A stretch of 64,000 nucleotides of DNA from an uncultured Clostridia bacterium (GTDB taxonomy: Bacteria > Bacillota > Clostridia > Christensenellales > Borkfalkiaceae): positions 3,927 to 67,926 of the forward strand of contig CANRHI010000001.1 of NCBI GenBank assembly GCA_947630365.1, in the 5' to 3' direction. The notes below the pieces were generated by a model. That model did not search any database, had not been told where the DNA came from, and saw nothing but the letters and a program-made list of their open reading frames with translations. A program made the position numbers and the translations under genes. Numbering within the stretch: position 1 is the first letter of the stretch; every line of letters starts with the position of its first letter. Shown here in pieces: positions 1 to 64,000 of this stretch.

Positions 1-174
1 GAGGTCCCATATTCCGGGCTGTATATCGTTCCCATTCGCGACGCCGATCTAAAGGAGCTTTCAGACGTCTTGAATTCCCAAAAGTTTAAGCAGTATATCT
101 GTAATGCGGGGGCATGCGTGAATGGAAAATCGAGGCGGGTGTGCCCGGAGGACATAGAAAATTATATCTATTGA
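1..174 (+). CDS. 3' end of an upstream gene that runs off the window (partial). The C-terminus loosely resembles the target-recognition (TaqI_C-like) end of N6-adenine DNA methyltransferases or type IIG enzymes.
   Basis: Frame 1 is open from base 1 to TGA at 172-174 (...GLYIVPIRDADLKELSDVLNSQKFKQYICNAGACVNGKSRRVCPEDIENYIY*). It has an LNSxxFxxY-type pattern. The stop lies 12 nt before the next ATG. It is absent from the ORF track because it has no start codon. Confidence 0.3.
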   Translation, partial: EVPYSGLYIVPIRDADLKELSDVLNSQKFKQYICNAGACVNGKSRRVCPEDIENYIY

Positions 175-186
175 GCGGAGATCGCA

Positions 187-2694
187 ATGGAAAAAGTTCA
201 GTTCGAAGTAAGTGCAAAAACGGCACGGCTGTTGGGACGCGAAAATATCAGCGACGTAGACGGTGCCATCATAGAATTGATCAAAAACTCGTATGATGCC
301 GATGCGGTATGCGTTTTTGTGCTCTTTTACTTGCCCTTTCCCAAAGTACCGAATCGCATCCCATATGAATTGGCTCACGAGGTGTTTCACGAGGGCGGCA
401 TCGAAAAACTTTTGGAATATTACGACGATACCGGGGTGGACTTCGGAAAGCGCGACGGGTTGACGAATACACAGGAAGCCCTGTTGAGCGATTTTTTATT
501 TTCAAAGAACTTCATATATGTGATAGACAACGGTTGCGGGATGGACGAGAACACATTGCGCAATGCGTGGATGAATATCGGGACAAACGATAAAGAGGAA
601 AGACGGGTCAGTCCCAAGAAAAGGGTAAAAACCGGGGCAAAGGGCATCGGACGGTTTGCTTTGGATAAGTTGTCGAAATCGACGACGGTATATACGAAGA
701 GCGAACACGATCGCCTAAAAAAGTGGGCGATCGACTGGGAACAATTTGAAACGGCAAACCTTTTGAACGAAGTAACGGCGACGATCGACGATGTCGATTC
801 GTCCTTTTATGAGTGTGTAAAAGCCGTCGCGAAAGATCGTTTTAAGACGTTCGAAAGGTACGGATGGGATACCGGGACGATCATTTCTCTTTCCCCCATC
901 AGAGAACCGTGGGACGAGGAGTACTTTGCCAAGGTCAACCGCAATTTGAGAAGCCTGTTTCCGCGCACCAACAGTTCGCAATTCGATATCTATGTGACAA
1001 ATGTGTTCTACCCGAGGTTGTCCTTCGAAAACGAGCGCTTTGCTCTCGGCGACACGGAATACGACTATCGGATCCTCGGCTCGTTTGACGGGAAAGACAC
1101 GCTCTCCGTTCAAATCTACAGAAATGAGATAGAAACCAAGAAAAAGAAGATAAGCAGGGTCATCGACGGAAAAAGTACGACGCTGCCCCTTGGCGATTTT
1201 TGGGAAAGGGAGGCGTTTCGGAAGGAGAATTTCCATCGATCGGATTTCTCAAGAGCCGTGGACTTTCGCTACTCCGCTCACGACCTGACAAAACTGGACC
1301 CGTCCGTATTAGAGGGGGTCGGAGCGTTTTCGGCGGAATTTTACTTTCTCAGGAATGCGCCCAGCCCGATAGAGATCACCAAGCCTGTAGTCACCTCCCG
1401 CCGAAAAGAGATCTTAACGAGCTTTTCCGGCATCAAGCTATACCGCGACGGCTTTAAGGTCCGCCCCTATGGGGAAGAGGGCGGCCCCGGTTTCGATTGG
1501 CTCTCCTTGGGGCAACGCGCCCAAAAAAGCCCGGCGGCGGTTTCCCACCCCGGCGGCGGATGGAGGGTAAGGACAAATCAAATTATCGGCGAAGTCCGCA
1601 TTACGAAAGACGGAAACCCCGGCTTAGAGGATATGGCGAACCGCGAGGGACTATCCATCAACGATAGTTTCAAAGTTTTTGTCAGTCTGATCCTAAAAAT
1701 GATAGAGACCTTCGAGGGCGATCGGCAATACGTCTTTCGGGAATATGCCGCATGGCTTCGGGAAGAGGAAGAGAGCCGCTCCGCGACCGATGCCGTTATC
1801 CAAGCCGCGAAAGAAAGCCAAGGAAGGACTCCCGAACGACCCAAAGAAGGGGATGGGGAACAAGCTCCTCCCCATTTCGATCCATCGAAATACGAGGACA
1901 CAATTGTCAAGTTGGACGAAGCTCGCGAGGAGGAAGAGCGCACCAACAGGACATTGATGTTATACAGCTCTGCCGGCGTTATGACCAATACGTTTTCTCA
2001 TGAATTAAGCCATATCATGACGCAGGTGGGAAGCAGAATGCAGCATTTGCGCGCCGTCATCCGAAGCAAGATCGGGGAATATGAGGGAAACGAATTTTTG
2101 AACCCCTACAAGATGATCGACGAAGCCGAGGAGGTGGATAAGCTTCTTGAAAACTGGATCGGGGTGTTGATGCATGGCATGAACGAAAGCGCCTTTGCAC
2201 GCAAATCGAATAATATTTACTCTATCGTAAGAGAGAGCCTGGAAGAATGGAGGCCGTTGCTGCGCCGCAAACTCATCGAGATCTCTCCCTTGAACGAGAT
2301 CGCCGAGATCGGGGCGTTTCAGTACACCATTTCACAAATCGATATCGTGATCATTCTGAACAATTTCTTGCTGAATGCGGCCTATTTTTTAGAGCAGTCC
2401 CACGGGAAGAAACGTCTCGTTACGATAAATTTATACGAGGAGAAGAATTCTATCGTTCTCGAAATGGAAAACAACGGGCCGCCTCTCGACGGGGTCTTTA
2501 TGAATAACCCGAACAGGATCTTCGAGGCAGGCGTCTCCACCAAGGTCACAAAAGAAGGAAAGGGCTCCGGCCTTGGCCTTTGGATCATGCAAATGTTGGT
2601 GCAAAGCAATTCCGGAAGTATTTATCCGATCGTTCCCAAGGAAGATGGTTTTGCATTGAAGATCTGTTTTCCGAAATCGGAGGGTAAATTATGA
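187..2694 (+). CDS. Fusion protein: N-terminal MORC/Hsp90-type GHKL ATPase plus C-terminal histidine-kinase core (H-box helix plus HATPase_c)
   Basis: 835 aa. N-terminal Bergerat motifs: ELIKNSYDAD (aa 30-39), DNGCGM (aa 114-119, nt 526-543) and GAKGIGRF. C-terminal motifs: H-box FSHELSH (His605, nt 1999-2001), N-box-like LNNFLLNAAYF, G1-like ENNGPP and G2 GKGSGLGLWI. Confidence 0.75.
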   Translation: MEKVQFEVSAKTARLLGRENISDVDGAIIELIKNSYDADAVCVFVLFYLPFPKVPNRIPYELAHEVFHEGGIEKLLEYYDDTGVDFGKRDGLTNTQEALLSDFLFSKNFIYVIDNGCGMDENTLRNAWMNIGTNDKEERRVSPKKRVKTGAKGIGRFALDKLSKSTTVYTKSEHDRLKKWAIDWEQFETANLLNEVTATIDDVDSSFYECVKAVAKDRFKTFERYGWDTGTIISLSPIREPWDEEYFAKVNRNLRSLFPRTNSSQFDIYVTNVFYPRLSFENERFALGDTEYDYRILGSFDGKDTLSVQIYRNEIETKKKKISRVIDGKSTTLPLGDFWEREAFRKENFHRSDFSRAVDFRYSAHDLTKLDPSVLEGVGAFSAEFYFLRNAPSPIEITKPVVTSRRKEILTSFSGIKLYRDGFKVRPYGEEGGPGFDWLSLGQRAQKSPAAVSHPGGGWRVRTNQIIGEVRITKDGNPGLEDMANREGLSINDSFKVFVSLILKMIETFEGDRQYVFREYAAWLREEEESRSATDAVIQAAKESQGRTPERPKEGDGEQAPPHFDPSKYEDTIVKLDEAREEEERTNRTLMLYSSAGVMTNTFSHELSHIMTQVGSRMQHLRAVIRSKIGEYEGNEFLNPYKMIDEAEEVDKLLENWIGVLMHGMNESAFARKSNNIYSIVRESLEEWRPLLRRKLIEISPLNEIAEIGAFQYTISQIDIVIILNNFLLNAAYFLEQSHGKKRLVTINLYEEKNSIVLEMENNGPPLDGVFMNNPNRIFEAGVSTKVTKEGKGSGLGLWIMQMLVQSNSGSIYPIVPKEDGFALKICFPKSEGKL

Positions 2695-3377
2695 AAAAAT
2701 ACACCATCGGGATCATAGACGAGGATTTGAAAGATGTGGATGCCATCAAGCGCACCATATGGTTCAACAAACCCGATCAAGTTGACGAGAAAGAGATCGA
2801 ATTCGTTGATTACAATGTTTTCGTCGAGTCGGACGACATCATAGACGAAATGGTCGAAAAGGCCCTTTGCGCGATCGTGGAGGATGCCATACGGCTCCTC
2901 ATCGTAGATTATAAGATCATTGTCAGCTCGTCTCTCATCGAAGGAAGCGAAATATTCCGGCGGCTGGAAGAAGTCGTGCCGAAATTTCCCATTGTTATCT
3001 TGTCCAATGTTCCCGACACCTGCTATGGCATAAAATTCGTGGACGCCGACAAGGTCTATGCAAAGGGACAATTTTTCAAAATAGAGGAGGGCTATTCGAA
3101 AGAAAAAACCTCAAATCTGTTCCGAAACATGGACCACTACAGAGAACGGAAGGCAGAATCGGCCTTAAAATATAAAATGTGTCTATCCGATTTGGAGAAA
3201 AACGGATATTCCGAGAAAACCTTAAAAGAACTTATCGAAGCGGAGAAATCGCTGGGCGATTTTTGTCCCTTGCAAGAATCCGAGATGGAAAAACAGTTGA
3301 ATGTCGGAGAGCTGAAAGTCGCCGTAGACCTGATCGCAAAAGCCAAAAAATTACTCGGAGAGGAAGATGAAACTTGA
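2691..3377 (+). CDS. Receiver (CheY/REC)-like domain protein with a helical C-terminal extension and no recognisable output domain
   Basis: 228 aa. Its ATG overlaps the upstream stop (ATGA at 2691-2694). It has an acidic pair IGIIDED, a candidate phospho-acceptor LLIVDYK (Asp73, nt 2907-2909), and IVILSN as a beta4 Ser/Thr position. The C-terminal ~90 aa are predicted helical. Confidence 0.5.
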   Translation: MKKYTIGIIDEDLKDVDAIKRTIWFNKPDQVDEKEIEFVDYNVFVESDDIIDEMVEKALCAIVEDAIRLLIVDYKIIVSSSLIEGSEIFRRLEEVVPKFPIVILSNVPDTCYGIKFVDADKVYAKGQFFKIEEGYSKEKTSNLFRNMDHYRERKAESALKYKMCLSDLEKNGYSEKTLKELIEAEKSLGDFCPLQESEMEKQLNVGELKVAVDLIAKAKKLLGEEDET

Positions 3378-4002
3378 GAATTTCAAATCGCACACGATAA
3401 AGAGAAGTCACTTGCCCGCAAAGAAGAATTATCGCGCCTATTTTGAGGATCTGAAAAAGGATTTCGGGGGAAGATGCGCCTATTGCAATTTGCACTTTCA
3501 AAGCATTACGACGCCCTTTGAGATCGATCATTTTATTCCGCAAAAAGAAATAAAGGACCGTAGGCCCGAGTTGATGGCCGAATACAGCAATCTGATTTTT
3601 GCCTGCAAAAAATGCAATATTGCCAAAGGAAGTCAATTTTCGGGAGATCTGTCTCTCGAAAAGCCCACGAATGAATTATTTTACGATCCTGCCGCCGTAG
3701 ATTACAATACGATTTTCTATCGGAACGAGTTGGGACTGATCGATTCGGACGACCCGAAGGGGAGGACGATGATCGGCAGTCTTAAATTATATAGGCCGAT
3801 CCACATTCTCGGGTGGCTGTGCGAAAAATTAAACTTTCTTGCGGACCGACTGGAGAAAAAAATCGATGCGGAAACCAATTCGGAGGTCAGGGAAACGTAT
3901 GAAGAGGCGCTGAACAAAATCAATCAACAATATCGTAAATTCATTCGGTTATTTATCTCGTCCTATAACGACGATCGATTCGATCTTCGTAAGGATACAT
4001 AA
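3367..4002 (+). CDS. HNH endonuclease (PtuB/TIGR02646-like stand-alone HNH)
   Basis: 211 aa. It overlaps the upstream gene by 11 nt. Motifs: CAYCN...EIDHFIP (His55, nt 3529-3531)...N...ACKKCNIAKG, i.e. CxxC...H...N...CxxC. Confidence 0.8.
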   Translation: MKLENFKSHTIKRSHLPAKKNYRAYFEDLKKDFGGRCAYCNLHFQSITTPFEIDHFIPQKEIKDRRPELMAEYSNLIFACKKCNIAKGSQFSGDLSLEKPTNELFYDPAAVDYNTIFYRNELGLIDSDDPKGRTMIGSLKLYRPIHILGWLCEKLNFLADRLEKKIDAETNSEVRETYEEALNKINQQYRKFIRLFISSYNDDRFDLRKDT

Positions 4003-4041
4003 TTCCTCAAGCATAATAACAGACAAACAGGGGGAAAAGAC

Positions 4042-5064
4042 ATGAGGAAGTGGCTTGCGTTGGCGTTGGCGGCGGTTGCCGCGGCGGCGATCTTCGTCGG
4101 GTGCGGCGAGACGGGAAGCGGAAATGGGCAGACGGGCTCGAGCGGCACGGAAAACGGTGCGCCTTCGAACGGAACGGACGGCGGTACAGAGGGCGGAGCG
4201 GAGAGCGGGACGGAAAACAAAGACCCGCAGTGCGGCACGGAAAGCGGAACAGAGGGCGAAACGGTGGAGCGGAAATTGCGCAAGATCCCCAAGAACAAAT
4301 ATTTCCCCGTGCAGATGGAGGAGCACATCGTGCGCTACGGGGATATTTCCCTCTACGGGCAGATCTACATCCCGGACACGGGGGACAAAAAGAATCCCGC
4401 CGTCATCCTGAGCCACGGTTTCAACGGGCACTATACCGATTTCCCGACGGAGTGCGTGCGCTTTTCCGAGCGCGGCTATGTGGTGTACGCCTTCGATTTT
4501 TGCGGCGCGCAGCAGGGCGGCAAGAGCACGGGGCGGTCGGCATCCGAGTACACGCCCTTCACGATGAAGGAAGATCTTCTCGCCGTCTTTGCGGACATTT
4601 CCTCCCTCGACTATGTGGATGAAACGCAGGTATTTCTCTTCGGCGGGAGCCAAGGGGGCTTCGTGACGGCGCTCACCGCGGCGGACGAGAGCATATGCGA
4701 GAAGGTCGCGGGGGTCGCTCTGTACTTCCCCGCCTTCAACATTCCCGACGATTGGCGGGGAAAGCCCGAGCAAAACACGCCGCTCATGGGCTACACCATC
4801 GGTGCGGAATTTATCCGTTCGGTGCAGGAGCTCGACCCCTTCGCCGTCATCGGGGCGTACAAAAAGGACGTTTGCATCGTGTGGGGGGATCAAGACGCGC
4901 TCGTGGCGAGAAAGTATATCAACGGCGCGATGGAAGTCTATGGCGACAAGGCGGAGCTGCATGTGCTCGAGGGCGCGGGGCACGGCTTCGGCGGCGCCGA
5001 CCTCAACACGGCGGTCAAGCTCGTCTTGAGCTTTTTGGAGGGGCGCACTTACGTCTGTGAATGA
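4042..5064 (+). CDS. Lipoprotein alpha/beta-hydrolase (S9/dienelactone-hydrolase-like esterase)
   Basis: Signal peptide with lipobox (AAAIFVGCGE), a Gly/Thr/Glu-rich linker, the nucleophile elbow GGSQGG, and a C-terminal GAGHGF catalytic His region. Confidence 0.7.
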   Translation: MRKWLALALAAVAAAAIFVGCGETGSGNGQTGSSGTENGAPSNGTDGGTEGGAESGTENKDPQCGTESGTEGETVERKLRKIPKNKYFPVQMEEHIVRYGDISLYGQIYIPDTGDKKNPAVILSHGFNGHYTDFPTECVRFSERGYVVYAFDFCGAQQGGKSTGRSASEYTPFTMKEDLLAVFADISSLDYVDETQVFLFGGSQGGFVTALTAADESICEKVAGVALYFPAFNIPDDWRGKPEQNTPLMGYTIGAEFIRSVQELDPFAVIGAYKKDVCIVWGDQDALVARKYINGAMEVYGDKAELHVLEGAGHGFGGADLNTAVKLVLSFLEGRTYVCE

Positions 5065-5158
5065 GCTCCTTGGGGCGCAAACGCGGCGATCTTTCAACGC
5101 GGCATAAAACGCCCGTGCGGGGAAGAACAGGGCTCGTGCGGGCGGAATTTGGAGGAAT

Positions 5159-5854
5159 ATGAAGGTCTGGGCGATCAGCGATCTGCACCTTTCCGGGCTC
5201 TCGAACAAGCCGATGGACGTGTTCGGAGAGGGCTGGGAAGGTCACTTCGAAAAAATCAAGCGCGATTGGGCGGAGAAGGTGAAAGAGGACGATCTCGTTC
5301 TTGTCGGCGGCGACACCTCGTGGGGCATGAAGCTCGACGAGGGCATGTACGACGTCGCGTCCCTTGCGCTCCTCCCGGGGAAGAAGATCTTCGTGCGCGG
5401 CAATCACGATTTTTGGTGGAACGGAATCACGCGGGTGCGCGAGCGCCGTCCCGACGACAGCTTTTTCTTTCTCCAAAACGACTGCGTGAAATTCGGGAAC
5501 GTCGTCGTCGCGGGGTCACGGGGGTGGACGGTACCGGGCAGCACAGACTTCACCGAGCACGACGAGCTCCTCTATCGCAGGGAGGCGGAGCGCTTCCGCC
5601 TTGCCCTCACGGAGGCGGAGCGGGTGAAGGAGGAGGGGGATATCCTCATCGCGCTCATCCATTTCCCGCCCATGAGCCTCAAGCAGGGCGACACGCTCTT
5701 TACCGAGCTCTTCGAGAAATACGGCGTGAACAAGGCGGTATTCGGGCATCTGCACGGGGCGGCCTACTTCCCCCTGCGCTCGGAGAGAAACGGCATCGAG
5801 TACATCCTCACCTCGTGCGACAAGACGCGCTTCTCCCTCACGGAAATTGTGTGA
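5159..5854 (+). CDS. Metallophosphoesterase
   Basis: Motifs AISDLHL, GGDTSWG, RGNHDFWW and GHLH, which are typical of calcineurin-like phosphoesterases. Confidence 0.75.
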   Translation: MKVWAISDLHLSGLSNKPMDVFGEGWEGHFEKIKRDWAEKVKEDDLVLVGGDTSWGMKLDEGMYDVASLALLPGKKIFVRGNHDFWWNGITRVRERRPDDSFFFLQNDCVKFGNVVVAGSRGWTVPGSTDFTEHDELLYRREAERFRLALTEAERVKEEGDILIALIHFPPMSLKQGDTLFTELFEKYGVNKAVFGHLHGAAYFPLRSERNGIEYILTSCDKTRFSLTEIV

Positions 5855-5940
5855 TTTGCCGTAAATTTCCAAAAAACCTATTGAAATTCCCCCGCAGATG
5901 TGTATAATATAGAGTAGAAGATGAGATAGGAGGAAGTATC

Positions 5941-6372
5941 ATGTATTCGTCAACACAAAAATTTATCAATCTGATGGATGAGAAGGGGATCAAATACGAG
6001 TATTGCGGCATCCTCAATGAGACAACGCAGAGCGAGACGGTCTCCATCCGCTACACGGGGAAGAACCTCAAGACCATCGAGGTGAATTTCACCTTCAACA
6101 AGAATTGCCGCGATGTGGCGATCGCCGTGTACAACATTGCCGTCGTGCCGGACAACAAGCTCGGCTCGACCATCATCGCGCTCAACGCCCTCAACTGCAA
6201 GTGGCGTTTCGTCCGCTTCTGCCTCGACCGTTCGGACAACACCGTGCAGGTCGAATCGGACGCCGTGTTCCGCGATACCGATGTGGACGAGATCTGCGTG
6301 GAGCTTCTCACCCGCGTCGTGAGCATCACGGACGAAGCGTACACGGACATCATGAAGGCCATCTACGCGTAA
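5941..6372 (+). CDS. YbjN-like (T3SS-chaperone-fold) hypothetical protein
   Basis: 143 aa with a clean ORF and an AGGAGG RBS at about 5928. The size and sequence pattern resemble the YbjN family. The assignment is from memory only. Confidence 0.45.
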   Translation: MYSSTQKFINLMDEKGIKYEYCGILNETTQSETVSIRYTGKNLKTIEVNFTFNKNCRDVAIAVYNIAVVPDNKLGSTIIALNALNCKWRFVRFCLDRSDNTVQVESDAVFRDTDVDEICVELLTRVVSITDEAYTDIMKAIYA

Positions 6373-6422
6373 TTTCCCGCCGCGCATTTCGGCGCGCCTT
6401 GCGGGAGATTTGTTTGAAAAAC

Positions 6423-6451
6423 AACGGCGGGGAAACTTCTCCGCCGTTTTT
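6423..6451 (+). terminator. Rho-independent terminator after the YbjN-like gene
   Basis: AACGGCGGGGA-aac-TTCTCCGCCGTT hairpin followed by TTTTT. Confidence 0.7.
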
Positions 6452-6556
6452 GCGTGTTCGCCGTTTTGGTACGCCTTCTCCGCCCGACTTGTTCGGCCCG
6501 AGAGGGTCGAAAAATTTGCCCGAGCGGGCGCGAAATCCTTTACTTTTCGCCATGCG

Positions 6557-6648
6557 TCTGTTATAATACAGACGCAAGCCCGCAGGGACGGCGCGGCGCC
6601 GTGTGCGCCCGATATGGTCTTGCGGCATTGCCGCAGGGCTTTTTTTCT
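6557..6648 (+). promoter_or_regulatory. pyr operon leader: -10-like TTATAAT (6561-6567) followed by an intrinsic terminator/attenuator (about 6616-6647), 25 nt before the pyrB start
   Basis: GTCTGTTATAATACAGAC, then GGTCTTGCGGC-att-GCCGCAGGGCT followed by T7. The upstream segment GCCCGCAGGG (6578-6587) closely repeats the 3' terminator arm GCCGCAGGG (6630-6638), differing by one extra C. It could therefore compete with that arm for pairing to the 5' arm, which would give alternative structures. Confidence 0.55.
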
Positions 6649-6671
6649 GTGAAAAACATTGCGGAGGCGCT

Positions 6672-7592
6672 ATGAAGCACAAGGACCTACTCGGGCTGTA
6701 CACGCTCGAAGCAGAGGAGATCGGCGAGATCCTCTCCCTCGCCGCCAAGATGAAGGCGCTCGTGCGCGCGGGGCAAAAGTCGCTCGACAGCTTAAAGGGC
6801 CGCTCCGCCGTCACGCTCTTCTACGAGAACAGCACGCGCACGCGGACTTCCTTCGAATTTGCGGCGAAGTTTTTGGGGGCGAGCACGGTGAACATTTCCG
6901 TCGCGACCTCCTCCGTGCAGAAGGGGGAGACCCTCGTCGACACGGGAAAGACGCTCGACGCCATGCACACCGACTTCATCGTCATGCGGCACCCCATGGG
7001 CGGCGCGCCGACGCTCCTTGGTAAGACGGTGAAGGCGCATGTAATAAACGCGGGCGACGGCATGAACGAGCACCCCACGCAGGCGCTCCTCGACATGCTC
7101 TCCATGCTCGAAGCATGGGGGACGCTCGAGGGGAAAACGGTTGCCATTCTCGGGGATATCCGCCATTCGCGCGTCGCCAAGAGCAATTTGTACGGGCTCA
7201 CCAAGATGGGAGCGACGGTGCGGATGTTCGCCCCGCGGACGCTCATGCCCGCGGGACTCGACTGCATGGGGGCGAAAATTTGCCGCTCGCGCGAGGAAGC
7301 GGTCGAGGGGGCGGACGCCGTGATGGGGCTTCGCATCCAGCTCGAGCGCCAGAAGGCGGGGAATTTTCCCTCCCTCGGCGAATATGCCAAATATTACGGC
7401 GTGAATGAGGACATTTTGCGCCTTGCGAAGGAGGGCGCGCTCGTCTTGCATCCCGGGCCCGTGAACAGGGGCGTGGAGCTCACGAGCGGCGTCATCGACG
7501 GGGAAACTTCCGTGATCACCGACCAAGTGCTCTCGGGCGTCGCCGTGCGCATGGCGGTCTTACAGCTCCTCGGGGAGGAAGAGATATGTTGA
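6672..7592 (+). CDS. pyrB: Aspartate carbamoyltransferase catalytic subunit
   Basis: MKHKDLLGL...STRTR...HPTQ...motifs and HPGP near the C-terminus. GGAGG RBS at 6664-6668. The track ORF start at 6603 is an upstream extension. Confidence 0.9.
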   Translation: MKHKDLLGLYTLEAEEIGEILSLAAKMKALVRAGQKSLDSLKGRSAVTLFYENSTRTRTSFEFAAKFLGASTVNISVATSSVQKGETLVDTGKTLDAMHTDFIVMRHPMGGAPTLLGKTVKAHVINAGDGMNEHPTQALLDMLSMLEAWGTLEGKTVAILGDIRHSRVAKSNLYGLTKMGATVRMFAPRTLMPAGLDCMGAKICRSREEAVEGADAVMGLRIQLERQKAGNFPSLGEYAKYYGVNEDILRLAKEGALVLHPGPVNRGVELTSGVIDGETSVITDQVLSGVAVRMAVLQLLGEEEIC

Positions 7593-8851
7593 TTTCAAAC
7601 GCCACATTGGTTTGCGGGAACAGGGAGAAGAGGGCGGACCTTCGCATCGAGAACGGAAAGATCGCGAGCATCGCGCCTCGGCTCGTCCCGCGGAAGAACG
7701 AGCCCGTTTTGGATTGCGCGGGGTACACCGTGCTCCCGGGGCTCATCGACATGCATGTGCATTTGCGCGAGCCGGGCTTCGAAAAGAAGGAGACCATCGA
7801 GAGCGGTGCGCGGGCTGCCGTCGCGGGGGGCTTCACCGCCGTCTGCTGCATGCCCAACACCAAGCCCGTTGCCGACAACAAGGTGGTCGTCTCCTATATC
7901 AAGCACCGCGGCGAAGAGGTCGGGCTGTGCAAAGTGTACCCCATCGGCGCCATTACCGAGGGGCAGAAGGGGGAAACGCTCGCCTCCATCGGCGGAATGA
8001 AGGCGGCGGGCGCGGTCGCCCTCTCCGAGGACGGCAAGAGCGTGGAAAACAGCAAGCTCATGGCGAACGCCATGCTCTACGCCTCCGACTTCGGGCTCAA
8101 GTGCCTGTGCCATTGCGAGGACAGGGCGCTTGTCGACGGCGGCGTGGTGAACGAGGGGTACTACTCCACCTTAACGGGGCTCAAGGGGAGCATCCGCGCG
8201 GCGGAAGATATCCTCATCGCCCGCGAGATCTGCCTCTCGGAGAGCCTGAACATCCCCGTGCACATCTGCCATGTTTCGACGTTCAGCGGCGTGCAGCTCA
8301 TTCGCGAGGCGAAAAAACGGGGCGTAAATGTCACCGCCGAGACCTGCCCGCACTACTTCACTTTGACGGACGCCGCCATTTCCTCTTTCGATACGAACGC
8401 CAAGGTCAACCCGCCGCTGCGGGAAGAGAAGGACCGCCTCGCCGTGATCGAGGGGCTCAGAGACGGCACGCTCGATTGTATCGCGAGCGATCACGCGCCC
8501 CATCACGAGGACGACAAGAACGTGGAATTCGACCTCGCGGCCTTCGGCATCAGCGGGCTGGAGACGAGCTTCGCCCTCTCCTACACCGCGCTCGTGAGGA
8601 GCGGCGCGCTCACCCTCCCCGCGCTTGTAGGCAAGATGAGCGCCCGCCCCGCCGAAATTTTGGGGCTCGCTGGCGGCAAGCTCGAAGTGGGCGCCCCCGC
8701 CGATATTACCGTCGTCGACCTGGCCGAGAAGTGGACGGTCGACCCCTCGAAATTCCTTTCCAAGGGAAAGAACACGCCGTTTCGCGGCATGGAGGTGTAC
8801 GGCAGCGTGAAGTACACCCTCGTGGACGGCGAGATCAAATTCTGCGGCTGA
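7586..8851 (+). CDS. pyrC: Dihydroorotase
   Basis: DMHVHLREPG metal-binding motif, and the ASDHAPH motif. It overlaps pyrB by 7 nt. Confidence 0.9.
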   Translation: MLISNATLVCGNREKRADLRIENGKIASIAPRLVPRKNEPVLDCAGYTVLPGLIDMHVHLREPGFEKKETIESGARAAVAGGFTAVCCMPNTKPVADNKVVVSYIKHRGEEVGLCKVYPIGAITEGQKGETLASIGGMKAAGAVALSEDGKSVENSKLMANAMLYASDFGLKCLCHCEDRALVDGGVVNEGYYSTLTGLKGSIRAAEDILIAREICLSESLNIPVHICHVSTFSGVQLIREAKKRGVNVTAETCPHYFTLTDAAISSFDTNAKVNPPLREEKDRLAVIEGLRDGTLDCIASDHAPHHEDDKNVEFDLAAFGISGLETSFALSYTALVRSGALTLPALVGKMSARPAEILGLAGGKLEVGAPADITVVDLAEKWTVDPSKFLSKGKNTPFRGMEVYGSVKYTLVDGEIKFCG

Positions 8852-8867
8852 CGCAAAAGGAGAGCAT

Positions 8868-9758
8868 ATGATCTTCGATACCCTCATCGAACGCATAACT
8901 ATGACGCAGGCGCCCATCTGCGTCGGGCTGGACACCTCCTTTTCCTACCTCCCCGAGAGCCTGAAAAAGGGCGCGGAGGACGAAAAGGACAGGGCGAAGG
9001 CCATCGTGAAATTCAACCGCGCCATCGTGGACGCCGTTTGCGACATCGTCCCCGCGGTAAAGGTGCAGATCGCCTACTACGAGGCGCTCGGCACGGCGGG
9101 CATGAAGGCGTTCAAAAAGACGTGCGAATACGCCAAGGAGAAGGGGCTCATCGTCATCGCGGACGCCAAGCGGAACGACATCGGCGCGACGGCGGCGCAG
9201 TACGCGCAGGCGTTTCTTTCCGAAGAGGCGCTCTTCCCCTGCGACCTTCTCACCGTGAACGGGTACTTGGGCACGGACGGCGTCGCCCCCTTCCTCGAGG
9301 AGGCGAAAAAGAGCGACAAGGGCGTCTTTGTTTTGGTCAAGACGAGCAACCCCTCCTCGGGAGAGCTGCAAAACTTGAAGCTCGAGGACGGGCGCACCGT
9401 ATATGAGTGCATGGGCGACATGGTGAAAATGTGGGGCGAGGGCACGGAGGGCAAGTACGGCTACTCCCGCGCGGGGGCGGTCGTGGGGGCGACGTACCCC
9501 GCCGAGGCTGCCGCTCTTCGCAGCCGCCTTCCCCATACCTTCTTCCTCATTCCCGGCTACGGCGCGCAGGGCGGGAACGCCGAAATGCTCAAGACCTGCT
9601 TCCATGCGGGCGGCATGGGAGGCATCGTGAACAACTCCCGCGGCATCCTCTGCGCCCATCAAAAGAGGGGCGGGGACCCTGCGGAAGCGGCGCGGGCGGC
9701 GACGCTCGACATGAAGAAGGATATCCTTTCCGTCTTGGGGGAAATATGCGCGAAGTAA
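8868..9758 (+). CDS. pyrF: Orotidine 5'-phosphate decarboxylase (long type 2 form)
   Basis: 296 aa. Motifs: VGLD, DAKRNDIG and PGYGAQGG. Sits in pyr operon context. Confidence 0.85.
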   Translation: MIFDTLIERITMTQAPICVGLDTSFSYLPESLKKGAEDEKDRAKAIVKFNRAIVDAVCDIVPAVKVQIAYYEALGTAGMKAFKKTCEYAKEKGLIVIADAKRNDIGATAAQYAQAFLSEEALFPCDLLTVNGYLGTDGVAPFLEEAKKSDKGVFVLVKTSNPSSGELQNLKLEDGRTVYECMGDMVKMWGEGTEGKYGYSRAGAVVGATYPAEAAALRSRLPHTFFLIPGYGAQGGNAEMLKTCFHAGGMGGIVNNSRGILCAHQKRGGDPAEAARAATLDMKKDILSVLGEICAK

Positions 9759-10495
9759 CGGCGACCGTTCTCGAAAATGTCCGCATTGCGGAGGGCGTCT
9801 ATTCGCTCACCTTTGCGGCGGAAGAGCTGCCCGTGAACGCGGGGCAATTCTGCATGGTGGGGGTGAACGGCTTCCCGCTGCGCCGTCCCATCGCCATCTG
9901 CAAGTCGGAGGGGGAGCGCTACACCGTGTGCTATCGCGTGCAGGGCGCGGGGACCAAGCGGCTCTCCCAAACCTATAAACCGGGGGAGGCGCTCTCCGTG
10001 CTCCTTCCGCTCGGCAACGGCTTTTCGCTCGAAGAGGGGCAAAGGCGCGTCGCCGTCGTGGGCGGCGGCGTGGGGGTGTTCCCGCTCGTCGCGGCGATAC
10101 GGCAATTCGCCGAAGAAAAACAGATTTACGCCTACATGGGCTTTCGAAGCCGCTCCTCCGTGTGCATGGAATACGATCTGCGGCGGGGGGAGAAGCTCGT
10201 CCTCGCCACGGACGACGGCTCGGTCGGCTACCACGGCACGGCAGTGCAGGCGTTCATGGAGGACATCGAAAAGGTGCAGCCGGACGCGGTGCTCGCCTGC
10301 GGTCCCACCCCCATGCTCCGCGCCTTAAAGAGCGCCACCGAGGGGCGGGGCATTCCCGTGTATGCCTCCTTGGAGGAGCGGATGGGCTGCGGCGTGGGGG
10401 CATGCCTCGTGTGCGTGTGCGAGAAAAAAGACGGCACCCATGCCCGCGTTTGCAAGGACGGACCCGTGTTCGAGCTCGGGGAGGTCAAGCTGTAA
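9746..10495 (+). CDS. pyrK: Dihydroorotate dehydrogenase B electron-transfer subunit
   Basis: The internal ATG at 9746 (MREVTATVLENV...) overlaps the pyrF end by 13 nt. It has an FAD/NAD-binding fold pattern and a C-terminal 2Fe-2S Cys cluster, CGVGACLVCVC. The track ORF from 9407 is an extension that overlaps pyrF. Confidence 0.85.
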   Translation: MREVTATVLENVRIAEGVYSLTFAAEELPVNAGQFCMVGVNGFPLRRPIAICKSEGERYTVCYRVQGAGTKRLSQTYKPGEALSVLLPLGNGFSLEEGQRRVAVVGGGVGVFPLVAAIRQFAEEKQIYAYMGFRSRSSVCMEYDLRRGEKLVLATDDGSVGYHGTAVQAFMEDIEKVQPDAVLACGPTPMLRALKSATEGRGIPVYASLEERMGCGVGACLVCVCEKKDGTHARVCKDGPVFELGEVKL

Positions 10496-10555
10496 TGCCG
10501 TTTTTTTCCAAAATCCCCCACCCATGTCCGAATTCTCTCGGCATGGTATGCCCCG

Positions 10556-10716
10556 CGCGAGCACAGGGCGCGACATGCCCCGCCCATTCAAAGCGGCGCG
10601 CGGCTTTCCCCGCGCGTTCACAGCGGCGCGAAGCTGCCCCCGCGTGTCATTTTGAGCGGCGCGAAGCCGCCCCCGCGTGTCATTTTGAGCGGAGCGTAGC
10701 GGAGTCGAAAAATCTC
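10556..10716. repeat. Tandem ~33-bp GC-rich repeats inserted between pyrK and pyrD
   Basis: AGCGGCGCGAAGC(T/C)GCCCCCGCGTGTCATTTTG occurs at 10622-10654 and 10655-10687. Degenerate copies lie upstream. The GTCATTTTGAGCGGAGCGTAGCGGAGTCGAAAAATCTC tail is related to GTCATGTTGAG...CGACCGAAACATCC at 12326 and 20436. Confidence 0.85.
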
Positions 10717-10729
10717 AATGGAGGCACCC

Positions 10730-11638
10730 ATGTCTGACCTTCGAGTAAACTTATGCGGCGTGGAGCTGAAAAACCCCGTCATTCCCGCCTCGGGCACGTT
10801 CGGCTTCGGGCGGGAATTCAACGAACTGTTCGATATCTCCCTCCTCGGCGCGGTGGCGACCAAGGGGCTCACCCTCCTTCCCCGCGCGGGCAACCCCGTG
10901 CCCCGCATTGCGGAGAGCCACGGCGTCATCCTGAACGCCGTCGGGCTGCAAAATCCCGGCGTCGAGAGCTTTCTCGAGAACGACCTCGCGTGGCTGAGGG
11001 GAAAGACGCGCGTCATCGCCAACGTGGCGGGGAGCACCGTTTCGGACTACGAAAAGATTTGTGCGCGGCTCGATGGCAAGGTGGACTTTTTGGAGCTGAA
11101 CATCTCCTGCCCCAACGTGAAGTGCGGCGGCATGGCGTTCGGCGTCCGCCCCGAGAGCATCGCGGAGGTGACGGCGGCGGCAAAGAAGAATTGCCCGCAC
11201 ACCCCCCTCATCGTAAAACTTTCGCCCAACGTGGAGAGCATCGCTTCCAACGCGCGGGCGGCGGAGGAGGCGGGCGCAGACGGCATTTCGCTCGTGAACA
11301 CCTTCACGGGGCTCGCCATAGATATCGAACGCCGCCGTCCCGTCCTTGCCAACAACACGGGCGGGGTCTCGGGCGCGGGAATAAAGCCCATCGCCGTGCG
11401 CATGGTGTACGAGGCGGCGAAGGCGGTGAAGATCCCCGTCGTCGGCATGGGCGGGATCACCTGCGCGGAGGACGCCATCGAATTCCTCATGGCGGGCGCC
11501 ACGGCGGTGCAGGTCGGCACGCAGAGCTTTTCGGATACGCACGCCTGCCTTCGCATTCTCGAGGGGATCGACGCGTGGTGCGACGCGCACGGCGTCGAAA
11601 AGGTCTCTTCCCTCACGGGCACTTTGAAATGCAATTAA
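10730..11638 (+). CDS. pyrD: Dihydroorotate dehydrogenase B catalytic subunit (class 1B)
   Basis: MSDLRVNLCGVELKNPV...NISCPN...GGI motifs. GGAGG at 10720-24 favours the ATG at 10730 over 10718. Confidence 0.9.
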   Translation: MSDLRVNLCGVELKNPVIPASGTFGFGREFNELFDISLLGAVATKGLTLLPRAGNPVPRIAESHGVILNAVGLQNPGVESFLENDLAWLRGKTRVIANVAGSTVSDYEKICARLDGKVDFLELNISCPNVKCGGMAFGVRPESIAEVTAAAKKNCPHTPLIVKLSPNVESIASNARAAEEAGADGISLVNTFTGLAIDIERRRPVLANNTGGVSGAGIKPIAVRMVYEAAKAVKIPVVGMGGITCAEDAIEFLMAGATAVQVGTQSFSDTHACLRILEGIDAWCDAHGVEKVSSLTGTLKCN

Positions 11639-11650
11639 GGAGGATAGAAC

Positions 11651-12301
11651 GTGCAAGAGCATAAGCACGAATTTATTCGCTTCATGGTGGAAAGCGGCGT
11701 GCTCCTCTTTGGGGACTTCACCTTAAAGAGCGGCAGGAAGGCGCCCTACTTTATGAACGCGGGAAAGTACAAGACGGGCGGGCAGATCGGCCGCCTCGGC
11801 GAATTTTACGCCGCGTGCTACCTCGAAAACAAGGTGCAGGCGGAAATTTTGGCGGGCCCCGCCTATAAGGGCATCCCGCTCGCCGTTTCCACGAGCATCG
11901 CCCTTTCGAAAAAGGGCGTGGAGCTCGGGTACCTCTTCGACCGCAAGGAGGTGAAGGACCACGGCGAGGGCGGCATGTTCGTCGGCGCGCCCCTTCGCGA
12001 CGGGGACAGGGTGTGCATCGTCGAGGACGTGATGACTTCGGGCAAGGCGCTGCGCGAATTTCTCCCCAAGCTCAAGGCGGAGGCAAACGCCACGGTCGAG
12101 GATATGCTCATCTCGGTCGATCGGCAGGAGAAGGGCCTCGGCGAGCGCTCGGCGGTAGAGGAGGCGTTCGAGGAATTCGGCATTCGCGTGCACGCCATCG
12201 TCACGGTGGAGGACATCATGCAGGCGATGGAAGAGGGCGTCATCGAGGGGAAGGAGCACCTTCCCGCCATGCGCGCCTACCGAGAGAAATACGGCGCGTA
12301 A
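11651..12301 (+). CDS. pyrE: Orotate phosphoribosyltransferase
   Basis: GTG start preceded by AAGGAGG (11636-42). PRPP-binding loop VCIVEDVMTSG. Confidence 0.88.
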   Translation: MQEHKHEFIRFMVESGVLLFGDFTLKSGRKAPYFMNAGKYKTGGQIGRLGEFYAACYLENKVQAEILAGPAYKGIPLAVSTSIALSKKGVELGYLFDRKEVKDHGEGGMFVGAPLRDGDRVCIVEDVMTSGKALREFLPKLKAEANATVEDMLISVDRQEKGLGERSAVEEAFEEFGIRVHAIVTVEDIMQAMEEGVIEGKEHLPAMRAYREKYGA

Positions 12302-12760
12302 GGGGGACCCGCAGGAACTACCGCGTCATGTTGAGGGAGCGTAAGCGACCGAAACATCCCGAAGAACGAAGTCCGAAATTTCATCCTCGGGATTCTTCGC
12401 TACGCTACGCTACTTCGCGCTACGCGCTCGTGCCGCCCTTGGAATACAAAAGAAGCTCAGGCGGGGCAGAATGACGCGGTAACACGGGGGCAACCCCCAC
12501 CACCCGCTACGCGGGAGCCGCCCCCTTCAAAGGGGGCAGCTTTACAGCGAATCCCTCCCCCTGTATCCCCCTCCTTAGAAAGGAGGGGGATTTTTGTTGT
12601 AATCCCCTTCCCCTTTGGGGAGGACGCCGCTATCCAATCCCCCTCCCCTTGGGGGAGGGGGACGCAGGGGGGGGACCAAGCGAGCCCTTCCTCGACATGA
12701 CGCGGTAACGCAGGGCCCCCCTCGGCGGGCATAAATTGGGGTGGTGGGACATACCTTACC
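12302..12760. repeat. Intergenic block of mosaic GC-rich hairpin repeats (copy A)
   Basis: 12321-12400 is nearly identical to 20431-20510. Modules GGGGCAGAATGACGCGGTAAC (12463-83), CCCCCTGTATCCCCCTCCTT...AAGGAGGGGGATT (12557-) and CCCCTCCCCTTGGGGGAGGGGGACGCAGGGG recur at the other repeat loci. Confidence 0.9.
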
Positions 12761-12763
12761 TGT

Positions 12764-15319
12764 ATGGAACAGTACAGGGAGACGGTGCAAGAGGTTTTGC
12801 AAAAAGTCGGGGGAACGGAGGCGGGGCTGACCGAAGAGGAGGCGTCCCGCCGCCTTGCGCGTTTCGGGCGCAACGAGCTGCAAGACGAAAAACGCGCAAG
12901 CAAGCTCGGGCTCTTCTTTTCGCAATTCAAGGACCTTATGACGCTCATCCTCATCTCGGCGGCATTCCTTTCGGGCGTGCTGGCGTTCGTCACGGGGGAG
13001 AAGAGCGAGCTCGCCGATACCGCCATCCTGCTCTTCGTCATCCTCTTGAACGCCGTCGTCGGGTTTTTGCAGGAGTACCGCGCGGACGCCGCCATCGCGA
13101 ACCTCAAAAAGCTCTCGGCGGACGAGGCAAACGTGGTGCGGGGCGGAAGGGTGCTCCGCCTTCCCGCCGCCGAACTCGTGGTGGGGGACGTCGTGGAGCT
13201 CGAAGAGGGCGACCGCGTGCCTGCCGATTGCCGCATCCTCTCCTCGAGCGAATTCCGCTGCGACGAATCCGCCCTCACGGGGGAGTCCGCGCCCGTCAAA
13301 AAGCGCGACTGCGTCGTCGCGTCCTCCGCCCTTGCCGAGCGCGCCAACACGGCGCACATGGGCACCTTCTGCGTGAAGGGGAGCGCCCGCCTCGTTGTCG
13401 TTTCCACCGGCATGGACACCGAAATGGGCAAGATCGCCTCCCTCTTGAAGGAAGAAAAGCCCGCGCCCTCCCCGCTCGATAAGACCATTGCAAAGCTCGG
13501 AAAGATCGTTACCGTCTCCGTGCTTCTCGTCGCCGCCGTGCTCTTTTTGGGCGGGCTGTTTTCGCGGCGGGTGGGCTTCTTGCAAAATGTGATGAACGCC
13601 GTCGCGGTCGCCGTCGCCGCCATCCCCGAGGGAATGGGCGCGGTCGTCACCGTCATTTTGGCGATGGGCGTACAGCGCATGGCGAAGGCGAGGGCGGTCG
13701 TAAGAAAGCTCTCCGCCGTCGAAGCGCTCGGGAGCTGCTCGGTCATCTGTTCGGACAAGACGGGCACGCTCACCAAGAACAAGATGACGGTGGAAGCCCT
13801 CCTTTGCGACCTCGCGGGGGAGAGCCCGCGGGCGCGGGAGGAAGCCTTAAAGTGCATGCGCGTCTGCAACACCGTGAAGGGGGAGCGGGGCGGGTATCTC
13901 GGCGACCCCACCGAGATCGCCCTCGTCGAATATGCGGATCTTTGCAATGTGCCGCCCGCGCCCCGCGTTTTGCAGCTTGTGCCCTTCTCCTCGGAGAGAA
14001 GGCGCATGAGCGTGCGCACCGCGGAGGGGAGCTACGAAAAGGGCGGCGCGGAGGTGCTCTTGCCGCTCTGCCGCCGCGTGTATTCGGAAAACAGAGAAAT
14101 TCCCCTCACCGAGGGGATACGAAAGGATGTGCTCGCCCGTGCGCGGGAGTGCGCGGGAAGGGGGATGCGCGTGCTCGCCCTCGCCAAGGGGGAGGAGGGG
14201 GAGCTGACCCTTCTCGCCCTCGTCGCCTTGCACGACCCGCCGAGGGAGGGCGCGGAAGAGGCCGTCGCCTCCTGCCGCCGCGCGGGGGTCAAGACGGTGA
14301 TGATCACGGGGGACAGCCGCGAGACCGCCTTCTCCGTCGCCGCCCGCCTCGGCATCGCGAGGAACCCCTCCGAGGTGCTCACGGGCGAGGAGATGGACGC
14401 GCTCGGGGAGGAGTACTTTCCCCGCGCCAAGCGGTACAGCGTGTATGCCCGCGTCTCCCCCCGCCACAAGAGCGAAATCGTGAAGGCGTTGAAGCGGAGC
14501 GGCGAGGTCGTCGCCATGACGGGGGACGGGGTGAACGACGCGCCCGCCCTCCGCGCCGCGGACATCGGCGTGGCGATGGGCTCGGGGACGGACGTCACCA
14601 AGAACGCCGCGGACATGGTGCTCACGGACGACGACTTTTCCACCATGGTGCACGCCGTGGAGGAGGGGAGAAACGTCTTTTTCAACATCAAAAAGACCAT
14701 CTCCTTCTTCCTCTCCACCAACCTTGCCGAAGTGCTCTGCGTGCTCTTTGCCTCCCTCCTCTTGTGGCGGTACCACTTTCTCACCTCCACGCAGCTGCTT
14801 TGGATCAACCTCATCACGGACTCCTTGCCCGTGCTCGCGTTGGGGGTGGAGAAGTCGGGCCGCGCCATGGAACGCCCACCCGTTTCGGATAGGGAAATTT
14901 TCTCCCCGCCCGCGCTCTGCCGCATGGCGCTCTACGGGCTGGTGCAGACGGGCATCGTCTTGGGGCTGTTTTTATTCGGGCTCAAGTTTTGGGGGAATGC
15001 GGAAGCGAGCACGGCGGCGTTCCTTGCCATGTCCTTCACCGAGCTGCTGCACGCCTTCAACGTGCGCGCGGAGGAGGGGAAGCCCTTCTCCAACCCCGTC
15101 CTCCTCGCAACGGCGGCGGTGGGGGCGCTCCTCAACGTGCTCATCGCGGTGGTGCCTATCTTTTGCCGCGCCTTCTCCCTCGCCCCGCTCCTTCCCGCGC
15201 AGTGGGCGGCGGTGGGGATCGCCTCCTTCGGAATCCTGCTCTTCGGCGCGGCCGAGCGGGCGGCAAGGGGGCTCAAAAGGCGGAAAAGACGTACCCTTTC
15301 TCCCGAAAGTACCCGATGA
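12764..15319 (+). CDS. P-type cation-transporting ATPase (P2, Ca2+-ATPase-like)
   Basis: 851 aa. Motifs: TGES, CSDKTGTLT, MITGD, GDGVNDAPAL and the PEGM TM4 motif. Confidence 0.9.
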   Translation: MEQYRETVQEVLQKVGGTEAGLTEEEASRRLARFGRNELQDEKRASKLGLFFSQFKDLMTLILISAAFLSGVLAFVTGEKSELADTAILLFVILLNAVVGFLQEYRADAAIANLKKLSADEANVVRGGRVLRLPAAELVVGDVVELEEGDRVPADCRILSSSEFRCDESALTGESAPVKKRDCVVASSALAERANTAHMGTFCVKGSARLVVVSTGMDTEMGKIASLLKEEKPAPSPLDKTIAKLGKIVTVSVLLVAAVLFLGGLFSRRVGFLQNVMNAVAVAVAAIPEGMGAVVTVILAMGVQRMAKARAVVRKLSAVEALGSCSVICSDKTGTLTKNKMTVEALLCDLAGESPRAREEALKCMRVCNTVKGERGGYLGDPTEIALVEYADLCNVPPAPRVLQLVPFSSERRRMSVRTAEGSYEKGGAEVLLPLCRRVYSENREIPLTEGIRKDVLARARECAGRGMRVLALAKGEEGELTLLALVALHDPPREGAEEAVASCRRAGVKTVMITGDSRETAFSVAARLGIARNPSEVLTGEEMDALGEEYFPRAKRYSVYARVSPRHKSEIVKALKRSGEVVAMTGDGVNDAPALRAADIGVAMGSGTDVTKNAADMVLTDDDFSTMVHAVEEGRNVFFNIKKTISFFLSTNLAEVLCVLFASLLLWRYHFLTSTQLLWINLITDSLPVLALGVEKSGRAMERPPVSDREIFSPPALCRMALYGLVQTGIVLGLFLFGLKFWGNAEASTAAFLAMSFTELLHAFNVRAEEGKPFSNPVLLATAAVGALLNVLIAVVPIFCRAFSLAPLLPAQWAAVGIASFGILLFGAAERAARGLKRRKRRTLSPESTR

Positions 15320-15953
15320 TGCGGGGGAGCGCCTCGGCGGTCGCCCTGTGCGGCGCGGAGTCGTGGAGAAGCAGCACCACTTCATTCTTGTTTTGGGAAG
15401 TTTTCACCGCCATCGAGAAGAGCTCGCTTGCCGTCGCGCCCCGCAGTTCCTCGTCCCCGCAGACGGCGTTCCATCCCACGATGCGGTACCCCCGCTTTCG
15501 GAGGAGGGTAGAAAAATGCGCCTTGTTCTCCCCTCCGCCGCCCGGGAAGCGGTATACCCGCGGGGAGACGCCCGTCACGCGGGAGATGGTCTCGGCGCAG
15601 GAGCCAACGTCCGCAAGGAATTTCTCGTCCGAGGAATAGATCTCCGAATACACATGGCTCTTGGAATGCACGCCGAGGGTGTGCCCCTCCCTTGCGATGC
15701 GCCGCAGCGTCTCTTCCCTTCCCTCCACGCGGTCGGAGACGATGAAGAAGGTCGCCTTCACGTTTTCTTTCTGTAATGTATCGAGGATGCGCCCCGTCAC
15801 GACGGTGCTGGGGCCGTCGTCGAAGGTAAGGTAGCACGTTTTCTCCGCTGCGATGGAAAAGACGGGCGCCGCCGTAATGCGCGCTCCGAGCGAGGCAAAG
15901 AGAAGCAGCAGCGACAAGAGCAGCACGAGTAGGGGAATGTATTTTCTCTGCAT
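15273..15953 (-). CDS. Polysaccharide deacetylase (CE4) with N-terminal signal/anchor
   Basis: This is the C-terminal 226 codons of the 595-aa track ORF, starting at the ATG at 15953 (MQRKYIPLLVLLLSLLLLFA...). Motifs: TFDDGP, HSKSH and RFPGG. Confidence 0.85.
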   Translation of the reverse strand: MQRKYIPLLVLLLSLLLLFASLGARITAAPVFSIAAEKTCYLTFDDGPSTVVTGRILDTLQKENVKATFFIVSDRVEGREETLRRIAREGHTLGVHSKSHVYSEIYSSDEKFLADVGSCAETISRVTGVSPRVYRFPGGGGENKAHFSTLLRKRGYRIVGWNAVCGDEELRGATASELFSMAVKTSQNKNEVVLLLHDSAPHRATAEALPRIIGYFREKGYVFSAF

Positions 15954-16052
15954 ACTTGAAGTTTGCCGAAGTTTGCGGAAAATATTTACTTTTCCTTGCG
16001 GCTGTGGTATAATGAGGAAAAAGAACAAAGCCCGACGGGCAGGAGGAACAAC

Positions 16053-17087
16053 ATGATCACGCAAGAGAGCTTCGGCAAAACAGCGGATGGGAAGGAGGTG
16101 CTCGCCTTCACCCTTTCGGACGGCGCGTCGCACGTCAAAATTTTGAATTTGGGCGGCATCGTGCAGAGCATCGTCGTGCCCGACCGCAAGGGGACGCCTA
16201 CGGACGTCGCCCTCGGCTACAACACCGTGAAAGAATACGAGCAAAACGACGGATATTTGGGCGCGCTCATCGGCAGATTCGGCAACCGCATCGGCAAGGG
16301 CGAGCTCACCGTCGAGGGTAAAAAATACGCCCTCTACTGCAACGACAGGGGCAACCACCTGCACGGCGGAAAGGTGGGCTTCAACGCCAAAATTTGGGAG
16401 CATGCCATCGAGGGCGATACCCTTGTCCTCACTCTCTTCTCCCCCGACGGCGAGGAAAACTACCCCGGGAACCTCAAAGTGACGGTAAAATACAGCTTTC
16501 AGGGCGGCGCGCTCAAGATCTGCTACCATGCCGTGAGCGACAAGGCGACGGCGGTCAACCTCACCAACCACACCTATTTCAACCTGAGCGGCGAGGGCGA
16601 CGGCAGCATCCTCGACCACGAGCTCACCATCGACAGCGACTTGATCGTCCCCACGAACGAGACGCAGATCCCCGAGGGAGGGCTTCGCGCCGTGAAGGGC
16701 ACGCCGTTCGACTTCAACGAGGCAAAGCCCATCGGGCGGGACATCGGGGCGAAGGATATCGACCTTCTCCGCGGCAACGGCTACGACCACAGCTTCGTCC
16801 TGAAGGCGCCCAAGGGGGAGATGAAAGAATACGGGAGCATCCAAAGCCCCAAGACGGGGATCCGCATGCGGTGCTTCACCGATATGCCCGCCGTGCAGCT
16901 CTATACGGGCAACGGGCTTTCCCAGCAGGGAAAGACGGCGTACTACGGCAAGCGCGCGGCGTTCTGCCTCGAGACGGGGGATATTCCCAACAATGTGAAC
17001 GTGCCTGAGTACGCGGCGCTCGGCAGCTCTGTTTTGAAGGCGGGCGAGGAGTATACGCACACCTGCATCTATAAATTCGAGGCGTAA
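16053..17087 (+). CDS. galM: Aldose 1-epimerase (galactose mutarotase)
   Basis: ATG at 16053 after AGGAGG (16041-46). Motifs: GNRIG, HLHGG, NLTNHTYFNL and a CLE-type C-terminal motif. Confidence 0.85.
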   Translation: MITQESFGKTADGKEVLAFTLSDGASHVKILNLGGIVQSIVVPDRKGTPTDVALGYNTVKEYEQNDGYLGALIGRFGNRIGKGELTVEGKKYALYCNDRGNHLHGGKVGFNAKIWEHAIEGDTLVLTLFSPDGEENYPGNLKVTVKYSFQGGALKICYHAVSDKATAVNLTNHTYFNLSGEGDGSILDHELTIDSDLIVPTNETQIPEGGLRAVKGTPFDFNEAKPIGRDIGAKDIDLLRGNGYDHSFVLKAPKGEMKEYGSIQSPKTGIRMRCFTDMPAVQLYTGNGLSQQGKTAYYGKRAAFCLETGDIPNNVNVPEYAALGSSVLKAGEEYTHTCIYKFEA

Positions 17088-17147
17088 GGCGAAAAAACGC
17101 TCCCCCCGATGTTTGAAATGAACCCCAAAAGTTGGACAAAAATTTAA

Positions 17148-17998
17148 TTAGATAATTTGTGAATGAGTTCGGTATTGCACCGGGCTCATTCCATTTAGTT
17201 TGAGGGAGATCCTTGCGTTGTTGTGGTAATCGATGTATTCTTCGAGACAGCGGATGAATTCATCCGCTGTCTCGAACTTCTCACCGTAGAACATCTCTAC
17301 TTTGAGCCGTCCGAAAAAGTTCTCCATCGCACCGTTATCCATGCAGTTTCCCTTGCGGGACATGCTTTGGATGATATTGTGTTCTTTCAGCTGTCTTTGG
17401 CAGCTCTCATGTTGGTATTGCCACCCTTGGTCTGAATGGAAGATAGGGCGTGCTCCCTTCGGCAGCTTCTCAAATAATCCTTTGAGCATTTCTCTTATTT
17501 GTTCCATGTTCGGACTCTTTGAAATAGAATAGGCAATGATCTCTCTGTTGTATAAATCCATGACCGGAGAGAAATACACTTTCTCGTCACCGATATTGAA
17601 TTGGGTTATGTCGGTAGCCATCTTTTCGAACGGCTTCTCCGCGTGGAAGTCTCTCGCAAGAAGATCGTCCGCGATCTTTCCCACTTCTCCCTTGTAAGAA
17701 TGGTATTTCTCGTTCTTGCGCCGTTTCCCTTTCAAACAGAGGCTCTTCATGAGCTTATATACCGTCTTATGGTTCAGAACATAGCCTTTTGCTCTAAGCG
17801 AAAGCTCTATCCTGCGATATCCGTATCTGCCCTTGTTCTCTTGAAAGATCTTCGTGATTGCCGATTTCTCTTCGGCATACTTATCTTTTTCGCTTCGTTT
17901 GAGATGATAATAATATGTGCTGCGAGCGAGACCTGAAATCTTCAATAATATTTTCAGCGGAAATCTCTGCCTTAGTTCCAGAACTACTTGCGCTTTTT
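17148..17998 (-). CDS. IS3 transposase OrfB (rve/DDE integrase core), read in the -1 frame from the slippery site
   Basis: The -1 frame is open from AAAAAG (17993-17998) and reads KAQVVLELRQRFPLKILLKISGLARSTYYY... DDE motifs: ATDITQF, HSDQGWQY and NGAMENFFGRLK. The track starts it only at 17945, which is a TTG. Confidence 0.85.
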
Positions 17999-18400
17999 GC
18001 CACTCTTTTGCTCTTCCGCTCGTACTAAGGCATCTAATTTTTTTAGGTATTCATTCTCCGCCTCAACGTATTCCAACCGCTCCCTCAGCCGCCTATTCTC
18101 CGCTATGAGGTCATTCTCGATTTCCTTGTCCAACGGTTCCTTCCGCGGTCTACCCTTGCCCTTTCTCCCTCGACGTTCTTCCATAAACCCCGCCACTCCT
18201 TCTTCCAAGTATATGCGCTTCCAACGTTTGAGACTGCACCGGTACAGATCTTCTTCCGTGCGACCATTGGTGCCCCAATACTTCCGCACCGTCTCTCTTT
18301 GGCTCAAACCGTTTTCTCGCATATCCATTATAACAGCTATTTTGAATTCCGGCGAGTATTTTGTGTTTTTTTTCCTTCTCTTTTCCATAAAAATATGCAC
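17984..18400 (-). CDS. IS3 transposase OrfA (HTH DNA-binding part)
   Basis: 138 aa. It has an HTH and a leucine-zipper-like region, and ends in ...GKKRK* across an AAAAAG slippery run. Confidence 0.88.
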   Translation of the reverse strand: MHIFMEKRRKKNTKYSPEFKIAVIMDMRENGLSQRETVRKYWGTNGRTEEDLYRCSLKRWKRIYLEEGVAGFMEERRGRKGKGRPRKEPLDKEIENDLIAENRRLRERLEYVEAENEYLKKLDALVRAEEQKSGKKRK

Positions 18401-18471
18401 CTCCTATAGTGTCTAACTTTTGGGGTGCATATCAGTTCGCATCGGGGGGAGCTTTCCATACTGTTTTCTAT

Positions 18472-20172
18472 TTAATGCCTGCCGCCTCCGCCGGGGCCGA
18501 AGCCGCCCGGGGGCATGCTTCCCGGCCTTCCCATGCCGCCCGCCGAGCCGACCGTCGTGATGGCGCCCGAAACGGTGAAGGTGCAGAGGACGGTATCTCC
18601 CCCGAGAATGGAGAAGCTGCCGTTTTTCACGAGCTCGGGACAGGAGACAATGACCGAGCGGCAGCTCTTTTTCACCTCATGGGAGAAGATGGCGTTCCCG
18701 TCCGCCCCCGCCAAAGAGAGCACGGTGCCCGCCGCAATGTTGCCGCTGTACGCAAATGAGACGGTGTTTTGCGCCGAGTTGTTCGCGGGCGTCTGCACCA
18801 TGCCGATGGGCCCGCAGGCGAAGAGATACCCGCCGTTTACGAGGATGTTCCCGTCTGCGTCGAGCGCGGCGTTCATCGCATTCGTGGGGCCGTCCACCCG
18901 CACCGTTCCGCCGCTTATGAGCATGCTCCCGTTGGAGTCGATGCCGTCTCCCTCGGCGTTCACATAGATGTCCCCGCCCGAGATGACGATATGGCAGTTG
19001 TTGTTGGCGTTCCCCGGGATGGCGGTCGTGCCGTCCGCCGCGTTGATGCCGTCGTCCGCCGAAGTCACCGAGATCTGCCCGCCCGAAATTTCCACCTTGG
19101 CGGCCTCCAGCCCTTCGTAGCAGCGGGAAACGGCGATGCTTCCGCCCGTCACCGTGAGGAGGGCCTCCGCGTGCAAACCGTCGTCGCCCGCCGCGACCGC
19201 GAGCGTGCCGCCCGCAATTTCCATTTTTCCGTCCGAATGCAGGGCGTCGTCGTTGGAATTTACGGTGACTTCCCCGCTTTGAATGCCGATGAAGTACTCG
19301 TCGGAGAGAATTTCCGCGCCGTCTGCGCCCCAGTCGATGGCGCCCGCCTTCACCCCCTTGCCGTCTCCGCTGTCCGAAGAGGCCTCGGTGATGGTCTGCG
19401 GCGCGCCGCCGTTCGTCGTCACGTCGAGCTTCCCCCCGCGCATGAGCACGAAGGTATCCGCCTGCACGCCGTCGTCTCCCGAGCGGATGGTGACGTTCGC
19501 GCCGTCGAGGAGCACCCAACCGCCGTCCGCATAGGAGAAGGCGGGGGCGGAGGTCAAATCGTCGTAGGCGTCGATCTCGGCATGCAGCCCGTCGCCCGTC
19601 GCCTCGATATCCAAGGTCGCCTCCGCGATGCAAATGGAATTCGCCTTGACGGCGTTCTTGGTCGAGCGCACGAGGAGCGTTCCCCCGCCGTTTACGGTGA
19701 GCGCGCCGTCGCACGAGACCGCGTTGGTGGAAGCCGCCGTCGTCTCTACGGCATTTTCACCCGAGAGGGTGAGGACGAGGGGATAGTCCGAGGTGATGGC
19801 CTTGCCTTCCTCCGCAAGAACGGAGGCGCCGTCGAGGAAGAGGTGGACGTTTTCCGCCTTCACGCTGACGGTCCCCGCAAGCGAGCCGCGGACGACATAG
19901 TTTCCGCTCTCGTCGATCTTGCCCGCTTCGGAAAGAATGGTGGCGTTTTCGGGAACGGAAGCGCCCTTTTCGGGCGTGGGAGCGGCGCTTTCCGCCTTCT
20001 CCATGCTCTCGGAGACGGTCGCAGAGGGCGTATAGTCCGCATAGCCCCCGCCGCCGAGGCTATCGCCCGGGTTTTGGAACTCCTCCTTCCCCGCGGGCTG
20101 TTCGCCGGTTTGACCGCAGCCGACGAGCGCAAAGAGAAGCGCGAGCGCGGCAGCCGCAAAAGATTTTTTCAT
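18472..20172 (-). CDS. Cthe_2159-like carbohydrate-binding beta-helix lipoprotein
   Basis: ATG at 20172 (MKKSFAAAALALLFALVGCGQ lipobox). It has repeated DDG(L/I/V)(H/Q/N)(A/S) and GDGIDSNGS turns and a Gly-rich C-terminus. Confidence 0.7.
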   Translation of the reverse strand: MKKSFAAAALALLFALVGCGQTGEQPAGKEEFQNPGDSLGGGGYADYTPSATVSESMEKAESAAPTPEKGASVPENATILSEAGKIDESGNYVVRGSLAGTVSVKAENVHLFLDGASVLAEEGKAITSDYPLVLTLSGENAVETTAASTNAVSCDGALTVNGGGTLLVRSTKNAVKANSICIAEATLDIEATGDGLHAEIDAYDDLTSAPAFSYADGGWVLLDGANVTIRSGDDGVQADTFVLMRGGKLDVTTNGGAPQTITEASSDSGDGKGVKAGAIDWGADGAEILSDEYFIGIQSGEVTVNSNDDALHSDGKMEIAGGTLAVAAGDDGLHAEALLTVTGGSIAVSRCYEGLEAAKVEISGGQISVTSADDGINAADGTTAIPGNANNNCHIVISGGDIYVNAEGDGIDSNGSMLISGGTVRVDGPTNAMNAALDADGNILVNGGYLFACGPIGMVQTPANNSAQNTVSFAYSGNIAAGTVLSLAGADGNAIFSHEVKKSCRSVIVSCPELVKNGSFSILGGDTVLCTFTVSGAITTVGSAGGMGRPGSMPPGGFGPGGGGRH

Positions 20173-20329
20173 GGAAAACCTCACAAAAACTTTTTTCCAT
20201 TTTACTGAAAAAATCAAAAAAATGCAATGGATTTTACCTGATTTTTGCAAATTTCACTTTTTTCACCGAATTTTCTTGCAAGTCGGACCAAGGAGTAGAA
20301 GATACACTCGGCTTCGCCTCGGTATGAGG

Positions 20330-20860
20330 GGGAGATCTTGGCGCCCCTCATATAGGGGAGCCAAGTAAGCCCTCCCACTTATACTTGAGGGGGAGGGGTA
20401 GGGGAGGGGGTGCTCTCTTGAAGAGGCCTACCGCGTCATGTTGAGCGAAGCAAAGCGACCGAAACATCCCGAAGAACGAAGTCCGAATTTTCATCCTCGG
20501 GATTCTTCGCCCCACAAGGGGGCTCAGAATGACGCGTTGGCGCGGGGGGCGGGGCAGAATGACGCGGTAACCTCCCCCTGTATCCCCCTCCTTCGCAAGG
20601 AGGGGGATTCTGTTGTGGCACAACTTGGCGCCCCCTTGAGGGGGAGCCGGCGCGCTGCCCTTGCGCGCCTGAGGGGGTGTCGCTCCGAATATACAACACC
20701 CCTTCCGTCACTCGCCGTGGCTCGTGCCACCCACCCCTCGGAGGGGGTGGGCAAGTCACGCCATCGGACCCCCCTTTCCCGTATTACGGGGAGGCACCCG
20801 TAGGGCGTGCCTTGGCTGGGACACAGGGGGAGGGGCGCCTCATTTTTATCCCTCGAAACA
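20330..20860. repeat. Intergenic block of mosaic GC-rich hairpin repeats (copy B)
   Basis: It shares the 80-bp module with 12321-12400. It also has GGGGCAGAATGACGCGGTAAC (20551-71), CCCCCTGTATCCCCCTCCTT (20574-93), and CGGGGAGGCACCCGTAGGGCGTGCCTTGGCTGGG (20787-20820), which is identical to 23751-23784. Confidence 0.9.
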
Positions 20861-20865
20861 AAAAA

Positions 20866-20887
20866 GCCCGCCTCGAAAGAGGCGGGC
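20866..20887 (-). terminator. Rho-independent terminator of the membrane-protein gene
   Basis: GCCCGCCTC-gaaa-GAGGCGGGC, with a T-run on the minus strand (A6 at 20860-65). Confidence 0.8.
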
Positions 20888-20900
20888 AAACATTCCTATC

Positions 20901-21377
20901 TCAGAGTACCATCCCAAGGACCGTCCACAGCAACATCATGCAGAGCACAAAACCGAGCGCGGAGGCCTTTCCGCATTCCTTGGCGAGCTCGGGTTGATCC
21001 TTGTAATTCCCGAAGTACAGCCCGATGCCGACGGGGAAGAGCACCGCCGAGAGCACCTGCCAGCCGATGAGCTTCATGTTCGTGAAGGTCCTTTGGAACC
21101 AAGGGCCGATGGAATTGTAGAAGTTGAGCGTTTCGCCGAGGTCGACGAGGAAGCCGACGCCGATGAAAACCGCATCGACGACGAGGTAGAGTACGGAGAG
21201 CCCGAATACGCCGCCGTCGTTCGTGCACAAATTCATGAAGAGCGAGATGATGCAAACGCTCAAAAAGAAGGAGACGTCCTTCTCGCCGTGGTTGGACAGG
21301 TAGGAGTAGTAAACGAACACAAAACCCGTCACAAACAGTGCAATAATGCCCAGTGCTGCCATGATCTTTTCCCCCAT
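20901..21377 (-). CDS. Small integral membrane protein (4-5 TM), unknown function
   Basis: 158 aa from the ATG at 21377 (alternative start at 21362). Strongly hydrophobic segments. The track ORF extends to 21530 without support. Confidence 0.6.
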   Translation of the reverse strand: MGEKIMAALGIIALFVTGFVFVYYSYLSNHGEKDVSFFLSVCIISLFMNLCTNDGGVFGLSVLYLVVDAVFIGVGFLVDLGETLNFYNSIGPWFQRTFTNMKLIGWQVLSAVLFPVGIGLYFGNYKDQPELAKECGKASALGFVLCMMLLWTVLGMVL

Positions 21378-21529
21378 AGAAAAAACTTTGTTTACATTAT
21401 ACACCCCGCGCGGCGGGTTGTCAATACGAGATGAGAAATTTTTTCCGAAAAAAACGCGGGGGGGGGCAGGAAAAACGAATGGCGCATAGAATGAAGTGAC
21501 TGCCAAAGGCGCGGTCGGGGGTTTTACCA

Positions 21530-22297
21530 ATGCAGTGGTTTTTAAGGCTTTCCTTTTTGCAGCAGGCGCTCCTTTCCTCCCTTCTCATGTATCTCATGAC
21601 GACGCTCGGCGCCTCCTTCGTGCTCTTTTCGCGCGGGGCGAAGAAGAACGTGCTCACTGTTTTCAACGGAGGCGCGGCGGGCATCATGATCGCGGCGAGC
21701 TTTTTCTCCCTCCTCCTTCCCGCCCTCTCCTACGAGAGCGCGCTGCCTTCGGGAGTGGTGGTGACGATGGGCTTCCTCTTCGGCGGGGCGTTCATCGTGT
21801 TTTCCGATCTCTTCCTCTCCCGCCGCACGAGGAAGATGGGGGAGGGCAAACGCAAGTGCGCCCTGTTGTACCTTGCCGTCACTTTGCACAACATTCCCGA
21901 GGGAATGGCGGTGGGGGTGGCGTTTTCGGCGGCGGTGGGGGCGGAAGCGATGGTCGCGGCGGCGCTGCTCGCCGTGGGCATCGCCGTGCAAAATCTGCCC
22001 GAGGGCATGTGCGTCGCCTTCCCCCTTCGGGCGGAGGGCATGTCGAGGACGAAGAGCTTTCTCTTTTCGCAGGGCTCGGGGCTCATCGAGATCCCTTCCT
22101 GCCTCTTGGGTGCGGTCGCGGCGAGCTTCATCGAGGGGCTCATGCCGTGGGCGCTCTCCTTTTCGGCGGGGGCGATGATCGCCGTCGTCTGCTCCGAGCT
22201 CATTCCCGAGTGCTACGAGGGAAACAAGACGCTCGCCACCTTTTCCACCGTGCTCGGCTTCTGCCTCATGATGCTTTTGGACGTGCTCCTCGGATAG
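21530..22297 (+). CDS. ZIP-family divalent metal (zinc) transporter
   Basis: Signature motifs LHNIPEGMAVG and QNLPEGM, with multiple TM segments. Confidence 0.85.
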   Translation: MQWFLRLSFLQQALLSSLLMYLMTTLGASFVLFSRGAKKNVLTVFNGGAAGIMIAASFFSLLLPALSYESALPSGVVVTMGFLFGGAFIVFSDLFLSRRTRKMGEGKRKCALLYLAVTLHNIPEGMAVGVAFSAAVGAEAMVAAALLAVGIAVQNLPEGMCVAFPLRAEGMSRTKSFLFSQGSGLIEIPSCLLGAVAASFIEGLMPWALSFSAGAMIAVVCSELIPECYEGNKTLATFSTVLGFCLMMLLDVLLG

Positions 22298-22316
22298 ACG
22301 AATATTCTTTGCCTTT

Positions 22317-23204
22317 GTGCCCATACTTTGGGGTATGGGAGAGAGCCTCAAACAGCAAGAAAAGGAGCAAGAGATCAAGGAAGCGGAGCGCGAAGAACGC
22401 CGCCCGCTTCCGCATAAGACGGCGATCGTCGTGGGCGGCTCGTCGGGCATTGGACGGGAGACCGCCATCCGCCTGCTCGCGCGGGGGTACCGCGTGTTCA
22501 ATATCTCGCGGACGCCCTTCAAGGGGGAACGGGTCGTGACCGTCACCGCCGACGCGGCACAGGAAGGGGAGCTCACGCGGGCCATCGGGCAGATCCTCAA
22601 GGAGAGCGAAACGCTCGACCTTCTCGTCTACTCCGCGGGATTTTCCATGGCGGCGCCCCTCGAGTGCGCAAAGAGCGGGGACTATCGGTACCTCTTCGAG
22701 GTGAATTATTTCGGCGCCATCGAGGCGCTCAAGGCCGCCGCGCCCCACCTCAAAAAGAGGGGAGGAAGGGCGATCCTCGTCGGCTCGCTCGCGGGGGACG
22801 TCCCCATTCCCTTCGACGGATTTTATTCCGCCTCCAAGGCCGCGCTCTCCATGCTCGCGAGGGAGACCGATTTGGAGCTCAAGGGCAGCGGGGTCCGCGT
22901 GACGGCGATGCTCCCCGGGGGTACGGCGACCGACTTCACCTACAGCCGAAGGGTGTATAAGGAGGAGGAAAACGCGGGGTATGCTTCCTCCGTGAAGAAG
23001 GCCTCCGCCGCCCTCGCCAACATGGAACAGGGCGGCATGAACGCCTCCCTCGTCGCCGAGGCGATCGTCAAACTTGCCGAGAAGAAAAACCCTCCGCCCG
23101 TCGCAGTCGCGGGCGGGAAGAACGCTTTTGCCCGTACCATGTCGCGGCTTCTCCCCGAGCGCGTCACCGATTGGATGGTCAGAAGGAAGTTTAATCAGAG
23201 ATAA
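22317..23204 (+). CDS. Short-chain dehydrogenase/reductase (SDR)
   Basis: Rossmann motif VVGGSSGIG and catalytic YSASKAAL. The exact start is uncertain (22317 or 22335). Confidence 0.8.
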   Translation: MPILWGMGESLKQQEKEQEIKEAEREERRPLPHKTAIVVGGSSGIGRETAIRLLARGYRVFNISRTPFKGERVVTVTADAAQEGELTRAIGQILKESETLDLLVYSAGFSMAAPLECAKSGDYRYLFEVNYFGAIEALKAAAPHLKKRGGRAILVGSLAGDVPIPFDGFYSASKAALSMLARETDLELKGSGVRVTAMLPGGTATDFTYSRRVYKEEENAGYASSVKKASAALANMEQGGMNASLVAEAIVKLAEKKNPPPVAVAGGKNAFARTMSRLLPERVTDWMVRRKFNQR

Positions 23205-23289
23205 ATTTTTCTTTCGTTGAATTTCTTTGCTCCATCTGCGCCCTGCGGTCGCGTCCTTCGCAAACAAATTCAACGAGGAAAGGAGCGTT

Positions 23290-23860
23290 TCCGTTCTCTT
23301 GGGATCTCCTCTCATTCGCTCAATCCGACATTGAGCGCAAAGGGCCAAAGCAAATTGGGTGCGCTGCCGCAGGGAGACCCTGCTCCGCGCCGTGATTTGG
23401 AAGCAACCTCCCCCTGTATCCCCCTCCTTAAAAAGGAAGGGGATTCCATCTGCTCTCTCCTTGCGAAGGCGGGGATTTCGTCTGCGCTCTCCTTGCAAAG
23501 GAGGGGGATTTTGCTTATTTCATCCCCATCACCTTTGGGGGGCACCGCTATCGAATCCCCCTCCCCGCCAAATCGGGGAGGGGGACGCAGGGGGAGGGGC
23601 ACCGCAGCGTGAAGCCCTACCCTTCGGGGAAGGGGAGGGTGGCTGCCCTCGGGCAGACGGGTGGGGATGGGCGTGGGGGAAGCGCGAAAGGCAACCCCCA
23701 CCGCCCGCTTGCCCTAAAGCAGCTTTAGGGCAAATCCCCTTCCCCGTTTGCGGGGAGGCACCCGTAGGGCGTGCCTTGGCTGGGATAAAGGGGGAGGGGC
23801 TTCCGATCATGTCATACCGCCATGCCGAGCTTCTTTTGTATTCCAAGGGCGGCATGAACA
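23290..23860. repeat. Intergenic block of mosaic GC-rich hairpin repeats (copy C)
   Basis: It contains CCCCCTGTATCCCCCTCCTT (23410-29), AATCCCCCTCCCCGCCAAATCGGGGAGGGGGACGCAGGGGG, the 34-bp module at 23751-84, and an inverted copy (23828-53) of 12432-57. Confidence 0.9.
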
Positions 23861-23907
23861 GAGTGCTCCGCACCTCTCGATCGTTGGAGGGAAAACGATT
23901 TACGTTC

Positions 23908-25404
23908 TCAAACGGATCTTGTGAGCGTTTCGTACACCTTCACCATGGCGAAGGTGTCGAGCGCGCAGTATTTCAAAAGGTCGTGCTCTGCCTTTGCCCG
24001 CTGTTCGGCGGGCATATTTTTGAGCTTCGGGAAGAGCTCCTTTGCCTCGCTTCCGTTGTGGACGCCCTCCAATTTGTGATAGTCGAGCTCGGGGTCGTCG
24101 GGGAAGAGGGCAGGAAGAACGCTTTTGATGGAAAACGACCCGCCCATGGCACGGATATAATAGTATCCCTTTTGGAAGGGGACGAGCAGATCTTTGATGT
24201 TCTCCTCGATCTTGAGAAGATGCTCGGAGAGATCGGGGAAGATCGCCGCGAGCTCCTTGATGCGCCCGCATTCGAACCCCTTATTATAGACGAGCACGCA
24301 GACGTCGTCGGGAATGTCGGAAACAAGCCGCTCGGCAAGGGCACGCCTCGGGTCCTCCTCACTTCGCCCCAAAAATTCACGGTGTTCAAGCGTCCCGTTC
24401 GGCTCCCGCAAAATGTGCAGGGAATACTGCACGGGGATCTGTTGATAGGGCTTGGTGCCGACATATTGCGGAATGACGGGTTGCACCGACTCGAAATCGA
24501 GAAAATAGAGGGGATAGGTGAGCGTTTGCAAAAATTCCTCAATGCCCTTTTTGTCGATATGGGCGCCCTTGTCCTCGAGGGCATACTCCACCTGACGGCG
24601 GCGGAGCTCGTTGAGCTCGCTCCCATCCTTCAAGACGTCCTCAAAACCGCAGATGCCCCTTTGATACAGCGCAAGCTTTTTCTTGAAGGCAAGGTCGTAC
24701 AGTCCAAAGACGGACGGCGAAGGCAGATCCCGCGTACAATATCCGAAGAAGGCGCAGGGATAGGGCTTGTTGCACGCCATAGATAAATCGATCGTCGGCT
24801 CTTTCGCCGACGCCATGACCTTTTCCGCCTCCTTCAGGCTCTTTTCTACGTCGGCAAGCTCTTCCTCGACGAGGGGCGTGACCTCGGTGATCTTGAAATA
24901 TTTTTGAAGGTCGAGGACGCCGTCAAAGACATAGCTCGTATCGATCGTGACGAGGTAGACGTTTTTCACCCTCACGCCGCATTTTTCGAGGACATATTTT
25001 TGGAAAGAGGTATCGACGATATAGACGTGTTTGTCGGGCGAGGCGCTGCTCTTGACTTCATAGATATCGTAGCCGTCGCCGTTCTTTTTGAGAATATCGA
25101 CGGCGCAATACAGCCCTTGATGGCCGAAGGACGCTTCGCAGATGATTTCCCTTCCCTCGGCGAGACATTGCTTGGTGAGCTCTTTCATCCTCTCGAGGTC
25201 GAGGCTGCCGTCGGGCTTATACGAAGTCACTTCGACGTATTCGCCGAACAGCCCCATCGCAAGATCGCCCACTTCGTTGCCCGCCGCAAAGCGCGCCTGC
25301 GTCTCTTCGTCGACGACGCATTCCTCGGGCTTATACTTTTTGAGCCACGGAATTTTGGGACACTGCTTGAAATCGCAATACTTGGATTTGCTGAAATAGA
25401 ACAT
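23908..25404 (-). CDS. DUF2779-family protein (Cas4-like PD-(D/E)XK N-terminus plus RNase H/DnaQ-like C-terminus)
   Basis: ATG at 25404 after GGGAGA. N-terminus MFYFSKSKYCDFKQCPKIPWLKKY; also YEVKS, YPLYFLDFES, YNKGFECGRIKELA and YCALDTFAMV. Confidence 0.7.
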   Translation of the reverse strand: MFYFSKSKYCDFKQCPKIPWLKKYKPEECVVDEETQARFAAGNEVGDLAMGLFGEYVEVTSYKPDGSLDLERMKELTKQCLAEGREIICEASFGHQGLYCAVDILKKNGDGYDIYEVKSSASPDKHVYIVDTSFQKYVLEKCGVRVKNVYLVTIDTSYVFDGVLDLQKYFKITEVTPLVEEELADVEKSLKEAEKVMASAKEPTIDLSMACNKPYPCAFFGYCTRDLPSPSVFGLYDLAFKKKLALYQRGICGFEDVLKDGSELNELRRRQVEYALEDKGAHIDKKGIEEFLQTLTYPLYFLDFESVQPVIPQYVGTKPYQQIPVQYSLHILREPNGTLEHREFLGRSEEDPRRALAERLVSDIPDDVCVLVYNKGFECGRIKELAAIFPDLSEHLLKIEENIKDLLVPFQKGYYYIRAMGGSFSIKSVLPALFPDDPELDYHKLEGVHNGSEAKELFPKLKNMPAEQRAKAEHDLLKYCALDTFAMVKVYETLTRSV

Positions 25405-25421
25405 GATTTTTTCTCCCGTGT

Positions 25422-26555
25422 TTACTCTTCTTCGTCGTCCTCGGGCTCCTCGGGCATTGCGTCGAGGGAGTAGATATACTCTTCGGCCTCGGGATGGGCC
25501 TTGATCCAGTCGATCAATTTTTGCTTGTGTGCCACTTTCCAATCGTTGCTGAGATAGTATTCTTTCCCCTTGATCTTCAGCGGTGCGGCGTAATACCGCC
25601 TTCCGCCCTTTTCGGCGAGAACGGGCTCGGTGATCCCGAAAATCACCTTACTCTCCTCAATGGTCGTTAATTTCTCGATCTCCTCATCGGGGACAAGCCC
25701 GCTCTCCAACATATTCCTCAGCGCCGATTTGGCGATTTGTCCGACGAGGAGTGCGCCGTAGGCTGCCGCGTCGGGGACCGCAGCGGTGGGATTGGGAAGA
25801 GCGGAGATCGCGGCGCCCTTGCCCTTCTTCCCCGTTGTTCCCTTCCTACCCGTCCCTTTCGCGCTTACGGGCGGGAGAAAGTAACCGAGCAAGTTGAGCA
25901 ACTGATAGGCTCTCATGAAGAGTTCGGCGGTATCGTGTACCTTGCCGCTCACGATGCGGATGGGGTCGATGACTTCGGTGGAAAAGGCGTTGTTGCCGAT
26001 GATCCTAAAGGTGTAATTCAGTCCCGCCCTATGGAAAAAGTCGTTGAGGAAGTCGATGCGGGACGGCAACAGATTGTACACACCGGGGGAAATTGAGGGG
26101 GATGCGAAAACGATCTCCGCCTCTTCCGCTTCGAAGTATCCATACAGACTCAATGCCGTGCGGACACATTTTTCAACCACTTTGCGGTCAGAGACGTTGC
26201 CGCCGACGCCGTGATAGTTCAGTCCGTTTTCATGAAATGCGACGTCGACGGCATAGTACACGGGTTTACCTTCGCGCAGAGCGAAGCCGATGGCGTCGCA
26301 TTCTCCCTGCTTGATAACTTGATGGAATTTTTTCTCGAGAGCCGCTTTTGGGTCTTTCTCGGCATCGATGTCGAAAATGATTTGATGAAACTTGAATTCA
26401 AATTCCGTTCGGACGTCTTTGAACAGATCTTGCAGCTCCGCCACTCTCTTCAGCGTCCAAGCGGGAGAGGCTTTCCAATTATTTTGGACGATCAAGCACT
26501 CCTTCACATGCCGAAGCCACGAGTAAAACAGGGATTCCGCTATTTCAATTTTCAT
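25422..26555 (-). CDS. Hypothetical protein (possible restriction-endonuclease-like N-terminal domain) co-operonic with the DUF2779 gene
   Basis: 377 aa, ending 17 nt upstream of the DUF2779 start. It has E...GECDAIGF...YYAVDVAFHE acidic beta-strand motifs, a K/G-rich linker, a C-terminal RYYAAPLKIKGKEYYLSNDW module and an acidic tail. Confidence 0.6.
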   Translation of the reverse strand: MKIEIAESLFYSWLRHVKECLIVQNNWKASPAWTLKRVAELQDLFKDVRTEFEFKFHQIIFDIDAEKDPKAALEKKFHQVIKQGECDAIGFALREGKPVYYAVDVAFHENGLNYHGVGGNVSDRKVVEKCVRTALSLYGYFEAEEAEIVFASPSISPGVYNLLPSRIDFLNDFFHRAGLNYTFRIIGNNAFSTEVIDPIRIVSGKVHDTAELFMRAYQLLNLLGYFLPPVSAKGTGRKGTTGKKGKGAAISALPNPTAAVPDAAAYGALLVGQIAKSALRNMLESGLVPDEEIEKLTTIEESKVIFGITEPVLAEKGGRRYYAAPLKIKGKEYYLSNDWKVAHKQKLIDWIKAHPEAEEYIYSLDAMPEEPEDDEEE

Positions 26556-26582
26556 AAAATACCCTCCGTAAAATTCATTTTT

Positions 26583-26611
26583 ATTGTACTACGCAAATGT
26601 TTTTTCGTCAA
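26583..26611 (-). promoter_or_regulatory. Sigma-70-type promoter of the hypothetical/DUF2779 operon
   Basis: The minus strand reads TTGACG-17 nt-TACAAT, about 30 nt upstream of the ATG at 26555. Confidence 0.65.
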
Positions 26612-26654
26612 TATCTCTCTTGAAAATAGTACCGAAGGAACACACCCTCAAAGG

Positions 26655-27434
26655 CTATGTCTCTTGGATGTGAAGGTCGAAGAACCGCTTGAGGGCCGCG
26701 GCCTCGGGGTAGGTGATCTTCAGATTTTTCTGCAAAAATGCCGTCGTGATCTTCTCTTCGGGGTGACTGCGCACGAGCGAAAGGGCTGCGCTCCGAAGAT
26801 GGGCGGGGATGCGTCTTTTCGGGGCTTCGGTCGGCACTCGGTCGAGCGCATACATGAGCTCTTCTTCGCTCGCGCAGGCGGCGGCGACTTCCGAAAAAGG
26901 CGTGTCCCCCTTGAGAAGAACGACGTAGCGCTCGATATTTCGGGTGTACCGCGGATGGCGCAGGCGGCGGATCCCCCAGGTGATGTGCTCCTCGAGCTCG
27001 GTCGGGTAAATTTGAAGCTCTTCGCAGATCTCGTCGCAGTTTTTTCTCTCGCAGAAGAGCTTCAAAATGCACTCGCGCTCCATGCGTGGAAAGGCATTCA
27101 GGTTGTTTTTCACCCGTTCCTCCGCGCCCGCTTTGACGAGCAGCGGCCCGCCCAAGATCTCTTCGTAAAGATTTTGCGGCCATGCCTTTTCGCACATTCT
27201 CTTGCAATAGTTTTGGAAGGCGGGGATCTCCTCTTCGAACTTGCAAAGGCGCTCTTTCGCAATGTCGTAGAGCGCTTTCTTCTCCCTTTCGTCGCAGGGA
27301 AGCTCGTCGTAAGAGAGCGCGTAGAGGCGGGAGAGCTCTTCGCCCATTGCCTGCTCCCGCCGTCTGCAATAGTACTGCGCGCTCATGCACTCAAGCTCGC
27401 GTTCTCTCAGTTTCAAAGTAATTTCTTCGTTCAT
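26655..27434 (-). CDS. DNA-binding protein: sigma-70 region-4-like HTH plus C-terminal FtsK-gamma-like winged helix
   Basis: ATG at 27434 after AGGAGGA, overlapping the LRR gene stop (ATGA). ERECILKLFCERKNCDEICEELQIYPTELEEHITWGIRRL resembles sigma region 4. ITTAFLQKNLKITYPEAAALKRFFD resembles the FtsK gamma motif. Confidence 0.5.
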   Translation of the reverse strand: MNEEITLKLRERELECMSAQYYCRRREQAMGEELSRLYALSYDELPCDEREKKALYDIAKERLCKFEEEIPAFQNYCKRMCEKAWPQNLYEEILGGPLLVKAGAEERVKNNLNAFPRMERECILKLFCERKNCDEICEELQIYPTELEEHITWGIRRLRHPRYTRNIERYVVLLKGDTPFSEVAAACASEEELMYALDRVPTEAPKRRIPAHLRSAALSLVRSHPEEKITTAFLQKNLKITYPEAAALKRFFDLHIQET

Positions 27435-28297
27435 ACATTTCCTCCTCGATCTCTTCTCTTGCAGTTGAATTTGATCTTGTAGCCGTCGAGCCGGCCGCCC
27501 GCTTTGTCGATCTCGATTGCGTTCCATTCCTCTTCGGTGCCCCCGAAGAGAATGCAACCGTGGTCATCTTCATATTCGGTAAGCGGCGGAAACGCATTGC
27601 GGCCGATATATTTCACGGACTTCGGGACATAGAAGTCGCGCGGGAAGCAGTATTTGTATGTTTCTTCTTTGATGATGAGGACGCTCTCGGGCAGATCGCA
27701 CACGGATGCGACTTGGGAAAAGACGTTGCTCTCGATGACTTTAAGGTCTTTGGGAAGTTTGGTGATGGAAAGCTCGGTGCAGCCCGCGAACGCCGCTTCG
27801 CCGATGGAGACGACGGAGTCGGGGATCTCCAATTCACGGAGAGAGGAACAGCCCGTGAACGCCGCCTCGCCGATGGTCTTTAACGTTTCGGGCAGGCGGA
27901 CGAGCTCGAGAGACGTACAGCCCGAAAAGGCGCCGCTGCCGATGGAGAGGAGCCCTTGCCCGAAGGCGCTGTAGACCAAAACAGCTTTGAGATTCGGGCA
28001 GCCCGCGAATGCCCCGTCGAGAATTTGGGCTGCGCCGAAGATCAAGATGCCTTCGAGAGCCTCATTTCCCGCAAAGGCGAAACTGCCGATGGTATCGCAA
28101 TCGGTGATGCGGAGATGTTTGCATTTGCCCCGATAGCGCATGAGGACATTTTTCCACTCCTCAAGATCGGGCCAAAGACCCGCATGGCCGACTTGGACGT
28201 AATCGCGGACGGCGCACTCGGCGAGATCGTCCGTCGAAAGGTCCCACGACGCGGTGCACTTTTTGGCGCGTTCTTCGATGTTTCTTTTTTCGATCAT
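27431..28297 (-). CDS. Cytoplasmic BspA-type leucine-rich-repeat (LRR_5) protein
   Basis: ATG at 28297 after AAGGAGAAT. No signal peptide. Repeated ...IG..AF.GC..L..(I/V/L).(I/L)P... units (FAGNEAL, FAGCPNL, FSGCTSL, FTGCSSL, FAGCTEL). Confidence 0.75.
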   Translation of the reverse strand: MIEKRNIEERAKKCTASWDLSTDDLAECAVRDYVQVGHAGLWPDLEEWKNVLMRYRGKCKHLRITDCDTIGSFAFAGNEALEGILIFGAAQILDGAFAGCPNLKAVLVYSAFGQGLLSIGSGAFSGCTSLELVRLPETLKTIGEAAFTGCSSLRELEIPDSVVSIGEAAFAGCTELSITKLPKDLKVIESNVFSQVASVCDLPESVLIIKEETYKYCFPRDFYVPKSVKYIGRNAFPPLTEYEDDHGCILFGGTEEEWNAIEIDKAGGRLDGYKIKFNCKRRDRGGNV

Positions 28298-28426
28298 ATC
28301 ATTCTCCTTTTTGATTTTTTCTCGATTTTGCACTTCGGTTTTTTGTGTGTTCTCTCTTTGGATACCCCTTTTTTCGCGGTAGCTTTCACGATTTTTGCAA
28401 TGCGCCCGCCCGCGAACGTCGCACGC

Positions 28427-28435
28427 AGTATAGCA
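28427..28435 (-). promoter_or_regulatory. Extended -10 element TGCTATACT upstream of the LRR operon
   Basis: The minus strand reads TATATGCTATACTGCG, the same 9-mer class as in the 50-bp array and at 29198-29206. Confidence 0.45.
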
Positions 28436-28534
28436 TATAGGCGTAAAAAAATGGGACGTCAAGTCCCATATGTCTGAAATACAAAATTGCAGATGTGAAA
28501 AATTTATCTCCGCGCCGCCCTTTCCCCAAACGTT

Positions 28535-29131
28535 CTACTGCTCAAATTCTTCGGGATAGACGCCGATATACCTTCCATCTCCGAGGAGCGCGATTACTTT
28601 TGCTCCCCCTCGGAGATAAAAGTAGAAATCTTCCACGATCGCAAGATAGCGGTAGAAGGTCGTGCGGGCGATGTGAAATTCGGCACAAAACTTGTTTCTT
28701 TCGACGCCGTCCTCCAATCTGTCGTGCAGGGCGAGAAGCGCGAGATATTTGCGGTTTGAGGGAGTGTCGTGATAGGTGTTGCCGTCCTCGCTGTAGATCC
28801 CGTAGTATTCCCGCATGATCGCAAGCAGCCTGCGGAAATTGGAGTGACTTATCTGCCGCATTTTGCAAAAGGACTCGGGATCCACATGGTCGGGGTCTCC
28901 GTCCGCTTCGAGAGCGAAAAAGAAGAGATTGCGTATTTTTTCGATCGTCGGGGTCTCTTTGATGTGCGCGCGCTCCCCTGCGCGCGTATAGTAAATGTTT
29001 GTTTCGGTGCGATAGGAGAAATCCTCGCCATCGGATATGTCCCAACGGTTGTCCCGATCGTCGCAAACCACATCATGATCTTTGGAGCATTTTTGCTTGG
29101 GATCCGCTTTCAAATACCTTCTCTTTCCCAT
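28535..29131 (-). CDS. Hypothetical protein with two HTH-like segments (putative regulator)
   Basis: 198 aa. QISHSNFRRLLAIMREYY and FHIARTTFYRYLAIVEDFY resemble HTH recognition helices. It is divergent from the repeat array. Confidence 0.5.
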   Translation of the reverse strand: MGKRRYLKADPKQKCSKDHDVVCDDRDNRWDISDGEDFSYRTETNIYYTRAGERAHIKETPTIEKIRNLFFFALEADGDPDHVDPESFCKMRQISHSNFRRLLAIMREYYGIYSEDGNTYHDTPSNRKYLALLALHDRLEDGVERNKFCAEFHIARTTFYRYLAIVEDFYFYLRGGAKVIALLGDGRYIGVYPEEFEQ

Positions 29132-29197
29132 ATCCCTTCTACCGTTTCACCGTTTGACCGTTTTACCGCTATCCTTTCCGACGCGGTTTTCGCAAGT

Positions 29198-29206
29198 AGT
29201 ATAGCA
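29198..29206 (-). promoter_or_regulatory. Extended -10 element TGCTATACT upstream of the HTH gene
   Basis: The minus strand reads TTTTATGCTATACTACTTG, about 65 nt upstream of the ATG at 29131. Confidence 0.45.
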
Positions 29207-29276
29207 TAAAACAAATCGGAATACAAGTGCAGAAATCGACGAAGCCATTCGGGGGGGGGTAGACAGCACGAAACGC

Positions 29277-29650
29277 GTGTGCTATAATGGAGGCGGAAAT
29301 TCGTCCCGGCGCAAAACGGGGGGTGCATGTGCTATAATGGGGGCGCAAATTCGTCCCGGCGCGAAATGGGGAGGGCGTGTGCTATACTGGGAGCGCAAAT
29401 TCGTCACGGCGCAAAACGGGGAGCGTGTGTGCTATAATGGAGGCGCAAATTCGTCCCGGCGCGAAATGGGGGGTGCGTGTGCTATAATGGGGGCGGAAAC
29501 TCGTCCTGACGCAAAACGGGGAGCGCATGTGCTATAATGGGGGCGGAAATTCGTCCTGCCGCGAAATGGGGAGTGCGTGTGCTATAATAGGGGCGGAAAT
29601 TCGTCCTGCCGCGAAATGGGGATGATGTGTGCTATAATGGGGGCGCAACA
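29277..29650 (+). repeat. Exact 50-bp-period tandem array (7 full units plus a partial eighth), each unit carrying GTGTGCTATAATGG (extended -10 consensus)
   Basis: GCTATAATGG (GCTATACTGG at 29381, GCTATAATAG at 29581) starts at 29281, 29331, 29381, 29431, 29481, 29531, 29581 and 29631. Unit consensus: GCTATAATGGGGGCG(G/C)AAATTCGTCC(C/T)G(G/C)CGC(A/G)AAA(C/T)GGGGAG(T/C)GCGTGT. The period is not a multiple of 3. The array ends 49 nt before the nuclease ATG. Confidence 0.95.
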
Positions 29651-29698
29651 AAAGGAAACGTTCGGCGCAAGCCGTTCAAAAAATACAAGGAGGAACAT

Positions 29699-31051
29699 AT
29701 GAAACACAAAACGGCAACTTTAAGTCAACTGCAAAGTTTTGCTCCCGATTTCTCCGAGCTCAAAGCGCAACTGGGGAAATTCAATTTCTTTCGGAGCGTT
29801 CGGATGCAGACGATGGAGACGCGGCACAGCAATGTTCTTGCTTTCCTGTTGGACAGCAAAGAAACACACCGGCTCGGCAATGCTTTCGCACAGGCATTTT
29901 TCTCCGCAGTTTTTGCAAATGCGGGAAAAGAAATCGCCGAACGAATGCAACTGGGTGGAGAGAGGGAAGTAGGCGACTTCTTTCAAAAAGGAGGCTTCCG
30001 CTTCCTCATTGAAAGAGAACACCCGTTTATCGACGAAAACGGAAAAAGACGGTTTATCGACCTTTTATTGATTGCGGAGGACCCGACCTATCCCGTGCTC
30101 ATCTGCATTGAGAATAAGGTTATGTCGTTTCAGCACGACGGTCAATTAGAGGCGTATGAAAAGCATGTTCTGAGTTTGAAAAAATATGAGAATTACAAGA
30201 AGCTGTTTTTGTATCTAACGCCGACGAAGGAAATTGTCGGGGGAGATCAATGGATCAAGATTTCCTATGAGCCTGTCCTTCAAGCGTTGGATGAAACGTT
30301 AATGAAGTACCCGCAAGTCGACAACGAAGTAAAAATCTATCTTACACATTATCAAGAAATTATCAGGAGGGATATTATGAACAACGACCCTATTATCAGA
30401 CAACTTTGCGCGAAATTGTATAATCCGGAGAGAGAAGTTTATCAAACAATTTTCAAGTACATGCTCGGGAGCGAGAAAGAGGCGCTGACCGGTGCAATCG
30501 TCGAAAAACTTGATGCTTTGCGGAATATCGGTGAGATTGAGCTTATCTCCTCTTCAACAAAATCGAATCATACCGAGTTCAAATTTGTGACGAAAAGTTT
30601 GTTGGAGATACTTCCCTACGAGGAATCGCAAAAGAAAACGCGAGTATGGCAGTCCCAAAGCAGAATCGTGTATGAGATTGTCGTTACGAACAGTGACGGA
30701 TTCCCGGACAAGATCACGTTCTGTGCCGTTCTTGTCACAGGGGACAATGCGATCGATAATCAATTCACGCCTCAAATTATAAATATATGCAATGCTCATC
30801 GCAAAGAATTCCGTTTGGGGGATAAACCCATAGAGCGTACCGAGAAACAGAAACACAATAAGCTTCTCACCAAAATATACAACGAAGGCAACGGTTTATC
30901 CGTGCCCGACTCGATTACCGACGGTGAATTCCTTCGGGATTTGGAAAAAGGCATAGATGCCTTTATCAATGATCTAAAGGAGCATCTGGAAACCGTGCTT
31001 AAAAACGAGATAACGAGCACCTCTATGCCGAGCACCCCCGCGCAGCCCTAA
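29699..31051 (+). CDS. PD-(D/E)XK nuclease family protein (PDDEXK_4-like)
   Basis: ATG at 29699 after AAGGAGGA. The N-terminal motif FNFFRSVRMQTMETRHSNVLAFLLDSKETHRLGNAF is typical of this family. Catalytic-core-like RFIDLLLIAED...ICIENKV (D...ExK). Confidence 0.7.
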   Translation: MKHKTATLSQLQSFAPDFSELKAQLGKFNFFRSVRMQTMETRHSNVLAFLLDSKETHRLGNAFAQAFFSAVFANAGKEIAERMQLGGEREVGDFFQKGGFRFLIEREHPFIDENGKRRFIDLLLIAEDPTYPVLICIENKVMSFQHDGQLEAYEKHVLSLKKYENYKKLFLYLTPTKEIVGGDQWIKISYEPVLQALDETLMKYPQVDNEVKIYLTHYQEIIRRDIMNNDPIIRQLCAKLYNPEREVYQTIFKYMLGSEKEALTGAIVEKLDALRNIGEIELISSSTKSNHTEFKFVTKSLLEILPYEESQKKTRVWQSQSRIVYEIVVTNSDGFPDKITFCAVLVTGDNAIDNQFTPQIINICNAHRKEFRLGDKPIERTEKQKHNKLLTKIYNEGNGLSVPDSITDGEFLRDLEKGIDAFINDLKEHLETVLKNEITSTSMPSTPAQP

Positions 31052-31072
31052 CTCCAACCAAGGGAGAACACT

Positions 31073-32023
31073 ATGCCGAAAACATTTTCAGAAGAAATCT
31101 GCTCTGTGGTCGCGGAGGAGAAGGGGTCGCTTACGTCGAAGATCCTCTACGAGATGTGCGACGAGCGGCGCTACCCGTGGGGCGGGGAAGGGCAACTGAA
31201 AGACAAGCTCCGCATCGTCTGCGGGGTGTACGGGCTCATCCTCCGCGAAAACTATCTTTGCTATGCCGCGAAGAACGGGTGGTCGCGCCACAGACGCGTC
31301 GACGTCGAGACGGCGATCGCGGACATGGTTATGGGAAATTCCGCCTACGGTCCTTTCGTGGAAAGACTTGCGGCGTGCAAAGAGAAGTATGCCTTCGACG
31401 GCGGCGCGGGCGATATGGCGCTTCTTCAAAAAAGCGTCGGCCTTGTCTTTGAGCTGAACGATCTCCTCTGCAATGCGGTCAGCGCGTATGACGGGCTCTA
31501 CCGTCAGCCCAAGCGGAACAGGGGCAACTTCTATGCGCTCTCCGCGCGCATGTTGCACCTTCATCGGCCCGAAGCGGTGTTCCCTTACGGAAAGGGCATC
31601 CGCGACGGCATGATGCACTTCCGCAACCCCGTCGGATGTCGGCTCGGAGAAGCCGTCTTGGAGGGCGCGGACAAAGACGAGATACGGGCGGCGTTTTACG
31701 AGGCGTTTACGGGGCTCGGCGCGCTTGCCGAAGGGAAGCCCGATCTCTCGCCCGAATGGATGTATCTTTCGGCGACGGCGTTTTCGTATGCGCTCTGCCG
31801 CTACGTTTCCTCGCACGGCGGTTCGCCCGAGGGGCTCTTCCCGACTGCCCTCTCCGCCGCGGTCGTCGAAAAACTTCAACGGGTACTGACAGAAGAAGAG
31901 ATCGAAAAGATCGCACAGCAGATCCAACGCGATATGCCCATCGAAGAGGCGCGGCTGTACTGCCGCGACGCGGTGGAATTCGAGCAGGTCTTTATGGCGC
32001 GCTGTGCCCAAGACCCAAAATAA
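31073..32023 (+). CDS. Hypothetical protein
   Basis: 316 aa with coding-like composition, 21 nt after the nuclease stop. No motif recognised. Confidence 0.6.
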   Translation: MPKTFSEEICSVVAEEKGSLTSKILYEMCDERRYPWGGEGQLKDKLRIVCGVYGLILRENYLCYAAKNGWSRHRRVDVETAIADMVMGNSAYGPFVERLAACKEKYAFDGGAGDMALLQKSVGLVFELNDLLCNAVSAYDGLYRQPKRNRGNFYALSARMLHLHRPEAVFPYGKGIRDGMMHFRNPVGCRLGEAVLEGADKDEIRAAFYEAFTGLGALAEGKPDLSPEWMYLSATAFSYALCRYVSSHGGSPEGLFPTALSAAVVEKLQRVLTEEEIEKIAQQIQRDMPIEEARLYCRDAVEFEQVFMARCAQDPK

Positions 32024-32024
32024 T

Positions 32025-33134
32025 ATGGACTTCACAAAATTTCTCAACTCAAAGGATATTGCAACCCATCTCCGCCGTATCCGCTATGAATTCACGCCCG
32101 AACAGGCAATGTATGTCATCCATGCGGCGGCGGAGGCCCCTCTCCCCGAGCGGCACGCCGCCTATGAGGAGCTCATCGAGGCGTACCCCGACCACGCCCT
32201 GCGCGAGCGGCGGCAGGGGGTGTTCAAAAATCAGACGGTCGCTTCCTTCCTCCGCACCTATATGGAGCGGGAGAACGCGCTTCTTGCGGAATTCAAGCGC
32301 GACGGAGACGACGCCGTCTGCGTTTACGATTACTTTTCCAAGGAAGACGACGCTTGGTTTCAGGACGGGTACGGCCACCACTCTGTGTATCGCAATTTTT
32401 CCGAGGCCATGGACGACGTGCAATCGGAAAATGCGGACGGGAATATCGCAAAGATTACCGTCACGAAGCAATATTTTTCGGGCAGAATCATCGAGGCGAC
32501 CCTGCTTCCCGACGGCACGTGTCTGAAATTGGACGGGATAAACGGCGAACGGGATGAGGCGTTCCTGCATGCCTTCGATTGGATGTGGGTCAGCATTCCC
32601 ACGCCCTTCAAGTACGGCGACATCCTCGCACCCGTCCGGCAAAACAGGTGGGACCCCGGCACAACAGACGGCTCCGTCAAGGGGATGATCGTCCTCACGG
32701 ATATGGCAACTTGGGGCAGCAAAGAGCTCAAAAAGAACGGCTTCCGCAACGCCAAGACGTCAAATTTTGCTCGCAAGGAGCAAAATTTTGCGGTCCGCGA
32801 CAGGCTCATCGAAAAACACGGGGAATACGGCGACGAGACGGATATGCTCCTCTGCGGCTACTCTCTCGACGGAAGCGATATCTGCTACGACCATACAGAC
32901 CAAAGCTATCTGAACTACGAGCGCTTTCGCGGCGAACTCAAAGGGCATAACAAGATGCTCCGCTCCCTCTCCAATTTCCTCAAGGGGGAAATCGACTTGG
33001 GGCTCATGCTCAGAGCGCACCGCATCATCTGCGCCGAGGAGGAGTGCCGTGAGAAGAGGTCCTTCCTTGACCTCTATACCGACGAGGGCCTAACTCTCGC
33101 GGGACTTCAAAAACGCAATCAACAAAATCAATAA
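32025..33134 (+). CDS. Hypothetical protein
   Basis: The ATG at 32025 lies 1 nt after the upstream stop (an alternative GTG at 32004 would overlap). 369 aa. No motif recognised. Confidence 0.6.
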   Translation: MDFTKFLNSKDIATHLRRIRYEFTPEQAMYVIHAAAEAPLPERHAAYEELIEAYPDHALRERRQGVFKNQTVASFLRTYMERENALLAEFKRDGDDAVCVYDYFSKEDDAWFQDGYGHHSVYRNFSEAMDDVQSENADGNIAKITVTKQYFSGRIIEATLLPDGTCLKLDGINGERDEAFLHAFDWMWVSIPTPFKYGDILAPVRQNRWDPGTTDGSVKGMIVLTDMATWGSKELKKNGFRNAKTSNFARKEQNFAVRDRLIEKHGEYGDETDMLLCGYSLDGSDICYDHTDQSYLNYERFRGELKGHNKMLRSLSNFLKGEIDLGLMLRAHRIICAEEECREKRSFLDLYTDEGLTLAGLQKRNQQNQ

Positions 33135-33149
33135 GAAGGAGAAAAAGCA

Positions 33150-33689
33150 ATGTACGATCCGAGAAGCGAAGAAGTTTTGAAACTCAAAGCGCGCGCCCTC
33201 TGCGGGGAATATCTCCCGAAAGAAGCCGATTCTCGGGGCAACGATCGGGACTTTACGCGGCTCCCCAAGTCTGCCCTCGAAAAAGCGCACAGCGTCAATG
33301 CGGGGAATCGTGTGGACATGACCGAAGAGGAAGATGCCCTGTGGGGCGACCTTCAAGATGCGATCGATGCGCAATTTTTCGATCTGCTCACGGCGTTCCC
33401 GGAGTATTTTACGGGCGATCCCGATGATGAATTTTTGACCTTGGGCAAGGGACTTACCACGCGGACGGGGGTCGCGGAAAAGGTCGAGCGGCAGCGCGCG
33501 CTCGCAACGCCCTCCGAGGCATGGCCGAAGGAGCGGCAAGACGCATACCGCGCACGCATGGCATATCTTTTTGCAAAGCGGCGCATCGACGGGTTAAAGC
33601 GCGAGATCGAGTGGTCGGAGAAATATTTGCGCGCCATGAAAGCCTACATTCTCGAAATGTATCCCGACTGCCTCGGTGAGGATTTTTAA
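33150..33689 (+). CDS. Hypothetical protein
   Basis: 179 aa, with an AAGGAGAAAAAG RBS. Helical and acidic. No motif recognised. Confidence 0.6.
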   Translation: MYDPRSEEVLKLKARALCGEYLPKEADSRGNDRDFTRLPKSALEKAHSVNAGNRVDMTEEEDALWGDLQDAIDAQFFDLLTAFPEYFTGDPDDEFLTLGKGLTTRTGVAEKVERQRALATPSEAWPKERQDAYRARMAYLFAKRRIDGLKREIEWSEKYLRAMKAYILEMYPDCLGEDF

Positions 33690-33693
33690 CACC

Positions 33694-34584
33694 ATGAAAC
33701 GCCGTGTGTTCGCCTACGTTGAGGACAATTTCCAAAAGAACAAGCCCGATAGGGTGCTCGCCATAGACGAGACGGGCGAGCGTTTGTTCTGCTATGAAGT
33801 GGACAACCGCGGGAAGGGAGAAAGCTACGAGGAGCAATTCGTAAACGACAAAGCGCATTCGCCCGCAGCCGTTGCCTTTGCGGCGTTCGAGCGCTTCTGT
33901 AAGGAGGAGTGCGGCATAAAGGATTGCAACGACGAGGTGATCTTTTCGGGGGGAAAGAATATTCCGCCGAAAACCCTCGCTGATTATTTCGAATTTCGGT
34001 TGGGCGGCGCGGACTGGGTGTATGTGTGGGAGATCGGGTTCGAGTACCGCTTCGAGACGGCGCATCTCGAACATCCCATCGGCTTCAAAGAATTCCGCAA
34101 GGTCCATACAGAGGGGCTCACAGAGCCCTACGCCACCCGCGCGCTCTATGCAAAGTACAGAGAACACATTCATAAAGATGCCTACACGGAAGAGGAGCTC
34201 GACCGCATGGAGCAAGCCGTGTTCTCCCGCCTCGATATGGCTTACCGCCGTCGGCGCAGCAGGTCGGATCCGAGTATCTATATCGCCGAAACCTGCGCCG
34301 CGATCTACCGAGGCGACCAAGCACGTTTTCGTCGCGTTGTGGAAAGGATCGTCGCCGATCACGCAAGAAGGCGTTCCAAAAGGAAACGTTGGGTGCTGCA
34401 ATACATCCTCGAGACGATCGCCGACAGCATCTATTGCGACGGAGAGATCGACCTCGCTTCGCTCGATGAGGAAGAAAAAAAGCCGCCCCTCGAGCGGAAG
34501 GAGTATGCGATCTTCGCGGGGCTTTCCCCCGATGCGCTTCCCCTCGTAAAAGAATCGATCGAGGAATATGTAAATTGGAAATAA
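33694..34584 (+). CDS. Hypothetical protein
   Basis: The ATG at 33694 lies 4 nt after the upstream stop (alternative GTG at 33676). 296 aa, with an Arg-rich segment RRRRSRSD / RRRSKRKR. Confidence 0.6.
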   Translation: MKRRVFAYVEDNFQKNKPDRVLAIDETGERLFCYEVDNRGKGESYEEQFVNDKAHSPAAVAFAAFERFCKEECGIKDCNDEVIFSGGKNIPPKTLADYFEFRLGGADWVYVWEIGFEYRFETAHLEHPIGFKEFRKVHTEGLTEPYATRALYAKYREHIHKDAYTEEELDRMEQAVFSRLDMAYRRRRSRSDPSIYIAETCAAIYRGDQARFRRVVERIVADHARRRSKRKRWVLQYILETIADSIYCDGEIDLASLDEEEKKPPLERKEYAIFAGLSPDALPLVKESIEEYVNWK

Positions 34585-34587
34585 ACT

Positions 34588-35067
34588 ATGGACTCGCGCA
34601 TTTTGTTTTTGGATTACGACGGCGTCGTCAACACGCCGATGTGGAACGAGAGGGGCACAAAGGTCTCCTACGGCTTTCCCGAGGACGGGAAAGTCAACAA
34701 CTTTCAGGCGGTGCAGTGGGTCTCGCAGTTTTGCCAGAAGTGCAAATTCGATATCGTCGTCACGAGCTCCTGGCGGGAAGAGAGGAATTATCGGGAATGT
34801 TTGACGGAGGGCGGCTTGCGCGGGAATATCGCCATCGCGGGCGCGCTTCCCCTCGACGAAACCAAATCGCGCGGGGACCTCATCCGCGCCTATCTTCTTT
34901 CGCACCCCGAGATCAAGTATTACATCATCGCGGACGATGAGGAGGACCTTCTTCCCGAACAGCTTCCGCACCTCATCAAAACGAACGCCTGCTACGGCTT
35001 TTTGGAGCCCGAATACAAACGCTGCGTCGCACTGTATATGAAGTTTCAGAGCGGGGTGAAAGAGTAA
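34588..35067 (+). CDS. HAD-superfamily phosphatase-like protein (HAD_SAK 'Swiss-army-knife RNA repair' type)
   Basis: Motif I FLDYDGVVN, motif II VVTSSWR, SRGDLIRAYL, and motif IV-like YIIADDEEDL. 159 aa, starting 3 nt after the upstream stop. Confidence 0.6.
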   Translation: MDSRILFLDYDGVVNTPMWNERGTKVSYGFPEDGKVNNFQAVQWVSQFCQKCKFDIVVTSSWREERNYRECLTEGGLRGNIAIAGALPLDETKSRGDLIRAYLLSHPEIKYYIIADDEEDLLPEQLPHLIKTNACYGFLEPEYKRCVALYMKFQSGVKE

Positions 35068-35174
35068 GAAGAAGGCATGCGGCTCTTTGCCCCTGCGCGG
35101 CTTTCACAAATTCCATTTCGAACATGGAAAAATTTCATAAGTTTGTTTCCGAGGGACATTTTTTGAAAGAATTC

Positions 35175-35203
35175 TTGATTTTCGGGGGCGTATCGGGTAT
35201 AAT
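35175..35203 (+). promoter_or_regulatory. Sigma-70-type promoter of the DUF5054-like gene
   Basis: TTGATT (35175-80), a 17-nt spacer, then TATAAT (35198-203). Confidence 0.6.
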
Positions 35204-35240
35204 CATATCAAGAATGGCATCGGGTATGATCGAATCGCGC

Positions 35241-35273
35241 GCAACCATGTCAACGTGAGCAACCATGTCAACG
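35241..35273 (+). promoter_or_regulatory. Two perfect 15-bp direct repeats, GCAACCATGTCAACG (candidate operator), between the promoter and the start codon
   Basis: Copies at 35241-55 and 35259-73 (18-bp phasing). A partial third copy, GATCGTGTCAAA, follows. Confidence 0.6.
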
Positions 35274-35319
35274 CGTGCGATCGTGTCAAATAGAGTGCAG
35301 AAAATTTTCGGAGGGGCAA

Positions 35320-37482
35320 ATGAAGATCATAACGGTATTCAAGACGCATTTCGATATCGGGTTTACCGAGCTTTCGTCGGAGGTCGTGGCGCGGTACAGC
35401 GGGAAGATGATAAAGGACGTCATCAAGACGTGCAACGATACCTATCCGCTGGGCGAAAAGCTGTGCTACAAGTGGACGATGTCCGCATGGCCGCTCGTCC
35501 AAATGCTCGAGCACGCGGAGGAAGGGGACAGGAAGGCGGCGGAAGAGCTCATCGCGCGCGGTCAGCTCCTTTGGCACGCACTGCCCTTCACGACGCACAC
35601 CGAGTGCTGCGGGGTGGAGGACTTTGTGCGCGGCTTCGACTTTGCGAGGGAGCTTTGCAAGCGGTACCATAAGCCCTTCCCCATTGCGGCGAAGATGACG
35701 GACGTCCCCGGTCACACGGGGTTTCTCGTGGAGGCCTTGGCGAAGGCGGGCGTAAAGTTTTTGCACCTCGGATGCAATCCCGCGTGCACGCCGCCCGAGG
35801 TCCCCATGCTCTTTTGGCTGGAAAGCAAAGACGGCGGCCGCGTCCTCACCTTCTACAACAAAACCTACGGCTCGAGCGTGCTTCCGCCCAAAAACTGGCC
35901 GTATCCCGTCTGGTTCAACATGAATCAGACCAACGACAACATCGGCCCGCAGGATGCGCGCGTCATCGAGGAGCTGGTCGCGGCGGCGGGGGAGAACGAG
36001 CTCGTCATCGGAAGTTTGGACGACGTGTACCGCGAGCTTCTTCCCCATTTGGGGGAGGAAGTGCCCGTAGTTAAGAGCGAGCTGGCGGATGCGTGGATCC
36101 ACGGCGTGGGGACGTACCCCAAGGAGGTGGGCGAGCTCCGCCGTGTGCGCGAGCGGCTTGCGGCGGCCTCCAAGGTGCAGGCGAGGGAGAAAGTCTTTGA
36201 CGCGCGCCTTGAGAAGCTCTTCCAAAGCGCGTATGCCGATCTGCTCCTCTTCTCCGAGCACACATGGGGGTTGGACGTAAAGACGCACCTCGGCGCGCCC
36301 AAATACAAGAAGGCGGATTTTACCGCCGAGCGGGGCGACCCGCGCTACAAAAAGTTGGAGCTCTCGTGGGACGAGCAGAGGGACAGAGTCCGCCGCGCCG
36401 AGAAGGCTGCGGAGGAGATCGAGTCCATCCTCGGCATCGCGGGCGAAAAGGCGAGGCCTTCCGCGGGGGAAGGCGCAAACGCCGCGCTCTCCCTTCGGGC
36501 GGACAAGAAGGGGAACGTGGAAATTCTCTCGAATGGGGAAAGGCTCCTCAAGATCTGCGGCGCGGAGTACCGCATTGCGGGCTCGGAGGAAATGTGCCGT
36601 TTCTTGCGGGCGTATGTGCGCAGGTTCCCCGTTTGGGCGATCTTCGACTACGGCAGGGTGGAGTATCCCGAGTGCGAGGGCGAGCTCTTCCTCCCCGTCT
36701 CGGCGGAGGTGGAAAAGCGGGCGGACGGGCTCACCGTGACCCATTTCTACGACGAGCGCGCGGCGAAGGAATTCGGCTGGGCGGAGAAAACGGTCACGAC
36801 CTATAAAGTGGAAAACGGCCGCGTTCGCGTGCGCTTCGAGGTGGAGGCGTGCGCCACGCCCTATGCGGAGAGCGCGAGCCTCAAATTCCTCCCCGCGGAG
36901 AAGGGCATTTCCATCAACAAGCTCGGCGGCATGGTGGACCCCGCAAAGGATGTTGCGGTAGACGCCAACCATGTGGCGTTTTGCACCGAGCGCTTCGTCG
37001 ACCTCAACGGGGATACCCTCGCGGTCCTTTCCAAGGACGCCGCCCTCGTCTCGATGGGCGAGGACCTGCTCTTCAAATTCCACAGAAGGAACGAGGCGCG
37101 CGGGAAGGCGTTCTACTTCAACCTCTTCAACACCATGTGGGGGACGAATTTCCCGCAGTGGATCGAGGGCAAGCTCGCGTATGAATTCGAGATCGTCCCG
37201 CACCCCGCGGGGGACCGCAGCCTTCTCTACGAGGCAGACGACGCCGCGCTCGAATTGTGCGGTGCGGCGCTCGAGAGCGTGCGCGTGGAAGGCGGAGAGG
37301 CGCTGTACCGCATCCGCGAGATAAACGGCAAGGCGGCGACCGCCACCTTTGCCGCGAAAGAGAGCGCGTGGAAGGCGACCGATTGGTTTGGCGAACACGG
37401 CACACGGTTGCCCGTTTCGGAGGGAAGAGTGCAGCTCGCCCTGCGCCCCTACGAGATCGTCACCGTCCGCCCGATGAAGTAA
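35320..37482 (+). CDS. DUF5054 / GH38-N-terminal-like glycoside hydrolase
   Basis: ATG at 35320 after GGAGGGG. The N-terminus KIITVFKTHFDIGFT is typical of DUF5054 (GH38-like metal-site strand). 720 aa. Confidence 0.6.
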   Translation: MKIITVFKTHFDIGFTELSSEVVARYSGKMIKDVIKTCNDTYPLGEKLCYKWTMSAWPLVQMLEHAEEGDRKAAEELIARGQLLWHALPFTTHTECCGVEDFVRGFDFARELCKRYHKPFPIAAKMTDVPGHTGFLVEALAKAGVKFLHLGCNPACTPPEVPMLFWLESKDGGRVLTFYNKTYGSSVLPPKNWPYPVWFNMNQTNDNIGPQDARVIEELVAAAGENELVIGSLDDVYRELLPHLGEEVPVVKSELADAWIHGVGTYPKEVGELRRVRERLAAASKVQAREKVFDARLEKLFQSAYADLLLFSEHTWGLDVKTHLGAPKYKKADFTAERGDPRYKKLELSWDEQRDRVRRAEKAAEEIESILGIAGEKARPSAGEGANAALSLRADKKGNVEILSNGERLLKICGAEYRIAGSEEMCRFLRAYVRRFPVWAIFDYGRVEYPECEGELFLPVSAEVEKRADGLTVTHFYDERAAKEFGWAEKTVTTYKVENGRVRVRFEVEACATPYAESASLKFLPAEKGISINKLGGMVDPAKDVAVDANHVAFCTERFVDLNGDTLAVLSKDAALVSMGEDLLFKFHRRNEARGKAFYFNLFNTMWGTNFPQWIEGKLAYEFEIVPHPAGDRSLLYEADDAALELCGAALESVRVEGGEALYRIREINGKAATATFAAKESAWKATDWFGEHGTRLPVSEGRVQLALRPYEIVTVRPMK

Positions 37483-37879
37483 GGGAGGGGGCTCCCCGCG
37501 AAGGGTAGGGCTCTTGTCGCGGGGCGATCTTCCGACAATTGCATGAGTGCGCATGTGCGCCCGAGAGGCTTTCTGCCGACGGGCGCATTTTTGTTGTCCA
37601 AAATGCAAAAAATGGGCAAAAAGAATGGATAAAACGCAAAATGTGCGATTTCGTGTTCGAAAGTAACATGGAAAAAACATGGAAAAATGAGCCTGAATTC
37701 CCTCCAAAAGTCCTGAAAAGTTTTATCATTTTTCCGTGTTCCCTCGAGGACGATTTCCCGAAAAATAGGGGACTTTATCATAAAAAATCGGCAAAATGTG
37801 AAAAATATCGCGAAATTGGGATTGTAGTTTTCATTTTTTCGAATATGGAAAAACGAATTATTCCGCCGAAAAGGGGAGG

Positions 37880-37907
37880 TTGACAAAAGGAAAATATCTG
37901 TTACAAT
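37880..37907 (+). promoter_or_regulatory. Sigma-70-type promoter of the AraC-family gene
   Basis: TTGACA (37880-85), a 16-nt spacer, then TACAAT (37902-07). Confidence 0.6.
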
Positions 37908-37925
37908 AGGAAACGGGTGGGGGAA

Positions 37926-38834
37926 ATGTTGAACAAAAAGAACAATAAGACCAGCGAAAAGAACGAAGTGCTCACCGAGCAGCGTCTCTACGGCAGGGTA
38001 CACAGGTTCATCGACCTGAATGTGATCACCTGCGGGCACGAGCAGTGCGCGCCCACAAAGTTTGTGGACGTAGCGAAAAAGGACGTGTACACCATTCACG
38101 TCATCGAGAGCGGAAAGGGCTACATCGAATACAACGGCAACAAGGTCGCCCTCTCCACCAACGACGTGTTTTTCATCTATCCCGGGGAAATGGTCTCCTA
38201 CTACCCCGATCCCAAGTCGCCGTGGTCGTACTTTTGGATGACGTTCGAAGGCGTTCAGGCAGACGAGCTGGTGGGAAGGATCGACGCAACGCGCGAGCGG
38301 CCGTACCTAAAGAACGACTTCAACCGCAAGCTCCTCGGGTATTTCGCCGCCGCGATGGAGGCGTTCGAGCGGCACGGGAAGATCGTCGTCGAATGCGTCG
38401 GGTATCTCTACATTATCCTCGGCGCGCTTGCGGGAAGGGACCGCGAGGCGCTCCCCATTCAACAGCGCTATGTGAAGGAAGCGCTCACGTTCATTTATTA
38501 CAACTTCAATTTCGATATCACCGTAAAGGATATCGCCAAGAATTTACACATTTCACCCAATTATTTGAGCTCGCTGTTCCAAAGCGAGGTCGGCATGACG
38601 ACAAAGCAATACCTCGTAAAGACGAGAATGGAGCGCGCCCTTCGCCACATGCAGCAAAACCATGAGGTGAAGATAAAGGACGTCGCCGCCATGGTCGGCT
38701 ATTCGGACCCGCTGTATTTTTCCAAGGTCTTCCGAAGCTACTATGGCAAGACGCCCAAGGAGGCGCTCGAGGCCATGGAACAGCTCGAAACGGTGCGGGG
38801 AAACGAGCCTCCCAAGCCCGAGGGGAGCGATTGA
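37926..38834 (+). CDS. AraC-family transcriptional regulator (cupin sensor plus HTH_18)
   Basis: N-terminal cupin-like region (FFIYPGEMVSYYPD) and a C-terminal dual HTH (ISPNYLSSLFQSEVGMT..., VGYSDPLYFSKVFR). The ATG at 37926 is preferred over the GTG at 37917. Confidence 0.85.
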   Translation: MLNKKNNKTSEKNEVLTEQRLYGRVHRFIDLNVITCGHEQCAPTKFVDVAKKDVYTIHVIESGKGYIEYNGNKVALSTNDVFFIYPGEMVSYYPDPKSPWSYFWMTFEGVQADELVGRIDATRERPYLKNDFNRKLLGYFAAAMEAFERHGKIVVECVGYLYIILGALAGRDREALPIQQRYVKEALTFIYYNFNFDITVKDIAKNLHISPNYLSSLFQSEVGMTTKQYLVKTRMERALRHMQQNHEVKIKDVAAMVGYSDPLYFSKVFRSYYGKTPKEALEAMEQLETVRGNEPPKPEGSD

Positions 38835-38900
38835 TTTCGATTTTGAAACGGAAACGTTTTGAAAAATAAAATTTTTAAGGGAAATGATGAGGGAAAAACT

Positions 38901-41900
38901 ATGAAAGCATTGCGGAAAGTAAGTATCCTGCTCCTTACGCTATGTATGGGGCTCGGCGTGTTCGGCGGGTTTGCCCTGACGCAGAGAGCTACGGCAGAGG
39001 AGGCCCCCCAAAAGGCATTGAAGTTCTCGATAAGCAAGAGCCATTCGGACTTTTCGGACGAGAGATATACAAGCGCGAGCGACGACACCGTATTCATCGT
39101 CGAAACGACGCCGTTCCCCGCGACCGCAGATGTCGACGGTGCCTTCAAGGGAGATACTTTCTTTGGGGAAACTTGGTGGAAGAGCGGTATCGGCAGCGAA
39201 TTGATCGTTGACTATGAATATGCGCTCAACATGCCCATCTCGGGCGGCGGCTCCGTCAACGCGCTTGTCGACCAAGACCCGTGGTTTTTAGGCCGCGGCG
39301 GCAAGGATGCCGACGGGATCGATGCCGTCGACTTGCACGAGGACGCGGCGCTCCTTACCAACGGCTGGCGCCATCGGACCGTTTCCTTCAAGCGCGACCA
39401 AATGGTAAATGAGAAATTGCACGGCGAAGGCATGCTCACGCTGAAGGACGTTTGCTTCTTTATGCCCATGTTGAAGAGCGACCTCGAAAACCTCGAGCCG
39501 GACGGCACTGTCGAGCTGTATTTGAAGAGCATGAAGGTCACGTTCGGTAATGCCGATTTCAGAATTTATGATTCTACCGATGAGACCTGCCTTTGGAATC
39601 GGTTCCCGGAGAAAACAAACGATTTCCACGGAAAGTTCATCGACAACCCTGGCAATAGCTTTAAGGATTGCGCCGGTTTGACCGACCTTCCCTTCGTCGA
39701 CCAGCTCACCTTCGGCGGCCAGTGGAACGAAGTCGACCTTCCCAACTTTGTTACCATCACTCAAAAGGCAGATGCGCCCAAGTCTTTGACGGTGGGCGAG
39801 GAATACGACCTCAAGTCCTTTGTGACGACCTCCGATGCTTCCGAGGTGACCGTTGCGGTGCAAAAGGACGGCGAGGACGTCGAAGTTTCCGATGCAACGA
39901 AGTTTACGCCCAACGAGGCGGGCGAGTACACCATCACCTATACGGCGCAGGGGACGTATCCCTCGACCGTAACCATAAAACTTACCTGCGCACCCTCGAC
40001 CGTGCCCGTCATTCTCGAAGAAGATGTCGACGCAGCTGTCCCCAAGACGGGGCATGCCCACGAGGTCATTTCCATCGGGAAAGTCATGGCGAGCCTCGCG
40101 GGAGCAGACCCCATTGCAACGACCGTCACCGTGAAGCGGGATAGCGAAACGGGGGGGGACGTAGATGTCACCGATAAGGACGACCATTGGGAATTCCGGC
40201 CGACCGAAAAGCTGGATGCGACCTACTTCGTCCAATTCACCGCGGAGAACGAAGGAAATACCGTCACTTCTGCGTGGAAGCAAATCGTTGTGACCGATAT
40301 CGACAAACCCGTCATCGACTTCTCGAAAATGTATCAAGGAGAGGCCATCGGTCAGCGCTATACGTTGGCGCAGATCACCGACGGGCTCACCGTCACTGAT
40401 ATTTCCGACGGAGATATCACGGACTATACCGTGGTGGTCACCGACCCGATCGGCGCAGAGCTCAAGGCGGAGGCGGACGGCAAGTACTTCGTCATCAATT
40501 CCGGTAAGCATATTGTCACCGTCACCGCGACGGATACGGACGACAATACGGTGACGGCGAGCGGCATGTTCACCGCGGTGCCCGTAAACGGGAGCATCGT
40601 TCAGGTGACCTTCAACATCAAACCCGAAGGAAAGGCGGAAGGGCAGCAGAAGAAGTCGAGGATACAAATCTTCGAGCTCGACCACAAGGATGACCTTCTC
40701 CTCAACGCGGGAGCCACCCTTCGCTGGGAAGTGATGGGCTACACCGTCATCGACGGCGAAAAGGTCTTTATCCCCGGTATCGGTACCCTCACTTCGCAAG
40801 TCTCCGATAACGTGGATTGGCCCTTCATTCACGAAGCCATCCGCGAGGACGCGCTCGACAACAACGGCGTGAGCATCAAGGCGAATGCGGACCTCTCCGC
40901 GAAGATGCACGATGACCAAGGCAGACCCGTTTGGGTGCAGAGAGAGTATAAATTCACGGCAGAGGACGCCGATTCCGGTCTCTTCGGAAAGAAACTCTAT
41001 CACCTCGCAACCGCAATCGACACGACGGCAGAAGTCGGGGATCAAATCTTTGTATTCCTTCGCAACTTCCAGCTCGTGAAGCCCGATGGGACCGTATTTA
41101 CCCTCGAGGGCAACAACGGCAGCGAGCTCACCGATAATTGGACGGATGAAGAAGCCGAACAAGGCGGTTGGGGAAAGAACATCGCTTCCCATAACGTTTC
41201 GGCGACCCTCGACCGCTTCCCCATCTATATTGACGGCGAGATCGAAACGAGCGTCGGCATCGGGCAAACGGTGCGCCTTCCCAAGACCGTCATGAAGGAC
41301 GCCTTCGCAGACGACTTCGTAGAAGTCACCTACACCGTCAAGGGGCCCGATGGGCAGAACGTGGAGCTCACGGACGCCGACGACGAATTCACCTTCAAGG
41401 CAGCCAAGAACGGAAAGTACACCGTCACCGTGACGGGCGCGAACGAGCACGGCAGCACCACCGTCACTGTGGAGATCACGGCGGAAGATAGCGAGGAGCC
41501 CACCATCACGCAGGGGACCTTCCCCGAGGCGAAGAAGGGTCAAGCCTTCTCGGGCACCATCCTCGTGACCGACGACAACACCGCTCCCGAAGATCTCGAG
41601 ATCGAGGTCGATGTGTTCCGCGGAACGACAACGACCAAGGTCGAGAGCAGCTTCACGTTTGAGAACGGGACGCTCACCGTCACCTTCACGCCCGATCAGG
41701 CGGGGGCGTACCGCATCGTCGTGACTGCCATAGACGAAGCCGAAAACGAAGGCGTGCGATCCTTCAATGTCGCCGTGAGCGAAGAGCAGACGACCCCCGG
41801 CACGGGCGGCGATACCCCGACGACCCCCGGCACGGGCGACGACAACCCCACGACCCCCGGTACGGGCGGCGATACCCCGACCACCCCCGGTACGGGTGAC

Positions 41901-42125
41901 GACAACCCGACCACCCCCGGTACGGGCGACAAGGAACCCACCACCCCCGGCACGGGCGACGATACCCCCACGACCCCCGGCACGGGCGACAAGGAGCCTG
42001 CAGACACCGCCGAGAAGAAGGGCTGCGGCTCGGTCATCGGCTCGGTTTCCGTCGGAATGGCGATCGCGCTTCTCTCGGCGCTCGTAGTTGCCCTCGTCCT
42101 CGTCCGCAAGAAGGCTTCGAAATAA
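38901..42125 (+). CDS. Large cell-surface protein: signal peptide, multiple Ig-like/beta-sandwich modules, Pro/Thr/Gly repeat stalk, C-terminal TM anchor
   Basis: ATG at 38901 (MKALRKVSILLLTLCMGLGVFGG). Repeated '...EYTITYTA...' and '...KYTVTVTG...' Ig-like strands. TTPGTG(G/D)D(T/N)P occurs 7 times. C-terminal MAIALLSALVVALVLVRKKASK. Confidence 0.75.
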   Translation: MKALRKVSILLLTLCMGLGVFGGFALTQRATAEEAPQKALKFSISKSHSDFSDERYTSASDDTVFIVETTPFPATADVDGAFKGDTFFGETWWKSGIGSELIVDYEYALNMPISGGGSVNALVDQDPWFLGRGGKDADGIDAVDLHEDAALLTNGWRHRTVSFKRDQMVNEKLHGEGMLTLKDVCFFMPMLKSDLENLEPDGTVELYLKSMKVTFGNADFRIYDSTDETCLWNRFPEKTNDFHGKFIDNPGNSFKDCAGLTDLPFVDQLTFGGQWNEVDLPNFVTITQKADAPKSLTVGEEYDLKSFVTTSDASEVTVAVQKDGEDVEVSDATKFTPNEAGEYTITYTAQGTYPSTVTIKLTCAPSTVPVILEEDVDAAVPKTGHAHEVISIGKVMASLAGADPIATTVTVKRDSETGGDVDVTDKDDHWEFRPTEKLDATYFVQFTAENEGNTVTSAWKQIVVTDIDKPVIDFSKMYQGEAIGQRYTLAQITDGLTVTDISDGDITDYTVVVTDPIGAELKAEADGKYFVINSGKHIVTVTATDTDDNTVTASGMFTAVPVNGSIVQVTFNIKPEGKAEGQQKKSRIQIFELDHKDDLLLNAGATLRWEVMGYTVIDGEKVFIPGIGTLTSQVSDNVDWPFIHEAIREDALDNNGVSIKANADLSAKMHDDQGRPVWVQREYKFTAEDADSGLFGKKLYHLATAIDTTAEVGDQIFVFLRNFQLVKPDGTVFTLEGNNGSELTDNWTDEEAEQGGWGKNIASHNVSATLDRFPIYIDGEIETSVGIGQTVRLPKTVMKDAFADDFVEVTYTVKGPDGQNVELTDADDEFTFKAAKNGKYTVTVTGANEHGSTTVTVEITAEDSEEPTITQGTFPEAKKGQAFSGTILVTDDNTAPEDLEIEVDVFRGTTTTKVESSFTFENGTLTVTFTPDQAGAYRIVVTAIDEAENEGVRSFNVAVSEEQTTPGTGGDTPTTPGTGDDNPTTPGTGGDTPTTPGTGDDNPTTPGTGDKEPTTPGTGDDTPTTPGTGDKEPADTAEKKGCGSVIGSVSVGMAIALLSALVVALVLVRKKASK
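41790..41999 (+). repeat. In-frame 30-bp tandem repeat, 7 copies (TTPGTGxDxP stalk)
   Basis: ACGACCCCCGGCACGGGCGGCGATACCCCG-type units, with alternating GGDTP / GDDNP / GDKEP variants. Confidence 0.9.
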
Positions 42126-42149
42126 GCCCTTTCGCGGCGTCGGAGCGCA

Positions 42150-43118
42150 ATGTCTATGGAAAATACGACCAAGAGACAACGTAAAAAATTCAAGCAGCTG
42201 GAGCTGGTAAGGAACAGGAAGTACTACCTCATGGTAGTCCCCGTCATCGTCATCTTCTTCCTGTTCTCTTACCTCCCGCTGCCCGGGATCATACTCGCCT
42301 TCAAGAATTACACCATCACGGGCGGCATCTACGGCAGCCCGTGGGTGGGACTTGAAAACTTCAAGGTGTTCTTCAGCGGCGCGGACATCTGGCGCGTCAC
42401 GCGGAACATTCTCCTCATGAACATTGCGAGCATCGCGCTCAGCACGTTCATGAACGTCGGCGGGGCGATCCTCCTCAACGAGCTGTTTTCCCAAAGGGCG
42501 AAGAAGTTGTTCCAAAATATACTTTTCCTCCCCACATTCTTCTCCGCCCTGCTCGTTGCGAAAATCGTGTACATGCTCTTTGCGAACGACACGGGCCTCA
42601 TCAATTCCCTTCTGCTGCGCTTCGGGCTCGATCCCGTGATGTGGTACGACCATTCGGAATTCTGGATCCCCATCGTTGTGCTCGCAAAGTGCTGGAAAGG
42701 GCTCGGGTACGGCATCGTCTTGTACCTTGCGACCATCTCGGGCTTCGACGACGATCTGTACGAAGCCGCCTATCTCGACGGCGCGGGCAAGGCGCAGCAG
42801 GTGTTCCACATCACGCTTCCGCTCATGAAGCCCGTCATCATCCTGCAGATCCTCCTCGCCATCGGCGGCGTATTCAACGGGGATTTCCTGTTCGTGTATG
42901 CCTTCGTCGGGGACCACTTCGCCCTGAAGGAGTCGCTCGATATCATCGAGACCTATATCTTCCGCACCCTTCTCGGCTCGCAGCAGGGGCTCGGCGGCTC
43001 GATGGACTACGGCTTCACCGCCGCCGTCGGCATCTATCAATCGGTGCTCGGCTTTGCGGTGCTGCTGCTCTCCAACTTTATCGTCCGCCGCGTCGATAAG
43101 AATTACGCCCTGTTCTGA
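42150..43118 (+). CDS. Carbohydrate ABC transporter permease (LplB/YtcP-type)
   Basis: 322 aa and about 6 TM segments, with the EAA-like loop YEAAYLDGAGKAQQVFHITLP. Confidence 0.85.
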   Translation: MSMENTTKRQRKKFKQLELVRNRKYYLMVVPVIVIFFLFSYLPLPGIILAFKNYTITGGIYGSPWVGLENFKVFFSGADIWRVTRNILLMNIASIALSTFMNVGGAILLNELFSQRAKKLFQNILFLPTFFSALLVAKIVYMLFANDTGLINSLLLRFGLDPVMWYDHSEFWIPIVVLAKCWKGLGYGIVLYLATISGFDDDLYEAAYLDGAGKAQQVFHITLPLMKPVIILQILLAIGGVFNGDFLFVYAFVGDHFALKESLDIIETYIFRTLLGSQQGLGGSMDYGFTAAVGIYQSVLGFAVLLLSNFIVRRVDKNYALF

Positions 43119-43127
43119 GGAGGAGCC

Positions 43128-44009
43128 ATGAACGTAACACAGCAAATGCGGTCTCGGCCCGTTCGGCTCGGTCAGATCCTCATCTATATCCTGTTCACCC
43201 TGCTCTCGGCGAGCGTGATCGTCCCGCTCATCCTCACGGTGATCGTCTCGTTCTCCTCCGAGCGCAGCGTGCTGCAGTACGGCTTCTCGTTCACCCCCGC
43301 GGAATGGAGCCTCGAGGCGTATAAATTCGTCTTCTCGGACAACTCCATCTTCATAAGCTACGGCCTGACGCTGCTCGTCACCTTGCTCGGGACCCTGTTT
43401 TCGGTATTCCTTTGCTCCATTTCGGGCTTCGTGCTCTCGCGGCAAAGCGTGAAGTACCGCAACGTCATCGCCATGTTCCTCTATATCCCCACGGTGTTCG
43501 GCGCCGGGCTCATCCCTTGGTACTACAACATAAAGGAAGTGCTCGGGCTCGCCAATACCATTTGGGTGCTTATCCTTCCCAACGTGGTGAGCACCTACAA
43601 CATCTTCCTCACGAGGAATTACTACAAGGGGCTGCCCGACGCCATCACGGAGGCGGCGGAAATGGACGGTGCGGGGCCCTTCCGCATCTTCCTCGAGATC
43701 ATGTTCCCGCTCGCTCTGCCCATCACGGCGACGGTCACGCTCTTCGTCTCCCTCGGCTATTGGAACGATTGGTACCTCGCAACGTGGTTCATCGACGCCG
43801 AGCACAAAGATCTGTATCCCTTGCAGTACTACCTCTTCCAAACGTACCAAAGGCTGCAATCCTCGCACACGCAGGGCAGCGGCATAAGCCCCACCGAAAC
43901 GGTGTATCTTGCCACCATGTTCGTCACGATGGGCCCCATCATCCTCGTGTACCCGTTCGTGCAGAAGTACTTCATCAAGGGTCTCACCCTCGGCGGCGTG
44001 AAGGGCTAA
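43128..44009 (+). CDS. Carbohydrate ABC transporter permease (LplC/YteP-type)
   Basis: 293 aa, with the EAA loop TEAAEMDGAGPFRIFLEIMFP. Confidence 0.85.
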   Translation: MNVTQQMRSRPVRLGQILIYILFTLLSASVIVPLILTVIVSFSSERSVLQYGFSFTPAEWSLEAYKFVFSDNSIFISYGLTLLVTLLGTLFSVFLCSISGFVLSRQSVKYRNVIAMFLYIPTVFGAGLIPWYYNIKEVLGLANTIWVLILPNVVSTYNIFLTRNYYKGLPDAITEAAEMDGAGPFRIFLEIMFPLALPITATVTLFVSLGYWNDWYLATWFIDAEHKDLYPLQYYLFQTYQRLQSSHTQGSGISPTETVYLATMFVTMGPIILVYPFVQKYFIKGLTLGGVKG

Positions 44010-44031
44010 ATCTGAATTTAGGAGAAAAATC

Positions 44032-45687
44032 ATGAAAAAATTTCTTTCACTTATCCTCGCATCGGTCATGATCGCGGCGGTCGGCGCATCGTTTGTCGGG
44101 TGCGGCGAAGAGGCGGGCGGCCAGCAGGGCGGCGGCAACACCCCTTCGGGCGGCAACACGCCTTCGGACGGCGGGAGCACGGATACGCCCACCCTCGAGC
44201 AGGTCGCCGTGCGCGACGAGCTCAAGGCGACGACGGTGCGCATCCTCCTTCCTTCCTCGACGACCGTTCCCGATTCCGCCAACGTCGTGAAGGCCATCAA
44301 CAAAAAACTCATGCGGGACGGCAAGCCCTACACCGTCCAATTCGATTACGCGGCAGACGGCAACTACGCCGTCAACCTCGAGGACAAAGCCAAGCAGGGG
44401 TACGACGCGGCTTGGTCGCATGCCGACCTCTTCGAGGACCTCATCAGCAAGGAGGTCATCAAGACCAACCTCATGCCCTATATGGAGAAGTGGGGGCAGC
44501 CCATTTTGAACGACGTGCCCTCCTACTCCTTCGACCAATTTATCGACTACAGAACGGGCGGGCTGTGCGCCATTCCCCGCCACATGCCCACCGCCGACGA
44601 CCGCATGCGCCTGCTCGTCCGCAAGGACTGGATGGAGGAAGCGGGCATCGACGAGATCAAGGATATCGACACGCTCGACGAGTACTTCCACGCCGTGCAG
44701 CAGACCCACGGCTCGATGCAGGGCTTCGTGACCCTTTGGCCCGACTACGGCAACGTGCACCTTCTCCGCGAGTACGCGCCCACCTACTACTTCCCGTGCG
44801 GCTCGGATACCTACCCCGTCTACATCGACCTCACCGACCCCGACCTTCAAGTGAAGAACTTCTTCCAGACGTCGGTATTCCGCAGATGGGTGGAAACGAG
44901 CGAGGGCTATGTCCAACAAGGGCTCGCGCCGAGAGAGGCGCGCTCGGGCACGGCGGAAGCGCTCTTCTATACGGGGCTGTGCGGCGCCATTTCCGACTAT
45001 TCCGTCGTCAAGCTCTCCGAGCGGTACCTCAACTTTAAGCGGGAACAAGTCTCCGGGCAGCTGTACGACGTGTTCTTCGAGGACGAGGACAACAAGAAGT
45101 GGGTCATGCGCGGCGGCGACAACTGCATGGTCGTGCTCGCCAATTCCCAGAACGTGGAGGAGACCATCGACTTCTTCGCTTGGACCAAAAACCAAGAGAA
45201 CCACGACCTCGTCACCCTCGGCGTGAAGGGCGAAAACTACTACCTCACGGAAAACGGCAGGATCACCTTCACCGACCCCGCCACGGGCGACAAGATCCCT
45301 ACCGAAAAGCAATTTTCCGCCGCCGCTCCCTACTGGGCGTACAACGACATCACCTACCAGCGCTGGGCGGACGGCATCGACGAGGCTTGGATCGAGGAGA
45401 CCGTCAACTGGGAAAAGAACGACGAAAACGGCAACCCCGTCAACTACCAGGTCTCCCCGCTCAACGGATTTAATATCGTCTACACGAGCGCGTACAAGAT
45501 CGCCATCCAAAAGGTGAGCGACAAGACCGCCTCCATGGGGCAGCTCCTCGAAGGCCGCGTCGCCAATTCGGAGGAGGTCATCGCCAAGATGGTCGCAGAC
45601 GTCAACGCCAACGGCATGAGCGAGCTCATCGCCGAAGTGCAGCGGCAGGTCGACGCGTTCCTCGCGTACAAGAATTCCAAGAAATAA
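44032..45687 (+). CDS. Extracellular solute-binding lipoprotein (LplA-type, large family-1 SBP)
   Basis: Lipobox ASFVGCGEE. 551 aa. It follows the two permeases. Confidence 0.8.
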   Translation: MKKFLSLILASVMIAAVGASFVGCGEEAGGQQGGGNTPSGGNTPSDGGSTDTPTLEQVAVRDELKATTVRILLPSSTTVPDSANVVKAINKKLMRDGKPYTVQFDYAADGNYAVNLEDKAKQGYDAAWSHADLFEDLISKEVIKTNLMPYMEKWGQPILNDVPSYSFDQFIDYRTGGLCAIPRHMPTADDRMRLLVRKDWMEEAGIDEIKDIDTLDEYFHAVQQTHGSMQGFVTLWPDYGNVHLLREYAPTYYFPCGSDTYPVYIDLTDPDLQVKNFFQTSVFRRWVETSEGYVQQGLAPREARSGTAEALFYTGLCGAISDYSVVKLSERYLNFKREQVSGQLYDVFFEDEDNKKWVMRGGDNCMVVLANSQNVEETIDFFAWTKNQENHDLVTLGVKGENYYLTENGRITFTDPATGDKIPTEKQFSAAAPYWAYNDITYQRWADGIDEAWIEETVNWEKNDENGNPVNYQVSPLNGFNIVYTSAYKIAIQKVSDKTASMGQLLEGRVANSEEVIAKMVADVNANGMSELIAEVQRQVDAFLAYKNSKK

Positions 45688-45699
45688 GGGAGGAGAAGC

Positions 45700-48009
45700 A
45701 TGAAGAGGGCAGCGGCGATCATGATGACGGCATTTATGGCATTCTCCCTTGCGGCATGCGGCGGCACCCCCGAGGACCCCGCGGGGCAGCTCCCCGAAGA
45801 GGAGCCCCCCAAGGTGCAGGACGAGGAACAACCCAAGGAAAAGGTAACACTGCTCTTCGAGGTCGATGAGGGCTTGAACGGCGTGGAATTCGTCTCGGGC
45901 TGCAAGAATGCGGACGGCAGCTATAACTGGGAGCGCATGGACCTCGTTTTGAACAACGTCTACGAGGGCATCAAAGACCTCGCCCCCAAATTCCAACCCG
46001 CCGTGCATATCTACTTCAATTGGTATTACGATGCGGACGGCTGGGCGGGGAGGGACCCGAGCGAGCCTTTGAACCGTTGGGATCCTTGCCTCTTCTACGA
46101 ATTGGATTTCTTCAAGGAGAAGGGCATTCCCGTATACTTCGAGTGGATCTCCTCGGGCAACTGGACCAACCAAAACGGCGAACAGGGGACGCTCCCCGTC
46201 GTCGATATCAACCTTGGCACGGAGGGGAAGGAGCCCAACTTCGTGAAGGGCTTCTCGGCGGACATCGCCGCCGTCAAGGCGCTCCATGCCGCCTATCCCG
46301 AAACGTTCGTCGGCGTCCGCTTCCACGAGCTCGTCGGCACCAACCGCGGCGGGCACGAGGGCAATCCCCATTGCTTTATCATCGAAGAGGAAAACGTCTT
46401 TGCCCTCATCGACGCCTGCGCGGACATGGGCATCCGGCTCATTTGGTCGGACCATTCGTGGGCGGAAATGTACGGCGAGGAGAGCGCGTGGTTCGACCGC
46501 GTGAAATACGCCGAGAATACGCTCGGGGAGAATTTCACCCTCATGTGGGCGAACAACGCGGGAACGTACTTCGTCGATTACCTCAACTTCAAGCTCTACC
46601 CGCAGTTCAAGCAAGACTTCCCGACGGCGAAGCTCGGGCTCTCCGCACAGGACTGGGTGATGAGCGTGTACTATCTTCTCGGCGGCACGCCCGAGCCCGT
46701 CACGGGTCCCGGGGAATGCGATACGCCCATCGAGCTCACGGCGGGCTTCACGCTTGCCGCCATCAACGAGGGGGCGACCTTCATTCAGTACGAGCCGAGC
46801 TACCAATTCTTCAACTGGCCGCGCTCCATCTACGTCTGCAACGTCGTGGGGCAGGGCGGCGACCAACCGGGCAAGGGCAAGCTCATGGCGACTTATACCC
46901 CGCCCACAAGCCAGCTCGAAGGGGACGACTTCGACTATTCTCCCCGCCTCGAGCTCAAGCGGCTCGTCGATATTCTGAATTCGGGAAGCCAACAGTTTGC
47001 CAACATCCCCGACTTCTACGACGACAACATGCCGCGCATCTCGGCGAAGAGCCTGCAAGACCCCGCCAAGACATATTCGCAGGTGACCGTCGCCGCAACG
47101 ACGACGGACGGCGAAAATTACTACTTCGACCACTACAACAACGATGCGTCCAAGTGGCTCGAGCAGAACGAAAACCGCTACACCTCCCGCGTGTTCCATG
47201 AAAACGTCCTCGCCTCGGCGCGCGTCCTCTGCAACGACCACGCCTACGACGAGGTGGTGACGGCGGTCAACGAAAACGGCAAGAAGGTCGGCTACTTCTT
47301 CAATGCGAGAAGCTGCCTTCTCTCCTGCAACGAGACCATCTTCGCCGACAACGACAAGGGCGAATTCGTCGCCTTCACGACCGCCAATCTCATCAAGGCG
47401 AAGGTCTCCTCCGTCAACATGGATTGCGACGAGATCGTCGTCGCGCGGAAGAAGGGGAACACCATCAACCTCACCCTCTACCAAGCCATCGCCAAGACGG
47501 TGAACACCGCCGACAAATCGGGCAACTTCGACTATCAGGAGGTCACGGGGAACGTGGATTCTTACATCGTCGTGAAGATGCTCGGCGGCAGGGAGCTCGA
47601 TGCGGAGGGCTTTTTGGGGCTCGTGGGCGTCCGCGACGCCATCTCCATCGGGCGGAATTCCCGCCTCCGCAACGTGGACGGCCTGTTTGCGGCCTACAAG
47701 ACGGCAGACGGCGTGAAGCTCGTCGGGCGGCGCGACAAGGGCGCCGAAAAGGCGGAGATCGCCATCAAGACGGATGGAACGGTCACGGCGGTCGCCGCGG
47801 GAGACTGGGACCTCGACCTTCTCATGAAGGACGAATTGCTCGTCGCCGTCGAGAAGGACGGAAACACCGTGATCCAAGGCTACAAGCTCCTCTCGGACAC
47901 CGCCGTCGGGAGGCTCACAGGGACGCTGGAAATCAAGGGCAAGAGCCTCAAACATCTTGCCACCTATCGCAAGGCGTTCTTCGTATTCGATACCGAGCTC
48001 GAGCGATGA
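45700..48009 (+). CDS. Lipoprotein of unknown function embedded in the glycan-utilisation operon
   Basis: Lipobox FSLAACGG. 769 aa. No recognised catalytic motif. The stop overlaps the next start (ATGA at 48006-09). Confidence 0.6.
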   Translation: MKRAAAIMMTAFMAFSLAACGGTPEDPAGQLPEEEPPKVQDEEQPKEKVTLLFEVDEGLNGVEFVSGCKNADGSYNWERMDLVLNNVYEGIKDLAPKFQPAVHIYFNWYYDADGWAGRDPSEPLNRWDPCLFYELDFFKEKGIPVYFEWISSGNWTNQNGEQGTLPVVDINLGTEGKEPNFVKGFSADIAAVKALHAAYPETFVGVRFHELVGTNRGGHEGNPHCFIIEEENVFALIDACADMGIRLIWSDHSWAEMYGEESAWFDRVKYAENTLGENFTLMWANNAGTYFVDYLNFKLYPQFKQDFPTAKLGLSAQDWVMSVYYLLGGTPEPVTGPGECDTPIELTAGFTLAAINEGATFIQYEPSYQFFNWPRSIYVCNVVGQGGDQPGKGKLMATYTPPTSQLEGDDFDYSPRLELKRLVDILNSGSQQFANIPDFYDDNMPRISAKSLQDPAKTYSQVTVAATTTDGENYYFDHYNNDASKWLEQNENRYTSRVFHENVLASARVLCNDHAYDEVVTAVNENGKKVGYFFNARSCLLSCNETIFADNDKGEFVAFTTANLIKAKVSSVNMDCDEIVVARKKGNTINLTLYQAIAKTVNTADKSGNFDYQEVTGNVDSYIVVKMLGGRELDAEGFLGLVGVRDAISIGRNSRLRNVDGLFAAYKTADGVKLVGRRDKGAEKAEIAIKTDGTVTAVAAGDWDLDLLMKDELLVAVEKDGNTVIQGYKLLSDTAVGRLTGTLEIKGKSLKHLATYRKAFFVFDTELER

Positions 48010-49204
48010 TGAAAGGGAAATTCAAAGCGTTTACAATTTTATTCGCGCTGCTCTTGCTCCCGCTCTCCCTCACGGGCGTGACCGCCTCGGCGGAGGAGAG
48101 CTCCCCGGTCGAGCCCATCCGCACCATCAACGACTACGACGCCTCGGAGTGGACCCTTCCCTCGGGCGCGGTCGCCGAGCAGGTGCAAAAGGACGGCAAG
48201 TACCAAGGCGTGGAGATGCGCGGAGCGGACGGCTTCACCGTAAAGCGGGAGGGGCTCGACCTCATGGAATTCATGGTCGACTTCTCCGTGTTTCCCGCGG
48301 AGGGCGAGAGCCCGACCGTCACGCTGGCGCTCGAAGGGGAAAGCGGCACGGTCGCTTCCTTCGGAGTCCTCGTCGGGGAGAAAAACTACTCCGCCGAGCT
48401 CTCCGTCGGCGGCAAAACGGTCAAGCTCACCCGCGTTTCGTATGGCAAGGGGGGAGAGGGGAAGCAGATCGAGCTCCGCCTCGCCTACGATACCCTCTTA
48501 AACCTCGAAACGCAGGTAAAGAGCGACGGGTGGAATTTCGTCGCGGGGTGCGACCGCATGTCCAACAAGCAGTGCAACGTCTTTACGGGGAACGCCGAAG
48601 AGAAAGCGGCTGTGAGGGGGAGATCGGCAGTTTGCTCTCCCCCCACCTCGGGGAGCGGGTGGATCTCTCGCTCACGCTCCAAGGGACGTCCGAGCCCCGC
48701 GTCTTTCTCACCCAGCTTTGCGACGACTACTACTACGACTACGCCCTCTTCCCCGCGCCCACGGTGAAGAGCGAGGAGGACGTGTACTACAACCGCATCG
48801 CGTTCAGCTGGGACTTGCCCGACGTCGGGCAATATCCGAGGAGCGGATTCAAGGTGGAGCGGCTCAACGAGGGTAGGCTGGAAAAGATCCTCTCCTTCGA
48901 TACCGTGTACGCCTCCTCCGTCTCCGAGACCCGCCTCAGCCAGGGCACTTCTTACGAGTATCGGGTGAGCGCGTTCGAGGAGGTCGATACCCTTCTCAAC
49001 GCCATCGCCTGCTATCGGGTGACGTTTAAGTACGAACCCATCACGGTCGGCACGCTCGAGGGCAACGTTTGGCTGCTCGTCATCACCATCCTCGCAGTCG
49101 TTTTCGTGCTCGCCGCCATCATCGTCGGTTACGTCTACTTCAACGACGTAAGACGGCATATCCGGAATAAGCGCAAAGAGAAGAAGCAGATCCATGCAGT
49201 TTGA
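48006..49204 (+). pseudogene. Frameshifted gene for a secreted, membrane-anchored beta-sandwich/FN3-like protein
   Basis: Frame A (MMKGKFKAFTILFALLLLPLSLTGVTASAEE...) looks coding up to about 48615. The -1 frame (B) looks coding from about 48620 (GEIGSLLSPHLGERVDLSLTLQG...FN3-like...TM LLVITILAVVFVLAAIIVGYV) to 49204. G5 (48616-20) and C6 (48639-44) runs lie at the junction. Confidence 0.55.
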
Positions 49205-52178
49205 CGAAATTCATTTACCCGATTGGAACAATGTAGCGATCCTCGGGAGGAACAAGCTCCCCGCGCGGTCGTACTTTATCCACTACCCCAATGCCCGCAC
49301 CGCCCGCGGGAACCGTTTGCCCTCCGCCTCGCCCATGGTGACGACGCTCGGCGGCAAATGGAGTTTTAAGTACCTCGACTCGGCGCAAAAGCTCGAAGCG
49401 GACGACATCACGGGCCCCATGGAGGGCTGGCGGGAGATTCCCGTGCCCTCCGTTTGGCAGTTGCAGGGCGTGGAGCGCCCCTTCTATGTGAACGTGGCGT
49501 TCCCCTTCCCCGCGACGCCGCCCCTCGTGCCCTTCTTAAATCCCGTCGGCGTCTACCGCCGCACCTTCGAGGCGAAGAAGGCAAAGACGCGCATCCTCAC
49601 CTTCCTCGGCGTGAGCTCGGCGTTTCACGTCTACCTCAACGGCGTGCTCGCGGGATACAGCGAGGGGAGCCACAACAGCGCGGAATTCGACGTTTCGCAC
49701 CTCGTGAAGGCGGGGAGCAACGAAATTGCGGTCGTCGTCTACAAGTGGTGCAACGGGAGCTATCTCGAATGCCAGGACATGTTCCGCCACAACGGCATCT
49801 TCCGCGACGTGTTCCTCACCGAACTTCCCGCGGCGAGCGTTTTCGATATCGCCTCAAACAGCCGCGAGCGGGACGGGGGCTTCGAGTGGGAGGCGAGCGT
49901 TACTATCCGCGGCTCCCTTCGCGGCACCGCCTGCATCACTCTCACGGGGGAAGAGGGCGTCGTCGCCTGTTCGGGCACGATCCCCTTAAAGCGGACGCTG
50001 CTTTTTAAGCAATTCTTGCCGCATATCCGCCGCTGGACCGCCGAAACGCCGCACATTTACCACCTCTCCGTCTCCATTTTTTCGGAGGGGAAGGAGTGCG
50101 ACTTTGCCGAGGTCGTCACGGGATTTCGCACCGTCTCCACCGAGGGCGGCGTGTTCCGCGTGAACGGCGTTCCCATCAAGTGCAAGGGCGTCAACCATCA
50201 CGATACCCATCCGCGCAAGGGCTTCGCCTTGAGCGTGGACGACTACGAGCGGGACGTGCGCCTCATGAAGGCGTTCAACGTGGATACCGTGCGTTTTTCG
50301 CACTATCCGCCCCATCCGTACATGCTCGAGCTGTGCGATACATACGGCATTTATGTGGTCGACGAGGCGGATATCGAGAGCCACGGCGAGCTCTTCATGA
50401 AGGAGGGCCCCGCGGCGTTCTCCAACCGAAAGGACTTCCGTCCCGCCTTCCTCGACCGCACCCTGCGCCTGTATCGGCGGGATAAAAACCACCCCTGCGT
50501 CATCATGTGGTCGCTCGGAAACGAGAGCGGCTTCGGCAGAAACCACATGGCGTCTTACCGCATGCTCAAAAAGCTCACGGATACCCCCATCCACTACGAG
50601 GGCTCGCGCGAGCGGAAGGGCTGCCCGGGGCTCGACGTCATCTCCAACATGTACCCGCCGATCCCCGAGATGAAGCGCGTTCTCGCCGCCTACAAGGGCA
50701 CGTTGCCCTATTTCCTGTGCGAATACGCCCATTGCATGGGTGTGGGTCCGGGAAATTTGAAGGGCTATTGGGAGCTCATGGAGAGCGAGCCGCAGTGCAT
50801 GGGCGGGTGCATCTGGGAATTTGCCGACCACTGCTACCTCGAGAAGGGGGACTTCCGCTACGGCGGCGACGGCGGGGAATACATTACCGACGGCGACTTC
50901 TGCGCGGACGGCATGTTCCTTGCGGACCGCACGCCGCGCTCCTCCGCCTTTGAGGTGAAGAACGCCTATCGGCCGGTCGTCTCCCGCCGCGAACACAACA
51001 AGCTCATCTTCTTCAACCGTAGAAGTTTTACGGATACATCGGATATCACCATCGTCCTCGAATGGACAGAGGGCGATGAGGCAGTCAAACGCGAAAACCT
51101 CGTCGAAGCCATCCCCCCTCGCTCGACGTGGGAATACACTCTTCCCGATGGTGCGCCCGCACGGTTTTTGAATATTTCCTACCGCATCGGCGAGCGCACT
51201 GTCGGGGAAGAACAGCACGAGCTGAAAGAATTTTCGGGGAACGTTCTCCCCGCAGGCTATAGCGTGAGCGCCCACAACGGCGGGAGGTACCTCACCGTGG
51301 AGGGCGAGAAGCAAAAGGTCGTCTTCGATCTTGCGGACGGCTCTCTCATCTGCTGGCAGCAAGGCGGCTTCGAGGCCATCAACCAAGCCCCGCGCAACAG
51401 CGGGCTCAACCCCTTCGGCGGGGCGGCGCGCGGCTTCCTCCCCAACCTCATGCGGCGGGGCATCTCCAACGACATGGTCATCCGCAAGCGCTGGGACGAG
51501 GAGCTCCTCTTCGAGCTTTGGCACAACGTCCGCTCGGTCTCGTGGACGAAGGAGGAAGGGCACGTTGCCGTCCGCGTCTTGGAGGACCTCACCCCGCACA
51601 AGAAGGACCGCTTCGCCGAAACCGAGCTTTTGTACCGCATTTACGGCGACAGGATCGAGCTCACCGCCTCCATCCGTTCGGACTTCGAGGAGAAGGTGTA
51701 TCTGCCCCGCTTCGGCGTGCGGGCGGAGCTTTCCCCCGGGCTGGACGCGGTGGAGTACTTCGGCTACGGCCCCCGCGAAAACGAGACGGATTTCCTCCTC
51801 GCCGCGCGGCGCGGAAGGTACGAATGCAAGCTCGAAGAGCTCAACGGCGTCGAGGCGAAGCCGCAAGAGGGCGGCGTGCGCACGGGCGTGGAGCAGTTTG
51901 CGCTCCGCTCCCCGAAGAGCGGCAACGGCGTGGAGATCCTCGCGACGAACGCCCCGCTTTGCGTCGCGGCATATCCCTTCCCCGCGGAGGCATTCGACGC
52001 CTTCCGCCATCGCCGCGAGGTGCGCCCCATGGGCACGACGCAGGTGATGATCGACGGCTTCCGTTCGGGCGTGGGCTCGCAGAGTTGCGGCCACCCGCCC
52101 CTCGAGGAACAGCGCTTCTATCTGAGCCGCGATTGGCAGTCCTTCTCCTTTGCCGCCCGTCTCGTCGGCGAGGACTAA
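49194..52178 (+). CDS. GH2 beta-galactosidase
   Basis: 994 aa. Motifs: NHHDTHP, the acid/base WSLGNESG, the nucleophile region CEYAHCMG, and a C-terminal small-chain domain. Confidence 0.85.
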   Translation: MQFDEIHLPDWNNVAILGRNKLPARSYFIHYPNARTARGNRLPSASPMVTTLGGKWSFKYLDSAQKLEADDITGPMEGWREIPVPSVWQLQGVERPFYVNVAFPFPATPPLVPFLNPVGVYRRTFEAKKAKTRILTFLGVSSAFHVYLNGVLAGYSEGSHNSAEFDVSHLVKAGSNEIAVVVYKWCNGSYLECQDMFRHNGIFRDVFLTELPAASVFDIASNSRERDGGFEWEASVTIRGSLRGTACITLTGEEGVVACSGTIPLKRTLLFKQFLPHIRRWTAETPHIYHLSVSIFSEGKECDFAEVVTGFRTVSTEGGVFRVNGVPIKCKGVNHHDTHPRKGFALSVDDYERDVRLMKAFNVDTVRFSHYPPHPYMLELCDTYGIYVVDEADIESHGELFMKEGPAAFSNRKDFRPAFLDRTLRLYRRDKNHPCVIMWSLGNESGFGRNHMASYRMLKKLTDTPIHYEGSRERKGCPGLDVISNMYPPIPEMKRVLAAYKGTLPYFLCEYAHCMGVGPGNLKGYWELMESEPQCMGGCIWEFADHCYLEKGDFRYGGDGGEYITDGDFCADGMFLADRTPRSSAFEVKNAYRPVVSRREHNKLIFFNRRSFTDTSDITIVLEWTEGDEAVKRENLVEAIPPRSTWEYTLPDGAPARFLNISYRIGERTVGEEQHELKEFSGNVLPAGYSVSAHNGGRYLTVEGEKQKVVFDLADGSLICWQQGGFEAINQAPRNSGLNPFGGAARGFLPNLMRRGISNDMVIRKRWDEELLFELWHNVRSVSWTKEEGHVAVRVLEDLTPHKKDRFAETELLYRIYGDRIELTASIRSDFEEKVYLPRFGVRAELSPGLDAVEYFGYGPRENETDFLLAARRGRYECKLEELNGVEAKPQEGGVRTGVEQFALRSPKSGNGVEILATNAPLCVAAYPFPAEAFDAFRHRREVRPMGTTQVMIDGFRSGVGSQSCGHPPLEEQRFYLSRDWQSFSFAARLVGED

Positions 52179-52188
52179 AGGAGGGAGT

Positions 52189-53184
52189 ATGCGGATCGCC
52201 GTTGCGGGAAACCTCATCGTAGACATTATCAAGCGCATCGAGCGCTATCCCGAAAAAAACATGCTCACCACCGTTTCGGAGATCCGCCGCGGCATCGGCG
52301 GATGCGTTCCGAACGTGGCGATCGATCTGAAAAAGTTGCGGCCCGATTGGAGCGTGGAGGCATACGGTCGGGTCGGAGACGACGGGGAGGGGCGCTTCCT
52401 CGTCGAGGAATTGGGGCGGTACGGCGTCGGAACGGAGCATATCGCCGTCGACCCCGTGCGCAGCACCTCCTTTTGCGACGTCATGATGGAAAAGAGCGGC
52501 GCGCGGACGTTTTTCCACCACCGCGGCGCGAATGCCGCCTTTTCCGAGGAGGACGTCGGCGCCTTGCAGGCGGACCTTCTCCACGTCGGCTACGCGATGC
52601 TGCTCGACGCGCTCGACGAGGCGGACGGGGAGTACGGCACGCGCATGGCGCGCCTTCTTGCGCACGCGCAGCAAAGGGGCATCCTCACCTCGCTCGACGT
52701 CGTTTCCGAGACGAGCGGCAAATTCGAAGCGGTCGTCGTTCCCTCCGTTAAATATTGCGACTATGTCATCCTGAACGAGGCGGAGGCGGGGCTGGTCGCC
52801 GGCATCGAGCCGCGCCGCGCGGACGGCTCCATCGACATGGAGCGTCTCGAGGCGATACTCAAAAAATTTATTTCCTTCGGCGTGGGGCGGAAGGTCGTCG
52901 TCCACTGTCCCGAGCTCGGCGCAAGCATGCGCAAGAGCGGGGAGATGGCGGTCGTTCCCTCTCTGCGGCTGCCGAAGGGGTTCATCAAGGGCACGGTCGG
53001 CGCGGGGGACGCTTTCTGCGCGGGCATGCTCTACGCCGAGCTTTGCGGCATGGGCGACGAGGAAGGTCTGCTCTTTGCGGCGTGTTCGGCGGCGGCAAAT
53101 CTCTCCGCGGAGGACGCCGTGAGCGGCGCGCGCTCGGCGGAGGAGACCTATCTTTTCAAGGAAAAATTCGGAGGTAAACTATGA
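52189..53184 (+). CDS. PfkB-family carbohydrate kinase
   Basis: ATG at 52189 after AAGGAGGGA. C-terminal motif GTVGAGDAFCAG. Confidence 0.8.
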   Translation: MRIAVAGNLIVDIIKRIERYPEKNMLTTVSEIRRGIGGCVPNVAIDLKKLRPDWSVEAYGRVGDDGEGRFLVEELGRYGVGTEHIAVDPVRSTSFCDVMMEKSGARTFFHHRGANAAFSEEDVGALQADLLHVGYAMLLDALDEADGEYGTRMARLLAHAQQRGILTSLDVVSETSGKFEAVVVPSVKYCDYVILNEAEAGLVAGIEPRRADGSIDMERLEAILKKFISFGVGRKVVVHCPELGASMRKSGEMAVVPSLRLPKGFIKGTVGAGDAFCAGMLYAELCGMGDEEGLLFAACSAAANLSAEDAVSGARSAEETYLFKEKFGGKL

Positions 53185-53735
53185 TTTCCAAAAAGCAGTA
53201 CGAAGAGTACGCGCAAAAGACGCTCGAGTACTTCCAAAAGGCGGGCATCGCCGTCACGGAGGAGGAGAAAAAGCGCATCGAGGTCGCCGATCTCGGGCTC
53301 GGCAACTTGCGGGAGGTCGGCTTGCAGCTCCTCGTGTACGTCAACACCGAGAAGGTGTGCGCCAAGGAGATGGTGCTCCTTCCCTTCCAGACCTGCCCCG
53401 AGCATATCCACGTCGCGGGGACGGACGAAAACGGCAAGCCGTTCGAGGGCAAGGAGGAGACCTTCCGCGTCCGCAAGGGCACCTGCTACCTCTATGTGAG
53501 CGGCGAGGGCAAAAAAGAGGATATAAAAGCCAAGCTCCCGCCCACGCCCGTCACCGTGTTTCATGAAATCATCCTGCACGAGGGCGAGCAGTACACCCTG
53601 TTCCCCGGGACATGGCATTGGTTCCAGTCGGGCGAAGAGGGGGCGATCATCTCGGAATTTTCGACCAAGAGCCGTGACGAGTACGACGTATTCACGGATA
53701 AGCGCATCAAGCGCATTCCCGAGGTCGAGGCGTAA
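53181..53735 (+). CDS. D-lyxose/D-mannose ketol-isomerase (cupin, YdaE-like)
   Basis: 184 aa, with an ATGA overlap to the kinase gene. CAKEMVLLPFQTCPEHIH resembles the metal site of the lyxose isomerase family. Confidence 0.65.
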   Translation: MISKKQYEEYAQKTLEYFQKAGIAVTEEEKKRIEVADLGLGNLREVGLQLLVYVNTEKVCAKEMVLLPFQTCPEHIHVAGTDENGKPFEGKEETFRVRKGTCYLYVSGEGKKEDIKAKLPPTPVTVFHEIILHEGEQYTLFPGTWHWFQSGEEGAIISEFSTKSRDEYDVFTDKRIKRIPEVEA

Positions 53736-53745
53736 GGGGAGAGAT

Positions 53746-54600
53746 ATGTTAGTCAATTTGAAGGAAATTTTGGACTACGCGGAAAAGAGAGGCTGCGCCG
53801 TCGGCATGTTCAACGGGACGGGGCTGGACTCCATCCAAGCCGTCATCGGCGCGGCGGAGATGATGGACGAGCCCGTCATCATCGCCCATGCGGAAGTACA
53901 TAACGTCTACAACGATATTTCGCTCGTCGGCCCCGCCATGCTCGCGGCGGCGAAGAACGCCAAGGTGCCCGTCTGCGTGCACCTCGACCACGGCGTGACC
54001 ATGGAGATGATCGATCGGGCGCTTGCGCTCGGCTTCACCTCGGTGATGGTGGACGCCTCCGCCCTTCCCTATGAGGAAAATATCAAAATGACCCAAGAGG
54101 TCGTGAAAAAGGCGCATGCGCAGGGCTGTTCGGTGGAAGCCGAGCTCGGGCGCATCGCCACCACGGAGGCGGGCGGCGAGACCAAGGTGCTTCTCCATGC
54201 GGAGGATTACTACACCGACGCGGACGAGGCGAAGGATTTCGTCGGGCGGACGGGCGTCGACGCGCTCGCCATCGCCTTCGGCACGAGCCACGGCTTCTAC
54301 ACCGCGCCGCCCAAGCTCGATTTCAGCGTCATCGAACGGGTCGCCGCGAGCACGAATGTGCCGCTCGTCATGCATGGCGGCTCGGGGGTGTCCGAAGAGG
54401 GCTTCCGCACCGCCATCAAAGCGGGCATCCGCAAGATCAATTACTATTCGTACATGTCCAAGGCGGGGTACGAGGCGGCGAAGGCGTGCATCGAGAGCGG
54501 GAAAACCAAGTACTTGCACGACGTGGAAGAGGCCGCCCGCGACGCGATGAAAGAGGACGTCATGCGCGCCATCCGCGTATTCTCCCTCCGCGGGGAATAG
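53746..54600 (+). CDS. Class II ketose-bisphosphate aldolase (FBA/tagatose-bisphosphate aldolase family)
   Basis: ATG at 53746 (MLVNLKEILDYAEKRGCAVGMFN). Motifs: HLDHG, GTSHG and MHGGSG. Confidence 0.85.
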   Translation: MLVNLKEILDYAEKRGCAVGMFNGTGLDSIQAVIGAAEMMDEPVIIAHAEVHNVYNDISLVGPAMLAAAKNAKVPVCVHLDHGVTMEMIDRALALGFTSVMVDASALPYEENIKMTQEVVKKAHAQGCSVEAELGRIATTEAGGETKVLLHAEDYYTDADEAKDFVGRTGVDALAIAFGTSHGFYTAPPKLDFSVIERVAASTNVPLVMHGGSGVSEEGFRTAIKAGIRKINYYSYMSKAGYEAAKACIESGKTKYLHDVEEAARDAMKEDVMRAIRVFSLRGE

Positions 54601-54900
54601 GGGGAGAGGCCGCATTCTTGCCTCCCCTAATGAGGGGAGCGTCCGACTTCTAAATGTCCCCTTGCTTCCCCTGAGAGGGGAAGTACCCCGCAAGGGGGGA
54701 TAGGGTTAAAAGAACCCCTCAGTCGCGCAAGCGGGTGGTGGGGGTTGCCCCCTGTATTACCGCGTCATTCTGCCCCTCCCCCTGCGTCCCCCTCCCCGCT
54801 TTGGCGGGGAAGGGGATAAAAGCAAACAAAATCCCCTTCCTTTTTAAGAAGGGGGAGACAGGGGGAGGTTTCCGCGTCATTCAGCCCCCGCAATGCGTTT
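54601..54900. repeat. Intergenic block of mosaic GC-rich hairpin repeats (copy D, partly inverted relative to copy A)
   Basis: 54729-54775 is the reverse complement of about 12463-12510 (GGGGCAGAATGACGCGGTAA.ACgGGGGCAACCCCCACCACCCGC). It also carries the CCCCTCCCCGCTTTGGCGGGGAAGGGG and GGGGGAGACAGGGGGAGG modules. Confidence 0.85.
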
Positions 54901-54912
54901 CGAAAATACGGC

Positions 54913-54942
54913 GGCGCGCCGCAGCATTCGCTGCGGCGCGCC
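54913..54942. terminator. Bidirectional intrinsic terminator between the aldolase operon and the convergent ROK gene
   Basis: A perfect 13-bp stem, GGCGCGCCGCAGC-attc-GCTGCGGCGCGCC, flanked by T-rich sequence on both strands. Confidence 0.75.
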
Positions 54943-54969
54943 CTTTTCCATACAATAATAATATCCCTC

Positions 54970-55923
54970 TCAAAACAGCGCGGCCGCGATGGCGCCGTAG
55001 TCGCCGATCTGTTCCTTTAAGGCGCACCCCGTCACGCGGACGCGGGAGAGCGCCATGGGCAGACATTCGCGCTCCATCGCCCTTCGCATGGCGGGCTCGA
55101 GGAATTTTCGGCAGCGGGTGAACACGCTCCCCGCGACGATGAGCTCGGGGTTGAGCACGTCTACGAGGATGGAGAGCCCGCGGCCGAAGTATTCGCCCAC
55201 CGTCTCGAAGATGGCGAGCGCGTCTTTATCGCCCTTTTCCGCCATCTCGCCGAGCTCCTTTGCGGTGATGCATCCGCTCGGGCAGGGTTCGCCGCGCTGG
55301 CGCTTCTCGAGGAAGTACGCCTCCGCCAGCTGCGCGATGCCTCCGCCGCTGCAAAATCCCTCGAAGGAGCCGACCTTCCCGAATCCCACGGGCCCGAAGC
55401 GCTCCATGCGCACATGCCCGATCTCTCCCGCCTGATCGCAGGCGCCCGAGTACAGTGCGCCGTTTAAGATGAGCCCCGCGCCGATGCCCGTGCCGAAGGT
55501 GAGGAAGATCATGTTCTTGGTCCCGACGCCCGCGCCGTACTTCCATTCGGCGAGCGCACAGGCGTCCGCGTCGTTCTTGAGCTTGACCTTGGCGATGGGA
55601 AGCCCCGTTGCCTCCGCGATATATTCGGTGAGGTGCGCGCCGTGCCAGCCGACGAGGTTGGGCGGGTCGAGGAGGATGCCCTCCTTCGAAGAGAGGGGCC
55701 CGCCGCAGGAGATGCCCGCGCACTCCGCCTTCGCTCCCGTCCTTTTCTCCGCCTCCCGAACGGCCTCGGCGAGGCGGTCCAAAACGGCATTCCGATCGGG
55801 GGTCGTCGGAATTTGTTCCCTTGCGAGAAATTCTATCGCCCCTTCCCGCACATCGGCAAGGAGGGCGGCGGATTTGGTCCCGCCGATATCGAAACCTGCT
55901 ACGATCACGGCCGTTTCCCCCAT
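54970..55923 (-). CDS. ROK-family sugar kinase
   Basis: ATG at 55923 after GGAGGA. Motifs: GFDIGGTK, the ROK signature region CGNAGC-like ...CGGPLS..., and GAGLILNG. Confidence 0.8.
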   Translation of the reverse strand: MGETAVIVAGFDIGGTKSAALLADVREGAIEFLAREQIPTTPDRNAVLDRLAEAVREAEKRTGAKAECAGISCGGPLSSKEGILLDPPNLVGWHGAHLTEYIAEATGLPIAKVKLKNDADACALAEWKYGAGVGTKNMIFLTFGTGIGAGLILNGALYSGACDQAGEIGHVRMERFGPVGFGKVGSFEGFCSGGGIAQLAEAYFLEKRQRGEPCPSGCITAKELGEMAEKGDKDALAIFETVGEYFGRGLSILVDVLNPELIVAGSVFTRCRKFLEPAMRRAMERECLPMALSRVRVTGCALKEQIGDYGAIAAALF

Positions 55924-56525
55924 AAAATTTCCTCCGCCCGCGCACAAATTTCGTGGTAGAGCGGCAAATGCAGTTCCTGCACGCGGAAGGTCTCGGCGGC
56001 GGGAACGGCGAGGCAGATGTCCGAGAGGGGTTGGAGCTTCCCCCCGCGCATGCCCGTGAAGGAAATCACGCGCATCCCCTTCGCCTTCGCGGCGATGGCG
56101 GCGTTCACGACCGAGGCGCTGCTCCCCGAGGTGGAGAAGGCGAAGAGCACGTCGTCCGCCCTTCCCATGGCGTACACCTCTTGGGCGAAGGCGTACTCAT
56201 AGCCCACGTCGTTGCACAGCGCGGAAAAGACGGAGGTGAGCGAAGGGAGCGGGATGGCGCAAATGCCCCCCGCGAGCCGCTCTGCCATTTCCCCCGCGCC
56301 CGCGGCGAAAAGCCGCTCTTTCGCTTCGGGGTCGATGGGGCGGCGGAGTTTGAATTCCTTGATGAGCTCCCCGCTCATGTGCTCGCAGTCGGCGGCGCTC
56401 CCGCCGTTCCCGCAAAGGAGCAGTTTGTTCCCGCCGCGGTATGCCTCCACAACGGCGTCTACGGCGCGGGAGAGCTCTTTCTCGAGCGAGAGAAGGAGGG
56501 GATATTCTCGGAAAATCGTGTTCAT
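55905..56525 (-). CDS. SIS-domain sugar-phosphate isomerase (GmhA-like)
   Basis: MNTIFREY...LLCGNGGSAADCEHMSGEL...FSTSGSS. The ATG at 56525 overlaps the GH38 stop (ATGA). Confidence 0.8.
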   Translation of the reverse strand: MNTIFREYPLLLSLEKELSRAVDAVVEAYRGGNKLLLCGNGGSAADCEHMSGELIKEFKLRRPIDPEAKERLFAAGAGEMAERLAGGICAIPLPSLTSVFSALCNDVGYEYAFAQEVYAMGRADDVLFAFSTSGSSASVVNAAIAAKAKGMRVISFTGMRGGKLQPLSDICLAVPAAETFRVQELHLPLYHEICARAEEILWGKRP

Positions 56526-59224
56526 ATGCGGCAAATGAGGAAGTTGCGCAGCTCAAAGGCGCAAAGTTTGGGCGTCTTGATTTTTTTTCCGCGCTCGGTG
56601 CCGAAAGCGTCCGTTTCGAACACGGCATAGCCCTCGGGGAGGGCGATCTTGAGATGGGTCTCCTTGCCCTCCGCTTCGAAGGCGCGCAGGAGGATGCCCG
56701 CGGGCACGCTCTTCAGGGCGGTGACGACGGCGGTGCCCGTTTGGACGGAAAGGGGAGCGCCGTGGGAGACGGGGCCCGCGCAGGTCACATAGGAAGCGGG
56801 ATACAGGGCCTCGAGCGCAAGGCGCTTGCGCTCCGCGTTTCCCTCCCCTGCAAAGGGGATGAGGGCGAGAACGAAGTCGACGACGCCGTACTCGTGATAG
56901 CGGTCGGGGTCGATGGTGCTGCGGACCATGAGGTGGTGCATCCTCCCTCCCTCGTGGCGGAAGCCGTAGGAATCGCGGGAGACGAGAAGGCACGAGGAGC
57001 CGTCGACATTCGCGGCGGCATAGCTCAGAGCGGGCACGGAGAGGAGCTGCGCTTCGCGGCGCACCGCGCCCCCGGGCACATCGAAATCCGCCCCCGATCC
57101 GCTCGAGCGCATGCTGAAGTCGAGCGCGGGGAGAAGATCTCCCTCGCATTCCTCCCGCCACACGGTATGCACCTCGTACTTCACGGCGCGGCCGTCGAGC
57201 ACGATGCGCACTTCGAGCTCGGAGCCCGTCCCGAAGCGGGTGCGCAGGCGAAGGCTGCTCTGCAGCGCGCCCTGTTCGTAGCTCCCCGGGACGAAGATGA
57301 TGTTCTCGGTAATGGGCTCGGCGGAGACCTGCCGCCCGACGACCCACGCCGTCGCGCCCTGCGTGCGGTCCTCCTGCACGAGGGAGAAGTACGCGTCGGG
57401 GCAAAGTTTCTTCCCCGTCGCCTTCTCGGTGATGCAGCTCACATTCAATGTGATGGGGTCGAGCTCGACGAAGAGGTGCTCGTTTTCGAGCGTAAAGCGC
57501 ATGGGCTCCTGCTTTCTCGGGTTTTCGACGGGGCGGTAGGGGAGGAAGAGCTCCTTGTTCTCGCGCATGCCGACGCCGATATAGCCGAAGGGCTCGAGCG
57601 GCACCTTCACCAACACGCGGAAGTACTTGTGCAGCCAGTAGTCGACGGGATAGCGGTCGAGCAGCTGGTGCGCAATGTTTCCCTCTTTGGTGAACACTTC
57701 CAAACGGTCGAGGTCGATGGGGAAGTCGAACACGGGGATCTCCGCCACGACCTCCCGCGCATAGGGCAGGGAGTTGAAGATGGTGAAGTAGCGGACGTCT
57801 CCCCCCGAGAAGGAGGCGGCAAACGCCGCGCCCTCGGTGACTTTGTACCCCGCGCCCGCCCCCTGCGCATGGTCGAGGACGGCGGGAGCCGAAGCGCGCG
57901 TTTTGTCGGAGAGCGCCTTAGAGAGCGCAAGGAGGGAACGGGTCGTCTCGGCGCAGGTGTCCGCGGCCGCCGTCTGCAAGATGCCGAGGGCATGTTCCCG
58001 CGTTTCGGTCACGCACGAGCCCGTGAGAATGTCGTGGAATTGCGTAAAGAGGAGGTGCCGCCACGCCTCGTCGAGGGGGCGGGGCTCCAAGCCGCAGGCG
58101 AGCTTTGCAAGGGAGCCGAATACCTGCGCTTCATACAGCTTGCGCTCGGTCGCCCGCACCGCGCGCTTAATGCGCGATTGCGAGGTGTAGCAGCCGTCGT
58201 CGAAGAAATTCAGCTCGCCGCACTTGACGGGGAAGGTCTCGCGGATGCCGTCGAGATAGGAGAAGAAGTCCCGATAGGTCCCGTAGCGGATGGCGGGAAG
58301 CAGGGGATAGGTTTTCATCTCCTCGATGATGTTGAGCTCGGCGCGGGTCACGCCGCCGCCGTGGTCGCCGATGCCGTAGACGCGAAGGAGAGTCTCCAAG
58401 CCGTACTTTTTGGAGAACGCGGGCGCATTGCAAACGTCCGAGCGGAAGTCTGCCCATTGCAGGCTGGTGTTGTACCAGAGCGGCTCGCGGTAGACGAGCA
58501 CTTCCTTCCCCGAGGGCGCCCGCCAGCGGTAGATATGTTCCTCCACGTCCCCGCGGCAATGGTAATAGTAGCGTATGCCGACGTTCGTCAATATTTCGGG
58601 AAGGAAGGCGCTGTGCCCGAAGGTATCGGGCTCGAAGCCCACGTCGAGAGAGGAGAGCGGCACGCCGAACAGCTTGGAAATGTACGTTTTCGCCGCCACC
58701 GATTGCATGACGAGGCTCTCGGTCTCGGGCATGTTCTTGTCGCACTCCACCCACGCGGAGGCGGTGAGCGCCCAGCGCCCTTCGCGGACGCGCTCGCGGA
58801 TCTCTTCGAGCATCTCGGGCGCATGTTGTTCGACGATGCGGTAGCACGACGCCTGCGATTGCCCGAAGGTGAAATCGGGGTATTCCTTCATGAGGTCGAG
58901 GGTGGTGCGGAAGGTCGCAAGGGTGATGGCGACCGTCTCGTCGTACCCCCACATCCAGTTCATGTCGATATGCGCATGGGCGATGTTGAGGATCTGCTTC
59001 GCGCGGCACTTCTTGCAGAGGGGAGCGATGAGCGCCTCGATCTCGTCCCGCAAGCCGTCCGAAGGAGCCTCCGTGAGGAGCGCGACCGCCTTTTTGACCG
59101 CCTCGTCCGAGAGGCCCTCCGCCCGCGCGGTCTCTGCGGCAAAGTTGAGCTCCGTCCAAAGCCGCCGCCCGTTGTAGGTTTTGTACAGTGTTTGTTTCAG
59201 GTCGTCTAACCTTCCGTAAGACAT
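56522..59224 (-). CDS. GH38 alpha-mannosidase
   Basis: 900 aa. N-terminal metal site: AHAHIDMNWMW. It has the size and domain order of cytosolic bacterial GH38 enzymes. Confidence 0.85.
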   Translation of the reverse strand: MSYGRLDDLKQTLYKTYNGRRLWTELNFAAETARAEGLSDEAVKKAVALLTEAPSDGLRDEIEALIAPLCKKCRAKQILNIAHAHIDMNWMWGYDETVAITLATFRTTLDLMKEYPDFTFGQSQASCYRIVEQHAPEMLEEIRERVREGRWALTASAWVECDKNMPETESLVMQSVAAKTYISKLFGVPLSSLDVGFEPDTFGHSAFLPEILTNVGIRYYYHCRGDVEEHIYRWRAPSGKEVLVYREPLWYNTSLQWADFRSDVCNAPAFSKKYGLETLLRVYGIGDHGGGVTRAELNIIEEMKTYPLLPAIRYGTYRDFFSYLDGIRETFPVKCGELNFFDDGCYTSQSRIKRAVRATERKLYEAQVFGSLAKLACGLEPRPLDEAWRHLLFTQFHDILTGSCVTETREHALGILQTAAADTCAETTRSLLALSKALSDKTRASAPAVLDHAQGAGAGYKVTEGAAFAASFSGGDVRYFTIFNSLPYAREVVAEIPVFDFPIDLDRLEVFTKEGNIAHQLLDRYPVDYWLHKYFRVLVKVPLEPFGYIGVGMRENKELFLPYRPVENPRKQEPMRFTLENEHLFVELDPITLNVSCITEKATGKKLCPDAYFSLVQEDRTQGATAWVVGRQVSAEPITENIIFVPGSYEQGALQSSLRLRTRFGTGSELEVRIVLDGRAVKYEVHTVWREECEGDLLPALDFSMRSSGSGADFDVPGGAVRREAQLLSVPALSYAAANVDGSSCLLVSRDSYGFRHEGGRMHHLMVRSTIDPDRYHEYGVVDFVLALIPFAGEGNAERKRLALEALYPASYVTCAGPVSHGAPLSVQTGTAVVTALKSVPAGILLRAFEAEGKETHLKIALPEGYAVFETDAFGTERGKKIKTPKLCAFELRNFLICRI

Positions 59225-59274
59225 GTGTCCCTCCGTGTCCCGAATGAAAAATCTCGTCCTCGGGTTGTGAATTC

Positions 59275-59303
59275 ATTGTACCAAAAACCCGACTTTTTGT
59301 CAA
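59275..59303 (-). promoter_or_regulatory. Sigma-70-type promoter of the GH38-SIS-ROK operon
   Basis: The minus strand reads TTGACA-17 nt-TACAAT, followed by the palindromic TGAATTCA. Confidence 0.65.
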
Positions 59304-59415
59304 TAGATTACAAAAAGACGGGACGGGGCGAAAAGAGATTTCTCCCATGCGGAAGAGGGAAAAAATGGGGTAAAAGGGCGGAAAAAGGGGGAATATCGGG
59401 CAAGAAGGCATGGAA

Positions 59416-59441
59416 AACGCGCCCCGAAGAGAGGGCGCGTT
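59416..59441 (-). terminator. Rho-independent terminator after the LacI-family gene
   Basis: AACGCGCCC-loop-GGGCGCGTT, with TTTT following on the minus strand. Confidence 0.65.
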
Positions 59442-59535
59442 CGCGAAACATATGTGAAAATTCCATACATTTGCGAGACATGTTTTCACATGCGGCGAAA
59501 GGGGGAAAATCCGGGTGAAGGTCCGTTTCTTTTTC

Positions 59536-60510
59536 TCATTCGCCCCTTGCGACGCGGCGGGTCGAGCCGCGGGGAACGAGCTCGTAGTCGACCATGGCGC
59601 GCTGCGAGGGCAGCCCGCCCATGATGCAAGAGAGCGTCTTAAATCCGAGCTCGCCCGTGCGTTCGAAGTTTTGGCGGATGGTAGTGAGCTCGAGCTCGGG
59701 GGCGCCCATGTCGTCGTACCCGATGACGGAGAAATCCTGCGGGATGGTCTTTCCCACCTCCTGCATGCGGGCGATGAAGCCCTTCGCCATCACGTCCGAA
59801 GCGCAGATGATGGCGGTGAATTCCTTGCCGTAGCGGAGGTAATATTCGGCGGCGTCTTTGCCCGCGCGCGAGGAGTAGTCCCCGAAGTATGTGAGGTCGT
59901 AGCGGTACTCGATGCTGTTCTTGGCGAGCCCGAGGATGTACCCCGCGAGGCGCTCCGCCCCGACGAGGGATTCCCTCTCCCCGCCGAGGAAGGCGATGCG
60001 CTCGTGCCCGAGGGAGACGAGGTAGTCCACCGCCTCTTCGACGGCATGGATATTGTCGCTGCCGATGCCGGAGATGAGCGGGTTTCCGCCGAGGTAGTTA
60101 TCGACGAGCACGAGGGGATATTTCGTGCGCTTGAGCTGGGCATAGACGGGGGAGCGGAAGTTGATATCGAGCAGAAGCGCCCCGTCGAAGCGGTTGCAGG
60201 CGAGGTACTCGTTGAGGTCGAAGTCCTCTTCGGCGACGGCGGAAACGACGATATAGCGCGCCTCCCTTGCGGCGCGGGAAAACGCCTCCGCGATGACGGC
60301 AAGCGGGCCGCTCTCCTGCGGGGGCCTTCCCCAAAGAACGGCGAGCCTGCCCACGATGGCGGAGGATTTGCGGGTGCGGTACCCGTGCGATTGCGCGTAT
60401 TCGGAGACGATCTGTTTGGTCTTTTCCGAAATATCCGTCGAACCGTTGAGCGCCTTCGAGACCGTGGAAATGGAGAGGTTGAGCTCCTTTGCGATGTCGG
60501 TTATGGTCAT
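59536..60510 (-). CDS. LacI-family transcriptional regulator (MalR-like by context)
   Basis: MTITDIAKELNLSISTVSKALNG HTH plus a periplasmic-binding-fold sensor. It is divergent from malQ. The ATG at 60510 is preferred over the GTG at 60519. Confidence 0.85.
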   Translation of the reverse strand: MTITDIAKELNLSISTVSKALNGSTDISEKTKQIVSEYAQSHGYRTRKSSAIVGRLAVLWGRPPQESGPLAVIAEAFSRAAREARYIVVSAVAEEDFDLNEYLACNRFDGALLLDINFRSPVYAQLKRTKYPLVLVDNYLGGNPLISGIGSDNIHAVEEAVDYLVSLGHERIAFLGGERESLVGAERLAGYILGLAKNSIEYRYDLTYFGDYSSRAGKDAAEYYLRYGKEFTAIICASDVMAKGFIARMQEVGKTIPQDFSVIGYDDMGAPELELTTIRQNFERTGELGFKTLSCIMGGLPSQRAMVDYELVPRGSTRRVARGE

Positions 60511-60566
60511 AGCACCCACATTATACCAAGTGTTTTGAGATCTGTCAACGGGTTTTCGGCAAATAC

Positions 60567-60623
60567 TTTTCGAAAAAAGTAAAATTATTGCAATTCTTAT
60601 AATTATTTTTCAATTTTCGAAAA
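60567..60623. promoter_or_regulatory. Two copies of the perfect palindrome TTTTCGAAAA in the lacI-malQ divergent region (candidate operators)
   Basis: Copies at 60567-76 and 60614-23. A TTGCCT-17 nt-(TGt)TATCAT promoter-like element for malQ follows at 60631-59. Confidence 0.4.
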
Positions 60624-60686
60624 AAACCGCTTGCCTTTTCACAGCGCATGTGTTATCATAAAACAAAAAAAGGAGGGGAGAAACGC

Positions 60687-62180
60687 ATGAAACGGCTTGC
60701 AGGTATTCTCATGCCCATTTCCTCGCTTCCGTCGCCGCACGGCATCGGGAGCTTGGGGCGGGAAGCCTACCGCTTTGTCGACTTTCTGCACGGGGCGGGC
60801 TGCGGGCTTTGGCAGGTGCTGCCCCTCCAGCCCACGGGCTTCGGGGATAGTCCCTACCAGTCCTGTGCGGCGTCGGCGCTCAATCCCTATTTCATCGATT
60901 TAGACATGTTGGTGCGCGGCGGGCTTCTCACCAAGCAGGAAGCCTCGGCGGGCGATGTCCCCGGCGAGCGGGTGGACTACGGCAATCTGTACCGCACGCG
61001 CATGCCCATCTTGCGCAAGGCGTTTGCCCGTTTCGACCAAACTTTGCCCGAGTGGCAGGCGTTCACGGAGAAGGGCGAATACCGCGACTACGCCCTCTTT
61101 GCGGCGCTCAAGGAACAATTCGGCGGCGCCTCCTTCGAGGAGTGGGGGGAATTCGCCGGGTACGACGAAACGCGCGTGCGGCAGTTCGAGCGCGAGCACT
61201 TGGAGGAAGTGCGCTTTTACGAGTTTACCCAATTCGTCTTTTTGGCGCAGTGGCGGCGGCTGAAGGCCTATGCCAACGCCCGTGCGGTGCGCATCGTGGG
61301 GGATATCCCCTTCTATGTCGCGCGGGACAGCGTGGAGATGTGGAAGTACAAAAGGGAGCTCTTCGTGCTCGATGAGGAGGGGAAGCCCTCCGAGCAGGCG
61401 GGGGTGCCGCCGGACGCCTTCTCCGAGACGGGGCAGCTGTGGGGCAATCCCGTGTACGACTGGGGCAGGATGCGCGAAAACGGCTATGCGTGGTGGAAGG
61501 AACGCATCCGCCGCGCGCTCGCTCTGTACGATATTCTCCGCATCGACCACTTCATCGGGTTTATCCGCTACTACTCGGTGCCCGAGGGGGAAAAGGACGC
61601 CCGCTTCGGGCAATGGAACAAGGGACCGGGCAAGGAGCTCTTCGAGGGCTTTTTGCATTCTCCCATCGTGGCGGAGGACCTCGGGCTGGTCACCGAGGAA
61701 GTGCGGCGGGGCATCGACGAGATCGGTTTCCCCGGCATGAAAATTTTGCAGCACGCCTTCGACGGCGATCCCGCGAACGAGCACAAGCCCTCCAACACGA
61801 CCGACCGCTTTTACGCCTACACGGGCACGCACGACAACGTGACGCTCTTCACCCGCATTCACGAGACGAGGGGAAAAGAGCGCGAGCGAATGTTTCTCGA
61901 CATGCGTGCGGAATGCAAGAAGGCGGGCGTGCCCTTCCGCGTCAGCTCCGACCGCGCCGTGTGCCGCACCGTGATGCGGCTGCTCTTTGCGAGCCCCGCG
62001 CGCGCCGTGCTCCTTCCCATGCAGGATGTGCTCTATCTCCCGGACGAAGCGCGCATCAACCGCCCCTCGGTGGTGAGTGAGCTCAACTGGTCGTACCGCT
62101 TCAAGAAGTCGGACTTCGAGTCCAACGTGCGGGACCGCCTCCACGCCCTTGCGGCGGAGAGCGGCAGGCTCCCGCGGTGA
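60687..62180 (+). CDS. malQ: 4-alpha-glucanotransferase (amylomaltase, GH77)
   Basis: ATG at 60687 after AGGAGGGGAG. Motifs: GILMPISSLPS, RIDHFIGF, VAEDLG and YTGTHDN. Confidence 0.9.
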   Translation: MKRLAGILMPISSLPSPHGIGSLGREAYRFVDFLHGAGCGLWQVLPLQPTGFGDSPYQSCAASALNPYFIDLDMLVRGGLLTKQEASAGDVPGERVDYGNLYRTRMPILRKAFARFDQTLPEWQAFTEKGEYRDYALFAALKEQFGGASFEEWGEFAGYDETRVRQFEREHLEEVRFYEFTQFVFLAQWRRLKAYANARAVRIVGDIPFYVARDSVEMWKYKRELFVLDEEGKPSEQAGVPPDAFSETGQLWGNPVYDWGRMRENGYAWWKERIRRALALYDILRIDHFIGFIRYYSVPEGEKDARFGQWNKGPGKELFEGFLHSPIVAEDLGLVTEEVRRGIDEIGFPGMKILQHAFDGDPANEHKPSNTTDRFYAYTGTHDNVTLFTRIHETRGKERERMFLDMRAECKKAGVPFRVSSDRAVCRTVMRLLFASPARAVLLPMQDVLYLPDEARINRPSVVSELNWSYRFKKSDFESNVRDRLHALAAESGRLPR

Positions 62181-62214
62181 AATTCGCAAAAAAAATCCCG
62201 AAAAGGAGAAGAAA

Positions 62215-64000
62215 TATGAAGAAAAGGCTGTTACCCATTTTGGCTGTGCTGCTTGCGCTGCTGTTTGCCTTCTGCGCATGCGGCGAAACCCCTCCCGACG
62301 CGAGCGGAGGGGAAGAGCAAGGCGACCCGCCGCCGCAAGGGGAGGAATATACGCTTCCCCTCGAGGACGGGAAGAAGCAGCTCACCATCTACTACGCGCG
62401 CAGCGCGGGCTACGAGGGCTGCGACATCTGGATGTGGTACGGCGACGTTGCGGGGCAGGGCTACCTCATGCACGAATGCGCATACGGGGCGAAAGTCGTC
62501 ATCAACGTGCCCGAGAGCATCACGCAGGTCGGCTTTATCATCCGCACGGGCTGTTCGGAGCCGGGCGGCACGGCGTGGGGGACCGCCTCCAAGGACGGAA
62601 CGGACAGCGACCGCTTCGTCTCCTTAAAGGAGCGGGAAACGGTCATCTACACCAAATCGGGGGATCCCAAGGCGTATCTGAGCGACGACGGAGGCATTAC
62701 CTTGAAAGAAATGAAGAACATAGACATCGCCGATCTGCAAGATCTCACGCACATCAAGTATGTGCTCAGCACGGCGACCAAGGTTTCGGCGGCGGACGTG
62801 ACGCTCAAAGACGGCGAGGGCAACCGCGTCGAGATCAAGAGCGTGACCTCCAACAACGCGAACGGCATCCTCGAGACCGAGACGCTCGACCTCTCCAAGG
62901 CGTACACGCTCTCCATTGCGGGCTTTGAGGATCCCGCGACGGTCGTCCCGCTCACCTATTTCTCGAGCGCGGAATTCGGCGAAGCGTACAATTACGACGG
63001 CGAGCTCGGCGTGCATATCCAAAACGGCAGCACGGCGTTCTACCTTTGGGCGCCCACGGCGGCGTATGTGAAGCTCAACCTCTTTGCGGCGGGCAAGGGC
63101 GGCGATCCCGAGCGCACGATCGACATGACGAAGGGCGAGAAGGGCGTTTGGACGTACACCGACCCCACCGATTTGAGCGGAAAGTACTACACCTACACCG
63201 TTTCCACCTCGGCGGGCGTGCAGGAGGCGGTCGACCCGTATGCCGTCTCGGCGGGCGTGAACGGCGATCGGGGCATGATCCTCGACCTTCCCACGACCGA
63301 CCCCGCGGGCTGGACGGAGGAGCCGTTCGTCCCCGAGAACTTCGAAAACTACACCGACGCGGAAATTTGGGAGGTCCATGTCCGCGACTTCTCCAATAAG
63401 ATAAGCGCGTCGCAGTACAAGGGCAAATTCCTCGCCTTCACCGAGACGGGACTCAAAGAAAACGGCGTTCCCGTCGGCGTGGACTATTTGAAGGAGCTCG
63501 GCATCACGCATGTGCACCTTCTCCCTTCCTTCGACTTCGCCACGGTAGACGAAGCGTCGGGCAGCGGCTTCAACTGGGGGTACGACCCGAAGAATTACAA
63601 CGTGCCCGAGGGGAGCTATTCCACCGACCCGACGGACGGCGCCGTCCGCGTGCGCGAATTCAAGCAGATGGTCCAAGCCCTGCACAAAGAGGGCATCGGC
63701 GTCATCATGGACGTCGTATACAACCACACGAGCGGGCTGGATTCCAACTTCAACCGCATCGTGCCCTACTACTATTACCGCTTCAACGGAGACGGCTCCG
63801 CCTCCAACGGCTCGGGCTGCGGCAACGAGACGGCTTCCGACCGCTACATGTTCGGCCGCTTCATGGTGGACTCGGTCACCTACTGGCAGAACGAGTACAA
63901 TGTCGACGGCTTCCGCTTCGACCTCATGGGCTTGCACGACGTGGACACCATGAAGAAGATCGAAACGGCGGTGCACGAGAAAAACCCGCACGCACTTCTC
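62215..64000 (+). CDS. pulA: Type I pullulanase (GH13), lipoprotein, 3'-truncated by the window end
   Basis: Translated by hand; it is not in the track because there is no stop in the window. MKKRLLPILAVLLALLFAFCACGE lipobox. Motifs: FNWGYDPKNY, DVVYNHT and GFRFDLMG. AAAGGAGAAG RBS. Confidence 0.85.

Follow-up and report, generated by a model that had tools for sequence, protein, structure and literature searches.

Promoter-bearing 50-bp tandem repeats upstream of a PDC-S26-type nuclease operon in an uncultured gut Clostridia genome

Natural promoter tandem repeats have been described in Mycobacterium tuberculosis, where head-to-tail units of 54-57 bp with a promoter in each lie immediately upstream of transcription units (dop, lpdA-glpD2 and cysG-efpA), their copy number varies among related genomes, and a four-copy lpdA repeat gave 12.5-fold more expression than one copy (PMC12817950). 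Synthetic arrays of co-oriented 41-bp core-tac promoters (MCPtacs, 1-10 copies) behave in a comparable manner, with the output rising stepwise to ~4.4-fold at five copies and then reaching a plateau (PMC3293061), and promoters whose start sites lie more than 35 bp apart were reported not to occlude each other (PMC8830795). Tandem repeats upstream of a defence-associated nuclease gene are also known from the type III loci toxIN, cptIN and tenpIN, in which a promoter precedes an array of antitoxin repeats of 31-62 nt, the repeats must be separated from the toxin gene by a palindromic transcriptional terminator, and the toxins have 70-288 aa (PMC3401426).

Here, we analyzed a window of 64 kb, by which we mean the whole stretch of DNA under study, from a metagenome-assembled genome (MAG) of an uncultured gut Clostridia bacterium, in which tandem units of 50 bp precede the operon of a PD-(D/E)XK nuclease. 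The best reading of this array is a promoter VNTR of the kind already described in M. tuberculosis, and not a new RNA antitoxin. The first-pass annotation of this DNA knew of no described system with such a layout; the mycobacterial repeats provide one (PMC12817950). They share with the window the repeat length (~50-57 bp), the head-to-tail order immediately upstream of a transcription unit, a promoter per unit and a copy number that differs among related genomes; a G homopolymer is described at the cysG repeat, comparable to the G9 tract of the window, and tuning of expression by copy number is the role proposed in both cases. The window differs from these repeats in its phylum, in its eight copies as compared with the 1-4 mentioned for them, in its older and more diverged units with a TRTGnTATAAT promoter type that has no -35 box, and in its target, a candidate defence nuclease operon. 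The MCPtacs can serve as the functional model for eight 50-bp promoter units (PMC3293061), but they are engineered from identical units that each have a -35 and a -10 element and were tested in E. coli, whereas the units of the window are natural and, apart from the first, lack a -35 box.

The nuclease gene heads a tightly packed operon of six genes (Table 1). The assignment of its product to the PD-(D/E)XK nucleases, made already in the first-pass annotation, is borne out by the Pfam match (PDDEXK_4) and by D121 and E138-N139-K140, which are invariant among 25 homologues. The protein also matches the PADLOC PDC-S26 model PDLC04972 in full length (6.4e-60, residues 1-436). PDC-S26 is a candidate system defined as a single gene for a PDDEXK_4 nuclease, and its definition includes no repeat array, whereas the nuclease of the window heads six genes; the PDC-S26-type nuclease found here also recurs beside DUF2779 (Cas4-like) genes. 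A confident AlphaFold2 model of the nuclease (pLDDT 85) gave only weak Foldseek matches in the PDB, namely the R2 restriction-like endonuclease domain, Can2 and BamHI. These structure matches add nothing past the PD-(D/E)XK assignment. Searches of the PDB with the sequences of the gene 5 product and the divergently encoded HTH protein yielded nothing useful. The related loci recovered for comparison were L001, L005-L010, L131-L135 and L136-L138.

Tandem Repeats Finder reported one array at 29275-29645 (period 50, 7.4 copies, 86% matches, 0% indels, score 502). The element TGCTATA recurs at 29280, 29330 and onward to 29630 in strict 50-bp phase, as claimed at first for eight copies, but only seven of these are full units; the eighth is partial, with TGTGCTATAAT at 29628-29638, and then runs on into the unique leader. 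Its equivalent is also found in L001 and L136. The full units are made up of (G/A)TGTGCTATAAT (ending in TACT in unit 3), a G-rich discriminator, GCG(G/C)AAATTCGTCC and a degenerate fossil of a ribosome-binding site (RBS) and ATG. They abut directly and are homologous across all 50 bp, and unique spacers are absent, in agreement with the view that this is not a CRISPR array. The array is also non-coding, as had been proposed, because its period is not divisible by 3 and an 86-aa ORF across it, when translated, has no homologue among 5.8 billion proteins. The G9 tract was found where it had been placed, and 49 nt indeed lie between the last -10 element, which ends at 29638, and the RBS AAGGAGG at 29687. 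Other parts of the first description had to be corrected. The array is not exact, given the match percentage above and a pairwise unit identity of 39-46 of 50 positions (78-92%). The repeat quoted for it, GTGTGCTATAATGG, does recur, but it is exact in only four of the eight units (29277, 29427, 29477 and 29627), and the coordinates given for the repeats, 29281-29631, were ~4 nt off. The perfect extended -10 expected of every unit, TGCTATAAT, is present in seven of eight, and unit 3 has TGCTATACT instead. An alternation of GCAAAACGGGG and GCGAAATGGGG between odd and even units holds from unit 1 to unit 6 and is broken by unit 7, which again has the even form; since the whole-unit identity at lag 2 (43.4) is no higher than that at lag 1 (42.8), the amplification of a 100-bp dimer that was suggested from it is left with two linked sites only, and we do not adopt it.

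Table 1 Features of the array, the nuclease operon and the divergent gene in the window.
Feature	Position	Strand	Basis or remark
Divergent gene, 198 aa, weak HTH_7 match	28535-29131	-	First gene of a separate conserved operon
Own promoter of the divergent HTH gene, TATGCTATACT	29198-29208	-	Motif scan
G9 homopolymer tract	29251-29259	+	Read in sequence; immediately precedes the -35 box of P1
Distal full promoter P1 (TAGACA, 17 nt, TG-extended TATAAT)	29260-29288	+	Promoter scan, 11/12 matches
Seven full 50-bp units, W1-W7	29275-29624	+	Tandem Repeats Finder, register listing, alignments, unit HMM matches, paralogy to leader
Eighth unit, partial (proximal promoter)	29625-29648	+	nhmmer partial match 29627-29648
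Unique 5' leader	29639-29698	+	Sequence; conserved in L001, L136 and L007 (alignment)
PD-(D/E)XK nuclease gene, 450 aa, first in operon	29699-31051	+	Pfam PDDEXK_4 8e-23; PADLOC PDC-S26
Operon gene 2	31073-32023	+	No family match; homologue in L005 operon
Operon gene 3	32004-33134	+	No family match; homologue in L005 operon
Operon gene 4	33150-33689	+	No family match
Operon gene 5	33676-34584	+	No family match
Operon gene 6, HAD_SAK_2 phosphatase-like	34588-35067	+	90% identical in L001

The part of the unit that is conserved best is its promoter motif. The sigma-A motif TRTGnTATAAT, with at most one mismatch, is present on the operon strand in all eight units and is co-oriented with the operon in each, so that every unit carries promoter elements of the downstream gene at the level of sequence. 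The same motif occurs 13 times in the 64 kb as compared with 0.95 expected, and eight of the 13 sites are in the array; those outside it include positions upstream of neighbouring genes, with one copy each. The unit core GGGGCGSAAATTCGTCCYG was found seven times in the window as compared with 0.16 expected, always inside the array. When 11 units from two genomes (the window and L001) were aligned, the TGTGCTATAAT block had one deviation in 121 cells, compared with 79 in 429 in the rest of the unit, and 10 of its 11 columns were invariant, compared with 15 of 39 outside it (Fisher p = 0.005). We take this block to be the Gram-positive -16 TRTG motif together with an extended consensus -10, which is established sigma-A promoter knowledge. 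The -35 box (TAGACA, 29260-29265) is in unit 1 only, and the TAGACA...TATAAT element of P1 is kept in L136-L138. A scan of 28300-29900 on the plus strand gave no terminator-like site from the array to the ATG at 29699, and the head-to-tail units thus stand just upstream of the operon with no terminator in between.

The origin of the unit can be read from the operon's own leader. This leader has a small hairpin (CGGC-GCAA-GCCG, 29663-29674), which is followed by TTCAAAAAA and no T run, and then the RBS (29687-29693). In L136 and L001, the unit tails AAAAGAGGAACTTATG and AAATGAGGAATCTATG correspond to the genuine RBS-ATG sequences AAAGGAGGAACTTATG and AAAGGAGGAATATATG, respectively. The junction between units is ATG followed directly by TGCTATAAT, and the central part of the unit can be aligned with the leader if internal deletions are allowed for. 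The score of the unit-leader alignment was reached by none of 300 shuffles in each of three genomes. What is left of the RBS in the units of the window is the decayed form AAAYGGGGRGNGCRTG. To judge from these alignments, the internal unit reproduces, in compressed form, the promoter, 5'UTR, ribosome-binding site and ATG of the operon itself. Downstream of the -10, the window and L001 share a second well-conserved block, GCG.AA(A)TTCGTCC; because the unit aligns with the promoter-leader of the operon, this block is most simply taken as a relic of the ancestral leader.

The number of units is not constant among related genomes. Orthologous cassettes carry two (L136-L138), six (L001) and eight (the window) promoters or units, which is a comparison between different species-level lineages (~12-20% nucleotide divergence) and not within a population, and one in which the exact number and order of units could be mis-assembled, all sequences compared being short-read metagenome assemblies. 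L136, L137 and L138, from three sequencing runs, have a cassette of 85-88% nucleotide identity to the window with a nuclease in its 90%-identity cluster, and show two promoters 49 bp apart after a same-strand LRR-type gene, the first being TAGACA, 17 nt and TATAAT and the second being TGTGCTATAAT. In L001, a rabbit-gut Clostridia MAG, six units are spaced by 48, 47, 48, 49 and 20 bp and are followed by the same leader, a nuclease remnant of ~71 codons and the HAD gene. In blastn comparisons, L001 and the window share only the array with the nuclease N-terminus (~80%) and the HAD gene (85%), which implies a 4.6-kb internal deletion and unrelated flanks in L001; the array therefore travels with the cassette and not with its neighbours. 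L010 is a second assembly of the window sequence whose contig starts inside unit 7, as expected of a real repeat that disrupts assembly. More distant homologues of the nuclease (36-77% identity) are without the array: in L009 (77%), the 68 nt of available upstream sequence contain no unit; in L007 (58%), the nuclease gene comes right after an LRR gene, and the hairpin leader is kept as a plain intergenic spacer with no promoter there; and L005, L006 and L008 (36-50%) have no array.

From these results, we consider a functional promoter tandem repeat (promoter VNTR) before a PDC-S26-type nuclease operon to be the probable explanation. Slippage or unequal recombination would have copied a promoter-leader segment of ~50 bp head-to-tail, giving eight putative sigma-A promoters with consensus -16/-10 elements, 50 bp apart and all directed into the nuclease operon. 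The internal units would fire as extended -10 promoters, as their consensus suggests. Because the 50-bp spacing of the start sites is larger than the reported threshold of ~35 bp, adjacent promoters should not occlude each other; neighbouring promoters could then be occupied simultaneously and would interfere only via collisions of polymerases. Transcription of the operon is expected to climb with the number of units and then to reach a plateau, so that the copy number may be an evolvable, and possibly phase-variable, expression setting of a candidate defence operon. Among the readings offered at first, an amplifiable expression dial is the one that fits, both with the two, six and eight units in orthologous cassettes and with a unit that copies the promoter-leader of the operon. 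Because the units of the window are ~14% diverged, its array is not a recent amplification.

Alternatively, the array may be a neutral by-product of slippage, in which the promoter-leader was duplicated and drifted, only one promoter (that of unit 1 or the last) matters and the copy number has no regulatory effect. Such a history agrees with units that differ by 8-22%, with the drifting spacing in L001, and with the RBS/ATG fossils, which would be passively inherited sequence with no present role. It also agrees with the L001 array being kept next to a decayed operon: since most of that operon has been deleted, an array can outlive its presumed purpose. Nevertheless, the near-invariance of the -16/-10 block (1/121 vs 79/429 cells) would be unexpected for unconstrained internal promoters, and arrays have been expanded or maintained in two lineages ~20% diverged. 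We regard neutrality as unlikely, with a modest chance of being correct.

An operator or iteron array is less probable, and we think it quite improbable. In this case, the HTH protein, an operon-encoded protein or a nucleoid protein would bind GCG.AA(A)TTCGTCC in each unit, with the regulator being titrated or loaded cooperatively. The conserved block downstream of the -10 in two genomes and the divergent promoter region with an adjoining gene that weakly matches HTH_7 would suit such a role, and iterons titrating the divergent HTH protein had been one of the readings proposed at first. However, the HTH gene is part of another conserved operon. Its homologues in L131-L135 (79-85% identity) head the order HTH, LRR_5, three unknown genes and DUF2779, which is syntenic with 29131-23929 of the window at ~81% identity, and in L131, L133 and L134 the homology stops at the start codon. 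Upstream of these five homologues there is a single promoter, of the TRTGnTATAAT type, and no repeat array; conversely, L001 and L136-L138 carry the array or the promoter pair with no HTH gene in the sequence examined. On the basis of synteny, we rejected the HTH protein as the partner of the array. In addition, the likeness of the HTH promoter to the unit past the -10 is not significant (53/300 shuffles), the centre of the block differs by 1 nt between genomes (GGAAATTCG vs GGAATTCG), and the block is accounted for by the leader relic.

Very doubtful is the idea of the expanded array as a transcription-coupled sensor or buffer of the defence operon, taken jointly with its RNA version. Either through eight sigma-A -10/discriminator elements of very high affinity, located on the non-template strand, or through the long repeat leader RNA that they encode, nuclease expression or activity would be coupled to the condition of the host's RNA polymerase, and the operon could respond in this way to a takeover of transcription by phage. 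In the RNA version, the nuclease would be restrained by the repeat RNA, which would be type III-like logic with a new toxin class.

The array was also compared with the type III loci as such. The tandem array found by Tandem Repeats Finder is one feature of toxIN, cptIN and tenpIN that is seen here, the unit length falls inside the 31-62 nt range (PMC3401426), and the layout, with a -35 box before the first unit only, then the repeats and then a nuclease of a candidate defence family, is toxIN-like. In contrast to those loci, the required terminator (PMC3401426) is absent from 28300-29900 on the plus strand, the toxin position is taken by a 450-aa protein that matches only PDDEXK_4 (Pfam) and PDC-S26 (PADLOC) and is unrelated to ToxN, CptN and TenpN (70-288 aa), and every unit of the window has a consensus promoter. 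Conservation of the protein family does not extend to the repeats, as homologues at 36-77% identity have none and the 90%-identical ones have a single internal unit. An RNA structure is not supported either. A scan of 28000-31000 against Rfam with E up to 1 gave no match, and the stability of the array transcript is not unusual (fold z-scores vs shuffles of -0.29 in the window and -0.71 in L001). In the 11 related units available, no compensatory change was seen in a small recurrent hairpin (columns 16-22 with 27-33), three pairs of which vary by disruption only, and the covariation proposed at first as G16/C29 (pair 22-35 in the alignment) is not convincing, being CG in three units, GC in two and unpaired in six of the 11. 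The second helix of the pseudoknot-like topology that had been drawn with it is broken in L001. With a degraded copy of the 5'UTR as its unit and a promoter motif, no helix, as the best-conserved part, the array is most improbable as a multi-repeat precursor transcribed from unit 1 whose ~50-nt RNAs act as antitoxin or regulator of the nuclease, which was the ToxI-like reading put forward at first. A role through G-quadruplexes or R-loops was considered separately and set aside, L001 having no tail G-run.

The occurrence of the unit was checked in wider collections. Matches to the unit HMM were confined to the window, L010 and L001, with L136-L138 outside the scanned set. The unit core pattern had no match in metagenome and viral contigs, nor had the leader pattern in viral contigs, and blastn of the array gave no match in phage and plasmid collections. 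Periodic-pattern scans for ~50-bp arrays with an extended -10 returned three matches in viral contigs and at least 120 in metagenome contigs. These were heterogeneous, mostly AT-rich, unrelated and inconsistent in their relation to a downstream ORF, and a general class of such arrays was rejected; TGNTATAAT in the AT-rich repeats could be due to chance at such database size.

If the internal units of this promoter tandem repeat fire, the locus would clearly illustrate, in nature and outside the mycobacteria, how expression is tuned through the number of promoter copies, and it would suggest that a candidate defence nuclease operon (PDC-S26 and partner genes) is subject to changing selection on its dosage in gut Clostridia. 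Orthologous nuclease cassettes provide a readable evolutionary series, from zero to two, six and eight promoters, and the origin of the array is visible from the RBS/ATG fossils within each unit. For repeats upstream of nuclease genes in general, the terminator, the conservation in homologues and the origin of the unit should be checked before a type III antitoxin is proposed, and such promoter arrays are broken, or may be miscounted, in short-read assemblies. As minor observations, L136 has a shorter G run (GAGGGA) at the position equivalent to the G9 tract of the window, and the plus strand of the array contains 144 G vs 72 C.

Genes encoding DUF2779 and the PDDEXK_4 nuclease, together with homologues of the window genes at 31073-32023 and 32004-33134, were repeatedly found together, both in the window and in three loci with nuclease homologues (L005, L006 and L008). 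In L005, all four form a single operon, which additionally encodes a WYL regulator, an RNA 2'-phosphotransferase (PTS_2-RNA) and a sigma70_r4 protein. This recurrence, together with the HAD_SAK_2 gene carried by the window, suggests that these genes belong to an uncharacterised multi-gene system, of a conflict or RNA-repair type, that is larger than PDC-S26 with its single gene. In the window, DUF2779 (Cas4-like) is the last gene of the operon headed by the divergent HTH gene, where it follows a BspA-type LRR_5 gene and genes for three unknown proteins. At least one related rabbit-gut MAG has this operon in synteny, with a nucleotide identity of about 81%, and two more have it in part; its flanks are different in every genome.

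Locations of the operon, the recurrent gene set and further window features (L131, L133 and L134 are loci of HTH homologues)
Feature	Location	Strand	Remarks
HTH-to-DUF2779 operon	window 23908-29131	minus	counterparts: L131 8001-13705, L133, L134
Recurrent DUF2779/PDDEXK_4 gene set	L005 1032-11746; L006; L008; window 23908-25542 and 29699-33134
IS3-family transposase (rve, HTH_21)	window 17148-17945	minus
30-33-bp GC-rich tandem array	window 10578-10700
32-bp x 2.7 tandem array	window 23424-23510
30/60/90-bp tandem array	window 41789-41990		overlaps long minus-strand ORF 39288-44324 (1678 aa)

The origin of the promoters is traced by the two-promoter cassettes (L136, L137 and L138), in which the 3' end of the upstream LRR gene and the leader hairpin are duplicated, with one copy on each side of the promoter pair (GACGAAACTTAA AGAAA.CGTTCGGCGCAA.CCGTT; 433-627 in L136). 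This duplicated segment is a trace of promoter origin by duplication. Downstream of the second promoter, an 8-codon mini-ORF (MCYNRDET) terminates at a fossil stop codon. In the six-unit locus of a rabbit-gut Clostridia MAG (L001 6001-6260), a 4.6-kb deletion fuses the nuclease at about codon 71 to the sequence immediately 5' of the HAD_SAK_2 gene, leaving the predicted promoter array driving a nuclease remnant. The last array unit of the window contains a GTG (29627) in frame with the nuclease ORF, which could give a 24-codon N-terminal extension (29627-29698); since a stop closes this frame in L001 and L136, the GTG is probably coincidental.

Unrelated 48-53-bp tandem arrays were observed in three metagenome contigs (L034 5457-5714, L041 5-190 and L058 5053-5242), where TGnTATAAT is followed in each unit by a GC hairpin with the sequence CACCCCTTCGGGGT or CACCTCTTCGAGGT and then by a T run, and they look like repeated promoter-plus-terminator mini-units. 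AT-rich tandem arrays in viral contigs (L002 6780-6946, 24 bp x 7; L003 2379-2521, 51 bp x 2.8; L004 1843-1971, 24 bp x 5.4) have TGCTATAAT in every unit and no sequence relationship to the window array.

Within the window, GC3 and GC content are below those of the flanks across much of about 16-45 kb, a pattern suggestive of a variable region acquired by horizontal transfer. Direct repeats at 35190-35290 (TRF 18 bp x 2.2), made up of two copies of CAACCATGTCAAC and a following GTGTCAA variant, are located immediately 3' of a GGGTATAAT box and 5' of, or overlapping, the start of a DUF5054 gene (35275-37482), with an AraC-type regulator at 37917-38834; these repeats look like operators.

Follow-up and report, generated by a model that had tools for sequence, protein, structure and literature searches.

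Six tightly packed genes, g1 to g6, lie downstream of a repeat array in an uncultured Clostridia bacterium, and the locus raises the question of whether they make up one machine or an assembly of exchangeable parts. We analysed the whole 64,000-nt stretch, hereafter the window (overall GC 0.58), together with related loci designated by L numbers, the closest relatives being rabbit-gut Clostridia MAGs. The genes are a patchwork, not one fixed six-part machine. With a confidence only a little above even, we regard them as a mosaic operon, whose function we infer, of a WYL/DUF2779-type conflict island under an eight-fold repeated promoter.

Operon layout and promoter array

All six genes are on the forward strand: g1 (29699-31051, 450 aa), g2 (31073-32023, 316 aa), g3 (32025-33134, 369 aa), g4 (33150-33689, 179 aa), g5 (33694-34584, 296 aa) and g6 (34588-35067, 159 aa). 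An earlier note had described six packed genes on one strand, and every open reading frame was verified, as were the gaps of 21, 1, 15, 4 and 3 nt. No internal terminators above chance level were found by scanning the operon, and the packing would fit co-transcription and, in part, translational coupling. Since g3 lacks a Shine-Dalgarno sequence and its ATG is placed 1 nt past the g2 stop, its translation is probably coupled to that of g2.

The repeat array directly precedes the open reading frames, as the earlier note had placed it. It consists of 50-bp promoter units in tandem (29275-29645, forward strand; TRF: period 50, 7.4 copies, 86% matches) and contains eight TGTGCTATAAT boxes (extended -10, TRTGnTATAAT), every one of which is aimed at g1. 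The first box has a -35 element, TAGACA, at a spacing of 17 nt, and the promoter scan gave a score of 11/12, including the TG, at 29260-29288. A conserved 5' leader starting with TTCGGCGCAAGCCGTTCAAAAAA follows (29646-29698, forward strand), in which AAGGAGG, the ribosome-binding site, lies 7 nt upstream of the ATG. The same leader precedes unrelated-looking PDDEXK_4 alleles in L009 and L086; by blastn, window positions 29575-29712 align with L009 7630-7770. Two homologous promoter units were found in L009 and none in L086. The promoter unit, amplified to eight copies, would drive the g1-g6 operon.

Exchangeable, optional and conserved genes

The first product had been called a PDDEXK_4-like nuclease, and g1 indeed matched Pfam PDDEXK_4 (8.2e-23), the catalytic residues D121, E138 and K140 of the IDLLL...IENK stretch being unchanged across nine homologues. 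The C-terminal half is uncharacterised. The whole of g1 corresponds to the PADLOC candidate PDC-S26 (PDLC04972, 6.4e-60, model positions 1-388 of 397). Compared with the gene at the same position in relatives, g1 is 22-32% identical, versus 73-89% for the flanking genes g2, g3, g5 and g6; against its positional counterpart the figure is 30%, where those four genes reach 78-89%. The earlier description of the operon as AT-richer than the core genome is right for g1, the sole AT-rich gene of the operon (GC 44%), but not for g2-g6 (55-60%, against 0.58 for the window). PDDEXK_4 genes were 5-13 GC points under their neighbours in most islands checked; those of L089 and L019 had little or no deficit. 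We take g1 for a compositionally foreign, exchangeable cassette, swapped in between the conserved leader and the start of g2. Distant PDDEXK_4 genes occur without g2-g6, as expected of a single-gene unit. Domain swapping is suggested by the c41 protein, whose similarity to the nuclease is confined to the C-terminal module.

These strongly diverging nuclease alleles are also what a toxin-immunity or polymorphic-effector array might display, with g1 as a toxic nuclease and the small families downstream as tandem immunity or antitoxin genes. Each family is small, restricted to its lineage and variable; g3 and g5 both have tandem paralogues in relatives, and the c41 protein retains the C-terminal nuclease module only. 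The gene right after PDDEXK_4, however, varies by locus (g2, a g2 remnant, g3, g4 or WYL), and a constant immunity partner for the nuclease is thus missing. The proteins scanned contained no domain for secretion or delivery (LXG, Rhs, CdiA etc.). At 296-369 aa, g5 and g3 are also large proteins, and g5 looks enzyme-like. We consider such an array very improbable.

Two further genes appear to be optional. The g2 family is very small (seven clusters in 5.8 billion proteins), and no relatives outside it were detected. A homologue in L087 is 44% identical, while in L001/L117 all that is left of the gene is a 52-aa remnant, and L001, L008, L011 and L019 are counted together as loci in which it is deleted or absent; g2 is dispensable in relatives. 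The acidic protein g4 (179 aa) was rated as helical from its sequence, and its relatives are rare, with only 5 representatives in 1.84 billion proteins. Homologues of g4 come after PDDEXK_4 genes in L087, L089 and L091, and in L089 a gene for an RNA 2'-phosphotransferase comes next. In L008, L009 and L011 the place of g4 is taken by an unrelated gene (about 459 aa), and g4 itself was found at one of the 83 g3-family loci. Homology to L086 and L006 in blastn covers exactly 31059-33111 (g2 and g3) and 33689-35058 (g5 and g6), breaking off and restarting so as to skip g4, which is a cassette inserted between g3 and g5; the second segment stops within g6. Across these segments g2, g3, g5 and g6 are under purifying selection. 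Their dN/dS values against the L086 orthologues (0.28, 0.19, 0.19 and 0.10, respectively) identify them as real genes. We interpret g2-g3 and g5-g6 as the older block, in which g3 and g5 are inseparable throughout the close clade, mostly accompanied by g6. Wherever the genes occur, the order g2<g3<g4<g5<g6 is maintained, which would fit the decay of a larger system rather than cassettes independent of one another.

The maintained order, the tight one-strand packing and the coupled starts would all suit one dedicated six-component system. In conflict its nuclease and end-healing phosphatase, joined by four proteins specific to them, would damage or repair nucleic acids, RNA above all. The HAD_SAK_2 family of g6 takes its name from RNA-repair proteins, and the RNA 2'-phosphotransferase of L089 points in the same direction. 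Co-conservation of the six genes, on which such a reading depends, did not hold: among the related loci compared, the full set was seen only at the window's own, g1 alleles replace each other, g4 is an insertion at a single g3 locus, and g2 is often lost. Moreover, distant g3 genes occur without g1, g2 and g6, and also without g5 save in L016; distant PDDEXK_4 genes lack the other five, and the operon has no ligase, kinase or RtcB. Weakened already by the co-conservation result, the dedicated system is in our judgement improbable.

Proteins of the conserved block

For g2-g5, which had been described as without recognisable domains, no significant match was obtained in Pfam, PHROGs, PADLOC, NCBIfam or PDB sequences. 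That part of the description stood for all four, and none resembled prophage structural proteins when this was checked. It needs amending for g5, in whose model the N-terminal domain is RNase H-like, though Foldseek backs this weakly, and for g3, which over its full length is homologous to a domain found C-terminally in PolC-like polymerases elsewhere (2e-25).

The g3 family comprises 34 clusters, with 79 loci in species-representative genomes, and keeps the motifs MDxxxFLNSKDIA, IPTPFKxGD and GDxxDM. The AF2 model of g3 is confident (pLDDT 87), and Foldseek against PDB and BFVD detected no structural relative. Eight ORFs encode a PolC-type polymerase that ends in the G3 domain and retains the catalytic motif EPDIDLNF, and these polymerases adjoin RecA-fold DnaB_C/KaiC-like proteins and AAA ATPases. 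Outside the close clade the partners of g3 are quite different; neighbours across the 83 loci include WYL (35), DnaB_C-like (26), AAA (22) and Cas4-like DUF2779 (19) genes.

The g5 family is limited to 19 clusters, and g5 accompanies g3 even at the divergent locus L016. In its AF2 model (pLDDT 88), an N-terminal alpha/beta domain of approximately residues 1-120, with the element order b1-b2-b3-a-b4-a-b5, is followed by a helical C-terminal domain. Residues D11 and D80/E81 are invariant. The best Foldseek match was a phage RuvC (4ktw, E 0.022, prob 0.99), and other top matches were the C-terminal half of UvrC, integrase cores, EndoV, RNase HII and a poxvirus resolvase; every match had E >= 0.02, short of the significance threshold. 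On the basis of the model, g5 is a candidate RNase H/RuvC-like nuclease.

The closing gene g6 had been assigned to the HAD_SAK type, in agreement with Pfam HAD_SAK_2 (9.7e-20, well over the curated cut-off), phrog_1818 (7.6e-20) and the motifs DYDGV, TSSW and ADDEED. It is 78-89% identical to the copies in relatives, with the lowest dN/dS of the block. Homologues of 28-32% identity were present in 204 phage records, many of them phages of Klebsiella, Enterobacter, Citrobacter and Escherichia with genomes of about 170-180 kb. HAD phosphatases of RNA-repair proteins have an analogue in T4 Pnk-phosphatase. Domain searches of the window found no ligase, kinase or RtcB, and the proposed RNA-end healing has nothing specific behind it there; g6 is best described as a stand-alone HAD phosphatase that closes the conserved block.

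A replication, recombination or repair module matches the PolC/DnaB_C/Cas4/RuvC flavour of this evidence equally well. Instead of being an immune system, the locus would then derive from, or be what is left of, a module for replication, recombination or damage tolerance under a damage-type WYL regulator. Its parts would be a Cas4-like exonuclease, a PD-(D/E)XK nuclease, a RuvC-like resolvase, a phosphatase acting on ends and a domain that docks onto polymerases. The PolC fusions and their ATPase neighbours, the modelled likeness of g5 to Holliday-junction resolvases, and the resolvase genes that flank L116 on its bounds are all in line with this, and some WYL regulators answer to DNA damage. 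A loose parallel may also be drawn with imuA-imuB-dnaE2, a damage-inducible polymerase cassette. Polymerase, helicase and ATPase genes are nevertheless absent from the window and its close relatives, there is no neighbouring integrase or relaxase, the g3 family was met in 1 of 2.9 million viral contigs and on no plasmids, and nuclease allele replacement with cassette-style variability is more typical of conflict loci. We rate this module as unlikely. The operon is not phage- or plasmid-borne.

Island context and known systems

The operon is the right-hand one of a lineage-restricted, variable, defence-type island of gut Clostridia. The genes described next, to the left of the array, are all on the reverse strand. 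Nearest to the array, and divergently transcribed, is a resolvase-type HTH protein of 198 aa (28535-29131; HTH_7 5.6e-05, at 23.6 against a curated cut-off of 23.8 bits), a candidate local regulator with no homologue in related loci. Next come a BspA-type leucine-rich-repeat protein (27431-28462; LRR_5 2.5e-31), with LRR genes adjoining PDDEXK_4 by tblastn in L006, L009, L011, L019 and L086, and a weakly Sigma70_r4-like protein of 300 aa (26655-27557), which has no Pfam match itself and is 27% identical over 89 aa to the protein at L001 7869-8135, a Sigma70_r4 by Pfam. A 377-aa protein (25422-26555) had neither Pfam or PADLOC matches nor homologues in related loci. Beyond it lies a DUF2779/Cas4-like PD-(D/E)XK nuclease (23908-25542; DUF2779 5.2e-46, Cas_Cas4 4.9e-05, PADLOC Cas4 4.2e-09), 75% identical to the copy in L015. 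The recurring island genes are a BrxR-type WYL/WCX regulator, carried by relatives and not by the window, Cas4-like DUF2779, Sigma70_r4-like, LRR, PDDEXK_4 and G3-family genes; DUF2779 and WYL are the anchors of the island type. The window contains neither a WYL nor an ATPase gene.

The 10-kb surroundings of g3 homologues include Cas13d, AbiE, dGTPase, AriA and type IIG R-M genes, among others. Close to the homologues (within 4 kb), PADLOC matches did not exceed in frequency those 6.5 kb or further away; the comparison was internal to these loci, for which reason defence-island enrichment is not demonstrated. The earlier suggestion of a conflict or repair cassette gains from the PDC-S26 identity of g1, the upstream DUF2779 gene, the WYL/WCX regulators of relatives, the RuvC-like g5 and the L089 phosphotransferase; it loses its six-gene unity and its RNA-end healing.

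As a mosaic conflict island, the locus would act against invading DNA. The nuclease g1 would cut DNA unaided, g5 would be a second nuclease for branched or hybrid substrates, and g6 would strip phosphates from nucleic-acid ends or nucleotides. Because its relatives are fused to PolC and stand beside DnaB_C-like proteins and AAA ATPases, g3 may be a non-catalytic or novel-enzyme module docking onto replication-type proteins, with g2 and g4 as presumed accessories.

Among known systems, imuA-imuB-dnaE2 is comparable by analogy to the cassettes of g3 relatives, not to the window: both would combine a RecA-fold ATPase, a Pol III alpha-type polymerase and a stress-type regulator. The polymerase of those cassettes is, however, PolC-type and not DnaE2, the regulator WYL and not LexA; Y-family ImuB is missing, and imuA-imuB-dnaE2 offers no equivalent of the G3 domain, the AAA ATPase or DUF2779. 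Like the "Swiss Army Knife" RNA-repair HAD phosphatases, g6 keeps the DxD and DD motifs, but it stands alone without ligase or kinase partner, as similar genes commonly do in the large phages mentioned above. With RuvC/RNase H-like nucleases such as Lactococcus phage 67 RuvC (PDB 4ktw), g5 shares the beta-beta-beta-alpha-beta-alpha-beta order, with invariant acidic residues where strand 1 ends and in strand 4, and its best matches all have that fold; it differs in lacking a significant E-value or sequence-profile match and in an additional helical domain of about 175 aa. WYL regulators of BrxR type co-localise with defence systems (PMC9122601), and the islands of close relatives likewise open with WYL and WCX, followed by nucleases and variable cargo, WYL genes being near 35 of the 83 g3-family genes; the window has the small divergent HTH protein in their stead, and its cargo g2-g5 is outside every described defence system. 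PDC-S26, finally, is a single-gene PDDEXK_4 "phage defence candidate" of PADLOC v2, a computational one for which the literature searched held no experimentally shown function. It matches g1 end to end with the D...ExK residues kept, whereas g1 leads a co-directional operon from a conserved slot in which very different alleles interchange.

Gene content of the operon and its island

The six ORFs of the operon lie on the plus strand and were designated g1 (29699-31051, 450 aa), g2 (31073-32023, 316 aa), g3 (32025-33134, 369 aa), g4 (33150-33689, 179 aa), g5 (33694-34584, 296 aa) and g6 (34588-35067, 159 aa). The ORF list reproduced the layout described in an earlier note on this DNA, with spacings of 21, 1, 15, 4 and 3 nt, and Pfam agreed with the two domain calls made there, PDDEXK_4 for g1 (8.2e-23) and HAD_SAK_2 for g6 (9.7e-20). 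The operon had also been described as richer in AT than the core genome, which holds for g1 (GC content 0.44) but not for g2-g6 (0.55-0.60, compared with 0.58 for the window). Shine-Dalgarno-like sequences precede g1, g2, g4 and g5. The genes g3 and g6 lack such a sequence and start 1 and 3 nt, respectively, past the preceding stop, which suggests that their translation is coupled to that of the upstream gene. Terminator-like sites were not more frequent than in shuffled sequence, and neither Rfam families nor tRNA genes were found within the 64-kb window.

The operon genes are real, judging from dN/dS values against the orthologous block of the related locus L086 (0.28 for g2, 0.19 for g3, 0.19 for g5 and 0.10 for g6). 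The families comprised 34 clusters among 5.8 billion proteins for g3, 19 clusters for g5 and 7 for g2 in the protein-cluster search, and 5 representatives among 1.84 billion proteins for g4. All four families are thus very small, and they are new. Nothing significant was obtained for g2-g5 in Pfam, PHROGs, PADLOC or NCBIfam, and their profiles had no match among PDB sequences, nor had g1 and g6 in single-sequence searches of PDB. The families of g1-g5 were mutually unrelated by hhalign, and exact look-up of g2 and P0001 returned no record.

The operon forms the right arm of an island, a DUF2779/WYL-type gene set of gut Clostridia. The left arm consists of five minus-strand genes, which encode an HTH protein (28535-29131), a protein with LRR_5 (27431-28462), one with weak similarity to Sigma70_r4 (26655-27557), a 377-aa protein with no assigned family (25422-26555) and a DUF2779/Cas4-like nuclease (23908-25542). 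Neither a WYL/WCX regulator nor an ATPase was found in the island of the window; the regulator is present in the related loci L001, L086, L089, L116 and L117. Compared with L086, the left arm has the same left-to-right gene order on the opposite strand. A simple inversion was thereby rejected, and this arm is an operon with an organisation of its own. Elsewhere in the window, a low-GC trio (187-4002, GC 0.43-0.53) encodes an 835-aa GHKL-type ATPase, a 228-aa protein and a PtuB-like HNH nuclease (PADLOC PtuB, 1.5e-19), and has the look of an independent defence candidate, similar to Septu except for its ATPase. About 6 kb to the left of the DUF2779 gene, a patch of low GC content contains an IS3-type transposase gene (17148-17945, minus strand; rve, HTH_21).

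Conserved blocks, nuclease exchange and the promoter array

A g3 alignment scan of species-representative genomes gave 79 loci. Gut Clostridia MAGs account for nearly all of them, and the closest are from rabbit gut. Gene content of the relatives was established by searching with the window proteins (tblastn, local HMMs). In the close clade, with g3 73-81% identical, the layout was [WYL]-[DUF2779]-[small protein]-[LRR]-PDDEXK_4-[g2]-g3-[insert]-g5-[g5 paralogue]-[HAD]. The island of L086 is a fully co-directional version (WYL/WCX, DUF2779, 177 aa, 204 aa, PDDEXK_4, g2, g3, g5, g5', HAD_SAK_2), followed by a housekeeping GAPDH gene. Among the relatives, g2 is degenerate in L008 and absent from L011 and L019; in L001:9841-9999 and L117:6092-6250 a 52-aa ORF retains the N-terminal 34 and the C-terminal 19 residues of g2 around an in-frame internal deletion. 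The slot that separates g3 from g5 has no gene in L001, L006 and L019 and contains an unrelated ~459-aa gene in L008, L009 and L011; only the window has g4 there. By blastn against L006 and L086, homology covered exactly 31059-33111 and 33689-35058, i.e., g2 with g3 and g5 with g6, and broke at gene borders.

No locus besides the window's own sequence contained all six genes together. The six genes had been taken as one unit in the earlier note, an idea that was to fall if they were not conserved together; given the divergence of g1, the loss of g2 and the variable g3-g5 slot, that unit does not stand, and only g2-g3 and g5-g6 form conserved DNA blocks. The conserved core is g3 and g5, accompanied in most cases by g6 and frequently by g2, and a replaceable nuclease cassette lies upstream of it. 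We consider a mosaic, island-type reading of the operon the most likely one, with moderate confidence. A true six-part system is contradicted by the co-conservation data and appears quite improbable, and a toxin-immunity array is rated lower still, as very improbable. The link between g3 and g5 persists at greater divergence, as three tandem g3 paralogues in L016 (1257-6510) are followed by an ADP-ribosylglycohydrolase gene and by a g5 homologue that has diverged to 37% identity.

The nuclease g1 matched PADLOC PDLC04972 (PDC-S26) at 6.4e-60 over model positions 1-388 of 397, which is a full-length family match, and Pfam PF14281 (PDDEXK_4) with 81.7 bits at a cut-off of 22.3. The PD-(D/E)XK catalytic residues D121, E138 and K140 were invariant across nine island homologues. 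Identity of g1 to the PDDEXK_4 genes in the same position of relatives was only 22-32%, and in most islands the GC content of PDDEXK_4 was 5-13 points under that of the neighbouring genes. The gene immediately downstream of PDDEXK_4 differs among loci; in the close clade, what comes after the nuclease gene is invariably drawn from the g2-g5 set. The metagenome collection contained no close relative of g1, and the sub-alignment search retrieved only distant PDDEXK_4 genes, from metagenomes and without any of g2-g6. The slot gene of about 459 aa (L008:11126-12505, L009:11079-12428, L011:11141-12544) has only its C-terminal ~150 aa in common with PDDEXK_4/PDC-S26 proteins (local HMM, 1e-10 to 1e-11), which suggests one shared C-terminal module joined to differing N-terminal effectors.

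Between the island arms, 7.4 copies of a 50-bp unit occupy 29275-29645, and an extended -10 box TGTGCTATAAT is present in every unit. The eight boxes are 50 bp apart and all oriented toward g1, the first of them having TAGACA at the -35 position. Two homologous promoter units were found in L009 and none in L086. The repeat looks like a promoter amplification. A CRISPR-like array was rejected, because the units are contiguous and spacer-less and each carries a promoter box. The conserved leader TTCGGCGCAAGCCGTTCAAAAAA (29646-29698 in the window, L009:7705-7756, L086:8657-8706) precedes three nuclease alleles that are only ~30% identical, and with L009 the conservation detected by blastn includes the leader and the first codons of g1. 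A CGGC-GCAA-GCCG hairpin is possible in the leader, and L009 has the leader motif a second time, upstream of the promoter units.

Homologues of g4 are rare, and every one follows a PDDEXK_4 gene. They occur in L087 (DUF2779, PDDEXK_4, a g2-like gene 44% identical, g4-like), in L089 (AAA/M41, DUF2779, WYL, PDDEXK_4, g4-like, PTS_2-RNA) and in L091 (PDDEXK_4, g4-like, the start of a g5-like gene). L116, with g3 49% identical, likewise comprises PDDEXK_4, WYL/WCX, DUF2779, g3, an acetyltransferase and Sigma70_r4, and its gene order differs. In these four loci the gene set thus recurs in varied arrangements, and the nuclease has no fixed neighbour. The island of L116 has 153-aa resolvase genes on both sides (183-644 and 10453-10914), and the segment bounded by them may be invertible or mobile. 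The island of L089 starts with the gene of an FtsH-like AAA+Peptidase_M41 protein (2058-3326; PADLOC IetA-like, 1.9e-20), and its RNA 2'-phosphotransferase gene (PTS_2-RNA, 8113-8649) comes after the g4 homologue.

The G3 family and its genomic company

The AF2 model of g3 reached a pLDDT of 87 and a pTM of 0.83, and Foldseek found nothing beyond noise in PDB or BFVD. Invariant residues of the family include D199 (IPTPFKxGD) and D270/D273 (GDxxDM). Partner genes were counted in 83 non-redundant loci. WYL was found near g3 in 35 of these and a DnaB_C-like ATPase in 26, followed by an AAA ATPase (PF00004 + AAA_lid_6; 22/83), DUF2779 (19/83), PDDEXK_4 and g5 (8/83 each), g2 (5/83) and g4 (1/83). 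Tandem g3 paralogues were common. A cluster of 17 polymerase ORFs was also found, and in at least 8 of the 17 the G3 domain makes up the C-terminal ~330 aa of a protein of ~1100 aa with PHP, Pol III alpha and finger domains. The G3-bearing polymerase is closest to PolC (7.6e-108). Homology is full-length, since residues 2-361 of g3 align with residues 771-1096 of the 1113-aa protein of L054 (BLASTP, 2e-25), and in eight ORFs the PolC catalytic motif EPDIDLNF is kept together with PTPFKKGD, the motif of G3. The PolC::G3 loci are L024, L027, L037, L046, L048, L062, L063 and L083 (e.g., L063:7634-11002), and their flanks hold DnaB_C-like ATPases, an AAA ATPase, WYL and DUF2779. No description of such a module was found in the literature.

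The PolC/DnaB_C/RuvC flavour of these genes favours a replication, recombination or damage-tolerance module, an explanation that we regard as unlikely. Equally doubtful is a more far-reaching proposal, that the G3 family is a new module of an undescribed PolC-type-polymerase system in gut Firmicutes. That system would consist of a WYL regulator, a Cas4-like DUF2779 nuclease, a DnaB_C/KaiC-like ATPase, the PolC::G3 fusion and an AAA ATPase. Its role would be in immunity or damage tolerance. The operon of the window would be a polymerase-less derivative of the system, in which G3, g5 as a new RuvC-like nuclease and the HAD phosphatase would cooperate with an exchangeable PD-(D/E)XK nuclease, and the promoter array would raise the operon dose.

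With regard to the mosaic, island-type reading, defence genes within 10 kb of g3 homologues included type IIG R-M, AbiE, Cas13d, dGTPase, AriA and others. Cas13d (PADLOC 2.9e-181) was situated less than 4 kb from one g3-family gene, and an AbiE pair and a dGTPase were near neighbours as well. Near (within 4 kb) and distant (at least 6.5 kb) neighbours of g3 homologues yielded PADLOC matches equally often; this was a comparison of near with far only, and defence enrichment is not shown. The alternative origin in the earlier note, a phage-derived cassette, found no backing: the whole operon DNA had no match to phages, and of 2.9 million viral contigs only 1 carried a member of the g3 family. PHROGs gave a match for g6 only among the six genes, g1 was found in 1 phage record, and g3 had no match to plasmids. 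A prophage module was rejected because of the lack of phage families and of presence on viral contigs.

Predicted functions and comparison with known systems

The AF2 model of g5 (pLDDT 88) has an N-terminal beta-beta-beta-alpha-beta-alpha-beta domain followed by helices. Its best Foldseek match was phage 67 RuvC (E 0.022, probability 0.99), and the other top matches were the UvrC C-terminal half, retroviral integrase cores, EndoV, RNase HII and poxvirus resolvase, all of RNase H-like fold and none significant (E >= 0.022, TM-score <= 0.45). Residues D11 (YVEDN, end of strand 1) and D80/E81 (NDEVI, strand 4) were invariant in 19 sequences and are the putative catalytic residues. Profile searches of Pfam, PHROGs, NCBIfam, PADLOC and PDB sequences gave no known family for g5; on its predicted fold it is probably an RNase H/RuvC-like nuclease. 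The phosphatase g6 scored 71.8 bits for HAD_SAK_2 in Pfam at a cut-off of 27.5, and has HAD motif I (DxD) in LFLDYDGVVN and motif IV (DD) in IIADDEED. Neither RNA ligase nor kinase nor RtcB was found among g1-g5 or the flanking genes, and among the islands only that of L089 has a PTS_2-RNA gene.

The PDC-S26 match, the Cas4-like/WYL company, the allele replacement and the nearby defence genes point to an anti-invader role, in which g1 and g5 would cut, g6 would trim phosphates and g3 would dock onto replication-type proteins. The candidate family of g1 and the domain family of g6 were already known, and a defence-type island with unannotated genes is a familiar pattern. Operon anatomy and evolution are open to direct observation here, and the locus presents a clear gene-by-gene assembly of a conflict-type operon from separate pieces: the nuclease allele was swapped between the leader and the next gene, accessories were inserted or lost, and the promoter was amplified. 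It also yielded four rare unannotated families, one of them confidently modelled and without detectable structural relative. The ties of g3 to PolC-type fusions, DnaB_C-like and AAA ATPases provide an entry to an apparently undescribed module of gut Clostridia.

Among known systems, the island type is alike to WYL-regulated defence islands (PMC9122601 for WYL regulators), with the difference that the WYL gene itself is missing in the window. As in RuvC/RNase H-like nucleases, strands 1 and 4 of g5 bear conserved carboxylates, but g5 lacks a sequence-profile match to these nucleases. Like the HAD_SAK_2 RNA-repair phosphatases, g6 scores above the profile cut-off and keeps HAD motifs I and IV, but it is a stand-alone protein of 159 aa, not a part of a multi-domain repair protein. 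No published test of phage protection by PDC-S26 was found in the literature; this family is a single-gene candidate in PADLOC, and g1 matches its profile over the full length.
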